Below, piece by piece: positions 1-32,000 of a stretch of DNA of 32,000 nucleotides. Source of the DNA: Candidatus Hermodarchaeota archaeon (GTDB lineage: Archaea; Asgardarchaeota; Heimdallarchaeia; Hodarchaeales; Hodarchaeaceae); assembly GCA_048886185.1 (NCBI GenBank), contig JBHLKY010000002.1, positions 202,359 to 234,358 of the forward strand. The letters run 5' to 3'. The notes beneath the pieces are model-generated. The model was given only the letters and a program-made list of their open reading frames with translations, ran no database searches and was not told the origin of the DNA. The position numbers and the translations under genes are program-made. Numbering within the stretch: position 1 is the stretch's first letter; the number at the start of each line of letters is the position of its first letter.

Positions 1-774
1 AGCCCAAGTAATCATTGTTAAGGCAATCAAAATGGAGCCAACAGAAAAAATGATATCAAGAGCCTCAGAAAAAGTTAGGGCGGTGCCCATCATGATAATT
101 ACAATTGCAATGGCAACGAAAAGTAATGGATCACGCGAAGAATGGCGAGAAGAGTAATAGGTTAAAACTAATGCAACCAACATAAACCCACTTGGTAAAA
201 TAATGTCTACCGCCCCTTCGAGTATTAATGAGAGACCGATTGTTAGAATTGCAAAAGCAATAGCTACAAAAAATGAGGGATGACGAGGTGAATTCAGAGA
301 GTGATAATAAGCAGCAATCCATCCTATTAAAATAAATCCAGAAGGAAGAATTATGTACACAGCATTTTCAAGTATAATGGAAAACCCAATTGTAAGAACG
401 CCTATAATGATAGCTATGAAAAAAGAAAAATTACGAGAAGAGCGACGAGAAGCAAGAAGTGCAGCAGAGATCCCAATAACCATGAAAGCTACTGGAAGAG
501 TTATATAAGTAGAGTCAGGAGCAATCATTGAAATAGAAAACGCAATGAGAAGAACTCCAGCTGTCAAAGCGATGTAATAGGTACTTTGTGTCTGTTGTGG
601 AGGAGTTAACTTGCGAAAGGGAAGTGGATCATGGGTCAGCTGTTGGCGAGTACTTTTTTTGAGTTTTTCAGTCTCACTATCATATGTCTGAATAACGTCC
701 AAATCACTCCCACAGGTAGAGCAGAAGATGGAGCCATCCTCATTTTTTTCACCACAATTCTCACAGAAAATCAT
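1..774 (-). CDS. Zinc-ribbon-containing polytopic membrane protein with tandem 50-aa two-helix repeats; runs off the left edge (3' truncated)
   Basis: Translated by hand: ATG at 774 after a GGAG RBS, open for 258 codons to base 1 with no stop, which is why it is absent from the ORF track. N-terminus MIFCENCGEKNEDGSIFCSTCGSDL (CxxC-x13-CxxC), followed by hydrophobic repeats with exact 150-nt periodicity. Confidence 0.88.
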   Translation of the reverse strand, partial: MIFCENCGEKNEDGSIFCSTCGSDLDVIQTYDSETEKLKKSTRQQLTHDPLPFRKLTPPQQTQSTYYIALTAGVLLIAFSISMIAPDSTYITLPVAFMVIGISAALLASRRSSRNFSFFIAIIIGVLTIGFSIILENAVYIILPSGFILIGWIAAYYHSLNSPRHPSFFVAIAFAILTIGLSLILEGAVDIILPSGFMLVALVLTYYSSRHSSRDPLLFVAIAIVIIMMGTALTFSEALDIIFSVGSILIALTMITWA

Positions 775-955
775 ATTCAGGACTCCTTGTAAGAGAAATC
801 ACTATTAATATTATCCAATAAGCTACAATAGATAGTAATCCTCAATAATTTAAAAGAACTAATTTAATGGCAATCATAAACTCTTCTTACAAGTTTTATC
901 ATTGAATAAAATCAGGAAATTCTGAATAATTATCAAATACTTCTATTTATCAAAA

Positions 956-2074
956 TTAGGAACCGTTCCATGAAGTAATGAATGCCCATAAGGTCTTATA
1001 CAAATTCTCAAATACAGAAAAATATGTAACTTCAAAACCATGGCTATTTTTCCGAATGTGCCCTATACAAGCGGTTTGGGGGCTAGCACCAATACTCCCT
1101 GCCATCCCAGCGTCACTTCCACTTGTAGTATAGACTAACGGTTGAAGAGCTGTACCAGCATTATTTGCTGATTCAAATAATGCCTTAATTAGGTCTGGAC
1201 TGTAAAAATATGTACGATCACGAATTCGAATACCAGGACGACTATCCAATTCCATATGTGAATGAGAGGCAAAGGGACAACCATCTACAGCGATGAAATA
1301 GGTGGGCCTTAATGATTGAGCTAGAAATTTCGCCCCAAAGCATCCAATTTCCTCAGCAGTAGTAAAAGCAACAATTAAGTTTAAAGAAGGAGTTACATTT
1401 TGTGTTTTTAAAGCCTTTAAAATGCGAAGTAAAACCACCACTCCCATTTTATCATCAAATGTCCAAGCAGCAATCATTGGATCCGATCCTTCTCCAAAAA
1501 ATACAGGGCCGCGATCTGAATGAATCGGAACGATGAGGGTTCCAGGCCTGATTCCATGATTTTTCAGTATTTCAGCGCTCAATCCTGTGATAATCTTAAC
1601 GTCCTTCCACTCTATCGTTACCTCAGTCCCAGTTGCAGCGTGACCTGACCCCATAGCTGTGATTCCTTGAATTGTCTTATGTTCACCATAGATCTCCACA
1701 GGACGTTCTCCAAATTTCCATGTAAGGGTTCCACCTACCCTTTCTACATCTAGTGTGCCATCAGGATTTATTTTTGTCACCATCAATCCGATCTCATCAA
1801 TATGTGCCGCTAAGCAATATGTTTCCTTAATATTTTTTTGGCCTGCTATCTGAATATACACGTTACCAGCATAATCCTTTTTGGGATTATAACCCCACGC
1901 AGCACATTTATCATAGATATGATTTGCAATATTCGTCTCCATCCCTGAAGGAGAGGGAATCGCTAGTAATTCAGAAAACATTTGAACTGTTTCAGTCTGT
2001 CGATATTTTTCATAGATATCTGAATTCATAAATCTCAAATCCGTTTCAGAGGTTTTTCTTGTAGAGAAATCCAT
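956..2074 (-). CDS. M42 family metallo-aminopeptidase (FrvX/TET-like)
   Basis: PSPSGME, AHIDEIG, TFDDKMG, TTAEEIG, IAVDG, GSDAG and a C-terminal His (NSHGFE) match the M42 two-metal ligand pattern. Confidence 0.88.
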   Translation of the reverse strand: MDFSTRKTSETDLRFMNSDIYEKYRQTETVQMFSELLAIPSPSGMETNIANHIYDKCAAWGYNPKKDYAGNVYIQIAGQKNIKETYCLAAHIDEIGLMVTKINPDGTLDVERVGGTLTWKFGERPVEIYGEHKTIQGITAMGSGHAATGTEVTIEWKDVKIITGLSAEILKNHGIRPGTLIVPIHSDRGPVFFGEGSDPMIAAWTFDDKMGVVVLLRILKALKTQNVTPSLNLIVAFTTAEEIGCFGAKFLAQSLRPTYFIAVDGCPFASHSHMELDSRPGIRIRDRTYFYSPDLIKALFESANNAGTALQPLVYTTSGSDAGMAGSIGASPQTACIGHIRKNSHGFEVTYFSVFENLYKTLWAFITSWNGS

Positions 2075-2302
2075 TCTTACTTTTTTAGCTTCTTTTCAGA
2101 CTCATAAAAGATGTTTAAATTAAGAATTTGGATCATCGAAAACAGCAATAAATTTACAAAAATGAACCTGAAAGATGTGTGGAACAATGCGGATTTCGAA
2201 TAAACAGGTTTTCAAGTTATTAAGAAAGCTTGATCATGAAATTCCCACATTAGATCCTATTGAAGATGAGAATTTCTTTTATCTGAATTTAGGGTCCAGA
2301 GA

Positions 2303-3343
2303 ATGTATCGAGCAATCATTAATTTTTTCCTCCTTTTATGGCTGTTTTCGCTCCCCCTGATTGCTGTCGGATTTATTGTAAGCAAACAATACCAAATAAC
2401 CCCGAATGACGAATTTTTTACAAACTCAATCAGTACGCCTCCCAAAATAAATGTGTCATCGTGGACACTTAGCGTTTATGGCCATGTACAATCCCCGTTA
2501 ATATTTGACTACTACAATTTTACTTCTCAATCATCCCAAACAGAAGTTGCGACCCTTAGATGTGTAGAGGGATATTCAGGGACAGCTAAGTGGCGTGGAA
2601 TACCATTACATGATATATTAAACTTAGTTCATGTAAAAAAAGGAGCTAAAGATATTATTTTCCGTGCGTACGATGGTTATTCGTCATCTCTAACATTAGA
2701 GGAGGCAACTAAGAATGATGTCCTATTAGCTTACGAAATGAATGATGAGACTCTACCTATAAATCAGGGGTTCCCTGTGAGAGTTGTAGCACCAGGACAC
2801 GCGGGGTACAAGTGGGTGATGTGGGTTTATGAGATTGAGGTCATAGATTATAATTACAAAGGTTTCTGGGAAACACGTGGTTGGAGTGATGATGCGAGCT
2901 ATACCTACCTTAAGGACTGGCTTCTTCACGCGACTCTGTTTTCGTTAGCTTTTATATTGGGGGGGTTTTCACTTATATCAGGTTTGAAAAAAACAGAACG
3001 GATTTATGAATTAGAACTACCTGAATTTATCATGAGTGAGAAGTTTCATATATTTGTGACCATATTTTATGTGATTTCAGCCATCATGACATTCATATAC
3101 TGGATACTTCAGACATTATTACTAAAGGGCAATATCTTCTATTCACTTCATGGTTTGGCAGCTTTATTGAGTATCATAGGACTGCTGAGTACAGGAATTA
3201 CTGGATTACTTAAAATTGGGGGGATTTCAAAAGGGCAGTCATGGCATTTGAAATTAAGTACATTTTCTTTCACACTTTACATGATAACAGGATTGATTGG
3301 TATTCTTATTGGGCTAGGTTTTCGGTCTTTCTTTTTTCTCTGA
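2303..3343 (+). CDS. Sulfite-oxidase-family molybdopterin oxidoreductase (MsrP/YedY-like) with N-terminal membrane anchor and C-terminal 4-TM His-containing domain
   Basis: Mo-ligand Cys in LRCVEG (C87), W-G-P-L, DGYSSSL, LLAYEMN..LP..QGFPVRVVAPGHAGYKWVMWV, GFWETRGW. Four C-terminal hydrophobic helices each begin with a His (H209, H249, H283, H315). Confidence 0.88.
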   Translation: MYRAIINFFLLLWLFSLPLIAVGFIVSKQYQITPNDEFFTNSISTPPKINVSSWTLSVYGHVQSPLIFDYYNFTSQSSQTEVATLRCVEGYSGTAKWRGIPLHDILNLVHVKKGAKDIIFRAYDGYSSSLTLEEATKNDVLLAYEMNDETLPINQGFPVRVVAPGHAGYKWVMWVYEIEVIDYNYKGFWETRGWSDDASYTYLKDWLLHATLFSLAFILGGFSLISGLKKTERIYELELPEFIMSEKFHIFVTIFYVISAIMTFIYWILQTLLLKGNIFYSLHGLAALLSIIGLLSTGITGLLKIGGISKGQSWHLKLSTFSFTLYMITGLIGILIGLGFRSFFFL

Positions 3344-3369
3344 ATGCTAATTTATTAAATATTATTAAA

Positions 3370-3510
3370 TTATAACAAATCTTTTAACCAAATGCCTATA
3401 GTTTCTCTGATATCTTCTGTTGAATGAAGTTCAAATCCACATTTCTTGCAAAAAGAACAGTTATTGCTGTTTGTTTCACCTCAGAGTTTACAAATAAGAT
3501 AATGTTCCAT
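3370..3510 (-). pseudogene. Small zinc-ribbon ORF (46 codons) interrupted by an in-frame TGA at the second Cys position; pseudogene, sequencing error or recoded codon
   Basis: Translated by hand: MEHYLICKL*GETNSNNCSFCKKCGFELHSTEDIRETIGIWLKDLL-TAA. The spacing is identical to the CENCG-EKN-EDGSI-FCSTCG ribbon of the 1..774 gene. TGA is at 3483..3481, and GGGA lies just upstream of the ATG. Confidence 0.6.
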
Positions 3511-3948
3511 AATAATCCCAAAACATTGTGATTGAAATACCTTCAAAGTTATTATAGCTTTACTTAATCGGTGACTAATAGTATAAAATAATAAAACTAG
3601 AAGTCTGAAAGGATTCAGTAACTCATGAGATAACATTAAAGAAAAAAATTGTTACAACAGAAAAAAACTAGATACAATAGAGTTCAATACTTCACGAAAA
3701 ATCTCCAAAACCTTTAACGCAGATTGAAATGACTATAGACGTTTTGATATTAACAATTTTTATAATAATTCACGAAAAATAAAATAGAAATACTTTAGAT
3801 AAATAAAAAAAATTATATATGACAACAACAAAGCAATCCCAACCAATTTTGTTTATTTCATGGCACTAGCCTTTTCCCCTCTTTTTTTTACCCTCGTACT
3901 AAAATCTAAGACAAGATGAATAATAATCTGTTAGTAATGACTAAATGG

Positions 3949-4010
3949 TGTTTAGAGCCTGAACATGTTTTTCTCTATGTGTTCAGACCCTGTACACTCT
4001 TGTTTAGAGC
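3949..4010. repeat. 10-bp direct repeat TGTTTAGAGC (3949-3958, 4001-4010) bracketing a 7-bp inverted repeat CTGAACA/TGTTCAG (3959-3965, 3980-3986); possible operator region
   Basis: Seen directly in the sequence, just upstream of a TTTTATAAA TATA-like box (about 4016-4023) and the 4078 gene. Confidence 0.4.
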
Positions 4011-4077
4011 ATAGTTTTATAAAGGTTCAACGATTCATGTTATTCGCAACAAAAATATTTTTTAGAAGGTATTTAAA

Positions 4078-4602
4078 ATGTCAGTCCAAATGAATTCATT
4101 TCTAAAATCTATAATTGTTACTATTATAATAACAATTGCTTCCGTTGGATCAACGTTGATAATAAACCCCAATGCGATATTTGTTCCTCAACATCAGTTT
4201 GATTTTGAGCTAACAGATGTAAGAGAGGATGTTAACGACAGTTATGTAGATATTATAAAATATGGTTCTTTTAAGCAGGGCAAAAATGTTGTGTTATATT
4301 TAGAAGTTGCAACACTGATTAACCTTAGTTCACTCTATCGGTTATTTATTGTCGCAAAAACTACAAATGATAATGAGGCTCATATCTATAATAATGAAGT
4401 ACAGGGTGGTACTGAACAAAACTATCAATCAGAGGTAATTATTGATGGTAATCGACTAGAAGTATTTTTTTCAACGGATCGGTTTATCTCGAATTCTTAC
4501 ATGGTTGGTATCGAAGCTGGAGCCCATTCTTTCGCTTCAGAAGATTCCACTCCATCTGCAAGAGATAATCCATTAAAAACACGCTTTTTAGGGTTAATTT
4601 GA
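4078..4602 (+). CDS. Hypothetical exported or membrane-anchored protein
   Basis: 174-aa ORF with an N-terminal hydrophobic helix, a beta-rich soluble part and GAAGGT upstream. No family recognised. Confidence 0.75.
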   Translation: MSVQMNSFLKSIIVTIIITIASVGSTLIINPNAIFVPQHQFDFELTDVREDVNDSYVDIIKYGSFKQGKNVVLYLEVATLINLSSLYRLFIVAKTTNDNEAHIYNNEVQGGTEQNYQSEVIIDGNRLEVFFSTDRFISNSYMVGIEAGAHSFASEDSTPSARDNPLKTRFLGLI

Positions 4603-4634
4603 TTAATAGGTTCTTTCTACAGAGGTTATTAATA

Positions 4635-5102
4635 ATGGAACAAATGTCTAAAGATGAACCAAAACTCGAAGATTTCTTGATTAACCATCAAATTACCTCA
4701 ATTTTCTTACATTTAAAGACCGAGAATAGGCCTTTAGGAGTCCGAGAGATACGAAGAAATCTTAATATGAGTAGTGTGGGTAGTACACACTGGCATTTAC
4801 AAAAATTACTCGAGAATGGTGCTATTAGTCAAGTTCAAGGGAATAAATACCAGCTAGTAGAAAAATATCAAAAAGCGAAAAGTATTCCGGTGAGAGTCGT
4901 CATGAAACATTATTTTGTGGGAAATAAACTTGTACCAAGTATATTTTTTATGTTATTTTACCTCATTAATGTTTTAATTATCACATTATTTACGCTTATC
5001 TTGAATTTGTGGATTTTAGGGTTTTTCATCGGTTTTTCTACTACTTTAGTCAGCTTGGTTGTAGTTTTTCGGTTTTATCAACAATTACCAAAGGATAAGT
5101 AG
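4635..5102 (+). CDS. Winged-helix DNA-binding protein with two C-terminal TM helices (membrane-anchored regulator)
   Basis: LGVREIRRNLNMSSVGSTHWHLQKLLENGAI..QGNKY is a wHTH signature, followed by two hydrophobic helices. Start moved from 4599 to ATG 4635 because GAGGT lies 8 nt upstream. Confidence 0.8.
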   Translation: MEQMSKDEPKLEDFLINHQITSIFLHLKTENRPLGVREIRRNLNMSSVGSTHWHLQKLLENGAISQVQGNKYQLVEKYQKAKSIPVRVVMKHYFVGNKLVPSIFFMLFYLINVLIITLFTLILNLWILGFFIGFSTTLVSLVVVFRFYQQLPKDK

Positions 5103-6053
5103 TAACAAGAGTTTCATGACTTTTTACTACTTATCTGTTTTTTTTGCTTTGGTTTTCATAAATATTGTTTCTGTTAAGAGTAACTAAGTAGATTATTGGC
5201 TATTGCAGTTTGATTGAATTTTTATGACTTATTTCTTGCATTAGCTCAAACCTTATTTTCTTTCTTCATGAATTTAATAAATTTGTTAATGAACACCTAT
5301 TACTTGCACGTGGATCGATTAAAGTGGGAAATATCACCCAAAGTACTCTGTTACGAGATTTGGATTTTTGTATTAGTCCTCAATGTCTTTGGTCTCATGA
5401 ATTCTTGCAAGTTTTTTCATTCTTATTATATTTCAGTATCCCAAGGCCTTGCTTATCTCACAGCCTCAAGTTCAACAAGCCTGTAAGCTCTATGTCAAAT
5501 TGTATGTCTATGGATATATAGCAGAGAGGATACACTTTGGATATGATCAGATTGTTGATTATATCAATAATATCCCTGATAGCGCTTGAGAAATAAGGTC
5601 TGATAAAAATAGCGATATTAAATTCAGTATATTCTGTAGGAATCCAACTCCCCCCTGCAGTTTGATCGATATAACACAATTAGTTAATAGAAATCCAACT
5701 ATTTTCACTGATTTTTAGAGTATAATCTCCTTTAAATTGAACACTTTGTATGATTTTTCCCTAAGATTCTATACTTTGAGCTAGTCTCATAGTGAAAAAA
5801 CTCTTAGCGTTTCCTTTAACCACATGAAAATGATTCTTATGAAAAAATTTTTAACTTATATTCTTCCTAGTGTACTCTCAAGCAGATTCGTTCCATTAGT
5901 GCTGTATATTACGGCATTAACTACAATTTTACTAATAAATACGCCACTTTAATAATCTATTAAAATGTTAGTTAGAATTCGTCCCTAAAACGAATGAATA
6001 CTCTATAAATGCACAACTTGAACAAACAATAAAAAATAATTAAGGGAGACAAA

Positions 6054-7547
6054 ATGAAAGAGATTATTGTCGGAGCTTATCTGACTGTTATAATCCTACT
6101 TAATATTTGGGCACTTAATTTTCTCTTAATTTTCTTGCGTTTTCTATTCATTCGTTTTCGTAATGGTCCTTTTAAATTTGATTTTCCTGCAAAATTTTAT
6201 CCCAAAGTAACGATTCAATTACCTATTTACAATGAACGCCCACAAATGATCCGTTTGATTCTAGAAAGTATTTATCGACAAAACTATCCTCGGAATCTGA
6301 TTGAAATTATTATTCTCGATCAGAGTGATGATAAAGAGATTATTGCAGCCTTAAAGAATGTTGTTGTTGATTTTAAGCGTGCTACAGAAATGAAAACATC
6401 ATTAATTTTTGTAGATCGTTTTGGCGATCCAACTGACACTTCAACCCAATTTAAGGCTGGGTCATTAAATAATGCCACTCAAATAAGTCATGGGGATATT
6501 TTTGTAGTTCTTGATGGAGATTCATATCTTGATCCAAATTATTTGCGGTACTTGATTCCTCATTTTTCCCGTAAAGAAATTGGCTTGGTATTACCTCGAA
6601 TTACGGTTCATAATCATCATAAGGATATTTTTGCCCGATGGACACGATTAACAAATCATATTTATTTTATTCGGAACTATATCGAATCAATTGTTGGTAT
6701 ACCAGTAGGATTCATGGGAAGCGGTGCCGCTCTTCGACGCGAGGTAGCTGAACAATTTCAGTGGGACACAATGCAAGAGGATGGGCTTATGGGATATTAT
6801 GCAACCACTATTGGAAAATGGAGAGCATGGTTTGAAAGTAAAGCGGTTGTGTATGACGAGGGAATAATATATAGCCTTAAGGACGGGAAAAATAGATGGG
6901 CACGATTAGTAAATGGCCAATACCAAATTATTAAAAAAATCAGTCAGGATCCTAAAAATCACAGAATTTTCCTTACCAATCCCCAGATCTTAATTAAGGT
7001 GATCCTAGGGCCTATCTTACCATTTTTAATTCTCCTTCTCCCATTTCTCATGTTCGCAGTCTATTATTGGGAAATCTCATTTAGTTCATGGATTGCCTTT
7101 ACACTTGCTGTCTTTTCATTATTAGGAAGTATTAGTACCATCTTTTTATTGTACATGGTGAAAAAATATAGGAACTATAGCGACCTCCTCTATTATCTAC
7201 TATTTCCTTTGAATGGCATTGTTTGTCTTGTACCAGGTGTTGTAGCCTTTGTCTCTGCCATTATTGGCAAGAAAAAAGTATTTTATCGTGTCCAGCGGCT
7301 AAATGAGAGTATTCCAAAAACTGAAACAAGTGTCAAAGTAATTGAAGCAAGTCTGGCGATCTTTTCTTTCTTTGCCATAATGATATTTCTTCATAATCTA
7401 TCTGCTATAGTCTTCTATGCCACTTATCTGATTGTAATGATAGCTAGTTTTACCAATTTTAGAATCTCTCCACGTAAAACATTAATTGAATTACCCATTC
7501 AACAGAGTGAAGAAATGGATGCAAATTATTTATCCCAAAGAACATGA
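6054..7547 (+). CDS. GT2 family processive-type glycosyltransferase (cellulose-synthase-like)
   Basis: VTIQLPIYNE, LDQSDD, FKAGSLN, DGD (DxD), GFMGSGAALRR, QED, with an N-terminal TM and several C-terminal TMs. The QxxRW motif is degenerate. Confidence 0.88.
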   Translation: MKEIIVGAYLTVIILLNIWALNFLLIFLRFLFIRFRNGPFKFDFPAKFYPKVTIQLPIYNERPQMIRLILESIYRQNYPRNLIEIIILDQSDDKEIIAALKNVVVDFKRATEMKTSLIFVDRFGDPTDTSTQFKAGSLNNATQISHGDIFVVLDGDSYLDPNYLRYLIPHFSRKEIGLVLPRITVHNHHKDIFARWTRLTNHIYFIRNYIESIVGIPVGFMGSGAALRREVAEQFQWDTMQEDGLMGYYATTIGKWRAWFESKAVVYDEGIIYSLKDGKNRWARLVNGQYQIIKKISQDPKNHRIFLTNPQILIKVILGPILPFLILLLPFLMFAVYYWEISFSSWIAFTLAVFSLLGSISTIFLLYMVKKYRNYSDLLYYLLFPLNGIVCLVPGVVAFVSAIIGKKKVFYRVQRLNESIPKTETSVKVIEASLAIFSFFAIMIFLHNLSAIVFYATYLIVMIASFTNFRISPRKTLIELPIQQSEEMDANYLSQRT

Positions 7548-7718
7548 TATTTGTCTTAGATTTAACCAATGGGGTAAATAAGATCAACATTATTGTTCTT
7601 TATCACTGAGATTTTAGCAACTAGTGTCCTTATATTCCGAAAACTTAGTAAAACATTGGTGGAAGATATTAGAAAAACATCTCTATTCCTTTAAAATCCC
7701 ATGATAAGAGGCATTTTC

Positions 7719-8171
7719 ATGTTAAAAAATGTAGAAGAATATCTTAAGGAATCTCTCATACCCTTACGGCTTTCTGGTACTACAGAATCAGGTTGGCCAT
7801 TTGTAATAAGTCTTTGGTATGTCTACTTAAGTGAAAAATTATACATGGCAACCATCAAATCGGCTAAAGTCGTAGAATATCTTTCTAATAATCCAAAATG
7901 TGCTTTTGAGATAGCAAGTGACCTACCACCTTATTGTGGAATTCGAGGACAAGCGACAGCAAGAATTATCGAATCTAAAGGTGATGAAATCTTAGAAATC
8001 CTCCTTAATCGGTATCTAGGGGGGAAAGAAAACCCCTTGGCGCAAAAACTAATGAATCGGAGAGTATCGGAGGTGGCAATTGAACTTACTCCAGTCAAAG
8101 TATATCAATGGGATTATAGTAAGCGAATGTATAACTCAATTAAGTCTCCTTTGGCAAAAACATGTCCTTAG
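7719..8171 (+). CDS. Pyridoxamine 5'-phosphate oxidase-like flavin-binding (split-barrel) protein
   Basis: LRLSGTTESGWPFVISLWY, SAKVVEYLSNNPKCAFEI, GIRGQATARI. Start at ATG 7719 (GAGG upstream) rather than 7701. Confidence 0.8.
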   Translation: MLKNVEEYLKESLIPLRLSGTTESGWPFVISLWYVYLSEKLYMATIKSAKVVEYLSNNPKCAFEIASDLPPYCGIRGQATARIIESKGDEILEILLNRYLGGKENPLAQKLMNRRVSEVAIELTPVKVYQWDYSKRMYNSIKSPLAKTCP

Positions 8172-8220
8172 TCTGAAAAGCAGAGGAATAAATAAAATAG
8201 AAAATCAGAGGTGTGGCATC

Positions 8221-8640
8221 ATGTCCGAAATTCAATATTCTGCAGGTGTGTGCAATATTGGTGAAGCTGAAATAAAACAAAGACGTCGAATAGGATATAT
8301 TGGCCTTGTTCTTACAGTGATCACAATTATTGTATATTTAATATTGATTTATTCCATAAAACTTGATCCACTTTTTGGAGTGATTATTTTCATACCTGCT
8401 GAAATGACAACTATTGGATTAATCCAAGCCAGGAGTAAATTTTGTGCAGCATATGGACTGACTCACCAACAGAACGTTTCCTCAAGTTTAGGTTTGACGA
8501 TAAAAATAGAAGATGAAGTTTCCCAGAGAGAAGACAGGAATAAAGCAATTAAAATTGTTTTTCAATCCTTAATAATTGCACTGATTATAACTGTTTTCAC
8601 AATTATTGGAGGAATTATAATAAGACAAATGAGTTTTTAA
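8221..8640 (+). CDS. Conserved-looking hypothetical membrane protein (CNIG..E..RR..G / FCAAYG motifs)
   Basis: ATG 8221 gives MSEIQYSAGVCNIGEAEIKQRRRIG, three hydrophobic segments and two motif Cys. The 8080 start overlaps the previous gene and is unlikely. Confidence 0.75.
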   Translation: MSEIQYSAGVCNIGEAEIKQRRRIGYIGLVLTVITIIVYLILIYSIKLDPLFGVIIFIPAEMTTIGLIQARSKFCAAYGLTHQQNVSSSLGLTIKIEDEVSQREDRNKAIKIVFQSLIIALIITVFTIIGGIIIRQMSF

Positions 8641-8686
8641 ATCTAAAATGAAGAAATATACAGTTTAAAAACAAGAAAGAATCAAA

Positions 8687-9580
8687 ATGAAAGTTGGATT
8701 TGTTGGATCAGCTAATACTACTGTTAGATGTAGGCCAGATAAGTCCTTTCGTTTAGCCTCTTATTCCAAGAAAAGAGTCATGCAAACTATTGAGTCAAAT
8801 CTCCAATGTTTACAAAAAACGATCGATTTTAGTACACAAAATAATCTCTACTGTTACCGAATTGCTGATTTCATCCCTTTTTTTTCTCATCCTATTTCAC
8901 TTCCTTGGCATGAAGTTGAAGATACTTTTTCTGATTTGTTTACAAGTATAGGAAAAAGAGTTAGAAAACATAATATGCGAATCAGTATGCACCCAGGTCA
9001 ATATACGATAATAAATTCTCCTAAAGATGAGGTGGTTGAAAAAAGTATAAAAGAATTAGAGGCAAATGCTTGGATATTGGATAAACTGGAATTAAATAAT
9101 ACAGCAAAAGTGCAAATTCATGTAGGGGGAATTTATGGAAATAAAGAAGAGGCTCTTCAACGGTTTATCCAAAATTTTGACTATTTACCTGAATCTATTA
9201 AGAAACGACTAGTAATAGAGAACGATGATCGATTATTTGATTTTAAAGACTGTTCAACTCTATCCACAGAGCTAAAGATCCCTGTTGTATTTGATGTATT
9301 TCATCATTCGATAAAAAATAATAATGAGGGTATTATAGAATCGTTAGATATTTTATTAGACCTATGGAAAACAGATGATGGAACCCCAATGGTTGATTGG
9401 AGTCACCAAGAACCAAAAGCTCGAATAGGGAGGCATGCAAATTCAATTGATCTGGATCTCTTTAAAGTATTCATTCATGAAACAGAGGGAATGGATTTTG
9501 ATTTAGTGCTTGAAATACGAGATAAAGAGAAAAGTGCGATGAAAGCTGCCGACTGGTTACGTAAAATAGGGAGAATTTAA
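8687..9580 (+). CDS. uvsE: UV DNA damage endonuclease (UVDE)
   Basis: YRI..FIPF.SHP, MRISMHPGQY, IHVGG.YG.K, LVIENDD, VFDVFHH, HA, LEIRDKEKSA match UvsE/UVDE TIM-barrel motifs. Confidence 0.93.
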   Translation: MKVGFVGSANTTVRCRPDKSFRLASYSKKRVMQTIESNLQCLQKTIDFSTQNNLYCYRIADFIPFFSHPISLPWHEVEDTFSDLFTSIGKRVRKHNMRISMHPGQYTIINSPKDEVVEKSIKELEANAWILDKLELNNTAKVQIHVGGIYGNKEEALQRFIQNFDYLPESIKKRLVIENDDRLFDFKDCSTLSTELKIPVVFDVFHHSIKNNNEGIIESLDILLDLWKTDDGTPMVDWSHQEPKARIGRHANSIDLDLFKVFIHETEGMDFDLVLEIRDKEKSAMKAADWLRKIGRI

Positions 9581-10963
9581 ATGGGCAACGTAGATACTTC
9601 AAATGAGAAATCTCTTTTCATTTTTAGAAGAGATCTGCGCCTAGTTGATAATAATGCTCTCATTTCTGCTATTGAATCTTCAAAACAAGTTATTCCCATA
9701 TTCATTTATGATATATTTCTTCTTAATAACCCAAATCGTAGTAAAAACGCTATTCAATTCATGCAGGAATCGATTCATGATCTTCAGGGTCAGCTAGAGG
9801 AAGCAGGAGGAAAATTATTTCTATTTGAAGGAAAACCTTGGCTTATAGTCAATAGATTGTTAAATGATCGTGAATTAGAGGTCAAATCCATTTTTATTAA
9901 TCGAGATTATACCCCATACAGTCAGAAACGTGATATTTTAATATCTGAAGTGGCTAAGGATAGAAATGTAAAATTTCGGATTTTTAGTGATCTTTTATTA
10001 AATGAACCTGAATCAGTGGTAAAAAAGGATGGCACTCCTTATACTGTATTTACTCCTTACTACAAAAAAGCAACTGAATATTTAATTACAACTCCTAAAA
10101 AAAATATGCTGGATAATATTTACTCTAATCCTATTGATTCCGAATTAAAGTTTCAAAAAGAGGATTTTCAAACAAATCCTCATACTTTTATCAAAGGGGG
10201 GCGAAAGAATGGATTAAAAATCCTTTCTGAAATCCATAGGTTCCGAAATTATGAAATTGAAAGAAATTTCCCCGCAAAACAGGGGACAACATTTCTCTCA
10301 GCACATCTACGATTTGGAACCATTTCAATACGAGAAGCATATCATAAGATCTACACACAAGATATTCTACCATTAGTAAGACAACTTTACTGGAGAGATT
10401 TCTATTACTATATTGGTTTTCATTTTCCACATGTGTTTAATAAGCCCTTCCGAAAGAAATATAAATCTCTTAAATGGTCTGATAATAAAGAAACATTTAA
10501 ATTATGGTGTGAGGGGAGGACTGGCTTTCCGATAATAGATGCAGGTATGAGACAGCTCAATAAAACTGGTTTTATGCATAATCGAGTTCGCATGATTGCA
10601 GCTTCCTTTTTAACTAAAGATCTACTAATCAATTGGCAATGGGGAGAAAAATACTTCGCTCGTAAATTAATAGATTATGACCTTTCGGTAAATAATGGAA
10701 ATTGGCAATGGAGCAGCAGCACAGGCTGTGACCCCGTTCCGTATTTCCGTGTTTTCAATCCTTGGACACAGCAAAGAAAATTTGATCCGAAATGTGAATA
10801 TATCAAGAAATATATTCCAGAATTAAGAGAATTGAGTCCAAAAGAAATCCATGGCTTAGAAAAATGGACACCTGAAGAGTTACAGTATCCTAAGCCAATC
10901 GTGGATCATTCAAAGGCTCGTACACGAGCAATAATTATGTTCAAGAATATCCAAGAAATCTAA
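9581..10963 (+). CDS. phrB: Deoxyribodipyrimidine photolyase (class I CPD photolyase/cryptochrome family)
   Basis: FRRDLRLVDNNAL, LSAHLRFGTIS, QLYWRDF, W..G.TGFPIIDAGMRQL, MHNRVRM, LIDYD..VNNGNWQW, RVFNP..Q..KFDP. The ATG immediately follows the uvsE stop. Confidence 0.95.
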   Translation: MGNVDTSNEKSLFIFRRDLRLVDNNALISAIESSKQVIPIFIYDIFLLNNPNRSKNAIQFMQESIHDLQGQLEEAGGKLFLFEGKPWLIVNRLLNDRELEVKSIFINRDYTPYSQKRDILISEVAKDRNVKFRIFSDLLLNEPESVVKKDGTPYTVFTPYYKKATEYLITTPKKNMLDNIYSNPIDSELKFQKEDFQTNPHTFIKGGRKNGLKILSEIHRFRNYEIERNFPAKQGTTFLSAHLRFGTISIREAYHKIYTQDILPLVRQLYWRDFYYYIGFHFPHVFNKPFRKKYKSLKWSDNKETFKLWCEGRTGFPIIDAGMRQLNKTGFMHNRVRMIAASFLTKDLLINWQWGEKYFARKLIDYDLSVNNGNWQWSSSTGCDPVPYFRVFNPWTQQRKFDPKCEYIKKYIPELRELSPKEIHGLEKWTPEELQYPKPIVDHSKARTRAIIMFKNIQEI

Positions 10964-11016
10964 AGACAGATTTCTTAATACTAGGTATCTCTATTTGTTG
11001 AGAGAGTTTTTTACTG

Positions 11017-11754
11017 CTAAAAAATTCGACCTAAAGATGCATCTAAGACTTTTCCAGTCATCAAAGGGGTTGTAGCAGCAAATTCTATCATATCATTCAA
11101 ATCCTCTGGTAATAAAGGATAATCAAGAAGCTGCTTTGATATCATTGAAGATGATAAAATTTCAGCTGTAGTGCTGGTTTTCACAGCTTTTTTCTCCAAT
11201 TCTCTTTTGTGACGATCCGTAAAAACATATGTAGGAGATATACCATTGATTCGAATTTTTGGGGCTAAAACTACAGCCATTGAGCGAATTAAATAAACTA
11301 ATCCAGTTTTTGCCACTCCATAAGGCATCTTATCCAATGAAGGTTCATAAGCGGAAGAACTGACAATATGTACGATAGTTCCACCCTCAGACATGAGTTC
11401 AGCCGCCATCCTTGTTAATAAAAAAGCAGATGTTAAATTTACACTTAATACCAAATTAAAAAAAGAAGCATCAACTTCCAATGGATTTTTTGAAGCCAAA
11501 GATCCTCCTATAGTATTTATCAGGATATCTATTGATCCAATTTCATTTTGTATCCACTTTTTTAATTTCTTAATTCCTTCTTCAATTGTACAATCTGCTG
11601 AAATACATCTAATACCTGGAAAACGATCTTTTGACATATTCAGACTGCATATGAGAACTTGATTCTCCTGATTAGAGATTTTTCTCATAATTGCCTCACC
11701 AATCCCTCCAACTGCAACACCTGTTATTAGCACTCTTTTATTCTGAATAATCAC
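11017..11754 (-). CDS. Classical short-chain dehydrogenase/reductase
   Basis: ITGVAVGGIG Rossmann motif, ILINTIG, VNL, IVSS and catalytic YGVAK. Confidence 0.9.
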   Translation of the reverse strand: MIIQNKRVLITGVAVGGIGEAIMRKISNQENQVLICSLNMSKDRFPGIRCISADCTIEEGIKKLKKWIQNEIGSIDILINTIGGSLASKNPLEVDASFFNLVLSVNLTSAFLLTRMAAELMSEGGTIVHIVSSSAYEPSLDKMPYGVAKTGLVYLIRSMAVVLAPKIRINGISPTYVFTDRHKRELEKKAVKTSTTAEILSSSMISKQLLDYPLLPEDLNDMIEFAATTPLMTGKVLDASLGRIF

Positions 11755-12046
11755 ATCTGATTACCTCAATTTTAGTAATTAATCTTTAATTTATTTATCT
11801 CATTTCTTGAATTTCGTTAAGAAAAATAAATTTAACAGTATTTATAGTATGTACTGAAAAATTTCTTAAATCAAGCTAAAAATAAAGACAGAATCATGAA
11901 TCTGGAGAAATCATAATATAACTCTGAGCCAAAAAATGTCAAGAATGATTTAGACTATCCGAGTGTCACTCTGCAACCAGAGAATAGGAACAACTAAAAT
12001 CGAATTTTCGGAGTAGATTATAGTTGAGATTGGAGATGAAAAATTA

Positions 12047-12448
12047 ATGCCACATGTTGTTTTAAAAGGAAGTGTTCACGTAAAAGAGATTTTCACAATT
12101 ATAAATCCAATATTCGTTAGATTAGAAAATGGTCTAATCAAATCTAGTGAATTCTTTATTTCACAAAATGAGAATAGTATGATTATAAAAGCATTGAGTA
12201 TTGAAAATGAAAAGAAGATTTCTTTTCTTATCCTTATAAGTAATCGTGATGATGGAATTGTCATAAGGTTATATCCAGATTTTGATATCCCTAAGACTTT
12301 TGGAGTCAAAAAGATGTTAGCCGAGATAGCTATTCTGATTCTTAAGGAATTTAAAGGATTATCTGTTGGAAAAACGAATTTAAGCGAATTTTTACAAAAA
12401 AAACTTTTGATTTTATCAGAAAAAGAGAAATTCCACACCTTAAAATAA
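12047..12448 (+). CDS. Hypothetical protein
   Basis: 133-aa ORF with GGAG upstream and globular composition. No family assignable from memory. Confidence 0.7.
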   Translation: MPHVVLKGSVHVKEIFTIINPIFVRLENGLIKSSEFFISQNENSMIIKALSIENEKKISFLILISNRDDGIVIRLYPDFDIPKTFGVKKMLAEIAILILKEFKGLSVGKTNLSEFLQKKLLILSEKEKFHTLK

Positions 12449-12474
12449 TGTTACACTGTGTTCTTTAGTGATAT

Positions 12475-12942
12475 TCAGCTCTTAAATAATGTATAATCTC
12501 CTAGAAATCCCCAGTCTTCAATCTTATTGTACTTTGTCTTTCTTGATCGAAAATGCACCCAAATTGTGGCCTTATCAAGAAAGGGATTAGCATGAAAATG
12601 CTTTTGATCACCATATCGAAAGGCTTCTAGCACTAGGGGTAATTCCTGACGAAAAATTCTATCCCGAAACTTCAAAGTACCAATTCCCCCACTTAGTTGA
12701 CAATAGACATGGAGTGAATGTGTTGCTTCAGTTTTCAACCATTCAGCCAATACTTCATCCCGCATTATCCTTGTTTGCCATCCTTTAAGCTGTTTTTTGT
12801 AAAATTCATGGGCAATAGTGAGAAATAAATCTCCTGTCCGATCTGAATGGGTCAATGTATAACAGCGAGGTACTAGAGGGGAATCAATACCCGTTGGGGA
12901 TAAAAATGTAACATGTAATTTATTTGGGTTCAAACGATTCAT
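12475..12942 (-). CDS. Staygreen (SGR) family protein, Mg-dechelatase homolog
   Basis: LNPNKLHV, PRCYTLTHSD.TG.LFLTI, RDEVLAEW, LHVYC, R..IF..ELP..L.AF.YGD, I.VHF.S....YNKIE.WG are the characteristic SGR blocks in the correct order. Confidence 0.92.
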   Translation of the reverse strand: MNRLNPNKLHVTFLSPTGIDSPLVPRCYTLTHSDRTGDLFLTIAHEFYKKQLKGWQTRIMRDEVLAEWLKTEATHSLHVYCQLSGGIGTLKFRDRIFRQELPLVLEAFRYGDQKHFHANPFLDKATIWVHFRSRKTKYNKIEDWGFLGDYTLFKS

Positions 12943-14471
12943 TCTAGAAATCCTTCCGTCAAAAAGCGCTTAGTGGATGATAAATAATAGGGCTTGGAAG
13001 TAGAATTAACCTTTTCGAATTTAGGAGAATCTCTATTAATATTCATGCAGATCTCATCTATCAATTGTTTTGATATTCTGTCAAAAAGAGGTTGGAAAGC
13101 AAACCAATACGATATTCCAATAAGTCCTTTTGGGACGATTCTAAAAATCTGATGAAGTTCAATTTTTTTATCATTAATACGCCTTAAACGATATCTTAGC
13201 ATTGTATACCCCGGTATTATCAAGTCTGTATGTAAGGTTAGTTCCCTCTTTGGAATTTTATTCTGCATTGCAAGAGGGATCTCATTAATATCGATTTTAA
13301 CTTTAAAACCTCTGAAAAAACTATCTAGAAAAGCACCAAATTTCCAAAAGTATGAAATAATTCGCAAATTACCATACTGTTGAATCTGAAGTAATTTGTT
13401 CCACAAATCATCAGCACTACCACTTAAAATGGCCCTACGATGATCTTGGAAAACTAATCCTCCAGACCAAGGTGGGTCTCCTGGAATATGCCATTCAACA
13501 GGCAAATCAGCGTAGTTAGAATAACTTCCATGCATTAGATACTGTTGAGGGTTTAAAGCTAGTCGAATCGCTTGTTTGTGATTTAATAATTCTTGTGGAA
13601 TTAATTCTCTTATCCTAAAATCTTGACAAATAACCTCATTCTTCATTCCATCTATCAATGGACGAGCTAGGGATGATGGAATTCCTGTAATCAATCTAAT
13701 CCAATAAGAACTTAAGCTAGGAGTGAAGAAGGGTATAGGGAAAATTAATCGTCTTGGTAATCTTATAATTTCTATATAACTTTCCATAAACTGTTTATAA
13801 GTAATAATATCGGAACCACCAATATCAAAAGCCTCACCGATTGTTTCTGGTACATCCAAACAGTCAGTCAGATATTTAAGAACATTTTTAATGGCTATAG
13901 GTTGATTCTTAGTTCTAAGCCACTTGGGTGTAATCATAATTGGTAGTCTATCTACTAAGTATCTCATCATTTCAAAGGCTGCGCTCCCACTTCCAATAAT
14001 AATTGCTGCACGTAACGTTGTAACTGGTATTGAACAAGAATCTAGTATTCTAGAAACTTCAATCCGAGACTGCAGATGTTTACTTAATTTTTCTTTTTCA
14101 TCCCCTAATCCCCCTAAATAAATTATTCTCTCAATTGCTGCATTCTCTGCTGCAATAATTGTGTTTTGTGCTGCAATTCTATCGGATTCAATAAAATCTT
14201 TTATTTTCCCTTCCATAGAATGGATTAAGTAGAAAACCGTGGATACTTCATCCATTGCGTCTTCTAAGGTATTAATATCGAAAACATTAAGATTTACTGC
14301 TTTTAAATTTCTATGATGGCTCCACAATCGCGAATTCAATTTGTTTTTTGATCTAAACCCCACACGTACAATATATCCTTTTTCTAAGAGTTTTGGCACA
14401 AGTCTAGACCCTATGTAACCCGTTGCTCCAAGTACAAGAAGTTCTTTCTGTTTCAACATAAGTTTCTCCAT
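12939..14471 (-). CDS. Atypical SDR / NAD(P)-binding protein, YbjT-like, with DUF2867-like C-terminal domain
   Basis: LVLGATGYIGSRL, FYLIHSM, IIYLGGLG, SKHL.SR.EV, LRAAIIIGSGSAAFEM, QPIAI, W.GG, PKGL.G..YW. Its stop overlaps the SGR start (ATGA, 12939-12942). Confidence 0.85.
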   Translation of the reverse strand: MEKLMLKQKELLVLGATGYIGSRLVPKLLEKGYIVRVGFRSKNKLNSRLWSHHRNLKAVNLNVFDINTLEDAMDEVSTVFYLIHSMEGKIKDFIESDRIAAQNTIIAAENAAIERIIYLGGLGDEKEKLSKHLQSRIEVSRILDSCSIPVTTLRAAIIIGSGSAAFEMMRYLVDRLPIMITPKWLRTKNQPIAIKNVLKYLTDCLDVPETIGEAFDIGGSDIITYKQFMESYIEIIRLPRRLIFPIPFFTPSLSSYWIRLITGIPSSLARPLIDGMKNEVICQDFRIRELIPQELLNHKQAIRLALNPQQYLMHGSYSNYADLPVEWHIPGDPPWSGGLVFQDHRRAILSGSADDLWNKLLQIQQYGNLRIISYFWKFGAFLDSFFRGFKVKIDINEIPLAMQNKIPKRELTLHTDLIIPGYTMLRYRLRRINDKKIELHQIFRIVPKGLIGISYWFAFQPLFDRISKQLIDEICMNINRDSPKFEKVNSTSKPYYLSSTKRFLTEGFLE

Positions 14472-14483
14472 TTTAAGAGGATA

Positions 14484-15206
14484 TTAATAATCCTGGCGTG
14501 CTTTCCAGAAATCACCATAAAAGAAAAAACCAATTAATTGAGAAAATACAAATATTATTAATATGATTACTCCTATAACCTGTAATATAAGAATTTGATT
14601 ACTATAATATATAGATAAAGGGATAAAGTTCAGCAGAAACCAGATCCATGAAAAAATCGGAGCAGATATAAACATAAGAGATCTTTTCCATTTTGAAACC
14701 GATAAGAAGGAATTTAAATCGTATTTTATTCCAAAAGTAGGAAATTTAGCAATAGGTGCCCAAGACATCCACCTTGTTTTACGAAAAGTGGATTTAAAAA
14801 TAAAGTATTTCCGAAATCTAATTCCTAAGAAAAATCCAAATATCCAATGGATTAGGGTATGAGAAAGTATAAAATTTACAAAACTTAGTAAAAAATAAAT
14901 AATAATACTAAACCAAAAATCTATAGAAAATATAAAGATTAAAAAATAGAGACTTTCAATTATGATAACGCTAGCTGAGAATAGTATGGTACCAGTTTTA
15001 ATTGAAAATTTTGGAATAGTCCAACTATCGAAGAAAAATTCGTCAATTTTCCCTAGGATATTTCTATCTTCCTTGGTTAATTTGGCTTTTCGTGCGTATT
15101 TTACTGCTGTGAGATATTTTTGCCAATGACTCTTCCGATTTAATGTTCCTGTTTCATATAATTCCGTTAATTCCTTGACATTTTTGTTGAATTTGGTGCT
15201 ATCCAT
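14484..15206 (-). CDS. Hypothetical membrane protein with an M50 (site-2 protease)-like HxxxH ... GD layout lacking the catalytic Glu
   Basis: TM helices, SHTLIHW within a helix, an ISAP segment and a terminal YGDF. The family assignment is tentative. Confidence 0.6.
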   Translation of the reverse strand: MDSTKFNKNVKELTELYETGTLNRKSHWQKYLTAVKYARKAKLTKEDRNILGKIDEFFFDSWTIPKFSIKTGTILFSASVIIIESLYFLIFIFSIDFWFSIIIYFLLSFVNFILSHTLIHWIFGFFLGIRFRKYFIFKSTFRKTRWMSWAPIAKFPTFGIKYDLNSFLSVSKWKRSLMFISAPIFSWIWFLLNFIPLSIYYSNQILILQVIGVIILIIFVFSQLIGFFFYGDFWKARQDY

Positions 15207-15342
15207 TAGAAAGCCTTCTTAGGAGCTATAGTAACTACTGTTCATACCATTGAAAACAATAATTCTCAAGATTTTTTTGAAATATTTCGAAAATTCATTA
15301 GGTTTCAAGAATAAAAAGAGGAGAAGGATCAGGATGATCCAA

Positions 15343-16155
15343 TTAAGCAAAAATTAATCCCATAAAAACAATCCACGCTAGTGCTGATTTAGCAAAGAGG
15401 CTTAATAATTGATAACCTCTTTCTCCATATAGATAATCTTTCCAAGGGCCAATTTTCTTATACTGAAGAAACATATTCAGGGCAAAGCTATTAAAGAAGA
15501 CAAAATAAACTACTAGGGCAACATAGACAAAAGTAGGGACTTCACGTCCTACTGTGTTAATACTCAAGAATGTGTCGAGAATGACGATCCAGGGCATTAT
15601 TCCAGCTATCCATCCCAAGATATAAGGAGTCCAACTTGTTTTTTCAGTATATTGGTTATAAGTCTCCATTAACAATCCAAACATGTTCATTAATCCATTA
15701 AGTACGAAAATCAGAGCAAGGATCCAAAATTCGAGTATACCAAAAGCGAGTGCAATGAAAATGATCATCACCGAACTAGAAAAAGCATATTCGTACCAAC
15801 GAATGGGATTCATTTTCTTCTTCAAATTGGTTACATATTTGTTATATAATGGATAAGCAATCAGTAAATGTGCAATAGCTGACATCAGAAGAAAACTAGC
15901 TAACAGGATACCTGCAATGTTTTTAAAAGTGAAAAATACTTCAGGAACGGGCTCAAGGATTGGCCTAGTACCAGTTAATTCTTTTATATCGAGATAGGAT
16001 CTATAGATGTCAATCTCGAAGTTTTTTATTTCATCAACTACTAAGCTTAGAGCAAATATAACTATTGCTTGCACTAAGTGTAGGATACCCATGGCTAAAT
16101 TGAATTTCCGTAGATAGGAAAATGAAATTTTTGATTCTTCAACATGTGTTGACAT
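15343..16155 (-). CDS. Heliorhodopsin
   Basis: LRKFN..G.LH..Q, S...H, NP.RWYEY..SSS (counterion E122), MN.FG..ME, FN.FA.NM.LQY, GE..Y..LSLFAKS.LAW (Schiff-base K256). AGGAGG RBS upstream. Confidence 0.96.
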   Translation of the reverse strand: MSTHVEESKISFSYLRKFNLAMGILHLVQAIVIFALSLVVDEIKNFEIDIYRSYLDIKELTGTRPILEPVPEVFFTFKNIAGILLASFLLMSAIAHLLIAYPLYNKYVTNLKKKMNPIRWYEYAFSSSVMIIFIALAFGILEFWILALIFVLNGLMNMFGLLMETYNQYTEKTSWTPYILGWIAGIMPWIVILDTFLSINTVGREVPTFVYVALVVYFVFFNSFALNMFLQYKKIGPWKDYLYGERGYQLLSLFAKSALAWIVFMGLIFA

Positions 16156-16366
16156 AATGCAACCTCCTAGTGAATTGGCCTTTAACTTGATAGTTTATAA
16201 ATTCGTTGTGATGATAAAAACGTATTTTCCTCAAGAAAGATTATGGCGAATTTTTAAGAGAAAAGAGATTAATGAGAAAAAAACAAAGAACTCATTATAA
16301 TGAGGATTATAAACCTACCAATAAATGAGTAAGCACTTCTGAAATCATAAAGAAACGTGATAGTTA
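16156..16366. promoter_or_regulatory. Divergent promoter region between heliorhodopsin and the TspO-like gene; contains the perfect 14-bp palindrome CTCATTATAATGAG (16291-16304)
   Basis: On the minus strand, CGAA-TTTATAAA (BRE/TATA-like, about 16205-16194) lies about 40 nt before the heliorhodopsin ATG. The palindrome was verified by eye, with extra AATGAG half-sites near 16271 and 16324. Confidence 0.55.
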
Positions 16367-17134
16367 ATGTCCATTATGAAAAAAAGACAATTTTTAATTT
16401 ATGGTAATGTATTGAGTTTTATTTTAACCATAGTGATGAATTCTTTGGCAAATATTCTTCCTTTAAACGGAAAAACAACTGGAGAACTCAGTGACACTTA
16501 TCCAAACTTATTTATTCCTGCTGGGTATGTTTTTAGTATTTGGGGTCTGATTTACATCTTATTAACAATTTTTACAATTTCCCAGGCCCTACCAAAGTAT
16601 AGAGAAGAGGATGTTGTAAAAAAAATCTCTTATCTCTTTATTGTGAGTAATCTTGCCAATTCCGCGTGGATTGTATTTTGGCATTATGAAGTTATAATCG
16701 CTTCCTTATTGGTTATGTTGATACTCCTTGCCTCTTTAATTCTAATTTACATCCGATTAGAAATTGGAAAGAAGCCTGTGAGTCAAAAAGTTAAGATTAC
16801 TTCTCATATCCCATTTAGCGTTTACCTAGGATGGATTACTATTGCAACTGTTGCAAATGTCACAGCTTTACTTGTATCAATAAACTGGGATGGTTTTGGA
16901 ATAAGTGAAATCATCTGGACTGCAGTTGTAATATCTGTGGCAACACTGATTGCACTAATTCTGATATTTACACGTAAAGACTATGGCTACACTTTGGTTC
17001 CTGTTTGGGCTTTTATAGGTATTGCAGTAAAGCAATTTAATGCCCAAAATAACGTTGTTATTATCTCTTTTATAGCAGCAGGCATTTTAATCATAACATT
17101 GTTTGCTAGATTTACCTGGGATATAACTAAATAG
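16367..17134 (+). CDS. TspO/MBR-related tryptophan-rich membrane protein
   Basis: S..YP.LFIPAGYVFSIWGLIY, N..WI..WHY, PFSVYLGWITIATVAN, about 8 TM helices. It is longer than canonical 5-TM TspO. Confidence 0.78.
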   Translation: MSIMKKRQFLIYGNVLSFILTIVMNSLANILPLNGKTTGELSDTYPNLFIPAGYVFSIWGLIYILLTIFTISQALPKYREEDVVKKISYLFIVSNLANSAWIVFWHYEVIIASLLVMLILLASLILIYIRLEIGKKPVSQKVKITSHIPFSVYLGWITIATVANVTALLVSINWDGFGISEIIWTAVVISVATLIALILIFTRKDYGYTLVPVWAFIGIAVKQFNAQNNVVIISFIAAGILIITLFARFTWDITK

Positions 17135-17139
17135 GAAAA

Positions 17140-18030
17140 TTGAAAATGGATGAAAAAGATATCAAATCACTTGTTGCTATACTTATAATAATATTCATTG
17201 CTGCATGTCTTGCCCTCATTGGTAGCCAGGGAGGCGTTACTGTTCTCGATGGAATACCAGTATTCGCATTTGCAGTAGCTATTGCCTTTATAATTCAATG
17301 GATCGCTTTCATCCCTGCGTATATCAAAAGAACAGAGAAATTCTTTGATCTGACTGGCTTTTTAACTTACAGCATCGTTATTATTCTATCGGTTGTTTTG
17401 AGTCCTGAAATCAATACACGGTCTATTTTGTTAATGTTATTAGTCTTGATCTGGGCGATTCGCCTTGGAATATTCTTGTTTCAGAGAATTCTAAAAGAGG
17501 GCAAGGATAAACGATTCAAGGAGATTAAACAAAATGCTTACCATTTTCTATTGGCTTGGACACTCCAAGGTTTATGGGTTAGCTTTACATTGGCAGCGGC
17601 TTTAGCTGCAATAACAGCAGGGCAGAACGAGGAATTTGATATTTTTGGTTTAATTGGTCTTTTAGTTTGGATCAGTGGTTTTGGATTTGAAGCTATTGCA
17701 GATTATCAGAAAAGTAAATTCAAATCTAAATCTGAGAACAAAGGAAAATTCATTGCTAGTGGATTGTGGTCAATATCACGACATCCAAATTATTTTGGAG
17801 AGATCATCCTTTGGATAGGTATCGCAGTTATTGCACTTCCAACACTTCAAGGTTGGAGATGGATGACATTAATTTCTCCTGTTTTTGTTACATTACTATT
17901 GACTAGAGTTAGTGGTATTCCGCTACTTGAGAAACATGCAGATGAAAAGTGGGGTGGTCAAGAGGAATACGAACAATACAAAAAAAAGACACCAGTACTA
18001 ATCCCAAGACCATTCTTGCTAAAAAAATGA
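17140..18030 (+). CDS. DUF1295 family membrane protein (steroid 5-alpha-reductase-like)
   Basis: EKFFDLTG, IWAIRLG.FLF.RI...G.DKRF, AW.LQG.W, E.IAD.QK..F, GLWS.SRHPNYFGE, SGIP.LE, Y..Y...TP. Confidence 0.9.
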   Translation: MKMDEKDIKSLVAILIIIFIAACLALIGSQGGVTVLDGIPVFAFAVAIAFIIQWIAFIPAYIKRTEKFFDLTGFLTYSIVIILSVVLSPEINTRSILLMLLVLIWAIRLGIFLFQRILKEGKDKRFKEIKQNAYHFLLAWTLQGLWVSFTLAAALAAITAGQNEEFDIFGLIGLLVWISGFGFEAIADYQKSKFKSKSENKGKFIASGLWSISRHPNYFGEIILWIGIAVIALPTLQGWRWMTLISPVFVTLLLTRVSGIPLLEKHADEKWGGQEEYEQYKKKTPVLIPRPFLLKK

Positions 18031-18379
18031 ATAAACTACCTTATAAACTCTAAGAACTGAACTCTATTATAAATAAGAAAAACTAGTAATTACAGAGCTA
18101 ACTATGGACTGTCATCAGTTTGTACTCCATTGGGATCTGCGTAAGATTATTTAACCTTTTGAATTATTATTATGAAGAATAGTGAGAGCAAAGAAATCTT
18201 TATAAATCCCAACGACTGGTTTGAATTACGATTACAACCCGGTTTCATCTTTTATTATGAAATTTTTCTCAAAAACTCTTCTAAGACCTTCATTTAATTA
18301 AATCCATTTTAACACCAAGATACACAATCAAGAAAGTAGATAAGATCATTTAAATGAAAAGAAATTTATGGCTCTGGGA

Positions 18380-18916
18380 TTAAATATTTGACAGTGTATT
18401 AAGAAGCTCGTCAGTACCCATTAAATCTGCGAAGTAGCTACCAAGAACAGTGTTATGATGTTTTATTATTTGCTTTGCTGAAAAATGCTTAGAATGCCAT
18501 GTGCTGTGACAGTCCTTTACAAGTGTTACATCATACCCCAAGCTGTAAGCTCGTCTTACAGTCGTATCAATACAGTATTCTGTTTGAAGACCAATTACTA
18601 TGACTTTTTTCACGTTCATTGATTTCAATAATTCATCCAAATTCGTTTGGTGAAATGAATCAGGTGTTGTCTTCTGAAGAACAGGCTCCTTGTGATTTGG
18701 TCTAACCTTTGGATGAATTTCCCATCCTTCAGATCCAGATTCATCTGGATCACCCTTTTCACCCATATTTTGAATATAAATGACTTTGTGTCCCATTTTT
18801 CTGGCTTTATTTAGAATTTTTTTAGCATTCTCAAGTAATAGATCACCTTGGAATATTGGAGGTGATCCAACGAAATTTCCAACCTGTAAATCGATGATTA
18901 TTAGTGCTACAGTCAT
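18380..18916 (-). CDS. Cysteine hydrolase (isochorismatase/nicotinamidase family)
   Basis: Asp-Lys-Cys triad in IIDLQ, LQKT.PDSF..T.L and GLQTEYCIDTT. Confidence 0.92.
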   Translation of the reverse strand: MTVALIIIDLQVGNFVGSPPIFQGDLLLENAKKILNKARKMGHKVIYIQNMGEKGDPDESGSEGWEIHPKVRPNHKEPVLQKTTPDSFHQTNLDELLKSMNVKKVIVIGLQTEYCIDTTVRRAYSLGYDVTLVKDCHSTWHSKHFSAKQIIKHHNTVLGSYFADLMGTDELLNTLSNI

Positions 18917-19001
18917 GAGATCATTTCTCTCCTTGATATTATATTTAAAAAAGAAGTTAAGACTCTTTCTTATATTGTTTTCAAGGATAATGCATGATAC
19001 C

Positions 19002-19655
19002 TTATGACTCTTTCTTCCATAGATATTCTATGTAATTAGCAGTATTACACGCAACTTCTTCCCCAACAAGTTCAGAAACTAAAAATAGACTCATATCAAT
19101 CCCAGCTGCTACTCCAGCAGAAATCACAATCTTTCCTTGTCCTGTGACAACAAATCGTTTACCTTGCATTACATGGACCTTAGGATAGGTTTTTCTCATC
19201 CGTTCGATACTTGCCCAGTGAGTTGTAGACTCAAAACCGTCTAATAGACCAGCCTCGGCGAGAAGAAAACTCCCTGTGCATACACTCGCCATCAACTGAA
19301 CTTTTTCCCATTGAGTCCTCAACCATTCAATTAAAACAAAGTTTTTTACTTCTTTTCGGGTTCCCCATCCTCCTGGAACCAAGACAAGATCAAATTTCGG
19401 ATGATTATTAAAATCATAATCTGTATCAACTTTTAGGTCACCACGACATTTTATTAGGCCACCATTTTCAGATATTAGCCTAACAGAAAAAGGGCATTTA
19501 TCAGTTCGCTGATTTTTTGTATCCAAGAATCTAGCAACAGAGAAAACCTCAAAAGGTCCACAAAAATCTAAAACCTCAACTTGTTCAAACACTAGAATCC
19601 CTACAATCCATGGAATATTTTCACGAGGTAATTTTATCACGTTTAAGCTTTTCAA
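19002..19655 (-). CDS. DJ-1/PfpI (ThiJ/InhA-like) family protein
   Basis: EVLDFCGPFEVF, LVPGG.G, nucleophile SVCTGSFLLAEAGLLDG..TTHW, SAGVAAGIDM. Confidence 0.92.
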   Translation of the reverse strand: MKSLNVIKLPRENIPWIVGILVFEQVEVLDFCGPFEVFSVARFLDTKNQRTDKCPFSVRLISENGGLIKCRGDLKVDTDYDFNNHPKFDLVLVPGGWGTRKEVKNFVLIEWLRTQWEKVQLMASVCTGSFLLAEAGLLDGFESTTHWASIERMRKTYPKVHVMQGKRFVVTGQGKIVISAGVAAGIDMSLFLVSELVGEEVACNTANYIEYLWKKES

Positions 19656-19685
19656 TAAACCATCTCAATCAATTGTTAGAGTGAC

Positions 19686-20900
19686 TTATTTATGCAATTT
19701 TAGATCTTTGCTAAAGAATAAAAAACTTATAATCAAGAAAAGCCCGAATAAAGTGGATAAACCACTTAGAATAAAGGCTGCATCTAAATTTGAAAAGAAA
19801 TCTGCAATAATACCAAATGTTATGGAACCAATCCCGAAACCTGTAGCTAATCCAGTACCAAATACCCCCATTGCTAACCCCCGCTCCTCACGTTTTGTGT
19901 CTACTGCAACGAGAGAGATTAACGAAGGATAGATGATACCAAAGCCAAATCCCGCGAAAAAAAGTGGAATTATTACAACGATTGGGTCTGTGATTACTGG
20001 TGTGATCATGATACCAACCCCAATGCAGGTTATCCCTAAAAACATGTTAAACCTATTGCCTATCAACCCAGTAATTCTTGCTGTCAATAAACGACTGAGT
20101 AGCGCACTAATATCTCGAAATGCCAACAATATCCCTATCTCCAATGAGAATAACCCTAATCCCCTAAGAAATAACGGATGGAAGGAAACCCCAACACTGT
20201 AGCTCAATGTCATCAGAAAAGATCCAAAAGTTGCTAATGCAACATTTCTCTTGTTACGAAAAAGGTAGATACCTTTAGAGTAACTTTCAAGAATCCCCTT
20301 CTTCTTCTGAATAAATACTTTATTAGGTTCCTGATCTCTTATTCTCTGATTTCTCCTCAAAAGAAGAAGAGTCGAAAAAAATCCTACCACAGCAAGGCAC
20401 GTGAAAGCCACGAAAACAGATTCATAATTAATATGATCAATTAGCATCCCAGCAATCGGGGGACCAGTCAATTGGCCTAATCCTGTGATCGCTAAATAAT
20501 GTCCCATAATCTGAGGCCTTTCACTCTCACTCCCTAATTCTGAGATATATGCGGGTTCTGTTACGCGAAATGACGCTGCTGTAAGTCCCCACAACATCTG
20601 CGCAGGTAGAAATAGAAGAACTTGTTTCATGACCATCCCTATGAAGAATGTCACTCCTGAAGCCAATCCAAGAATAAATGAAATACCATAAAAAAGTTCC
20701 CAACCAAACATGTCAGCACTTTCTCCCATTGGCATACGGAGTCCTGATTGAATTATTGCCCTTGTACTTGCTATTAATCCTACTAATGCTGTCGTAGCCC
20801 CCAAAGCACTAGCTGCTAATGGCACTGTTGGACTTAATAGACCTAACATGGTAGTATATATAGTACCAATACATATAATCAAGAAAAAATCCGTATTCAA
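19686..20900 (-). CDS. MFS transporter
   Basis: About 12 TM helices in two halves, P.G..AD..G motif A, GP..AG, ERGLAMG.F. TTG start. Confidence 0.9.
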   Translation of the reverse strand: MNTDFFLIICIGTIYTTMLGLLSPTVPLAASALGATTALVGLIASTRAIIQSGLRMPMGESADMFGWELFYGISFILGLASGVTFFIGMVMKQVLLFLPAQMLWGLTAASFRVTEPAYISELGSESERPQIMGHYLAITGLGQLTGPPIAGMLIDHINYESVFVAFTCLAVVGFFSTLLLLRRNQRIRDQEPNKVFIQKKKGILESYSKGIYLFRNKRNVALATFGSFLMTLSYSVGVSFHPLFLRGLGLFSLEIGILLAFRDISALLSRLLTARITGLIGNRFNMFLGITCIGVGIMITPVITDPIVVIIPLFFAGFGFGIIYPSLISLVAVDTKREERGLAMGVFGTGLATGFGIGSITFGIIADFFSNLDAAFILSGLSTLFGLFLIISFLFFSKDLKLHK

Positions 20901-20980
20901 CCTTTATTATTTCCTCTCTAGTATTTTTCCAATAAAAGGTTACAATTTCTCTTAAATTCCGATATAGACTGCTCAGTAAC

Positions 20981-22033
20981 TTAACCAATAACTTTTTTCA
21001 TGATATTCAACGCATTTCCGCTCAGGATTTTTTCTATTTCTTGATCACTATAACCTCTGGAAACTAAACCTCGGGTAATATTGGGCCATTCTTCGGGACT
21101 TTCGATGCCTGCCATATATGGGGCATTTAATTCTTGCCCTGTACGCTCCAGAAAGAAAACGGTTCTAGCTGCTTGACGATGATATTCGACTTGATCCTCA
21201 AAAACATTATCTAATCCTATTGCACATTTGTCGTTTCCTATTAAATCTACAATGTAGTCAACATGATTTAATAGGTCATCAATCCCTTGTTCAGGTTTAT
21301 TACTCAGCTGATTGGGAATAGCAGAGACACCAGCGATTCCCCCCTTCTCTGCTAAGGCTTTGAGCTCTTCATCGGTCTTTAAGCGCTTACATTGTGGATG
21401 AAGGGCCCTTGCTCCGACATGGTTGGCGATTACGGGATCCTTGGATGACTCAATTGTATCAAGGGTGGTCTGGACACCCACATGAGAAAGATCGATCAAC
21501 ATCCCAACTTTATTCATCCGTTCGACCAAATCGATCCCAAAGTAAGACAATCCTTGGTTGGTACGTTCCCCACACCCGTCACCAACGTACGTTCGTGTAT
21601 TGAATGTAAGTAAAGCCATCCGGATTCCAAGTCCATAAGCGACATCTATATTATCAAGGTCTTTTCCAAACGTCTGAGGTTCAAGCTGAAACATGGTGGC
21701 TATTTTTCCCTCCTGTTTTGCGCGTCTAAAGTCCTCAGACTTGAATGCAGGCATAAAATCTGGATGTTTGATTACACGTTGTATCAAGTATCCTAGTTCA
21801 TCCATTGATTTCTGAAAGTATTCATGAATTGCTGCAATAGCCTCTACAAATCCTGTTACACCAGAGTTCTTGATTCTAGGCACAATGAAGTCTTCATCAG
21901 GCAGAATGTGTGAATGAAGGTCAATTGTAATGATCTTTTTGTGTAGCTCATCAGCTCGTTCTTCATCTACTTTATCAAGTTTAATAAAACGTTCTTTGAG
22001 AGGTAACTTCAAATATTCTTCAAGTGGGAGCAT
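20981..22033 (-). CDS. Membrane dipeptidase (M19) family amidohydrolase, copy 1 (subtype A)
   Basis: DLHSH, QLEP, LTFN, GLSYFG..LVERMN..GMLIDLSH, NH, GLDN, GY....I.KI..GN. Start set at ATG 22033 (MLPLEEY) by alignment with the paralogs; the track's 22105 start overlaps copy 2. Confidence 0.88.
   Translation of the reverse strand: MLPLEEYLKLPLKERFIKLDKVDEERADELHKKIITIDLHSHILPDEDFIVPRIKNSGVTGFVEAIAAIHEYFQKSMDELGYLIQRVIKHPDFMPAFKSEDFRRAKQEGKIATMFQLEPQTFGKDLDNIDVAYGLGIRMALLTFNTRTYVGDGCGERTNQGLSYFGIDLVERMNKVGMLIDLSHVGVQTTLDTIESSKDPVIANHVGARALHPQCKRLKTDEELKALAEKGGIAGVSAIPNQLSNKPEQGIDDLLNHVDYIVDLIGNDKCAIGLDNVFEDQVEYHRQAARTVFFLERTGQELNAPYMAGIESPEEWPNITRGLVSRGYSDQEIEKILSGNALNIMKKVIG
21361..21553. repeat. 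Near-identical tract shared with 23571-23763 (8 mismatches in 193 nt)
   Basis: Manual alignment at offset 2210 nt. Confidence 0.9.
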
Positions 22034-22085
22034 ATTATACCTTCCTATAAAATTGAATGGAGTGAGAGGAAACCGAATTCTCTCA

Positions 22086-23162
22086 CTACCCAATGACTCT
22101 CTCAATTATTTTCATTGCATTCACCCCGATAATCTTCCGAATCTCTTCATCAGAGTATCCTTCGGACACTAAACCACGAACTATATTTTTCCATTCATGT
22201 GGACCTTCAATACCAAATAGATAATCACCTTTTAGCTGTATTCCAGATTTTTCGAAATTTCTAGAAGCTGCCATCCTTCTGTGCCCAGCTACTTGGTCAC
22301 GAAATACATTATCCAAACCGATAGCAACGTGGTCGATTCCAACAAGGTTGATACAATAGTTGATGTGCTTGAGATGATCTTCAATTCCTTGATCTACGTC
22401 GAAAGAAAGTTGATTAGGAATAGCACTTATTCCTATTAGCCCTTTTTTCTCGGCAACAGCTTGTAATTCCTCATCATTTCGTAACCGTTTGCAAGGTGGA
22501 TTCAAAGCTCGTGCTCCTGCGTGGTTAAAGACACATGGCTCTTTTGAATGTTCAATTGCGTCCAAAGATGTCTGGATCCCAGAGTGACTTAAATCAATGA
22601 GCATCCCAATTTTATTCATACGTTCAACGAGTTCAAGCCCTAAATAACTAAGACCTGCATTGGTTCTCTCTGCAATACCATCACCGATATAGTTTCTAGT
22701 GTTGAAAGACAGCAAAGCCATTCTTATTCCAAGTCCATAAGCGATCTCCACCCTATCAAGATTCCTACCAAACGTGTTCGGCTCTAATTGAAAAAGTACA
22801 GCTTGTTGGCTATTTTCTTTTGCTTTTCTTATATCATCTGCTTTAAAGGCTGGCACTAGACTTGGTTCTTTCTCAGTAATTGCGAGATACTTGCCTAGAA
22901 TGTCCATAGATTCAGTGAAATTCTCTGAAAGTGTTGGGACTGCTTCAAAACAACCTTCGACACCCATTTGATGGGTGAGATTAAGTTTTTGCTCGTTCCA
23001 CTCGAATATCACTGATCCGAATATATGAGTATGTAAATCGACCTTTAATGACTTTTTAAAGAGTTCCTCTGCTCGCTCTGATTCTGATGAGCTTAATTTT
23101 ACGTACTTTTCTTCTTCTGAAAGTGCTAAATACTGCTCGCGACTAAAACCTCGGTTTGTCAT
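22086..23162 (-). CDS. Membrane dipeptidase (M19) family amidohydrolase, copy 2 (subtype B)
   Basis: DLHTHIFGS, FEAVP, QLEP, LSFN, DLSH, FNH, GLDN. Probable ATG 23162 after GGTGG (track start 23177). Confidence 0.88.
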   Translation of the reverse strand: MTNRGFSREQYLALSEEEKYVKLSSSESERAEELFKKSLKVDLHTHIFGSVIFEWNEQKLNLTHQMGVEGCFEAVPTLSENFTESMDILGKYLAITEKEPSLVPAFKADDIRKAKENSQQAVLFQLEPNTFGRNLDRVEIAYGLGIRMALLSFNTRNYIGDGIAERTNAGLSYLGLELVERMNKIGMLIDLSHSGIQTSLDAIEHSKEPCVFNHAGARALNPPCKRLRNDEELQAVAEKKGLIGISAIPNQLSFDVDQGIEDHLKHINYCINLVGIDHVAIGLDNVFRDQVAGHRRMAASRNFEKSGIQLKGDYLFGIEGPHEWKNIVRGLVSEGYSDEEIRKIIGVNAMKIIERVIG

Positions 23163-23190
23163 TAGATGTATTACCACCTTTTTGTGATCG

Positions 23191-24246
23191 CTACCCTACC
23201 ACTCTTTCTAATATAGAAAGAGCGTTTCCTGATAGAATTTTCTCAATTTCATTGTCATTGTACCCTCTTTGAACTAGTCCACGAGTAATATTCTGAAATT
23301 CCTCTGGATTTTCAATTCCATACATATACGGAGCGTTCAATCCTTGCCCAATATATGAAAGTTTGAATATTGTTCTAGCAGCTTCGCGATGGAATCCAAC
23401 TTGATCCCCAAACGTGTTATCAAGTCCAATGGCAACATTATTAATACCAATTAAGTTCACCATATAGTCTAGATGGTCAAGAAAAGTCTCGATCCCCTGT
23501 TCTTCCTCACTACTGAGTTGATTGGGAATAGCAGAGACTCCAGCGATCCCTCCCTTCTCTGCCAGAGCTTTGAGCTCTTCATCGGTCTTTAAGCGTTTAC
23601 ATTGCGGATGAAGGGCCCTTGCTCCGACATGGTTGGCAATTACGGGATCCTTGGATGTCTCAATTGTATCAAGGGTGGTCTGGACTCCCACATGAGAAAG
23701 ATCGATCAACATCCCGACTTTATTCATCCGTTCGACCAGATCGACCCCAAAGTAAGACAATCCTTCATTAGTTCGTTCCCCACACCCGTCACCTGCATAT
23801 GTTCGTGTATTGAAAGTAAGCAAAGCCATTCGAATTCCAAATCCATAGGCAATATCCACATTGTCTAGGTTTTTACCAAAGGTTTGAGGTTCGAGTTGAA
23901 ATAGTACAGCCATTTTTCCCTCCTTTTTGGCGCGTCTAAAGTCCGCAACTTTGAATGCAGGCATGAAATCTGGATGATTATGCACTCTTTTTAAGAAAGA
24001 TCCTAAAGTTTCCATAGACTCTTGAAAATTTTCAGCAACACCAGCAACAGCTTCAAACCAGCCACAGACACCTGAATTTTTGATACGATCAACGATGAAA
24101 TACCTATCCATTAAAATATGAGAATGCATGTCAATAGAAATCAGCTTCTCATGTAATTCTTCAGCTCTTTCTTCCTCTGCTTTGTCTAGCTTAATAAAGC
24201 GCTCCTTTAAAGGTAATTTCAAATATTCTTCTCTTGAAATCAACAT
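23191..24246 (-). CDS. Membrane dipeptidase (M19) family amidohydrolase, copy 3 (subtype A)
   Basis: DMHSH, QLEP, LTFN, DLSH, ANHVG, GLDN. GGAG RBS directly after the stop of copy 4. Confidence 0.9.
   Translation of the reverse strand: MLISREEYLKLPLKERFIKLDKAEEERAEELHEKLISIDMHSHILMDRYFIVDRIKNSGVCGWFEAVAGVAENFQESMETLGSFLKRVHNHPDFMPAFKVADFRRAKKEGKMAVLFQLEPQTFGKNLDNVDIAYGFGIRMALLTFNTRTYAGDGCGERTNEGLSYFGVDLVERMNKVGMLIDLSHVGVQTTLDTIETSKDPVIANHVGARALHPQCKRLKTDEELKALAEKGGIAGVSAIPNQLSSEEEQGIETFLDHLDYMVNLIGINNVAIGLDNTFGDQVGFHREAARTIFKLSYIGQGLNAPYMYGIENPEEFQNITRGLVQRGYNDNEIEKILSGNALSILERVVG
23571..23763. repeat. Second copy of the near-identical tract (see 21361-21553)
   Basis: Manual alignment. Confidence 0.9.
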
Positions 24247-24255
24247 TAACTCTCC

Positions 24256-25326
24256 TTAACCAACTACTTGCTCAATTATACGAAGTGCATTTCCACCAAT
24301 TATTTTTTGAACCTCTTCGTCACTAAATCCCCTTTTAACTAAACCCCGAATAATATTAGGCCAATCACTAGGGGACTCTAAACCGTAAATATAATCCGCT
24401 GCAAGTATTATTCCAGCACGTTCTAGATTAACAGTCTTTTCAGCAGCCAATTTTCTATGAAAGGCCACTTGATCATGAAACGTATTATCCAAGCCTATCC
24501 CTACATGATCAACACCTACTAGATTAGCTACGTACTCAATATGATTTATATGATCGTCAATACTCTGTTCTGGTTCACAAGAGAGTTGATTGGGAATAGC
24601 GGAGACTCCAAAAACTCCACCTTTCTCTGCTAACGCTTTTATTTCATCGTCTTTTCTCAAACGCCCAACTGGCTCGTTTAGCGTACGTGCTCCGCTGTGA
24701 TTGAAAAGGCAGGGATCTTTCGAGTGTTCAATTGCATCCAGAGCAGTCTGGACTCCACAATGGCTCAAATCGATCAGGATTCCCGTCTTGTTTAAGCGTT
24801 CGACAAGTTCCAACCCCAAATAGCTGAGTCCCGCGTTTGTTTTTTCCGCGCAGCCGTCCCCTATGTATGTTCGAGTATTGAAGGTGAGTAAGATCATCCG
24901 AAACCCGAGGCCATAGGCTACTTCGACAAGATCCAGATTTCTTCTTCCACTCCAGGGCTCTAATTGATACAGTACGGCCTGTTTGCCCTCTAACTTTGCT
25001 TTTTTGATGTCACTGGCCGTATATGCTGAGACAAATCCAGGTTCTTTTTCGACAATATTTTTGTAGGTTCCCAAAATAGCTGTGGTCTCAGCAAAGTCTT
25101 CATTCAAGCACGGAACAGCTTCGAAGCATCCATTAATCCCACTACTTTGGACTTGTTCTCTTATGTCTGAATTCCATTCAAAATGAATGGAGCCAAAAAT
25201 ATGGGTATGCAAATCGATTTTTATGCTCTTCTCAAAGAGTTCGTTGGCTCTTTCTTTCTCAGAAGAGCTGAGTTGTACAAATCTCTCTTCAGGATCAAGA
25301 GAGAGATATTCGTCTCTCGATATCAA
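24256..25326 (-). CDS. Membrane dipeptidase (M19) family amidohydrolase, copy 4 (subtype B)
   Basis: DLHTHIFGS, FEAVP, QLEP, LTFN, DLSH, FNH, GLDN. TTG start after GAGG. Confidence 0.9.
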   Translation of the reverse strand: MISRDEYLSLDPEERFVQLSSSEKERANELFEKSIKIDLHTHIFGSIHFEWNSDIREQVQSSGINGCFEAVPCLNEDFAETTAILGTYKNIVEKEPGFVSAYTASDIKKAKLEGKQAVLYQLEPWSGRRNLDLVEVAYGLGFRMILLTFNTRTYIGDGCAEKTNAGLSYLGLELVERLNKTGILIDLSHCGVQTALDAIEHSKDPCLFNHSGARTLNEPVGRLRKDDEIKALAEKGGVFGVSAIPNQLSCEPEQSIDDHINHIEYVANLVGVDHVGIGLDNTFHDQVAFHRKLAAEKTVNLERAGIILAADYIYGLESPSDWPNIIRGLVKRGFSDEEVQKIIGGNALRIIEQVVG

Positions 25327-25468
25327 CCTTTAATACCTCGTATGTTAGAAATTGTTTTGAAAATGGTTATTTTTTATTTTTTCTAAAGTTTTTCCCTAAA
25401 CTTATTTTATAAACTGAAAGTATTGGCGGAAAGTTTTTTACTTATAGCAAGATCATAATACTGATCTC

Positions 25469-27241
25469 TTGATATCAATGAACTCTGATATCAGAGAGAA
25501 TCATAAAAGAAAAATAGGTGAGAACGGTTTGCCGTTCACAAATGGTATAAAATGTAAATCATACCTCAAAATTGGAGTTTTAACGCTCCTTTTGGTGCTT
25601 GCTTCAGTTTCTGTCATTCCCATTAATGCTCAGGATGAATATAGATTCGAGTTTAAACTAATTTACGGTGCTGGACGCTACGCTATGGACAAACAGATAG
25701 TAGAAACTATCCAATCTTTCTTAGCTGATGTTAATGTCAAAATGACGATTGAATCCCGTGATTGGGCTTCATTTTCAGCTGCTCAAAGAGAAAGTAATAT
25801 TACAAAATTAACACAGGATTTCCAAGCGTGGTTTGTAGGTTTCGGAAATCCTTGGATGAACGCAGATGGTGCATTGAAAAACTTCATCTCTCAAAGAGGA
25901 CTAGAGCCTCTATTATACAACAATTCGTATTATGATGATTTATTCTTTGCATCAAGAAAGGAAGCTGATGAGACAGAACTGATGAAAATGTACAAGGAGA
26001 TGAATGATATTATCATGACAGACGCTCCTTGGATATTCATTGCGATTGAACCCAATCTCCATGCTGCTCGTGGAGTCGAAAACATCACAACATGGCATGA
26101 TGAGTCAGTGATCGTTTCTGGAGCTTATTCAAAAACATCAAATGATACACTAACTCTCTCTCTAGGAACAGAACCCTCAAAATTTGATCCACAACATACA
26201 AGCGGAATGTCCAACCTTGGCATTATTCGTCTCGTTACAGAGACTCTAGTCAGCTTAGATCAGGATACAGGTGATGTTGTACCAGTATTAGCAACCTCTT
26301 GGTCAACTGACAGTAAAGCAGAGAACTGGTTGATCAATATTCGTCAGGGTGTGAAATTTCATGATGGTTCCGAATTAACAGCTGAAGATGTTAAATACAC
26401 TCTCTGGGATCGATTATCAGATCCTAACAGTGGAGCTCTAGCACAGGCATCCTTTGGTCCTCCAGCTGGTCCAATAACAAACATCACAGTCGTTGATACA
26501 TATACTATCAAAGTCGAAACCATTGGTTTTGCGGCATTGATGCCCTTCTTTAACTATCAGCCTTCAGAGATTGTTTCCAAGGGTCGATGTGAAGATCTAG
26601 CAAAAACAAACGAGACAGTCCCCTGCGAAGACTTTCAGAATAATCCATCTGGAACTGGTCCATACAAGTTCGTAGAGTGGGTTAAAGGTGATCATATAAC
26701 ACTAGAGCGAAATGAAGATTATTGGGGCAAAAAACCCGCCTTTGAGACAATCATCATGAAAAAGATAACAGATTCTGCCTCTCGAGTCTCTGCATTACTA
26801 GCTGGTGATGTAAACTACATACATCAAGCCCCAACAACTGATGTTGGGACATTAAAAGATGATCCAGATGTCTATCTTATTAATGCAGCTTCAGTTCGTA
26901 TGATGCACATTGGATTAAATCATAATTTTGAGATCTTCCAAAATAGGAAAGTGAGACAAGCTCTGAACTATGCGGTCAATCAAACAAAAATGGTCGAAAC
27001 ACTCTATGAGGGTTATGGATCCCCCATGATAGACACTATGATGGCACCTAACGCCTATGGGGTTCAGCAAGGTAATATTAGCTATGAACAGGACGTAGAG
27101 AAAGCTAAAGACCTCTTAGATGAAGCTGGATACCCTGTTCCTGGCGCTGGGGCACCAGGATTTGAAACTCCAATTGTATTAATAACAATGATTCTTGTGG
27201 TAAGTCTAGGATGGAATTCTCGCCGCAAATCAAAGAAGTAG
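25469..27241 (+). CDS. dppA: ABC transporter family-5 (peptide/nickel) solute-binding protein, circularly permuted, with signal peptide and C-terminal PGF-CTERM-like anchor
   Basis: FDP, E.LV..D, P.LA.SW, GVKFHDG..LTAEDVKYT, GTGPYK, LERN..YWG, VRQALNYA, EKAK.LL.EAGY and DAPWIF are all present but reordered. Ends PGFE-TM-RRKSKK. True start may be TTG 25529 (GGTGA upstream). Confidence 0.92.
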   Translation: MISMNSDIRENHKRKIGENGLPFTNGIKCKSYLKIGVLTLLLVLASVSVIPINAQDEYRFEFKLIYGAGRYAMDKQIVETIQSFLADVNVKMTIESRDWASFSAAQRESNITKLTQDFQAWFVGFGNPWMNADGALKNFISQRGLEPLLYNNSYYDDLFFASRKEADETELMKMYKEMNDIIMTDAPWIFIAIEPNLHAARGVENITTWHDESVIVSGAYSKTSNDTLTLSLGTEPSKFDPQHTSGMSNLGIIRLVTETLVSLDQDTGDVVPVLATSWSTDSKAENWLINIRQGVKFHDGSELTAEDVKYTLWDRLSDPNSGALAQASFGPPAGPITNITVVDTYTIKVETIGFAALMPFFNYQPSEIVSKGRCEDLAKTNETVPCEDFQNNPSGTGPYKFVEWVKGDHITLERNEDYWGKKPAFETIIMKKITDSASRVSALLAGDVNYIHQAPTTDVGTLKDDPDVYLINAASVRMMHIGLNHNFEIFQNRKVRQALNYAVNQTKMVETLYEGYGSPMIDTMMAPNAYGVQQGNISYEQDVEKAKDLLDEAGYPVPGAGAPGFETPIVLITMILVVSLGWNSRRKSKK

Positions 27242-27292
27242 AACATAGCTAACAAACCTCCCATAGTACACCACTTAGGAAAACTCCCCTGA

Positions 27293-27331
27293 ATGTTGTC
27301 CTCACCAAGGTGAGGACAGCATTTTTTTTTT
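27293..27331 (+). terminator. Long hairpin followed by a T10 tract after the binding-protein gene
   Basis: ATGTTGTCCTCACC-AA-GGTGAGGACAGCAT (one G-U pair), then TTTTTTTTTT. Confidence 0.75.
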
Positions 27332-27588
27332 CAAAATTATTTGAAAAAAGTAGGTATAACAAGCTTTAAAATCAAAAAGAAAATTTACTACTACAGAAAG
27401 TTACCTAATAAAGATCAGTCAAGAAAGAAGATTCTTATCTTTGATTACAGAGTTAATCACTTGAAGAAAGAGCAATATTTCCATATAATAGATTTTTATC
27501 TATTCCTCGCCAATATTAAGAATCCAAAATTGTAAAAGATACCCATTGAAAGCTACCCATATAAAATTAATTGAGATTGGTATATCTA

Positions 27589-28632
27589 ATGAAAGAAACT
27601 GACTCTCTACTAAGAATAAAGAACCTTTCTACTCATTTTTTTACATATTCTGGTGTGGTCAAGGCACTAGATGCCATAAATTTAGAAATAGCAAAGGATA
27701 AAGATTCTCTTGGCCTTGTTGGAGAAACAGGTTGTGGTAAGAGTGTTACTGCGTTATCAGTTATGAGACTGATTCCACAACCCCCTGGGCGTATTGTCCA
27801 AGGTGAAGTCTGGTTTGACGGCCAAGATCTGTTGAAAAAGAACGAGAAGTACATGCAACGAGAGATACGAGGCAAAAGAATTTCTATGATATTTCAGGAA
27901 CCTATGACATCACTTAATCCTGTTATTCGTGTAGGAGACCAAATCACAGAGGCCCTCTTGCTTCATCCTGAAATTAATGGAAATGATACATCTTCTTCGA
28001 TAAAAATTGAGGATCTTTCCAAGCCAACACGTAAAAGGTTAAAACGAGAGTCCAAGGAGCGTGCTGTTGAACTGCTTGATCTAACAGGAATTCCAGATCC
28101 AGAGGAAGTAGCATTTAGATATCCACATCAGTTAAGTGGAGGAATGCGCCAACGCGTAATGATTTCAATGGCTTTAGCTTGTAATCCGGAGCTACTCATA
28201 GCTGATGAACCCACTACAGCTCTTGATGTTACCATTCAAGCTCAGATTCTATCTTTAATCAAGAAATTAAGGGAAAAATTTGGGATTTCCCTTATGCTTA
28301 TTACTCATCATTTAGGTTTGGTTTCAGCAATGTGTAATAGGGTGGCAGTGATGTATGCGGGTACAATTATTGAATATACAGATCTTAGATCCCTCTTTAA
28401 CAATCCCATTCATCCTTATACAAGAGGTTTATTGAAGTGCATCCCTCGGTTAGGTGGAGAGAGAGGAAAACAACTAAGTACAATTCACGGTACAGTTCCA
28501 GATCTGATAAATCCTCCAACAGGATGTAGATTTCATCCCCGTTGCGACGAACGAAACTCAAAATGTGGAAGAAATAAGCCCTCTTTTGTAGAGGCTGAAA
28601 AAGGGCACTTTGTTTCCTGTAATAAGTGTTAG
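27589..28632 (+). CDS. dppD: Oligo/dipeptide ABC transporter ATPase (DppD/OppD type)
   Basis: [56 protein letters not shown]. Probable start ATG 27589 (track TTG 27571). Confidence 0.95.
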
Positions 28633-28707
28633 TAGTTAGCAAAGAAGAAAAGGTAGAGCTGTATGGAAAAAAAATAAAAGAGAAGGTGTAACATTTCGCA
28701 AGAGACC

Positions 28708-29670
28708 TTGTTACGGGTTAGAAACCTAAAAACCTACTTTCCAATTAAAGCTGGAGTCTTAAGAAGAACTGTGGGTTGGGTACGAGCTGTTGATAATATC
28801 GATTTTGACATCAACAGGGGAGAGATTCTAGGATTGGTAGGAGAATCCGGTTGTGGAAAAACTACTGTCGGTAGGGTCATATTGATGTTGGAAAAGGCTA
28901 CATCAGGGGAGATCTGGTTTGATGGGAAGAATCTGACAAAGATGAAGAGATGGAAGCTGAGAAAACAAAGAAGACAGATGATGATGGTTTTTCAGGATCC
29001 TTTTTCTTCGTTAAATCCTCGTATGACCGTGAAAAGAATCATCGGAGAGCCACTTCTTATTAACAAGTATTGTCCCAAACATGAGATAAGGAATAGAGTT
29101 ATAGAACTGTTGAATAATGTAGGCTTAAAGGAAGAGCACCTAGATCGGTATCCTCACGAATTTTCGGGAGGCCAGCGTCAGCGAATCTGTGTAGCGCGTG
29201 CCCTTGCTTTAAATCCGAGTCTAATAGTTCTCGATGAACCAACTTCGGCACTTGACGTATCAGTTCAGTCCCAAGTCCTCAACTTGTTCAAAAAACTACT
29301 ATTAGACTATGGTCTTTCTTATTTATTTATCTCTCATGATCTAGCTGTTATTGAATATATGAGTGATCGAATATGTGTAATGTATGTTGGAAAGATTGTA
29401 GAACAGGGCCTTACCAAAACAATTTACAAGAATCCAGCGCACCCCTATACGAAGGCATTAATGTCAGCAATCTTAGAACCAAATCCTGAAATAGAACGAG
29501 AACAAATCATACTCAAGGGAGATGTTCCTAGCCCAGCAAATCCCCCCTCAGGATGCAGGTTTCATCCTCGTTGCTGGTTAACAAAACCTATATGCAGTGA
29601 AAAAGATCCATCTTTTGTAAATTTAGGAGGTAAGCATGTAGCTGCGTGTTGGGCATTGGAAGAGTCTTAA
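28708..29670 (+). CDS. dppF: Oligo/dipeptide ABC transporter ATPase (DppF/OppF type)
   Basis: [56 protein letters not shown]. Start codon uncertain. Confidence 0.95.
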   Translation: MLRVRNLKTYFPIKAGVLRRTVGWVRAVDNIDFDINRGEILGLVGESGCGKTTVGRVILMLEKATSGEIWFDGKNLTKMKRWKLRKQRRQMMMVFQDPFSSLNPRMTVKRIIGEPLLINKYCPKHEIRNRVIELLNNVGLKEEHLDRYPHEFSGGQRQRICVARALALNPSLIVLDEPTSALDVSVQSQVLNLFKKLLLDYGLSYLFISHDLAVIEYMSDRICVMYVGKIVEQGLTKTIYKNPAHPYTKALMSAILEPNPEIEREQIILKGDVPSPANPPSGCRFHPRCWLTKPICSEKDPSFVNLGGKHVAACWALEES

Positions 29671-29711
29671 ATTTAGCAAAATGGACACAGAATAATAGTA
29701 TTTTCAAATAA

Positions 29712-30635
29712 GTGATGAAATTGACTACTATTGATAAAGTAGTAAAGGAAAAAAAAGTTTCAAAGTTACCTTTGACACTATATAAGTTCCAGAAAAACAA
29801 ACGTGCAGTATTTGGACTTGCTGTGCTCCTAATAATTTTTATAATTGCTTTATTTGCTCTAGATCCTTGGGGACGTCCTTTACTAGTCCCTTATGATCCA
29901 TATGGACATCTTCCAACATCTGAAGGATTAGATCGAAGGGGAGAACTCCCCTCAGGGCAGCATATCTTAGGACTTGACGAACTTGGAAGGGATCTCCTCA
30001 GCAGAATTATGGTAGGGTGTCGAATCTCCATTACAATAGGATTTGTTTCTGTTTCCATTGCTTTGGTAATCGGGGTCATTTTCGGCTCTATTTCTGGTTA
30101 TTTTGGGAGTTGGGTAGACCACATCCTAATGAGGATTATAGATATTATGATGTCATTCCCTGCTTTCTTATTAGCTCTAATAATCATTGCAATCTTAGGA
30201 CCAACACTTCAAAATGCAATGGTGGCTATTGGTATTGCACTAATTCCCGTGTATGCGCGATTAACTCGAGGACAAGTCATTTCAATAAAGGAAAACGACT
30301 ATGTTGAGGCAGCAAGAATGGTGGGAGCCAGAGATTGGAGAATTATTATATGGCATATCTTACCTAATGCTATCGCTCCTCTTATTGTCCAATCTACCCT
30401 CAACTTCGCTAGTGCAATCCTCTCTGCAGCCGCTTTAGGCTATCTAGGTCTTGGAGCTCAACCACCCACTCCAGAATGGGGTGTTATGCTTAACGATGGA
30501 AGACATTACTTGTTGTCTGGAGCTCTTCACTTATCCTTGTTTCCTGGATTAGCTATTATGATCACTGTATTAGCCTTCAATTTAGTTGGGGACGGTATTA
30601 GAGACGCTTTCGATCCTAGAATGGTGAGTGAATAA
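29712..30635 (+). CDS. dppC: Oligo/dipeptide ABC transporter permease (DppC/OppC type)
   Basis: HILGLDELGRDLLSR, EAA loop ENDYVEAARMVGA, HILPN, L.YLGLG..PP.PEWG.ML, GDGIRDAFDP. Confidence 0.95.
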   Translation: MMKLTTIDKVVKEKKVSKLPLTLYKFQKNKRAVFGLAVLLIIFIIALFALDPWGRPLLVPYDPYGHLPTSEGLDRRGELPSGQHILGLDELGRDLLSRIMVGCRISITIGFVSVSIALVIGVIFGSISGYFGSWVDHILMRIIDIMMSFPAFLLALIIIAILGPTLQNAMVAIGIALIPVYARLTRGQVISIKENDYVEAARMVGARDWRIIIWHILPNAIAPLIVQSTLNFASAILSAAALGYLGLGAQPPTPEWGVMLNDGRHYLLSGALHLSLFPGLAIMITVLAFNLVGDGIRDAFDPRMVSE

Positions 30636-31648
30636 TGTCATTCATATCTTTCTTAATTAGGAGAATATTACTAGTCATTCCAGTCTTTTTTGCTGTATCT
30701 TTTATTGTTTTTTTAATGATTCGTATGATTCCTGGTGATCCTGCCCTTCTCCTTGTCCCAGAAGACGCCCCACCAGAACAAGTGGATTATCTTCGTGAAA
30801 GATGGGGATTAAATAAGCCTATTCATGAGCAGTATCTTACTTTCGTATCAAATCTTTTACGAGGAGATTTTGGAAAGTCAATTCGAACAGGTAGACCTGT
30901 TATTGAGGAAATTATACCACGATTCAGGAATACCATATTCTTGGCGAGTTCAGCTTGTTTAATCGCTATAGTTGTTGGAGGAATTGCAGGAGTTATTTCT
31001 AGTACAAGACCTTACTCGAAGATTGACAATATTGCAATGATAGCAGCAATGATAGGAGTTTCTGCTCCAGCATTCTGGCTTGGCCTCATGTTGATGTGGC
31101 TGGTAGCTGTTGAATTAAAGGTTCTTCCTGCAGTTGGCACTGGTGATTATGGCCATCTTTTCTCTCTCATTCCAGGACTCTTCTATCCCCCTGGCTCAAC
31201 ATTATCAGAATTCCTCGATGAATTAACAAATTCTATTAGACATTTAATAATGCCAGCAGTCACTCTTTCAGCCTTTTTAATGGCTGTTCTTGCACGACAA
31301 ACACGTTCAGCAATGCTGGAAATCCTGGCTAGTGATTACATTAGAACAGCCCGAGCAAAAGGAGCATCTGATTCAAGAGTGATTTTTCGTCATACTCTAA
31401 AGAATGCGATGATCCCAGTTCTCACAGTAGCAGGAGTTGCTTTTGGTACAATGTTAGGTGGATCCATTGTTGTAGAAACTGTATTTGAATATAATGGCCT
31501 AGGACAATACATGATAGATTCAATTCACACTAGAGACTATCCTGTTATACAAGCTGTCATCCTTTGGTACGCTTTGATCTTTACAGGAGTCAACCTCTTA
31601 GTAGACATCATCTATGGATGGTTAGATCCACGAATAGTTTATGATTAA
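30635..31648 (+). CDS. dppB: Oligo/dipeptide ABC transporter permease (DppB/OppB type)
   Basis: IPGDPA, WGLNKP..EQY, GDFG.S, DYIRTARAKGA, H.LKNA.IP, GGSIVVETVF..GLG, RDYPVIQ, LDPRI. Its ATG shares base 30635 with the dppC stop. Confidence 0.95.
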   Translation: MSFISFLIRRILLVIPVFFAVSFIVFLMIRMIPGDPALLLVPEDAPPEQVDYLRERWGLNKPIHEQYLTFVSNLLRGDFGKSIRTGRPVIEEIIPRFRNTIFLASSACLIAIVVGGIAGVISSTRPYSKIDNIAMIAAMIGVSAPAFWLGLMLMWLVAVELKVLPAVGTGDYGHLFSLIPGLFYPPGSTLSEFLDELTNSIRHLIMPAVTLSAFLMAVLARQTRSAMLEILASDYIRTARAKGASDSRVIFRHTLKNAMIPVLTVAGVAFGTMLGGSIVVETVFEYNGLGQYMIDSIHTRDYPVIQAVILWYALIFTGVNLLVDIIYGWLDPRIVYD

Positions 31649-31721
31649 ATAAGAATCAAATCAGGAATTTATCATCTCTCTGTACTTTAGGAGATTTAAT
31701 AGATTTGTAATGGTGAAAAAT

Positions 31722-32000
31722 ATGATACCTAGGAATGAATATCTAAAGCTCTCTCGTGAAGAGAGATTTATTAAACTGGAATCTGCAGAAAACGAGAGAG
31801 CGGAAGAACTTTTCAAGAATAATCTAGTTGTTGACATGCATACCCACTTTTTTGGAAGTATTCACTTTGAATGGACTCCTGAAATTAGTCAGAGAGTTAA
31901 TCAAACAGGAATAGATGCAGGATTCGAAGCAGTACCGTGCTTAACTGAAGACTTTGCAGAGACCACAACCATTTTGGGAACTTACAAAAACATAGTCGAA
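31722..32000 (+). CDS. Membrane dipeptidase (M19) family amidohydrolase, copy 5 (subtype B); truncated by the right edge
   Basis: Translated by hand: MIPRNEYLKLSREERFIKLESAENERAEELFKNNLVVDMHTHFFGSIHFEW...FEAVPCLTEDFAETTTILGTYKNIVE. GGTGA upstream. Absent from the ORF track because there is no stop in the window. Confidence 0.9.
   Translation, partial: MIPRNEYLKLSREERFIKLESAENERAEELFKNNLVVDMHTHFFGSIHFEWTPEISQRVNQTGIDAGFEAVPCLTEDFAETTTILGTYKNIVE

Follow-up and report, generated by a model that had tools for sequence, protein, structure and literature searches.

Why does an archaeon without any sign of phototrophy carry a homologue of the Mg-dechelatase Staygreen (SGR) in one run of genes with a heliorhodopsin (HeR)? 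The question is raised by a window of 32,000 nt, the whole stretch of DNA analysed here, from a 96% complete metagenome-assembled genome (MAG) of a Hodarchaeales-type Asgard archaeon. HeR was proposed by Bulzu et al. 2021 to be a sensory switch against light-induced oxidative stress (PMC8612252), and its adjacency to genes for photolyase and the UV-damage endonuclease UvdE is already published (PMC8612252, PMC9769723). A preliminary description of the window knew of no linkage between heliorhodopsin and Staygreen, and the literature searched indeed yields no paper pairing heliorhodopsin with Staygreen or a dechelatase. The recurrence of the pairing in distant microbes makes it a testable clue to the function of two poorly understood proteins.

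The six genes named in that description (UvdE, photolyase, SGR, HeR, TspO-like and DUF1295) lie where it had placed them, and all except the TspO-like gene were confirmed by Pfam/NCBIfam (Table 1). Its distances are exact, with gaps of 136, 12 and -4 nt in the minus-strand run, where the stop of the SDR-DUF2867 gene overlaps the start of SGR by 4 nt, and with the divergent spacer between HeR and the TspO-like gene. Spacing is operon-like elsewhere, too: the UvdE and photolyase genes abut (gap 0), and the DUF1295 gene starts 5 nt past the TspO-like gene. The span of 8687-18030 claimed for the island is right as to the genes but not as to the left edge, as the recurrent island begins at about 7701, with a PNPOx-like gene followed by a 139-aa membrane ORF. 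Orthologues of the former (65-79% identity) lie in the same island of the relatives G004, G008 and G020; those of the latter adjoin UvdE or HeR in G004, G008, G010, G012, G018 and G020, and their alignments to the long ORF (8080-8640) start at about its residue 35-48. The best NCBIfam models for the photolyase are the 8-HDF type and PRK10674, each below its equivalog cut-off.

Table 1. Features of the island (positions in the window)
Feature	Position	Strand	Basis or remark
PNPOx-like (pyridoxamine-phosphate-oxidase fold)	7701..8171	+	weak PF01243, 24.3 bits, below cut-off; left edge of island
139-aa small membrane ORF, family unknown	8221..8640	+	inner ATG of ORF 8080-8640; no Pfam match
UvdE UV-damage endonuclease	8687..9580	+	PF03851, 3.8e-54
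Class-I-type CPD photolyase / cryptochrome-photolyase family	9581..10963	+	PF00875 9.4e-37, PF03441 3e-82
Classical SDR	11017..11754	-	PF13561, PF00106
Inserted 133-aa conserved hypothetical ORF	12047..12448	+	no Pfam match; outside conserved set
SGR Mg-dechelatase homologue, soluble, 155 aa	12475..12942	-	PF12638, 3.8e-48
Atypical/extended SDR (NmrA/NDUFA9-like) fused to divergent DUF2867 (SRPBCC-like)	12939..14471	-	PF13460, PF05368
240-aa multi-pass membrane protein, rare unannotated family	14484..15206	-	no Pfam/NCBIfam match
HeR, first gene of minus-strand run	15343..16155	-	PF18761 2.6e-86, NF038020 1e-91
Divergent intergenic region HeR/TspO-like, 211 nt, AT-rich	16156..16366	.	same divergent layout in G008, spacer 219 nt
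TspO/MBR-like distant membrane protein, 255 aa	16367..17134	+	relatives and fold
DUF1295 membrane protein (steroid-5-alpha-reductase / ICMT-like superfamily)	17140..18030	+	PF06966, 3.4e-68

The SGR homologue matches the bacterial protein AbSGR-h (PDB 7y5y) over its full length (1.6e-47) and, aligned against the published mutagenesis (PMC8531759), keeps R26, Y28, T29, H32, D34, D62 and D112 (equivalent to D114). Judged from this alignment, all residues needed for Mg-dechelatase activity are present. In the SGR tree the protein falls into a Hodarchaeales clade with 99% support. HeR matches TaHeR (6is6; 1.6e-62), with the counterion Glu122 and the Schiff-base Lys256 invariant in the alignment; photolyase apart, it is the sole recognisable photoreceptor of the archaeal island. 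Given a T-rich, hairpin-like stretch 3' of its stop and the 136-nt gap to the next gene, HeR may be transcribed partly alone. The label TspO-like finds no backing in the protein's own Pfam or NCBIfam profiles, neither of which gave a match; its support is indirect, from relatives and the modelled fold. PF03073 is matched by 9 of 20 relatives (best 3.8e-7), relatives carry the source annotation 'tryptophan-rich sensory protein', and the AF2 (AlphaFold) model (pLDDT 90) has a TSPO-like five-helix core plus extra helices and matches RsTSPO with Foldseek probability 0.95-1.0 and target TM 0.62-0.72.

Within the genus, the closest relative, G008, has a four-gene operon identical in layout to that of the window. 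HeR lies directly upstream of SGR in G004, G018 and G020 (gap 39-50 nt), and G010 and G012 have rearranged yet nearby versions. UvdE, photolyase, SDR, the PNPOx-like gene and DUF1295 are also found there, their order varying from genome to genome. The only genome of the genus with SGR and without HeR has a truncated SGR; in the class sample, seven genomes have HeR without SGR. The classical SDR is probably the last gene of the ancestral HeR operon: in G008 it sits about 45-70 nt after SGR, and G004, G018 and G020 have it as well. In the window it is separated from SGR by the 133-aa plus-strand ORF, which is missing from the relatives' loci and single-copy in the host genome; this ORF has a confident Atlas model and widespread relatives some 119 aa long. 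Two genes stand between HeR and SGR. The 240-aa membrane protein belongs to a family with only 29 representatives at E<=1e-3 among 1.84 billion, and G008 is its sole carrier in the sample of relatives. The SDR-DUF2867 fusion, whose modelled N-terminal part resembles NDUFA9 and epimerases and whose orthologues match DUF2867 in 12 of 13 cases (best 3.8e-33), is the commonest neighbour of SGR (15-16 of 80 loci). DUF1295 is another repeated neighbour, of SGR or HeR in the genus and of SGR in 13-14 of the 80 loci.

These 80 SGR loci were drawn from genomes of Chloroflexota, Actinomycetota, Thermoproteota and Asgard archaea. In 16 of them HeR is no more than 10 kb from SGR, often immediately upstream, and in 11 distinct loci of different phyla the two genes are directly consecutive with gaps of 19-82 nt. 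The HeR-linked SGRs spread over at least eight clades of the SGR tree. Linkage is thus kept not only within the genus but also among other Asgard families and across all three of the other phyla, and the idea that it might be unique to this contig, named beforehand as grounds for giving up the proposal, does not hold. The clustering of the island genes is far above chance expectation, since the gene set recurs, with its order shuffled, in congeneric genomes and in other phyla. HeR is present in 53 of 76 Asgard genomes with SGR and in 36 of 225 without (odds ratio 12, Fisher p-values overstating the signal because related genomes are non-independent), and in 7 of 9 against 24 of 191 Anaerolineae genomes. 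Of the 53 Asgard genomes that carry both genes, 19 have them on one contig and no more than 10 kb apart, and HeR is found elsewhere in the genome for 30 of 50 SGR genomes without HeR in the fetched locus. A synteny due to chance or hitch-hiking, with no common function, could call on nothing but the fact that gene order is generally shuffled in these MAGs. It is extremely improbable: with HeR in about 15% of genomes, a 20-kb window and a genome of about 4 Mb, HeR would be expected in about 0.06 of the 80 loci, against the 16 found, and the pairing occurs in at least four phyla and several SGR clades. The locus count, the co-occurrence in Asgard archaea and Anaerolineae and the spread over the SGR tree effectively refute this explanation.

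Unbiased clustering of the SGR neighbours in the 80 loci returned SDR-DUF2867 (15), HeR (14), MFS (14), DUF1295 (12), photolyase (12), CrtI-like amine oxidase (12), a CarH-like regulator with MerR and B12-binding domains (10), TspO-like (9), DegV (9) and AhpC (5). The enrichment of light and UV genes noted at the outset extends to the wider neighbourhood of SGR, where photolyase and UvdE are joined by CarH-like regulators and the TspO-like protein. AhpC and photolyase lie beside SGR in L114 and L125, loci of Hermodarchaeota-labelled MAGs whose genome G100 is without HeR. Less favourable to a link with light, 45 of the 80 loci, notably those of Bathyarchaeia, have no light-associated gene in the fetched stretch. 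A rival reading is a shared light regulon only, in which the genes cluster because light or UV co-induces them and HeR serves another output, or the same stress regulon, without a direct functional or physical tie to SGR. Many bacterial loci carry the CarH/LitR-type B12 photoreceptor-regulator instead of or besides HeR, and the HeR-SGR layout varies between co-directional, divergent and 2-9 kb apart. Of the 19 genomes in the Asgard family f17, 10 have SGR and none has HeR, so SGR works without HeR, and no HeR-SGR fusion protein was found, which is weak evidence. Against this stand the narrow spacing of directly consecutive pairs across phyla, a co-occurrence that persists where the genes are unlinked, and the working of published HeRs via operon-encoded partners (PMC9769723). 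HeR and SGR also appear to decay in parallel, an SGR remnant adjoining HeR in G238 and a HeR remnant adjoining SGR in G299, besides the truncated SGR of the genus. We regard the regulon without a HeR-SGR tie as improbable.

Retinal is required by HeR, and the SDRs include retinol dehydrogenases. The SDRs and DUF1295 might supply HeR by salvaging retinoids or carotenoid fragments or converting them into one another, with SGR as a passenger; a BCD/Blh-family dioxygenase was not detected in the genome, but control genomes were equally silent, which leaves this negative uninformative. This supply of chromophore is very unlikely, because a phytoene-synthase-family gene is present elsewhere in the host genome, SGR has no link to retinoids, and in these loci no partner of HeR is tighter or more widespread than SGR, with which it is often paired without an intervening SDR.

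On balance, we favour a conserved island for defence against light and photo-oxidative stress in a non-phototrophic archaeon, an account that is somewhat better than evenly supported in its proposed roles. That the island responds to light is likely. Its genes would form three transcription units. UvdE and photolyase would repair UV lesions. The HeR-led operon would comprise HeR, the 240-aa membrane protein, SDR-DUF2867, SGR and, ancestrally, the classical SDR; HeR, with retinal lysine and counterion intact, would be the light sensor, and SGR would most likely remove Mg from chlorophyll-type pigments once these have got into the cell or its membrane. Since Photo_RC and BchH were not found and the host genome, non-photosynthetic as described earlier, shows no means of making such pigments, they would stem from phototroph debris; an exogenous chlorophyll-like substrate is a little short of an even possibility. 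A difficulty is that the product of Mg removal alone, pheophytin or pheophorbide, is itself still a photosensitiser. In the divergent operon with DUF1295, the TspO-like protein may bind or photodegrade the tetrapyrrole left after Mg removal, while reductase-type enzymes may process pigment or damaged lipid. By analogy with the published HeR-photolyase pair, HeR may act by direct contact on SGR or another operon product, which is conceivable yet rather doubtful.

The native substrate may not be chlorophyll. SGR may act, under HeR control, on a different metallated tetrapyrrole or on a ligand of a wholly other kind, its neighbours serving to remodel or repair membrane lipids or isoprenoids in response to light, e.g. 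by singlet-oxygen quenching. Many recurrent neighbours handle lipids (SDR-DUF2867 with its SRPBCC-like lipid-binding domain, DUF1295, DegV), an AMP-binding enzyme and an acyltransferase occur in G004, G018 and G020, and G010 has a tocopherol-cyclase-like gene. The bacterial homologue is of low substrate specificity, and the chlorophyll activity of prokaryotic SGR homologues has been called promiscuous. Moreover, the 96% complete genome yielded no ring-opening oxygenase of the PAO type, which argues against a complete disposal pathway. Nevertheless, the residues for Mg removal known from AbSGR-h are invariant in all HeR-linked SGRs, a putatively tetrapyrrole-binding TspO-like protein recurs beside SGR, and no alternative substrate of SGR is known. 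A non-chlorophyll ligand is a minority possibility.

Several known systems resemble parts of the island. AbSGR-h from Anaerolineae bacterium SM23_63 is of the same family and likewise a soluble protein of about 155 aa from a non-phototroph; it shares catalytic D34 and D62, H32 and the structural R26, Y28, T29 and D114 equivalents with the archaeal protein and accepts Chl a, b, c, chlorophyllide and protochlorophyllide (PMC11006732). The papers describing it (PMC8531759, PMC11006732) are silent on its physiological role and gene neighbours. The plant PAO/phyllobilin pathway (SGR, PPH/CLH, PAO, RCCR) has the same first committed enzyme; the host genome, however, yielded neither a PaO-domain enzyme or related Rieske oxygenase nor a dedicated pheophytinase or RCCR, and, unlike in plants, SGR clusters with photoreceptor and DNA-repair genes. 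In CarH/LitR B12-photoreceptor regulons and the light-induced phrB-tspO locus of Mycobacterium kansasii (PMC9861118), photolyase, TspO-type proteins, carotenoid-type oxidases and transporters are likewise grouped and light-switched, and CarH-like genes occur in 10 of the 80 SGR loci, whereas no MerR/B12-binding regulator is among the window ORFs scanned with Pfam (about 1-27 kb). In the neighbourhoods described by Bulzu et al. 2021 (PMC8612252), HeR is likewise flanked by photolyase and UvdE, and also by genes for carotenoids and oxidative stress; searching the paper for terms gave no DUF1295, 'chlorophyll' once in the introduction and a single mention of Asgard. HeR with glutamine synthetase is one regulatory HeR-partner operon. 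A further one is that of Trichococcus flocculiformis, in which TfHeR binds its operon partner, a CPD-II photolyase, via its cytoplasmic loops and raises the enzyme's activity (PMC9769723). There as here, HeR heads an operon encoding a soluble enzyme and a photolyase is part of the set; in the archaeal island, by contrast, the photolyase is class-I-like and belongs to a separate operon 4.4 kb away, and the tightly linked partner, in putative contact with HeR, is the SGR homologue.

The genes for heliorhodopsin (HeR) and for a homologue of the Staygreen Mg-dechelatase (SGR) recur side by side across the class of this archaeon and across phyla, and are not peculiar to this contig, the case in which the preliminary description would have given up its proposed HeR-SGR link. 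In the window two genes lie between them, encoding a 240-aa membrane protein (TM240) and a fusion of an atypical SDR with a DUF2867 domain (SDR-DUF2867). The ORF listing and profile searches reproduced the positions first given for the UvdE, photolyase, SGR, HeR and DUF1295 genes, the gaps of 136, 12 and -4 nt along the minus-strand run and the divergent spacer of 211 nt up to the next plus-strand gene. The photolyase carries both the N-terminal domain and FAD-binding domain 7 and thus belongs to the cryptochrome/photolyase family; its best class models, the 8-HDF type (389 bits, cut-off 885) and PRK10674 (339 bits, cut-off 506), both score below their cut-offs.

Features of the island and its flanks (positions in the window)
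Feature	Position	Strand	Profile match
10-mer pair, first copy	7549-7565		
10-mer pair, second copy (reversed)	8621-8646		
UvdE	8687-9580	+	PF03851 3.8e-54; 184 bits, cut-off 24
Two-domain photolyase	9581-10963	+	PF00875 127 bits; PF03441 275 bits
Classical SDR	11017-11754	-	
133-aa ORF	12047-12448	+	
SGR	12475-12942	-	PF12638 3.8e-48; 163.5 bits, cut-off 27
SDR-DUF2867	12939-14471	-	
TM240	14484-15206	-	none
Inverted repeat, then T-run	15300-15342	-	
HeR	15343-16155	-	PF18761 2.6e-86, 289 bits, cut-off 26.7; NCBIfam equivalog NF038020 1e-91, 307 bits, cut-off 100
TspO-like gene	16367-17134	+	none
DUF1295 gene	17140-18030	+	3.4e-68
Isochorismatase-like, DJ-1/PfpI and MFS genes	18380-20900		
The same with four tandem M19 dipeptidase genes	18380-25326		

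The HeR profile match is full-length and above the curated cut-offs. The best structural relative is Thermoplasmatales TaHeR (6is6, 1.6e-62), with whose counterpart motifs the Schiff-base lysine K256 in the last helix and the counterion E122 in helix 3 align; both residues are invariant in an alignment of 19 sequences. Residues 1-152 of SGR match AbSGR-h, the crystallised and reportedly hexameric Anaerolineae homologue (PDB 7y5y), over its full length (E 1.6e-47). Roles in AbSGR-h have been assigned to D34 and D62 (essential/catalytic), to H32 and to R26, Y28, T29 and D114 (structural) (PMC8531759), and the enzyme accepts Chl a, b and c, chlorophyllide and protochlorophyllide as substrates for Mg removal (PMC11006732). 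The window's SGR retains D34, D62, H32, R26, Y28, T29 and the equivalent of D114, all of them invariant or nearly so, and is a predicted Mg-dechelatase with its catalytic residues kept. Among the longer SGR-containing proteins searched there was no HeR-SGR fusion, a result of little weight.

SGR is present in 16 of 60 genomes of the same class, the window's own included, and 15 of the 16 also carry HeR. G011 is the only congeneric genome with SGR and without HeR; its SGR (L067, G011:C1, 10001-10480) is cut off at about residue 140, has lost the invariant C-terminal residues, bears a small internal deletion and looks like a decaying gene. Layouts in relatives were obtained by mapping the window proteins onto their contigs. 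HeR lies directly upstream of SGR, at 39-50 nt, in three of them (G004, G018, G020); G010 and G012 hold the two genes rearranged but nearby, and in G047, from another family of the class, they are 2.7 kb apart. The closest relative, G008, has the same four-gene operon as the window, followed after ~45-70 nt by the classical SDR. At that place the window has the 133-aa ORF, which is a local insertion; its protein, confidently modelled in the Atlas and single-copy in the genome, belongs to a family of hypothetical proteins of roughly 119 aa that is widespread in bacteria and archaea.

Around the pair, genes for a PNPOx-like protein, a 139-aa membrane ORF, UvdE, photolyase, the classical SDR and DUF1295 recur in relatives in shuffled order, and since the PNPOx-like gene, the 139-aa ORF and others do so, we let the island start at about 7701. 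The GT2 gene to its left was considered as a member and rejected, as it does not recur in relatives' loci; the isochorismatase-like, DJ-1/PfpI and MFS genes to its right are likewise absent there. The latter are followed by the four tandem M19 dipeptidase genes, and we treat the whole stretch as a separate locus because none of it recurs with the island. In complete congeneric genome G010 (L044, G010:C1, 9478-14563) a DUF1295 gene, a tocopherol-cyclase-like gene, SGR, an MFS transporter and HeR share one strand, with the 139-aa ORF, UvdE and photolyase directly downstream. The islands of G004, G018 and G020 add an acyl-CoA-synthetase-like gene and an acyltransferase; a rival explanation gives SGR a non-chlorophyll substrate and the locus a lipid-centred function, to be set against the catalytic residues shared with AbSGR-h. 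In G047, a span of no more than 9 kb (L048, G047:C53, 900-9600) brings together HeR, an alpha/beta hydrolase, SGR, an FAD oxidoreductase, a Rieske/VanA_C oxygenase and a DUF1295 paralogue, a set that on paper resembles chlorophyll dephytylation, Mg removal and ring opening.

Beyond the class, 80 SGR loci on one-genome-per-species contigs were scanned with the window proteins. HeR stands within 10 kb of SGR in 16 of them, from Anaerolineae, Dehalococcoidia, Actinomycetes, a Thermoproteota single-cell genome and Hodarchaeota; in most it immediately precedes SGR in the same orientation, and 11 distinct loci have co-directional HeR-to-SGR pairs with gaps of 19-82 nt. Had the genes met by chance, about 0.06 such loci in 80 would be expected (HeR in ~15% of genomes, a 20-kb window, a ~4-Mb genome), so that chance synteny is effectively excluded. 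In the SGR tree the HeR-linked genes spread over at least 8 clades and require a minimum of 15 state changes; being scattered in this way, the pairing is not the inheritance of one clade.

Co-occurrence in whole genomes follows a consistent pattern in three separate samples, even though related genomes are not independent and the p-values overstate the association. In an even sample of 200 genomes of the Anaerolineae class, HeR is found in 7 of 9 genomes with SGR versus 24 of 191 others, and six of the seven with both have them within 5 kb. Of 301 Asgard genomes, 76 have SGR, 89 have HeR and 53 have both, an odds ratio of 12. The two genes share a contig within 10 kb in 19 of these 53 genomes, co-directional in some and divergent in others. 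HeR is also encoded elsewhere in 30 of the 50 SGR genomes without HeR in the fetched stretch. Gene remnants agree with this: G238 has a fragment of SGR next to HeR, and G299 a fragment of HeR next to SGR. The two genes also occur apart. Many genomes have HeR without SGR, and among 19 genomes of the Asgard family f17 (e.g. G319, G348, G369) 10 have SGR but not one has HeR. At L114 and L125, loci of Hermodarchaeota-labelled MAGs, an AhpC peroxiredoxin precedes SGR and a photolyase faces it; their genome, G100, is without HeR.

When every gene of the 80 loci was clustered without bias, the recurrent SGR neighbours were the SDR-DUF2867 fusion (15 loci), HeR (14-16), an MFS transporter (14), an ABC ATPase (13), DUF1295 (12-13), a CrtI-like amine oxidase and photolyase (12 each), a MerR plus B12-binding regulator of CarH/LitR type (10), the TspO-like protein and DegV (9 each), an alpha/beta hydrolase (6), and AhpC and a nitroreductase (5 each). 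At least one light-associated gene accompanies SGR in 35 of the 80 loci and none in 45; a photoreceptor gene, HeR or CarH-like, is present in 25. A second rival explanation has the island co-regulated without direct coupling of HeR and SGR. An inverted repeat followed by a T-run lies directly 3' of the HeR stop and could, judged by its sequence, be a partial archaeal terminator before the remaining operon; this hairpin-like, T-rich stretch makes read-through into the gene behind it uncertain. A motif search over the island's intergenic regions found no operator common to the HeR, UvdE and TspO-like promoters and yielded two 10-mers only, ATTTGTCTTA and TTAGATTTAA, which directly follow the stop codon of the GT2 gene and recur after that of the 139-aa ORF. 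They could be a small common element, a 3' signal or chance.

The TspO-like label of the preliminary description stands as a distant relationship. The protein itself has no PF03073 match in Pfam or NCBIfam even at E<=10, and a profile built from 20 relatives found no match among PDB sequences. Nine of the 20 relatives (48-82% identical) do match PF03073, at best with 3.8e-7, which may reflect transitive homology, and relatives are annotated 'tryptophan-rich sensory protein' by their sources. The model (pLDDT 90) overlays Rhodobacter RsTSPO chains across 160-175 columns at a Foldseek probability of 0.95-1.0 and a target TM of 0.62-0.72, but with E ~0.7; its predicted fold has the five helices of TSPO and extra ones. 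On account of the relatives' matches and names and of the modelled fold we call the gene distant TspO-like with extra helices.

The 510-aa SDR-DUF2867 protein carries its divergent DUF2867 domain in the C-terminal half. The window's own copy matches DUF2867 only at E 0.18; 12 of 13 orthologues match, the best at 3.8e-33. The modelled N-terminal domain resembles NDUFA9 and extended SDRs of sugar-epimerase type. The C-terminal domain is modelled with low to moderate confidence, and the best 50 PDB matches were all SDR, NDUFA9 or epimerase-type chains fitting the N-terminal domain. The TM240 family is very rare: at E<=1e-3 it counts 29 representatives in 1.84 billion. Its language-model look-alikes give a faint hint of membrane peptidases of DUF3267/M50 type. 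Next to one TM240 relative (44% identical) lie genes for phytoene synthase, for a B12-binding protein and for a 255-aa product; another adjoins a copper ATPase, and gene contexts among the relatives revealed no consistent link. A third rival holds that the locus serves retinoid supply for HeR. A search of the genome for a retinal-forming dioxygenase of BCD/Blh type found no match, but the control genomes were silent too, so that it is uninformative.

Near-identical proteins and related loci come from sources named Candidatus Hodarchaeota, Hodarchaeum mangrovi, Heimdallarchaeota and Promethearchaeota, which indicates an Asgard archaeon of Hodarchaeales type. The window's assembly comprises 4.84 Mb and is 96% complete, and its DNA is found in sediment metagenomes; the sequencing runs listed are all of sediment DNA, none of RNA, and are probably the source samples. 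Neither a photosynthetic reaction-centre protein nor a BchH/CobN-type chelatase was found in this genome, nor was pheophorbide a oxygenase (PaO, PF08417), for which the Synechococcus control was positive; any chlorophyll met by the cell would therefore be foreign. Mg removal alone leaves a photosensitiser. The best-supported reading of the locus is a light/photo-oxidative-stress island, in which HeR would sense light, SGR would demetalate exogenous chlorophyll-type pigments, the TspO-like protein would handle tetrapyrrole, reductase-type enzymes would act on pigment or damaged lipid, and DNA repair would fall to UvdE and photolyase. Gene identities, catalytic residues and the conserved linkage are results of the analysis; the light control of the island and the substrate of SGR are what we infer here.

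HeR may also contact SGR, by analogy with TfHeR, which binds the photolyase encoded in its operon and stimulates it (PMC9769723). Two further published cases bear on this: HeR neighbourhoods with photolyase and UvdE (PMC8612252), and the phrB-tspO locus of Mycobacterium kansasii, which is light-induced (PMC9861118). A bolder reading, which we consider rather unlikely, makes HeR a light-gated regulator: illuminated HeR would bind or activate SGR in the cytosol, by itself or together with the SDR-DUF2867 and TspO-like proteins, so that foreign chlorophyll is removed when it is phototoxic. The hosts would be non-phototrophic archaea and bacteria in the company of phototrophs, demetalating and disposing of foreign chlorophyll. 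If true, light gating would explain what a large proportion of HeRs do physiologically, and likewise the prokaryotic SGR homologues, among them those of the archaea most closely related to eukaryotes. If the pairing is co-regulation only, prokaryotic SGR is still placed in the light-stress response.

To our knowledge, only few partner enzymes have so far been proposed for HeR. Through the cross-phylum pairing, the role of HeR and the role of SGR in organisms that make no chlorophyll merge into one testable hypothesis: does light, via HeR, control Mg removal from foreign chlorophyll-type pigments? The question concerns how heterotrophs of sediments and mats, Hodarchaeales included, cope with light and the pigment debris of phototrophs. 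The preliminary description knew of no HeR-Staygreen linkage, and the literature searched likewise contained no paper on heliorhodopsin together with staygreen or dechelatase; a preprint of 2026 that deals with chlorophyll breakdown in prokaryotes leaves rhodopsins unmentioned.

Two known systems differ from the island. The plant PAO/phyllobilin pathway relies on a Rieske and PaO oxygenase that was not found in the window's genome; the Rieske/VanA_C oxygenase of G047 has no match there, and alpha/beta hydrolases, seen near SGR in other loci, do not occur in the window. The CarH/LitR light regulon has a MerR/B12-binding regulator, whereas no gene with MerR-type HTH and B12-binding domains stands among the Pfam-scanned window ORFs (~1-27 kb). 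Archaeal SGR homologues and neighbourhoods of HeR with photolyase or UvdE were already known; the new element is SGR as the partner in a HeR-partner operon or light-stress island, a conserved co-operonic enzyme partner of which the window has the four-gene version.

Follow-up and report, generated by a model that had tools for sequence, protein, structure and literature searches.

An intact Staygreen homologue follows heliorhodopsin in a light-damage gene island of a non-photosynthetic Asgard archaeon

Results

A non-photosynthetic, Hodarchaeota-like Asgard archaeon carries an intact Staygreen (SGR) gene at the end of a minus-strand string that runs heliorhodopsin (HeR), membrane protein, atypical short-chain dehydrogenase/reductase (SDR) and SGR. 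Around the string, an island of roughly 10 kb holds genes for a photolyase, the endonuclease UvdE, a TspO-like protein, a DUF1295 protein and a classical SDR. These light-sensing and light-damage-repair neighbours suggest that orphan SGRs contribute to light protection in microbes that do not photosynthesise. Neither heliorhodopsins nor the SGR homologues of non-photosynthetic prokaryotes have a settled natural role, and our literature search found no paper naming SGR together with heliorhodopsin. The features are listed in Table 1, in coordinates of the window, the whole 32,000-nucleotide stretch that was analysed. Four sediment metagenome runs from one study contain this stretch and are its possible source; none of the runs listed is RNA.

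Table 1. Genes and intergenic regions around SGR in the window
Feature	Positions	Strand	Description
UV damage endonuclease UvdE	8687..9580	+	PF03851 E 3.8e-54; recurrent SGR neighbour
DNA photolyase	9581..10963	+	PF03441 E 3e-82, PF00875 E 9.4e-37; recurrent SGR neighbour
Classical short-chain dehydrogenase	11017..11754	-	245 aa; adh_short, adh_short_C2
ORF convergent with SGR	12047..12448	+	133 aa; no family match
Staygreen (SGR, Mg-dechelatase family)	12475..12942	-	155 aa; last gene of the string; PF12638 and PDB 7Y5Y matches
YbjT-like atypical SDR	12939..14471	-	510 aa; N-terminal NAD(P)-binding Rossmann domain and probable divergent DUF2867 helix-grip C-terminal domain
Multi-pass membrane protein, no named family	14484..15206	-	240 aa; 12 bp upstream of SDR
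Spacer between HeR and membrane-protein gene	15207..15342	-	136 bp; GGATCA/TGATCC inverted repeat, then T-run; read from sequence
Heliorhodopsin (HeR)	15343..16155	-	First gene of the string; PF18761 E 2.6e-86
Divergent control region	16156..16366	.	Between HeR (-) and TspO-like gene (+); read from sequence
Putative TspO/MBR-related membrane protein	16367..17134	+	255 aa; six-frame TspO_MBR match
DUF1295 membrane protein (steroid-reductase/ICMT-like superfamily)	17140..18030	+	PF06966 E 3.4e-68

The SGR protein keeps the residues needed for Mg removal

The SGR protein matches the Pfam Staygreen family PF12638 (E 3.8e-48, 163.5 bits against a cut-off of 27) over profile positions 2-147 of 147, and it aligns through residues 1-152 with AbSGR-h from an Anaerolineae bacterium (PDB 7Y5Y; E 1.6e-47). 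This alignment is free of internal gaps to residue 87, so that the THSD and RDE motifs fall at matching positions and R26, Y28, T29, T31, H32, S33, D34, T36, R61, D62 and E63 carry identical numbers in both proteins. R93 and D112 correspond to R95 and D114 of AbSGR-h because the latter has a two-residue insert, which the archaeal protein lacks after position 87. All AbSGR-h residues found to be important by mutagenesis are kept in the Asgard protein, including the structural R26, Y28, T29 and D112, and the catalytic H32, D34 and D62 are invariant in 23 HeR-linked SGRs. In AbSGR-h the D34N and D62N mutants are soluble yet inactive, H32A is weakly active, and the activity in vitro on chlorophyll a is high (PMC8531759). 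The initial annotation had described an intact SGR with H32, D34, D62 and D112, and all four are indeed present in a full-length family match. By these conserved residues we predict that the enzyme is catalytically competent.

AbSGR-h belongs to the same family, has the same length and likewise comes from a non-phototroph (PMC8531759, PMC11006732); its gene context is not discussed in these two papers. It is the only SGR homologue with a solved structure. The window protein is 54-59% identical to the closest 50%-cluster representatives and 55-58% identical to named Chloroflexota/Anaerolineales proteins. A search for fusions among longer homologues gave three matches, a EukProt protein, a 294-aa JGI protein and an SGR+DUF3888 fusion, none of them informative on function.

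The STAY-GREEN Mg-dechelatases of plants and green algae (SGR/SGRL), with which plants take Mg out of chlorophyll, share a homologous catalytic domain, with about 45-52% identity over the domain. Unlike them, the archaeal protein has no transit peptide or C-terminal extension, and its host makes no chlorophyll. In the phylogeny that the initial annotation had called for, the window SGR sits in an Asgard clade nested in a 96%-supported clade of Asgard, Chloroflexota and Bathyarchaeia sequences, away from the plant SGRs, which form a clade of their own outside it. This placement led us to reject vertical descent from Asgard archaea to eukaryotes. Asgard SGRs are thus not the direct source of plant SGRs, and the gene is therefore uninformative on eukaryote origins.

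The host lacks early tetrapyrrole genes

Profile searches of the 96%-complete host genome detected neither ALAD nor porphobilinogen deaminase, Mg-chelatase/CobN, ChlM or a reaction-centre gene (Photo_RC), while the positive controls were detected. Searches for Blh (PF15461) and Bac_rhodopsin (PF01036) gave no match either, nor did their controls, and so carry no weight. The absence of chlorophyll synthesis genes that had been noted for the window thus extends to the whole genome. It follows that any tetrapyrrole substrate must come from outside the cell.

The heliorhodopsin string and its island

HeR, the first gene of the string, scores 306.8 bits against the NCBIfam equivalog model NF038020 (cut-off 100). 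E122 and K256, which we take from HeR 48C12 to be the counter-ion and the Schiff-base lysine, are invariant in 23 SGR-linked HeRs (alignment A5). Before the HeR ATG lie a TTTATAAA box at ~45 nt and AGGAGG at ~8 nt, and the region shared with the TspO-like gene presumably acts as a promoter. The 136-bp spacer behind HeR may be a partial terminator or an internal promoter. The 240-aa membrane protein that follows has no Pfam or NCBIfam match, and counterparts were seen in the closest relatives alone (G074, loci L002/L041); an atlas feature search pointed to clusters without names and, weakly, to DUF3267/M50-like zincins.

On the opposite strand, a six-frame search with TspO_MBR (PF03073) gave the genome's only match at window positions 16493-16867, with 29.7 bits (cut-off 24), and two orthologues reach 30.6 bits (L089) and 23.3 bits (L134) against the same cut-off. 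An hmmscan of the window protein alone gave no match, a PDB profile search with the family gave no TspO match, and the protein is ~100 residues longer than canonical TspO; we regard it as a putative tetrapyrrole-binding membrane protein. TspO-like genes directly adjoin SGR in Bathyarchaeia and Chloroflexota loci. The occurrence of the genome's only TspO_MBR-like gene in the island, together with this adjacency elsewhere, counts towards a tetrapyrrole theme.

Among the other island genes, DUF1295 is recurrent near SGR in Asgard archaea and Chloroflexota, and the classical SDR is kept near SGR within the same genus. The 133-aa ORF has a 47%-identical counterpart in one relative (L005).

SGR is linked to light genes in two unrelated phyla

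Our survey of 400 Asgard genomes found SGR in 108, heliorhodopsin in 132 and both in 81. The two genes lie within 5 kb of each other in 29 of these 81, a count in which related genomes are non-independent samples, and the linked cases come from three Asgard families, the genes being either adjacent, in both orders, or divergent. HeR directly adjoins SGR in relatives (L006/L039, L037 and L038) and in Anaerolineae (L079, L081, L086, L088 and L132), with gaps of about 12-70 bp or, in L081, overlapping ORF calls.

Other families differ in their arrangements. Family f12 (19 genomes) has SGR in 10 genomes and HeR in none; its string consists of a type-1 rhodopsin, fasciclin, peroxiredoxin and SGR and is faced by a divergently oriented photolyase. 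In family f20, a CMAS-like SAM methyltransferase lies directly downstream of SGR and a classical SDR is divergent from it. Further SGR neighbours are DUF1295, DegV and a CrtI-like amine oxidase. No light-gene linkage of SGR was seen in families f31 and f4 (0/10), and in the complete genomes G188 and G368 HeR and SGR are far apart.

Outside Asgard archaea we analysed 75 SGR loci picked without regard to context, 58 from Chloroflexota and 17 from elsewhere, re-scoring the high-GC loci by six-frame HMM searches. One ORF cluster of these high-GC loci (c4), a candidate for SGR, was rejected, as it is not SGR. Across the 75 loci we counted MFS transporters in 20, HeR, photolyase and a CarH/LitR-type MerR+B12 regulator in 10 each, DUF1295 in 8, the SDR-DUF2867 family in 7, and UvdE and TspO-like genes in 6 each. 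At least one of HeR, photolyase, UvdE and CarH is present in 28 of the 58 Chloroflexota loci, and all of the MerR+B12-binding regulators fall among these loci (10/58); none of the 17 other loci has a light gene near SGR.

The direct adjacency in Asgard relatives and Anaerolineae, and the spacing within 5 kb in 29 Asgard genomes, raise by analogy the possibility that SGR is a client of HeR, such that the photoreceptor would bind SGR at the membrane and light would switch its activity. HeRs are reported to regulate the products of neighbouring genes in AbHeR-glutamine synthetase (PMC9529153), TfHeR-photolyase (PMC9769723) and OcHeR with the ABC transporter OmrDE (PMC11109279). These partner operons likewise combine HeR and a soluble enzyme in one string with a photolyase in the neighbourhood; here the candidate partner, by gene adjacency, is SGR. 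However, the f12 light islands hold SGR without HeR, the genes are far apart in the complete genomes, and co-regulation explains the adjacency equally well, so that we consider a client relationship unlikely. A predicted complex of HeR and SGR (alignments A5 and A6) returned a score of 0.00 and the verdict 'no answer', which weighs neither way.

The YbjT-like SDR is a facultative partner of SGR

At the junction of the SDR and SGR genes the minus strand reads tctagaATGAatcgt. As the initial annotation had pointed out, the SGR ATG overlaps the SDR stop: ATG and TGA have two bases in common (ATGA), and the ORFs overlap by 4 bp. A GGAAGGA run lies ~11 nt upstream of the SGR ATG. The SDR gene call in the protein collection begins at the second Met (506 aa).

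The initial annotation inferred a two-step pathway of SDR and SGR, reduction plus demetallation of a metallo-tetrapyrrole, that might point to the native SGR substrate. In a dedicated pathway of this kind the SDR would first reduce the compound with NAD(P)H, and SGR would then remove the metal. The overlap in the window is in keeping with such a pathway, and so is the recurrence of the pair in other Asgard and Chloroflexota genomes. The SDR-DUF2867 family lies within 8 kb of SGR in the seven non-Asgard loci counted above and directly downstream of it in three of Chloroflexota (L106, L128 and L139); in this Anaerolineales/Chloroflexota arrangement the order is opposite to that of the window, and L106 again has a 4-bp overlap. 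In Asgard archaea the spacing is 2.6 kb in one genome (G104) and at most 5 kb in 3 of the 21 genomes having both genes; in a fourth linked case (G075) they lie 7 kb apart on one contig. Against the pathway, 17 of the 21 show no linkage of the two genes, and most SGR genomes are without the SDR: f20 leads the Asgard families in SGR, with 64 of its 135 genomes, and has SDR-DUF2867 in none. The SDR is a facultative partner of SGR; the stronger context for SGR, absent from the initial annotation, is the upstream HeR together with the light-damage island around it.

The SDR protein itself also gives little encouragement to a tetrapyrrole reductase. Matches to NAD_binding_10 (E 3.1e-14), NmrA and Epimerase are confined to residues 8-160. 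The Rossmann core G-T-G-Y-G (G15, T17, G18, Y19, G21) is invariant in alignment A4 and fits GxxGxxG. The position of the canonical YxxxK reads S-K-H-L-x-S-R, with H132 and R136 invariant in the same alignment, and this replacement makes catalysis uncertain. The closest solved relatives are NDUFA9-type atypical SDRs, no NCBIfam model is close to its cut-off, and comparison with NCBIfam and solved structures turned up neither divinyl reductase nor any other tetrapyrrole reductase as a specific relative.

The C-terminal part has no Pfam match to DUF2867 (PF11066). The protein nevertheless aligns over its full length with Chloroflexota orthologues in which PF11066 is detected at E 1e-31 to 1e-33, and JGI names its Asgard relatives 'YbjT (DUF2867 family)'. 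E. coli YbjT-type proteins have the same NAD(P)-binding and DUF2867 layout, from which the lineage of the window protein differs by a ~9-residue deletion within the conserved RRGRR...GDxLDFWRV that leaves the domain below Pfam detection. In a model of the C-terminal part (pLDDT 60.7) the topology is helix-grip and Foldseek matches are to SRPBCC/Bet v 1/START folds, the SRPBCC TM being only 0.3-0.5; a domain so modelled could hold a large hydrophobic ligand, a point in favour of the two-step pathway. The replaced YxxxK and the DUF2867 domain that carries a deletion and has no Pfam match speak against the pathway. Thus, of the earlier proposal, the intact SGR, the ATGA overlap, the recurrent pairing and the classification as an atypical SDR stand, whereas the link to tetrapyrrole-modifying enzymes and an obligate pathway of reduction plus demetallation are not supported, and we regard even a dedicated two-step pathway as quite improbable.

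Comparison with light-stress regulons

The CarH/LitR B12-dependent and Rhodobacter sigmaE-ChrR regulons likewise cluster photolyase, SAM methyltransferase, CrtI-like oxidase and SDRs. The likeness to CarH/LitR extends to the MerR+B12-binding regulator of Chloroflexota SGR loci and not to the window, where no CarH/LitR or sigmaE/ChrR gene was seen and no MerR or B12-binding domain was found in the 20 ORFs scanned (956 to 20900). None of SGR, HeR and the TspO-like protein is a described member of these regulons. The Rhodobacter singlet-oxygen sigmaE core regulon comprises a photolyase homologue, a CFA-synthase-like methylase and the RSP1091-1087 furan-fatty-acid operon (PMC3546557, PMC7380195); DUF1295 was considered as a further member and dropped, as neither paper confirmed it.

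The resemblance of the SGR-linked gene set to this core regulon, and the lipid-handling character of its CMAS-like methyltransferase, SDRs, DUF1295, DegV and CrtI-like oxidase, could mean that the native substrate is no tetrapyrrole and that SGR acts with these neighbours in light-induced membrane repair or remodelling, dechelation being a side activity. The host makes no tetrapyrroles, which fits such a role. Yet Mg removal from chlorins is the one reaction known for the family, the residues it requires are invariant, and a TspO-like protein is recurrent beside SGR; a lipid role is in our judgement doubtful.

Discussion

Our preferred reading, held tentatively and at somewhat less than an even chance, is that a competent SGR in an island for light and photo-oxidative stress strips Mg from pigments taken up from the sediment. 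SGR is probably transcribed with, or just behind, the HeR sensor, the small membrane protein and the YbjT-like protein; the 4-bp overlap of SDR and SGR and the 12-bp spacing of the membrane-protein and SDR genes count as support, being tight packing. In a host that makes no tetrapyrroles, SGR would most likely serve to remove Mg from sediment-derived chlorophyll-type pigments. The Mg-free photosensitisers may then be bound, reduced, broken down or exported, and the outcome would be that no singlet oxygen arises from those pigments in the membrane. The SDR-DUF2867 protein could assist facultatively, on this hydrophobic substrate or a related one, with its helix-grip domain as a candidate hydrophobic-ligand domain. 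Pheophytin and pheophorbide are photosensitisers still, so that Mg removal alone would be no detoxification, which counts against photoprotection. Obata et al. (2019), as summarised in a 2026 preprint, regard chlorophyll dechelation by bacterial SGR homologues as promiscuous, and another compound may thus be the native substrate. The many SGR genes that lie away from light genes weigh against our reading too, as does the lack of an hmmscan match for the window's TspO-like protein.

A broader version, which we think rather unlikely, is that sediment Asgard archaea and Anaerolineae have in common a portable light-defence module in which HeR senses light and controls a chlorophyll-disarming set, through co-expression or direct contact. 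SGR would remove Mg, the TspO-like and YbjT/DUF2867 proteins would bind the chlorin or reduce it, and its export would fall to MFS pumps. If true, prokaryotic SGRs would gain the native role long sought for them and HeR one physiological output, namely that chlorophyll-free heterotrophs are protected from photosensitisers that phototrophs nearby release.

For the uncharacterised YbjT/DUF2867 family, for no member of which we found a function in the literature, the SGR neighbourhood is the first context clue. The repeated pairing of HeR and SGR in light-damage islands of two unrelated phyla provides both families with a concrete, bench-testable hypothesis. As the host has no early tetrapyrrole genes, a chlorophyll-type substrate would be environmental in origin and would indicate that heterotrophs in sunlit sediments interact ecologically with the debris of phototrophs.

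Structure of the HeR–SGR gene string

The Staygreen Mg-dechelatase family (SGR) gene is the final gene of four in one direction, the others encoding heliorhodopsin (HeR), a membrane protein without known family and a YbjT-like atypical SDR. As the initial annotation had proposed, the SGR ATG overlaps the SDR stop, which is evident from both open reading frames and from the minus-strand junction, ...tctagaATGAatcgt...; a GGAAGGA run is located ~11 nt upstream of this ATG. The HeR upstream region harbors a TTTATAAA box and AGGAGG, and the 136-bp spacer that follows HeR contains an inverted repeat and then a T-run. A TspO-related gene, divergent from HeR, contains the sole TspO_MBR match in the genome; its orthologues score 30.6 and 23.3 bits, and hmmscan of the window's TspO-related protein itself gave no match. 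A DUF1295 gene comes after it, while the other side of SGR is occupied by a classical SDR, a photolyase and UvdE.

Coordinates of SGR and surrounding features in the window
Feature	Position	Strand	Length	Remarks
Mo-oxidoreductase + possible di-haem cytochrome b domain fusion	2303-3343			reading of the initial annotation
PNPOx-like ORF	7701-8171	+		listed overlap with next ORF 92 bp
Small membrane-protein ORF	8080-8640	+		true start probably ~8220, because orthologues are ~139 aa
ORF convergent with SGR	12047-12448	+	133 aa	no family match; 47%-identical counterpart in relative L005
SGR	12475-12942	-	155 aa	string end
SDR	12939-14471	-	510 aa	4-bp overlap with SGR
Membrane protein	14484-15206	-	240 aa	12 bp to SDR
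HeR	15343-16155	-		PF18761 E 2.6e-86; NCBIfam HeR 306.8 bits; 136 bp to membrane-protein gene
TspO_MBR match	16493-16867			29.7 bits

One predicted helix of the 240-aa membrane protein, which is present in the nearest relatives only, carries an HTLIH motif, and a language-model search weakly points to DUF3267/M50-like membrane zincins (score ~0.8). The PNPOx-like and small membrane-protein genes accompany the island in three relatives (L002, L040, L042). A 120-aa ORF overlaps the 133-aa ORF on the opposite strand, and they cannot both be genuine.

SGR is intact and groups with prokaryotic homologues

Judged by its match to PF12638 (E 3.8e-48, 163.5 bits, profile positions 2-147 of 147), the SGR protein is a complete Staygreen domain. 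The sole solved structure of the family, AbSGR-h from an Anaerolineae bacterium (PDB 7Y5Y), aligns over SGR residues 1-152 (E 1.6e-47), with the same residue numbering through residue 87. In AbSGR-h the D34N and D62N proteins show no activity though soluble, H32A retains weak activity, and mutation of R26, Y28, T29 or D114 yields insoluble, inactive protein (PMC8531759). The window SGR keeps D34, D62, H32, R26, Y28 and T29, and its D112 is the counterpart of D114; the earlier description of an intact enzyme with its key residues thus holds.

The closest SGR genes (66-85% identity) are from Hodarchaeota and 'Promethearchaeota' MAGs. A tree of 142 rows (LG+C20, IQ-TREE quick search; plant and Bacillota rows named via cluster look-ups) divides into a Bacillota group, a group of plant/streptophyte sequences and a mixed prokaryote clade of Asgard, Chloroflexota, Bathyarchaeia and other sequences (96% SH-aLRT). 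The window SGR lies inside the clade of its own Asgard family, f1 (98%), and not beside eukaryotic SGR, a position the initial annotation had raised; Asgard SGRs occupy at least two separate places in the prokaryote clade.

SGR recurs beside light-related genes

SGR was found in 108 and HeR in 132 of the 400 Asgard genomes searched. Comparison of gene coordinates by hand with a 5-kb threshold placed the two together in 29 of the 81 genomes that have both: 7/12 in the window's own genus (f1), 1/3 in f7, 8/35, 13/19 and 0/2 in genera g53, g54 and g55 of f20, 0/3 in f4 and 0/7 in f31. For two single genes, a spacing of no more than 5 kb is expected by chance in ~0.25% of 4-Mb genomes. Related genomes do not count as independent, yet the arrangements vary, with HeR before SGR, SGR before HeR, the two divergent, or different genes between them. 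The constant SGR neighbours in f20 are a divergent classical SDR and a downstream CMAS-like SAM methyltransferase, and HeR, Fpg or photolyase is frequently near. In family f12 HeR is absent; a type-1 rhodopsin, a fasciclin-domain protein and a peroxiredoxin precede SGR, and a photolyase faces it. This order (L046-L049, L073) represents a second, independent rhodopsin-SGR arrangement. A peroxiredoxin also precedes SGR in HeR-free lineages (L059, L060 and L074, all f31).

Several SGR copies deviate in length. In some relatives, copies with internal stops or truncated frames occur, at L005:6001-6465 (a 95-aa ORF is left, the tblastn match spanning residues 1-145), G059:C1:90359-90781 and G188:C1:3184683-3185129; some lineages are losing SGR. 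Frames of ~300 aa, twice the usual size (L057, G368:C1:611491-611931; L078:7632-8510), could reflect an extended N-terminus, a fusion or faulty ORF calling. In the metagenomic protein P0123, SGR is fused to DUF3888.

Scanning the GTDB species genomes with a pattern gave 80 loci, ranked on SGR similarity with context ignored. Of these, 75 are non-Asgard: 58 from Chloroflexota, 11 from other archaea and 6 from other bacteria. In the flanking sequence retrieved (median locus length 11 kb), six-frame HMM scoring detected MFS transporters near SGR in 20 of the 75, HeR, photolyase and a MerR+B12-binding (CarH/LitR-type) regulator in 10 each, DUF1295 in 8, SDR-DUF2867 in 7, and UvdE and TspO-like genes in 6 each. 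In 28/58 Chloroflexota loci, HeR, photolyase, UvdE or CarH (one or more of the four) was present, and the same scoring found none in the 17 non-Chloroflexota loci. HeR is immediately upstream of SGR in several Anaerolineae (gaps of ~12-70 bp), and TspO-like genes adjoin SGR in Bathyarchaeia and Chloroflexota. The surveys thus place SGR, repeatedly and in two phyla that are unrelated (Asgard and Chloroflexota), among light / photo-oxidative-stress genes.

Our literature search found no paper that mentions heliorhodopsin together with staygreen or dechelatase, and a large study of HeR gene contexts (PMC8612252) does not list SGR. Given the published precedents for HeR partners, direct control over SGR by HeR would be plausible.

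The SDR is a loosely linked partner

The nucleotide-binding motif G-T-G-Y-G is invariant among SDR orthologues, and the same alignment shows H132...R136 at the usual YxxxK site. Chloroflexota orthologues match PF11066 DUF2867 (E 1e-31 to 1e-33) and Asgard relatives are named 'YbjT (DUF2867 family)' in JGI; in the window lineage this domain carries a short deletion and falls outside Pfam detection. The nearest solved relatives of the N-terminal half are NDUFA9-type atypical SDRs. For the C-terminal 221 residues, a model of moderate quality (pLDDT 60.7) predicts a strand, two helices, a sheet and a long helix, and all its Foldseek matches are SRPBCC/Bet v 1/START proteins (TM 0.3-0.5). An NCBIfam model search found no specific link to tetrapyrrole reductases, and with NDUFA9-type relatives and a replaced YxxxK the kinship to tetrapyrrole-modifying reductases suggested initially is not borne out.

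The SDR family occurs in 37/400 Asgard genomes, 21 of which also have SGR; the genes are within 5 kb in three (the window's genome, G074 and G104) and separated by 7 kb in one more. In Chloroflexota loci L106 (4-bp overlap), L128 and L139 the SDR directly follows SGR. Tight coupling in both gene orders favours a functional tie between the two. Against an obligate form of the two-step pathway first proposed stand the many genomes that have SGR but lack the SDR, including all 64 of f20. The linkage is real but loose. Genome G067 has a 53-residue SGR fragment (C1:1543065-1543223) ~7 kb from an SDR-DUF2867 gene (C1:1534432-1535901), possibly a relic of an older pairing; its intact SGR adjoins HeR 1 Mb away.

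Tetrapyrrole supply and the role of SGR

The window occupies positions 202359-234358 of contig 2 in a genome of 4.84 Mb (96% complete). Whole-genome searches, for which control genomes gave matches, found no ALAD, porphobilinogen deaminase, CobN/Mg-chelatase, ChlM C-terminal domain or photosynthetic reaction centre gene. From these absences the host appears unable to make any tetrapyrrole, and any tetrapyrrole substrate of SGR would have to come from outside. Yet the initial annotation noted the Mo-oxidoreductase fusion with its possible di-haem domain, and the host may rely on haem or corrinoids that it imports.

One tentative reading, to which we give somewhat less than even weight, is that SGR removes Mg from exogenous chlorophyll-type photosensitisers. 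This is the sole chemistry known for the family, the catalytic residues are invariant, TspO-like and MFS transporter genes recur beside SGR, and tetrapyrrole synthesis is apparently beyond the host. However, pheophytin is still phototoxic, which argues against Mg removal as detoxification; the lipid-handling genes near SGR resemble those of the Rhodobacter singlet-oxygen regulon (PMC3546557, PMC7380195); and, in the published view, the activity of bacterial homologues on chlorophyll may be a promiscuous one.

Alpha/beta-hydrolase genes are beside or near SGR in Anaerolineae L087, L113, L117 and L114. Plant pheophytinase is an alpha/beta hydrolase, which makes these neighbours candidates for a dephytylation step. 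Whatever its substrate, SGR probably belongs to a light-stress gene set.

Follow-up and report, generated by a model that had tools for sequence, protein, structure and literature searches.

The binding proteins of ABC importers share a conserved, textbook bilobate fold that serves as the chassis of many biosensors. Permuted periplasmic binding proteins engineered for such sensors show that this fold tolerates new termini, but these were made in the laboratory, mostly from maltose-, ribose- or glutamate-type binders, and are not natural family-5 proteins. The window analysed here, a stretch of 32,000 nucleotides from a Candidatus Hermodarchaeota archaeon, carries a gene that raises the question of whether such a rearrangement has occurred naturally in family 5, and why. 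An initial annotation of this gene proposed a true circular permutation of a family-5 solute-binding protein, made so that the protein could be tethered through a C-terminal anchor. The order of the segments, its authenticity and origin, and the proposed purpose are considered in turn.

Segment order and predicted fold

The gene product is a family-5 (PF00496, DppA/GsiB-like) binding protein whose C-terminal third now precedes its N-terminal two thirds. The frame also offers ATG 25478 as an alternative start. The parts of the gene are as follows.

25469-27241, + strand: complete reading frame of the permuted gene, which encodes 590 aa when read from TTG 25469 (P0001), with the stop codon at 27239-27241
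25529, + strand: likely start TTG, giving 570 aa (P0002), with GGTGA upstream at 25517-25521; orthologues begin at this TTG
25529-25630, + strand: N-terminal signal peptide, MPFTNGIKCKSYLKIGVLTLLLVLASVSVIPINA, with the cut predicted between INA and Q55 of P0001 from a reading of the sequences
25631-26128, + strand: segment B (P0001 55-220), QDEY-RFEFKLIYGAGRY ... DAPWIF ... SGAY, the C-terminal third of canonical family-5 proteins
26129-26143, + strand: new joint SKTSN (P0001 221-225), linking the old C-terminus (..SGAY) to the old N-terminal strand (DTLTLSLG); NDTLTL begins at base 26141
26144-27133, + strand: segment A (P0001 226-555), DTLTLSLGTEPSKFDP ... GVKFHDG ... GTGPY ... VRQALNYA ... 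EKAKDLLDEAGY, the last of these ending at residue 555; the N-terminal two thirds of canonical proteins
27134-27238, + strand: C-terminal tail, PVPGAGA-PGF-ETPIVLITMILVVSLGWN-SRRKSKK, a short spacer, PGF motif, hydrophobic helix and basic end

The landmarks given by the initial annotation (signal-peptide cut, segment B, linker and end of segment A) hold in P0001 numbering as listed. Segment B comprises most of domain III together with the last strands, where the chain re-enters domain I. The signal peptide resembles that of canonical orthologues (YLKI..LLL.L...AQ).

The profile comparison that had been proposed as a check finds PF00496, the only Pfam family in the protein, in two stretches (280.7 bits; cut-off 32.4), the better of which places residues 270-559 on profile positions 2-282 of 368. 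The order of the segments is swapped relative to solved relatives. In a phmmer search of PDB sequences, 94 of which match at E ≤ 0.001, query residues 219-556 correspond to residues 37-360 of 5u4o and query residues 76-211 to its residues 377-508, with the same swap against 6hlx and 6ofq. When searched alone, segment B (P0002:36-205) matches only C-terminal thirds (1uqw 351-485 of 509; 5u4o 376-508 of 521). All of the 115 next-best database matches have the canonical order, and in the canonical orthologue the chain is uninterrupted from ...AGYTVDPVTGN to RFEFTLIYGAGRY. Compared with the canonical protein of a sister species (genome G014), identity reaches 62.6% in segment B and 61.1% in segment A, in swapped order. 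Neither Pfam nor phmmer nor the structural aligners produced one collinear alignment spanning the family fold from its N-terminal strand through to its C-terminal ones; segments B and A match relatives separately, and this is the sole departure from the PF00496 family.

The AF2 model of the permuted protein (pLDDT 93.9, pTM 0.91) is as confident as that of the canonical G014 orthologue, which served as a control (pLDDT 92.2, pTM 0.90), and every helix and strand pairs one-to-one between the two after rotation by +165 residues in A and -340 in B. The input alignment contained natural B-first proteins as bridges, and about 10 tail residues are misplaced in each of its 44 fragment rows; without these bridges MAFFT put C-terminal fragments of canonical homologues on the wrong region, and that alignment was discarded. 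The bilobate three-domain fold is predicted to be retained, including the packing of B against A, a placement that rests on AF2 confidence. The joint SKTSN is modelled at pLDDT 87-94 throughout, and both the G014 alignment and the predicted structure support the initial suggestion that a short linker joins the old termini (SGAY-SKTSN-DTLTL). The cut is predicted to fall within domain III, in a surface loop that connects the '..LL.EAGY' helix to the next strand, and to leave the hinge strands intact.

Among the best Foldseek matches, no solved chain is collinear with the whole model; about 345-370 of 505 columns are aligned, with TMq values of 0.45-0.57. PDB chains align only to model residues 166-505, against their own residues about 1-345 (Z 24-28); segment A, for instance, superposes on 1uqw 3-322 with a Z of 27.9 and an rmsd of 2.2, and on 1dpe 1-342. 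A fold search of the ESM Atlas returned one archaeal cluster of 57 members (592 aa, mostly labelled Thermoproteota) whose fold follows the whole model collinearly, at TM 0.87 across 479 residues, while a look-up of P0002 there returned generic family-5 clusters only. Canonical cluster-C (PF00496) proteins, such as GsiB/YliB (1uqw) and DppA (1dpp/1dpe) of E. coli, 5u4o of B. anthracis, AccA and NikA, are homologous in both segments and are encoded in the same type of operon, which pairs OppB/C-like permeases with oligo_HPY ATPases. Their first ~320-345 residues superpose on segment A (Z 24-28), but their last third is the first part here.

A natural circular permutant is defined by homologous segments in reversed order, old termini that are joined (here by five residues) and a fold that is kept, in this case as predicted. 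The true permutation claimed at the outset is thus upheld by the swapped PF00496 and phmmer segments, the comparison with G014 and the AF2 fold. The claim that such a protein has not been described for family 5, the large peptide/nickel/opine class, agrees with a literature search that found no description, most subscription journals being outside its coverage. For annotation, the protein serves as a warning: although complete, it yields two partial profile matches and a structure-search TM of only ~0.5.

Authenticity and origin of the swap

The source is a metagenome-assembled genome of 75 contigs, in which an assembly chimera or gene-calling artefact could join pieces of a normal gene in the wrong order, and misassembly at the joint had been raised by the initial annotation. 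Against this, the permuted order is found in four species-level genomes of one Thorarchaeota-like genus and in five protein clusters (77-100% identity) drawn from NCBI, JGI and Logan. Each of the three joints is spanned, at 95-99% identity, by run-level Logan contigs that come from two other studies:

25332-25839: bridging contig X5 record 5
25818-26561: bridging contig X5 record 6
25922-26366: bridging contig X6 record 10
26897-27338: bridging contig X5 record 7

The frame is unbroken and under purifying selection, with dN/dS of 0.088 (G000/G006) and 0.053 (G016/G001). Since the same order recurs in four genomes and five clusters and the joints are bridged by contigs of two other studies, misassembly is excluded, and the probability left to an artefact of any kind is negligible.

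A fifth species of the genus, G014, carries the normal A-then-B order at the same locus (L017 1408-3135), between an M19 dipeptidase gene and an ABC ATPase gene, as in the permuted species. Identity between the two loci is 90.7% for the upstream M19 gene, 72% for the downstream ATPase and 61-63% per segment for the binding protein. The G014 orthologue shares with the permuted protein the type of signal peptide, the PGF-type anchor, a 7-residue spacer and identical predicted secondary-structure elements, but differs in segment order and in its tether, which leaves the fold at the end of domain I and not from domain III. Together with P0007 and P0008 it makes up the canonical-order orthologues. 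The case is unusually clean, as identity to an orthologue with normal order, at the same locus of a sister species, is still above 60% in each segment, the signals have been kept and the cut site recurs independently elsewhere. It provides a natural pair with which to test whether chain connectivity and tether position affect how the protein folds, binds its ligand and docks to the translocator.

In the tree, the permuted proteins group together (SH-aLRT 96) in a single clade that is sister to the canonical trio (100) and nested among canonical proteins, which indicates a single origin of the permutation. The stem of this clade is short, at 0.12 compared with 0.32 for the canonical trio, so no burst of change followed the swap. 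The survey of taxonomic range that had been suggested found the junction-spanning form in only 4 of 400 genomes of the phylum at E ≤ 1e-25. A scan of GTDB contigs with the junction-spanning alignment gave, among the matches listed, only canonical A-side proteins, a result uninformative on the range of the permutant.

The swap would thus have arisen once, in one Thorarchaeota-like genus, in an ancestor that already possessed both targeting signals. The mature region would probably first have been duplicated in tandem and in frame, giving A-B-A-B, after which the leading A and the trailing B were deleted. Such a route is plausible because fused A-B-A-B family-5 proteins exist (P0125, P0126, P0221, P0124). 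A search for longer proteins found no close fused A-B-A-B relative, just two distant matches at 31-32% identity, and the spacers at 25327-25528 and 27242-27570 hold no relics of the deleted segments, their scores being within the shuffled range. The duplication-deletion route is inferred, with no direct trace at this locus. It is also conceivable that the canonical gene and the permuted one descend from the two members of an old tandem pair and are not strict orthologues.

Tether position and other permutants

The tail of the permuted protein is tripartite, with PGF followed by 18 hydrophobic residues and SRRKSKK, and is a putative archaeosortase-type sorting signal. Positions 27149-27229 score 21.8 bits (E 1.7e-4) against the Heimdall-CTERM model NF045529, just below its cut-off of 24, and the genome encodes two heimdallarchaeosortases (NF045528; 233.7 and 260.8 bits, cut-off 130). 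Archaeosortase A (TIGR04125) was also sought; the best match reaches 29.9 bits against a cut-off of 75, so the sorting system is not classical ArtA. An N-terminal signal peptide would direct export of the chain, and the PGF, transmembrane and basic elements of its C-terminus would anchor it at the membrane. Between these unchanged signals the mature body is rotated, with its last ~165 residues first, then the 5-residue joint and then the first ~330. As a consequence, the free N-terminus and the 7-residue tether would both exit domain III, not domain I.

In the initial annotation, C-terminal anchoring became possible through the permutation, and in the permuted protein the anchor does stand directly after the '..DEAGY' helix. 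The canonical proteins of G014, P0007 and P0008 are anchored nonetheless. They end in ..SGAY-LPSGGGI-PGF-TM-RRPKKRK, with the same spacer of 7 residues separating PGF from the end of the structured part. The anchor therefore predates the swap, which was not needed for tethering, as canonical orthologues already have the same signal peptide and PGF-type anchor. Tethering through the C-terminal anchor is not supported as the purpose of the permutation, and an origin of anchoring in the swap is very improbable.

A weaker form of this idea is that the swap was selected because the short tether and the free N-terminus, formerly on lobe 1 (domain I), came to lie on domain III, altering the orientation of the tethered protein to the permeases or the S-layer. 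Other permuted family-5 proteins bear on it. A bacterial lipoprotein, P0316, is cut in the same loop as the permuted Asgard protein. It shares 88% identity with a canonical Dethiobacter-like protein and falls in a clade of its own. A divergent paralogue in the same genome as the window (C10:60024-62210), 22% identical to the window's protein, shares the cut loop as well. Both permutations are independent of that of the Asgard clade, and all three proteins have a joint of 5-8 residues between the old termini. A second bacterial family (P0134 and others) is cut elsewhere, at the domain I/III crossing, before F.DVRVRQALNYA; its single origin is not rejected by an AU test (p 0.077), and the free tree intersperses canonical rows. 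In about 9-10 further paralogues of the genome the cut falls within segment A, near profile position 188. These cut sites offer candidate, evolution-approved split and permutation positions for the engineering of family-5 sensors.

The published precedent for natural permutation comes from one sugar-binding class, represented by TpMglB-2 (Tp0684) of Treponema pallidum, a membrane-tethered 'cluster Bc' permutant of an ABC ligand-binding protein that has kept ligand binding (PMC4990184). Its likeness to the Asgard protein is limited to being a permuted, tethered binding protein. TpMglB-2 belongs to another class (type I, cluster B sugar binders), and the Asgard protein has no MglB-type homology in Pfam. 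In TpMglB-2 an extra, fourth hinge crossing was needed and the permuted part is barely alignable (13% identity), whereas in the Asgard protein no hinge is cut and the segments are more than 60% identical to those of the canonical orthologue.

Selection for a new tether position draws on several of these observations. The tether is very short (7 residues) in both forms, so its exit point should constrain orientation. The same cut site was reached independently in the N-terminally lipidated P0316 and in the divergent Asgard paralogue with the same anchor; every permutant seen is a tethered protein, with a lipobox or a PGF-type tail; and the authors of the TpMglB-2 study likewise ask whether tethering favoured the new topology (PMC4990184). 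On the other hand, the canonical sister orthologues share anchor and spacer and are equally conserved, the stem of the permuted clade is the shorter one, and nearly all binding proteins in the sampled groups are tethered anyway, which makes the association of permutants with tethers weakly informative. Selection of this kind is an unlikely cause of the swap, and a near-neutral effect on docking is more likely. Equally tentative is the broader proposal that evolution reuses a few preferred cut sites, the '..LL.EAGY' loop having been hit independently at least three times and selected for repositioning the tether from lobe 1 to domain III. If true, a recurrent swap would alter the way in which a receptor tethered at the surface meets its translocator, and canonical and permuted orthologues would form a test pair for tether geometry in ABC importer function.

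The importer and its ligand

The remainder of the importer lies directly downstream of the binding-protein gene, and four dipeptidase-family genes diverge from it upstream:

20981-25326, - strand: four tandem M19 (membrane dipeptidase family) genes, divergent from the binding-protein gene
27291-27334, + strand: 15-bp hairpin followed by a T run, ~50 nt past the stop codon and before the first ATPase gene, a pattern match only
27571-31648, + strand: rest of the importer
27571-28632, + strand: ATPase with ABC_tran and oligo_HPY C-terminal region
28708-29670, + strand: ATPase with ABC_tran and oligo_HPY C-terminal region
29712-30635, + strand: OppC-type permease (OppC_N and BPD_transp_1)
30635-31648, + strand: DppB/GsiC-type permease

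Other family-5 paralogues of the genome appear to stand in arrays without nearby transporter genes, and a permuted gene might likewise be a decaying relic or encode what is now a tethered sensor. Contrary to such a role, it supplies the sole binding protein of a complete five-gene importer and occupies the position of the canonical orthologue; its dN/dS is below 0.1 and its fold is confidently predicted, which makes decay or a non-transport function improbable. It very probably encodes a functional, naturally permuted cluster-C binding protein of a Dpp/Opp-type importer, with a single origin and both signals kept.

The ligands are most likely dipeptides or similar small amides, captured outside the cell and passed to the permeases, as suggested by the family and its neighbours, the four adjacent M19 dipeptidase genes. 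The M19 arrangement beside the binding-protein gene recurs in relatives, and these enzymes are likely consumers of the imported substrate. The terminator-like hairpin ahead of the first ATPase gene could let the binding-protein mRNA exceed that of the rest of the operon.

Swapped order of a family-5 binding protein

The gene under study occupies a single frame:

25469-27241, + strand: permuted family-5 binding-protein frame, 590 codons from TTG 25469

The corresponding database protein (P0002, 570 aa) starts at TTG 25529, with GGTGA just before it. PF00496 (SBP_bac_5) is the sole Pfam family in the protein, found, as the initial annotation had expected, as two stretches (280.7 bits in all). 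In a phmmer search against all PDB sequences, query residues 219-556 (segment A, the canonical N-terminal two thirds) fall on 37-360 of 5u4o and residues 76-211 (segment B, the canonical C-terminal third) on 377-508, and 6hlx and 6ofq give the same swapped alignment. Segment B alone matches YliB/GsiB (351-485 of 509) and 5u4o just in their C-terminal thirds, and normal order, A before B, is found in 115 of 115 next-best homologues. These alignments bear out the true circular permutation claimed by the initial annotation, every coordinate and motif of which proves correct. Homology places the protein in family 5 as a real and functional-looking member, and it is a new topological variant of that family.

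The permuted order is not an artefact. Misassembly, raised in the initial annotation as the alternative, is contradicted by run-level contigs of two further studies, which at 95-99% identity span every joint: signal peptide/B, B/A, and A/anchor. Five protein clusters from NCBI, JGI, and Logan assemblies (77-100% identity) align with the query in collinear order along 93-97% of its length. Among 61 related genomes, the permuted gene is present in four species-level genomes of one genus, namely the window's own (G000), G001, G006, and G016. The wider taxonomic survey that had been proposed, using a 181-residue probe spanning the joint, returned these four as the only matches at E<=1e-25 among 400 genomes of the phylum. 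The dN/dS between permuted orthologues is 0.088 (G000/G006) and 0.053 (G016/G001), the remaining pairs being saturated at synonymous sites.

Canonical counterparts and origin of the permutation

G014, which is a fifth species in this genus, encodes at the same locus a 575-aa family-5 protein in normal order, flanked upstream by a divergent M19 dipeptidase gene (90.7% identical to that of the window) and downstream by an ABC ATPase (about 72% identical); the neighbourhood of P0007, another canonical relative, is the same. The window and G014 proteins are 61.1% identical over A and 62.6% over B, and are laid out as follows:

G014 protein: signal peptide / LEPSDD-A-...AGYTVDPVTGN / RFEF-B-...SGAY / LPSGGGI-PGF-TM-RRPKKRK
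Window protein: signal peptide / QDEY / RFEF-B-...SGAY / SKTSN / DTLTL-A-...EAGY / PVPGAGA-PGF-TM-SRRKSKK

The spacer up to the PGF motif is seven residues long in canonical and permuted proteins alike. Comparison of the layouts shows that the export signal and anchor predate the swap and stayed at their ends, the rotation having been confined to the mature body. The initial annotation was right that the permutation is real, but the purpose it proposed, that the swap made C-terminal tethering possible, does not hold because the canonical G014 protein already carries both the export signal and the anchor. An adaptive reading of the permutation appears improbable.

The tail of the window protein scores 21.8 bits against the Heimdall-CTERM model, just below the 24-bit cut-off. 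Two heimdallarchaeosortases are encoded in the same genome (NF045528; 233.7 and 260.8 bits against a cut-off of 130), with no archaeosortase A above its cut-off there:

L020:1447-2199, - strand: heimdallarchaeosortase gene (NF045528)
L021:1114-1890, + strand: heimdallarchaeosortase gene (NF045528)

The tail of the canonical relative P0008 scores for both Loki-CTERM and Heimdall-CTERM, in each case under the cut-off.

For phylogenetic analysis, the permuted sequences were put back in canonical order and aligned with 35 canonical relatives. In the resulting tree, all five permuted rows group in a single clade (SH-aLRT 96), whose sister is the canonical trio G014/P0007/P0008 (support 100); the clade uniting both groups (also 100) lies among canonical proteins, which indicates a single origin of the permutation within this genus. 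With a stem of 0.12, shorter than the 0.32 of the canonical trio, the permuted clade gives no indication of a burst of change following the swap. As the simplest route, the mature region would have undergone an in-frame tandem duplication, after which the first A and the last B were lost. Fused A-B-A-B family-5 proteins exist (P0125, P0126, P0221), as does P0124, in which one frame encodes four complete family-5 modules, and these represent the kind of intermediate needed by such a route. Searches for a close fused relative of the window protein, and for relics of the deleted segments in the flanking spacers, found none.

Predicted fold

The structure prediction suggested by the initial annotation yields a confident model in which the old termini are linked across the new joint. 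The AlphaFold input, designed for depth in both segments, combined natural B-first proteins with canonical homologues divided into separate A and B fragments, no sequence being altered. Residues 36-540 of P0002 are modelled with a mean pLDDT of 93.9 and pTM of 0.91, and pLDDT is 87-94 over the new joint. In Foldseek and VIA-align comparisons, the first 320-345 or so residues of each top PDB chain fall on model residues ~166-505 (1uqw, Z 27.9, rmsd 2.2; 1dpe, residues 1-342), and none of the best matches is a solved chain collinear with the whole model. A control model of the canonical G014 protein (pLDDT 92.2, pTM 0.90) has each of its helices and strands recurring in the permuted model after shifts of +165 for A and -340 for B.

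By alignment with DppA, the cut corresponds to a point following residue about 342 of mature DppA. With domain III of DppA spanning about residues 263-478, the cut falls inside this domain and not in a hinge strand, so that the new N-terminus and the tether both exit from domain III. The published precedent for a natural permuted ABC binding protein is the cluster B sugar binder TpMglB-2, which differs in having a permuted part that can hardly be aligned and in requiring a fourth hinge crossing (PMC4990184). No description of a permuted family-5 binding protein was found in the literature searched, which included a survey of circular permutations from 2026; the window protein is relevant to those studying or engineering binding proteins.

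Gene neighbourhood and other permuted proteins

Two further features of the locus bear on its expression and likely function:

27291-27334, + strand: hairpin, 15 bp, GC-containing, followed by eight T, within the 330 nt that separate the binding-protein stop from the first ATPase gene
18380-25326, - strand: seven co-directional genes diverging from the importer

The hairpin may be an internal terminator setting an excess of binding protein over the genes 3' of it, which encode two oligo_HPY ATPases and then two permeases. Besides four M19 dipeptidase paralogues, the divergent genes encode an MFS transporter, a DJ-1/PfpI protein, and an isochorismatase-like hydrolase; as many as six M19 genes occur in relatives, L013 carrying six in a row. 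Given its family and this neighbourhood, the window protein is a putative receptor of a dipeptide-type importer supplying cytoplasmic M19 dipeptidases. It has no second close copy in its own genome.

An exhaustive representative search gave, among the matches listed, one other B-before-A protein, P0134. Its family (P0134, P0265-P0275, P0280; 13 protein ids) consists of bacterial lipoproteins cut at the domain I/III crossing, before F.DVRVRQALNYA, with per-segment identities of 75-83% to canonical 'GsiB-like' proteins. The family provides the sole binding protein of complete Opp-type operons, which adjoin genes for gamma-glutamyltranspeptidase and M20 peptidase. In the free tree, where the family is represented by 11 distinct clusters, canonical proteins are interspersed with it, but the AU test does not reject a single origin (p 0.077). 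The bacterial lipoprotein P0316 (L108:163-1704), known from a single 17-kb contig and lying 163 nt from its end, shares the cut loop of the window protein and has 88% identity to a canonical Dethiobacter-like protein. Its operon, likewise a complete one of the Opp type, contains no other binding protein.

An order-aware scan of the window's own genome recovers about six canonical family-5 ORFs and a B-first paralogue (C10:60024-62210, + strand) that is 22% identical to the window protein. This paralogue shares the cut site, ending ..LALDWFETEGY, and has the same kind of tail (GGAPGF, TM, RKKNR); it represents either a separate occurrence of this permutation or a much older one. Nine or ten further ORFs of 650-770 aa have yet another cut, with positions ~188-317 of the segment-A profile near the N-terminus and ~3-187 near the C-terminus:

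C2:75523-88032: third-cut ORFs, six in tandem on the window's own contig (75.5-88 kb), about 115 kb upstream of the window
C4:187229-189181: third-cut ORF
C32:32588-34897: third-cut ORF

One archaeal cluster in the ESM Atlas, with 57 members mostly labelled Thermoproteota and a 592-aa representative, aligns collinearly with the permuted model as a whole (TM 0.87 over 479 residues, rmsd 2.6).
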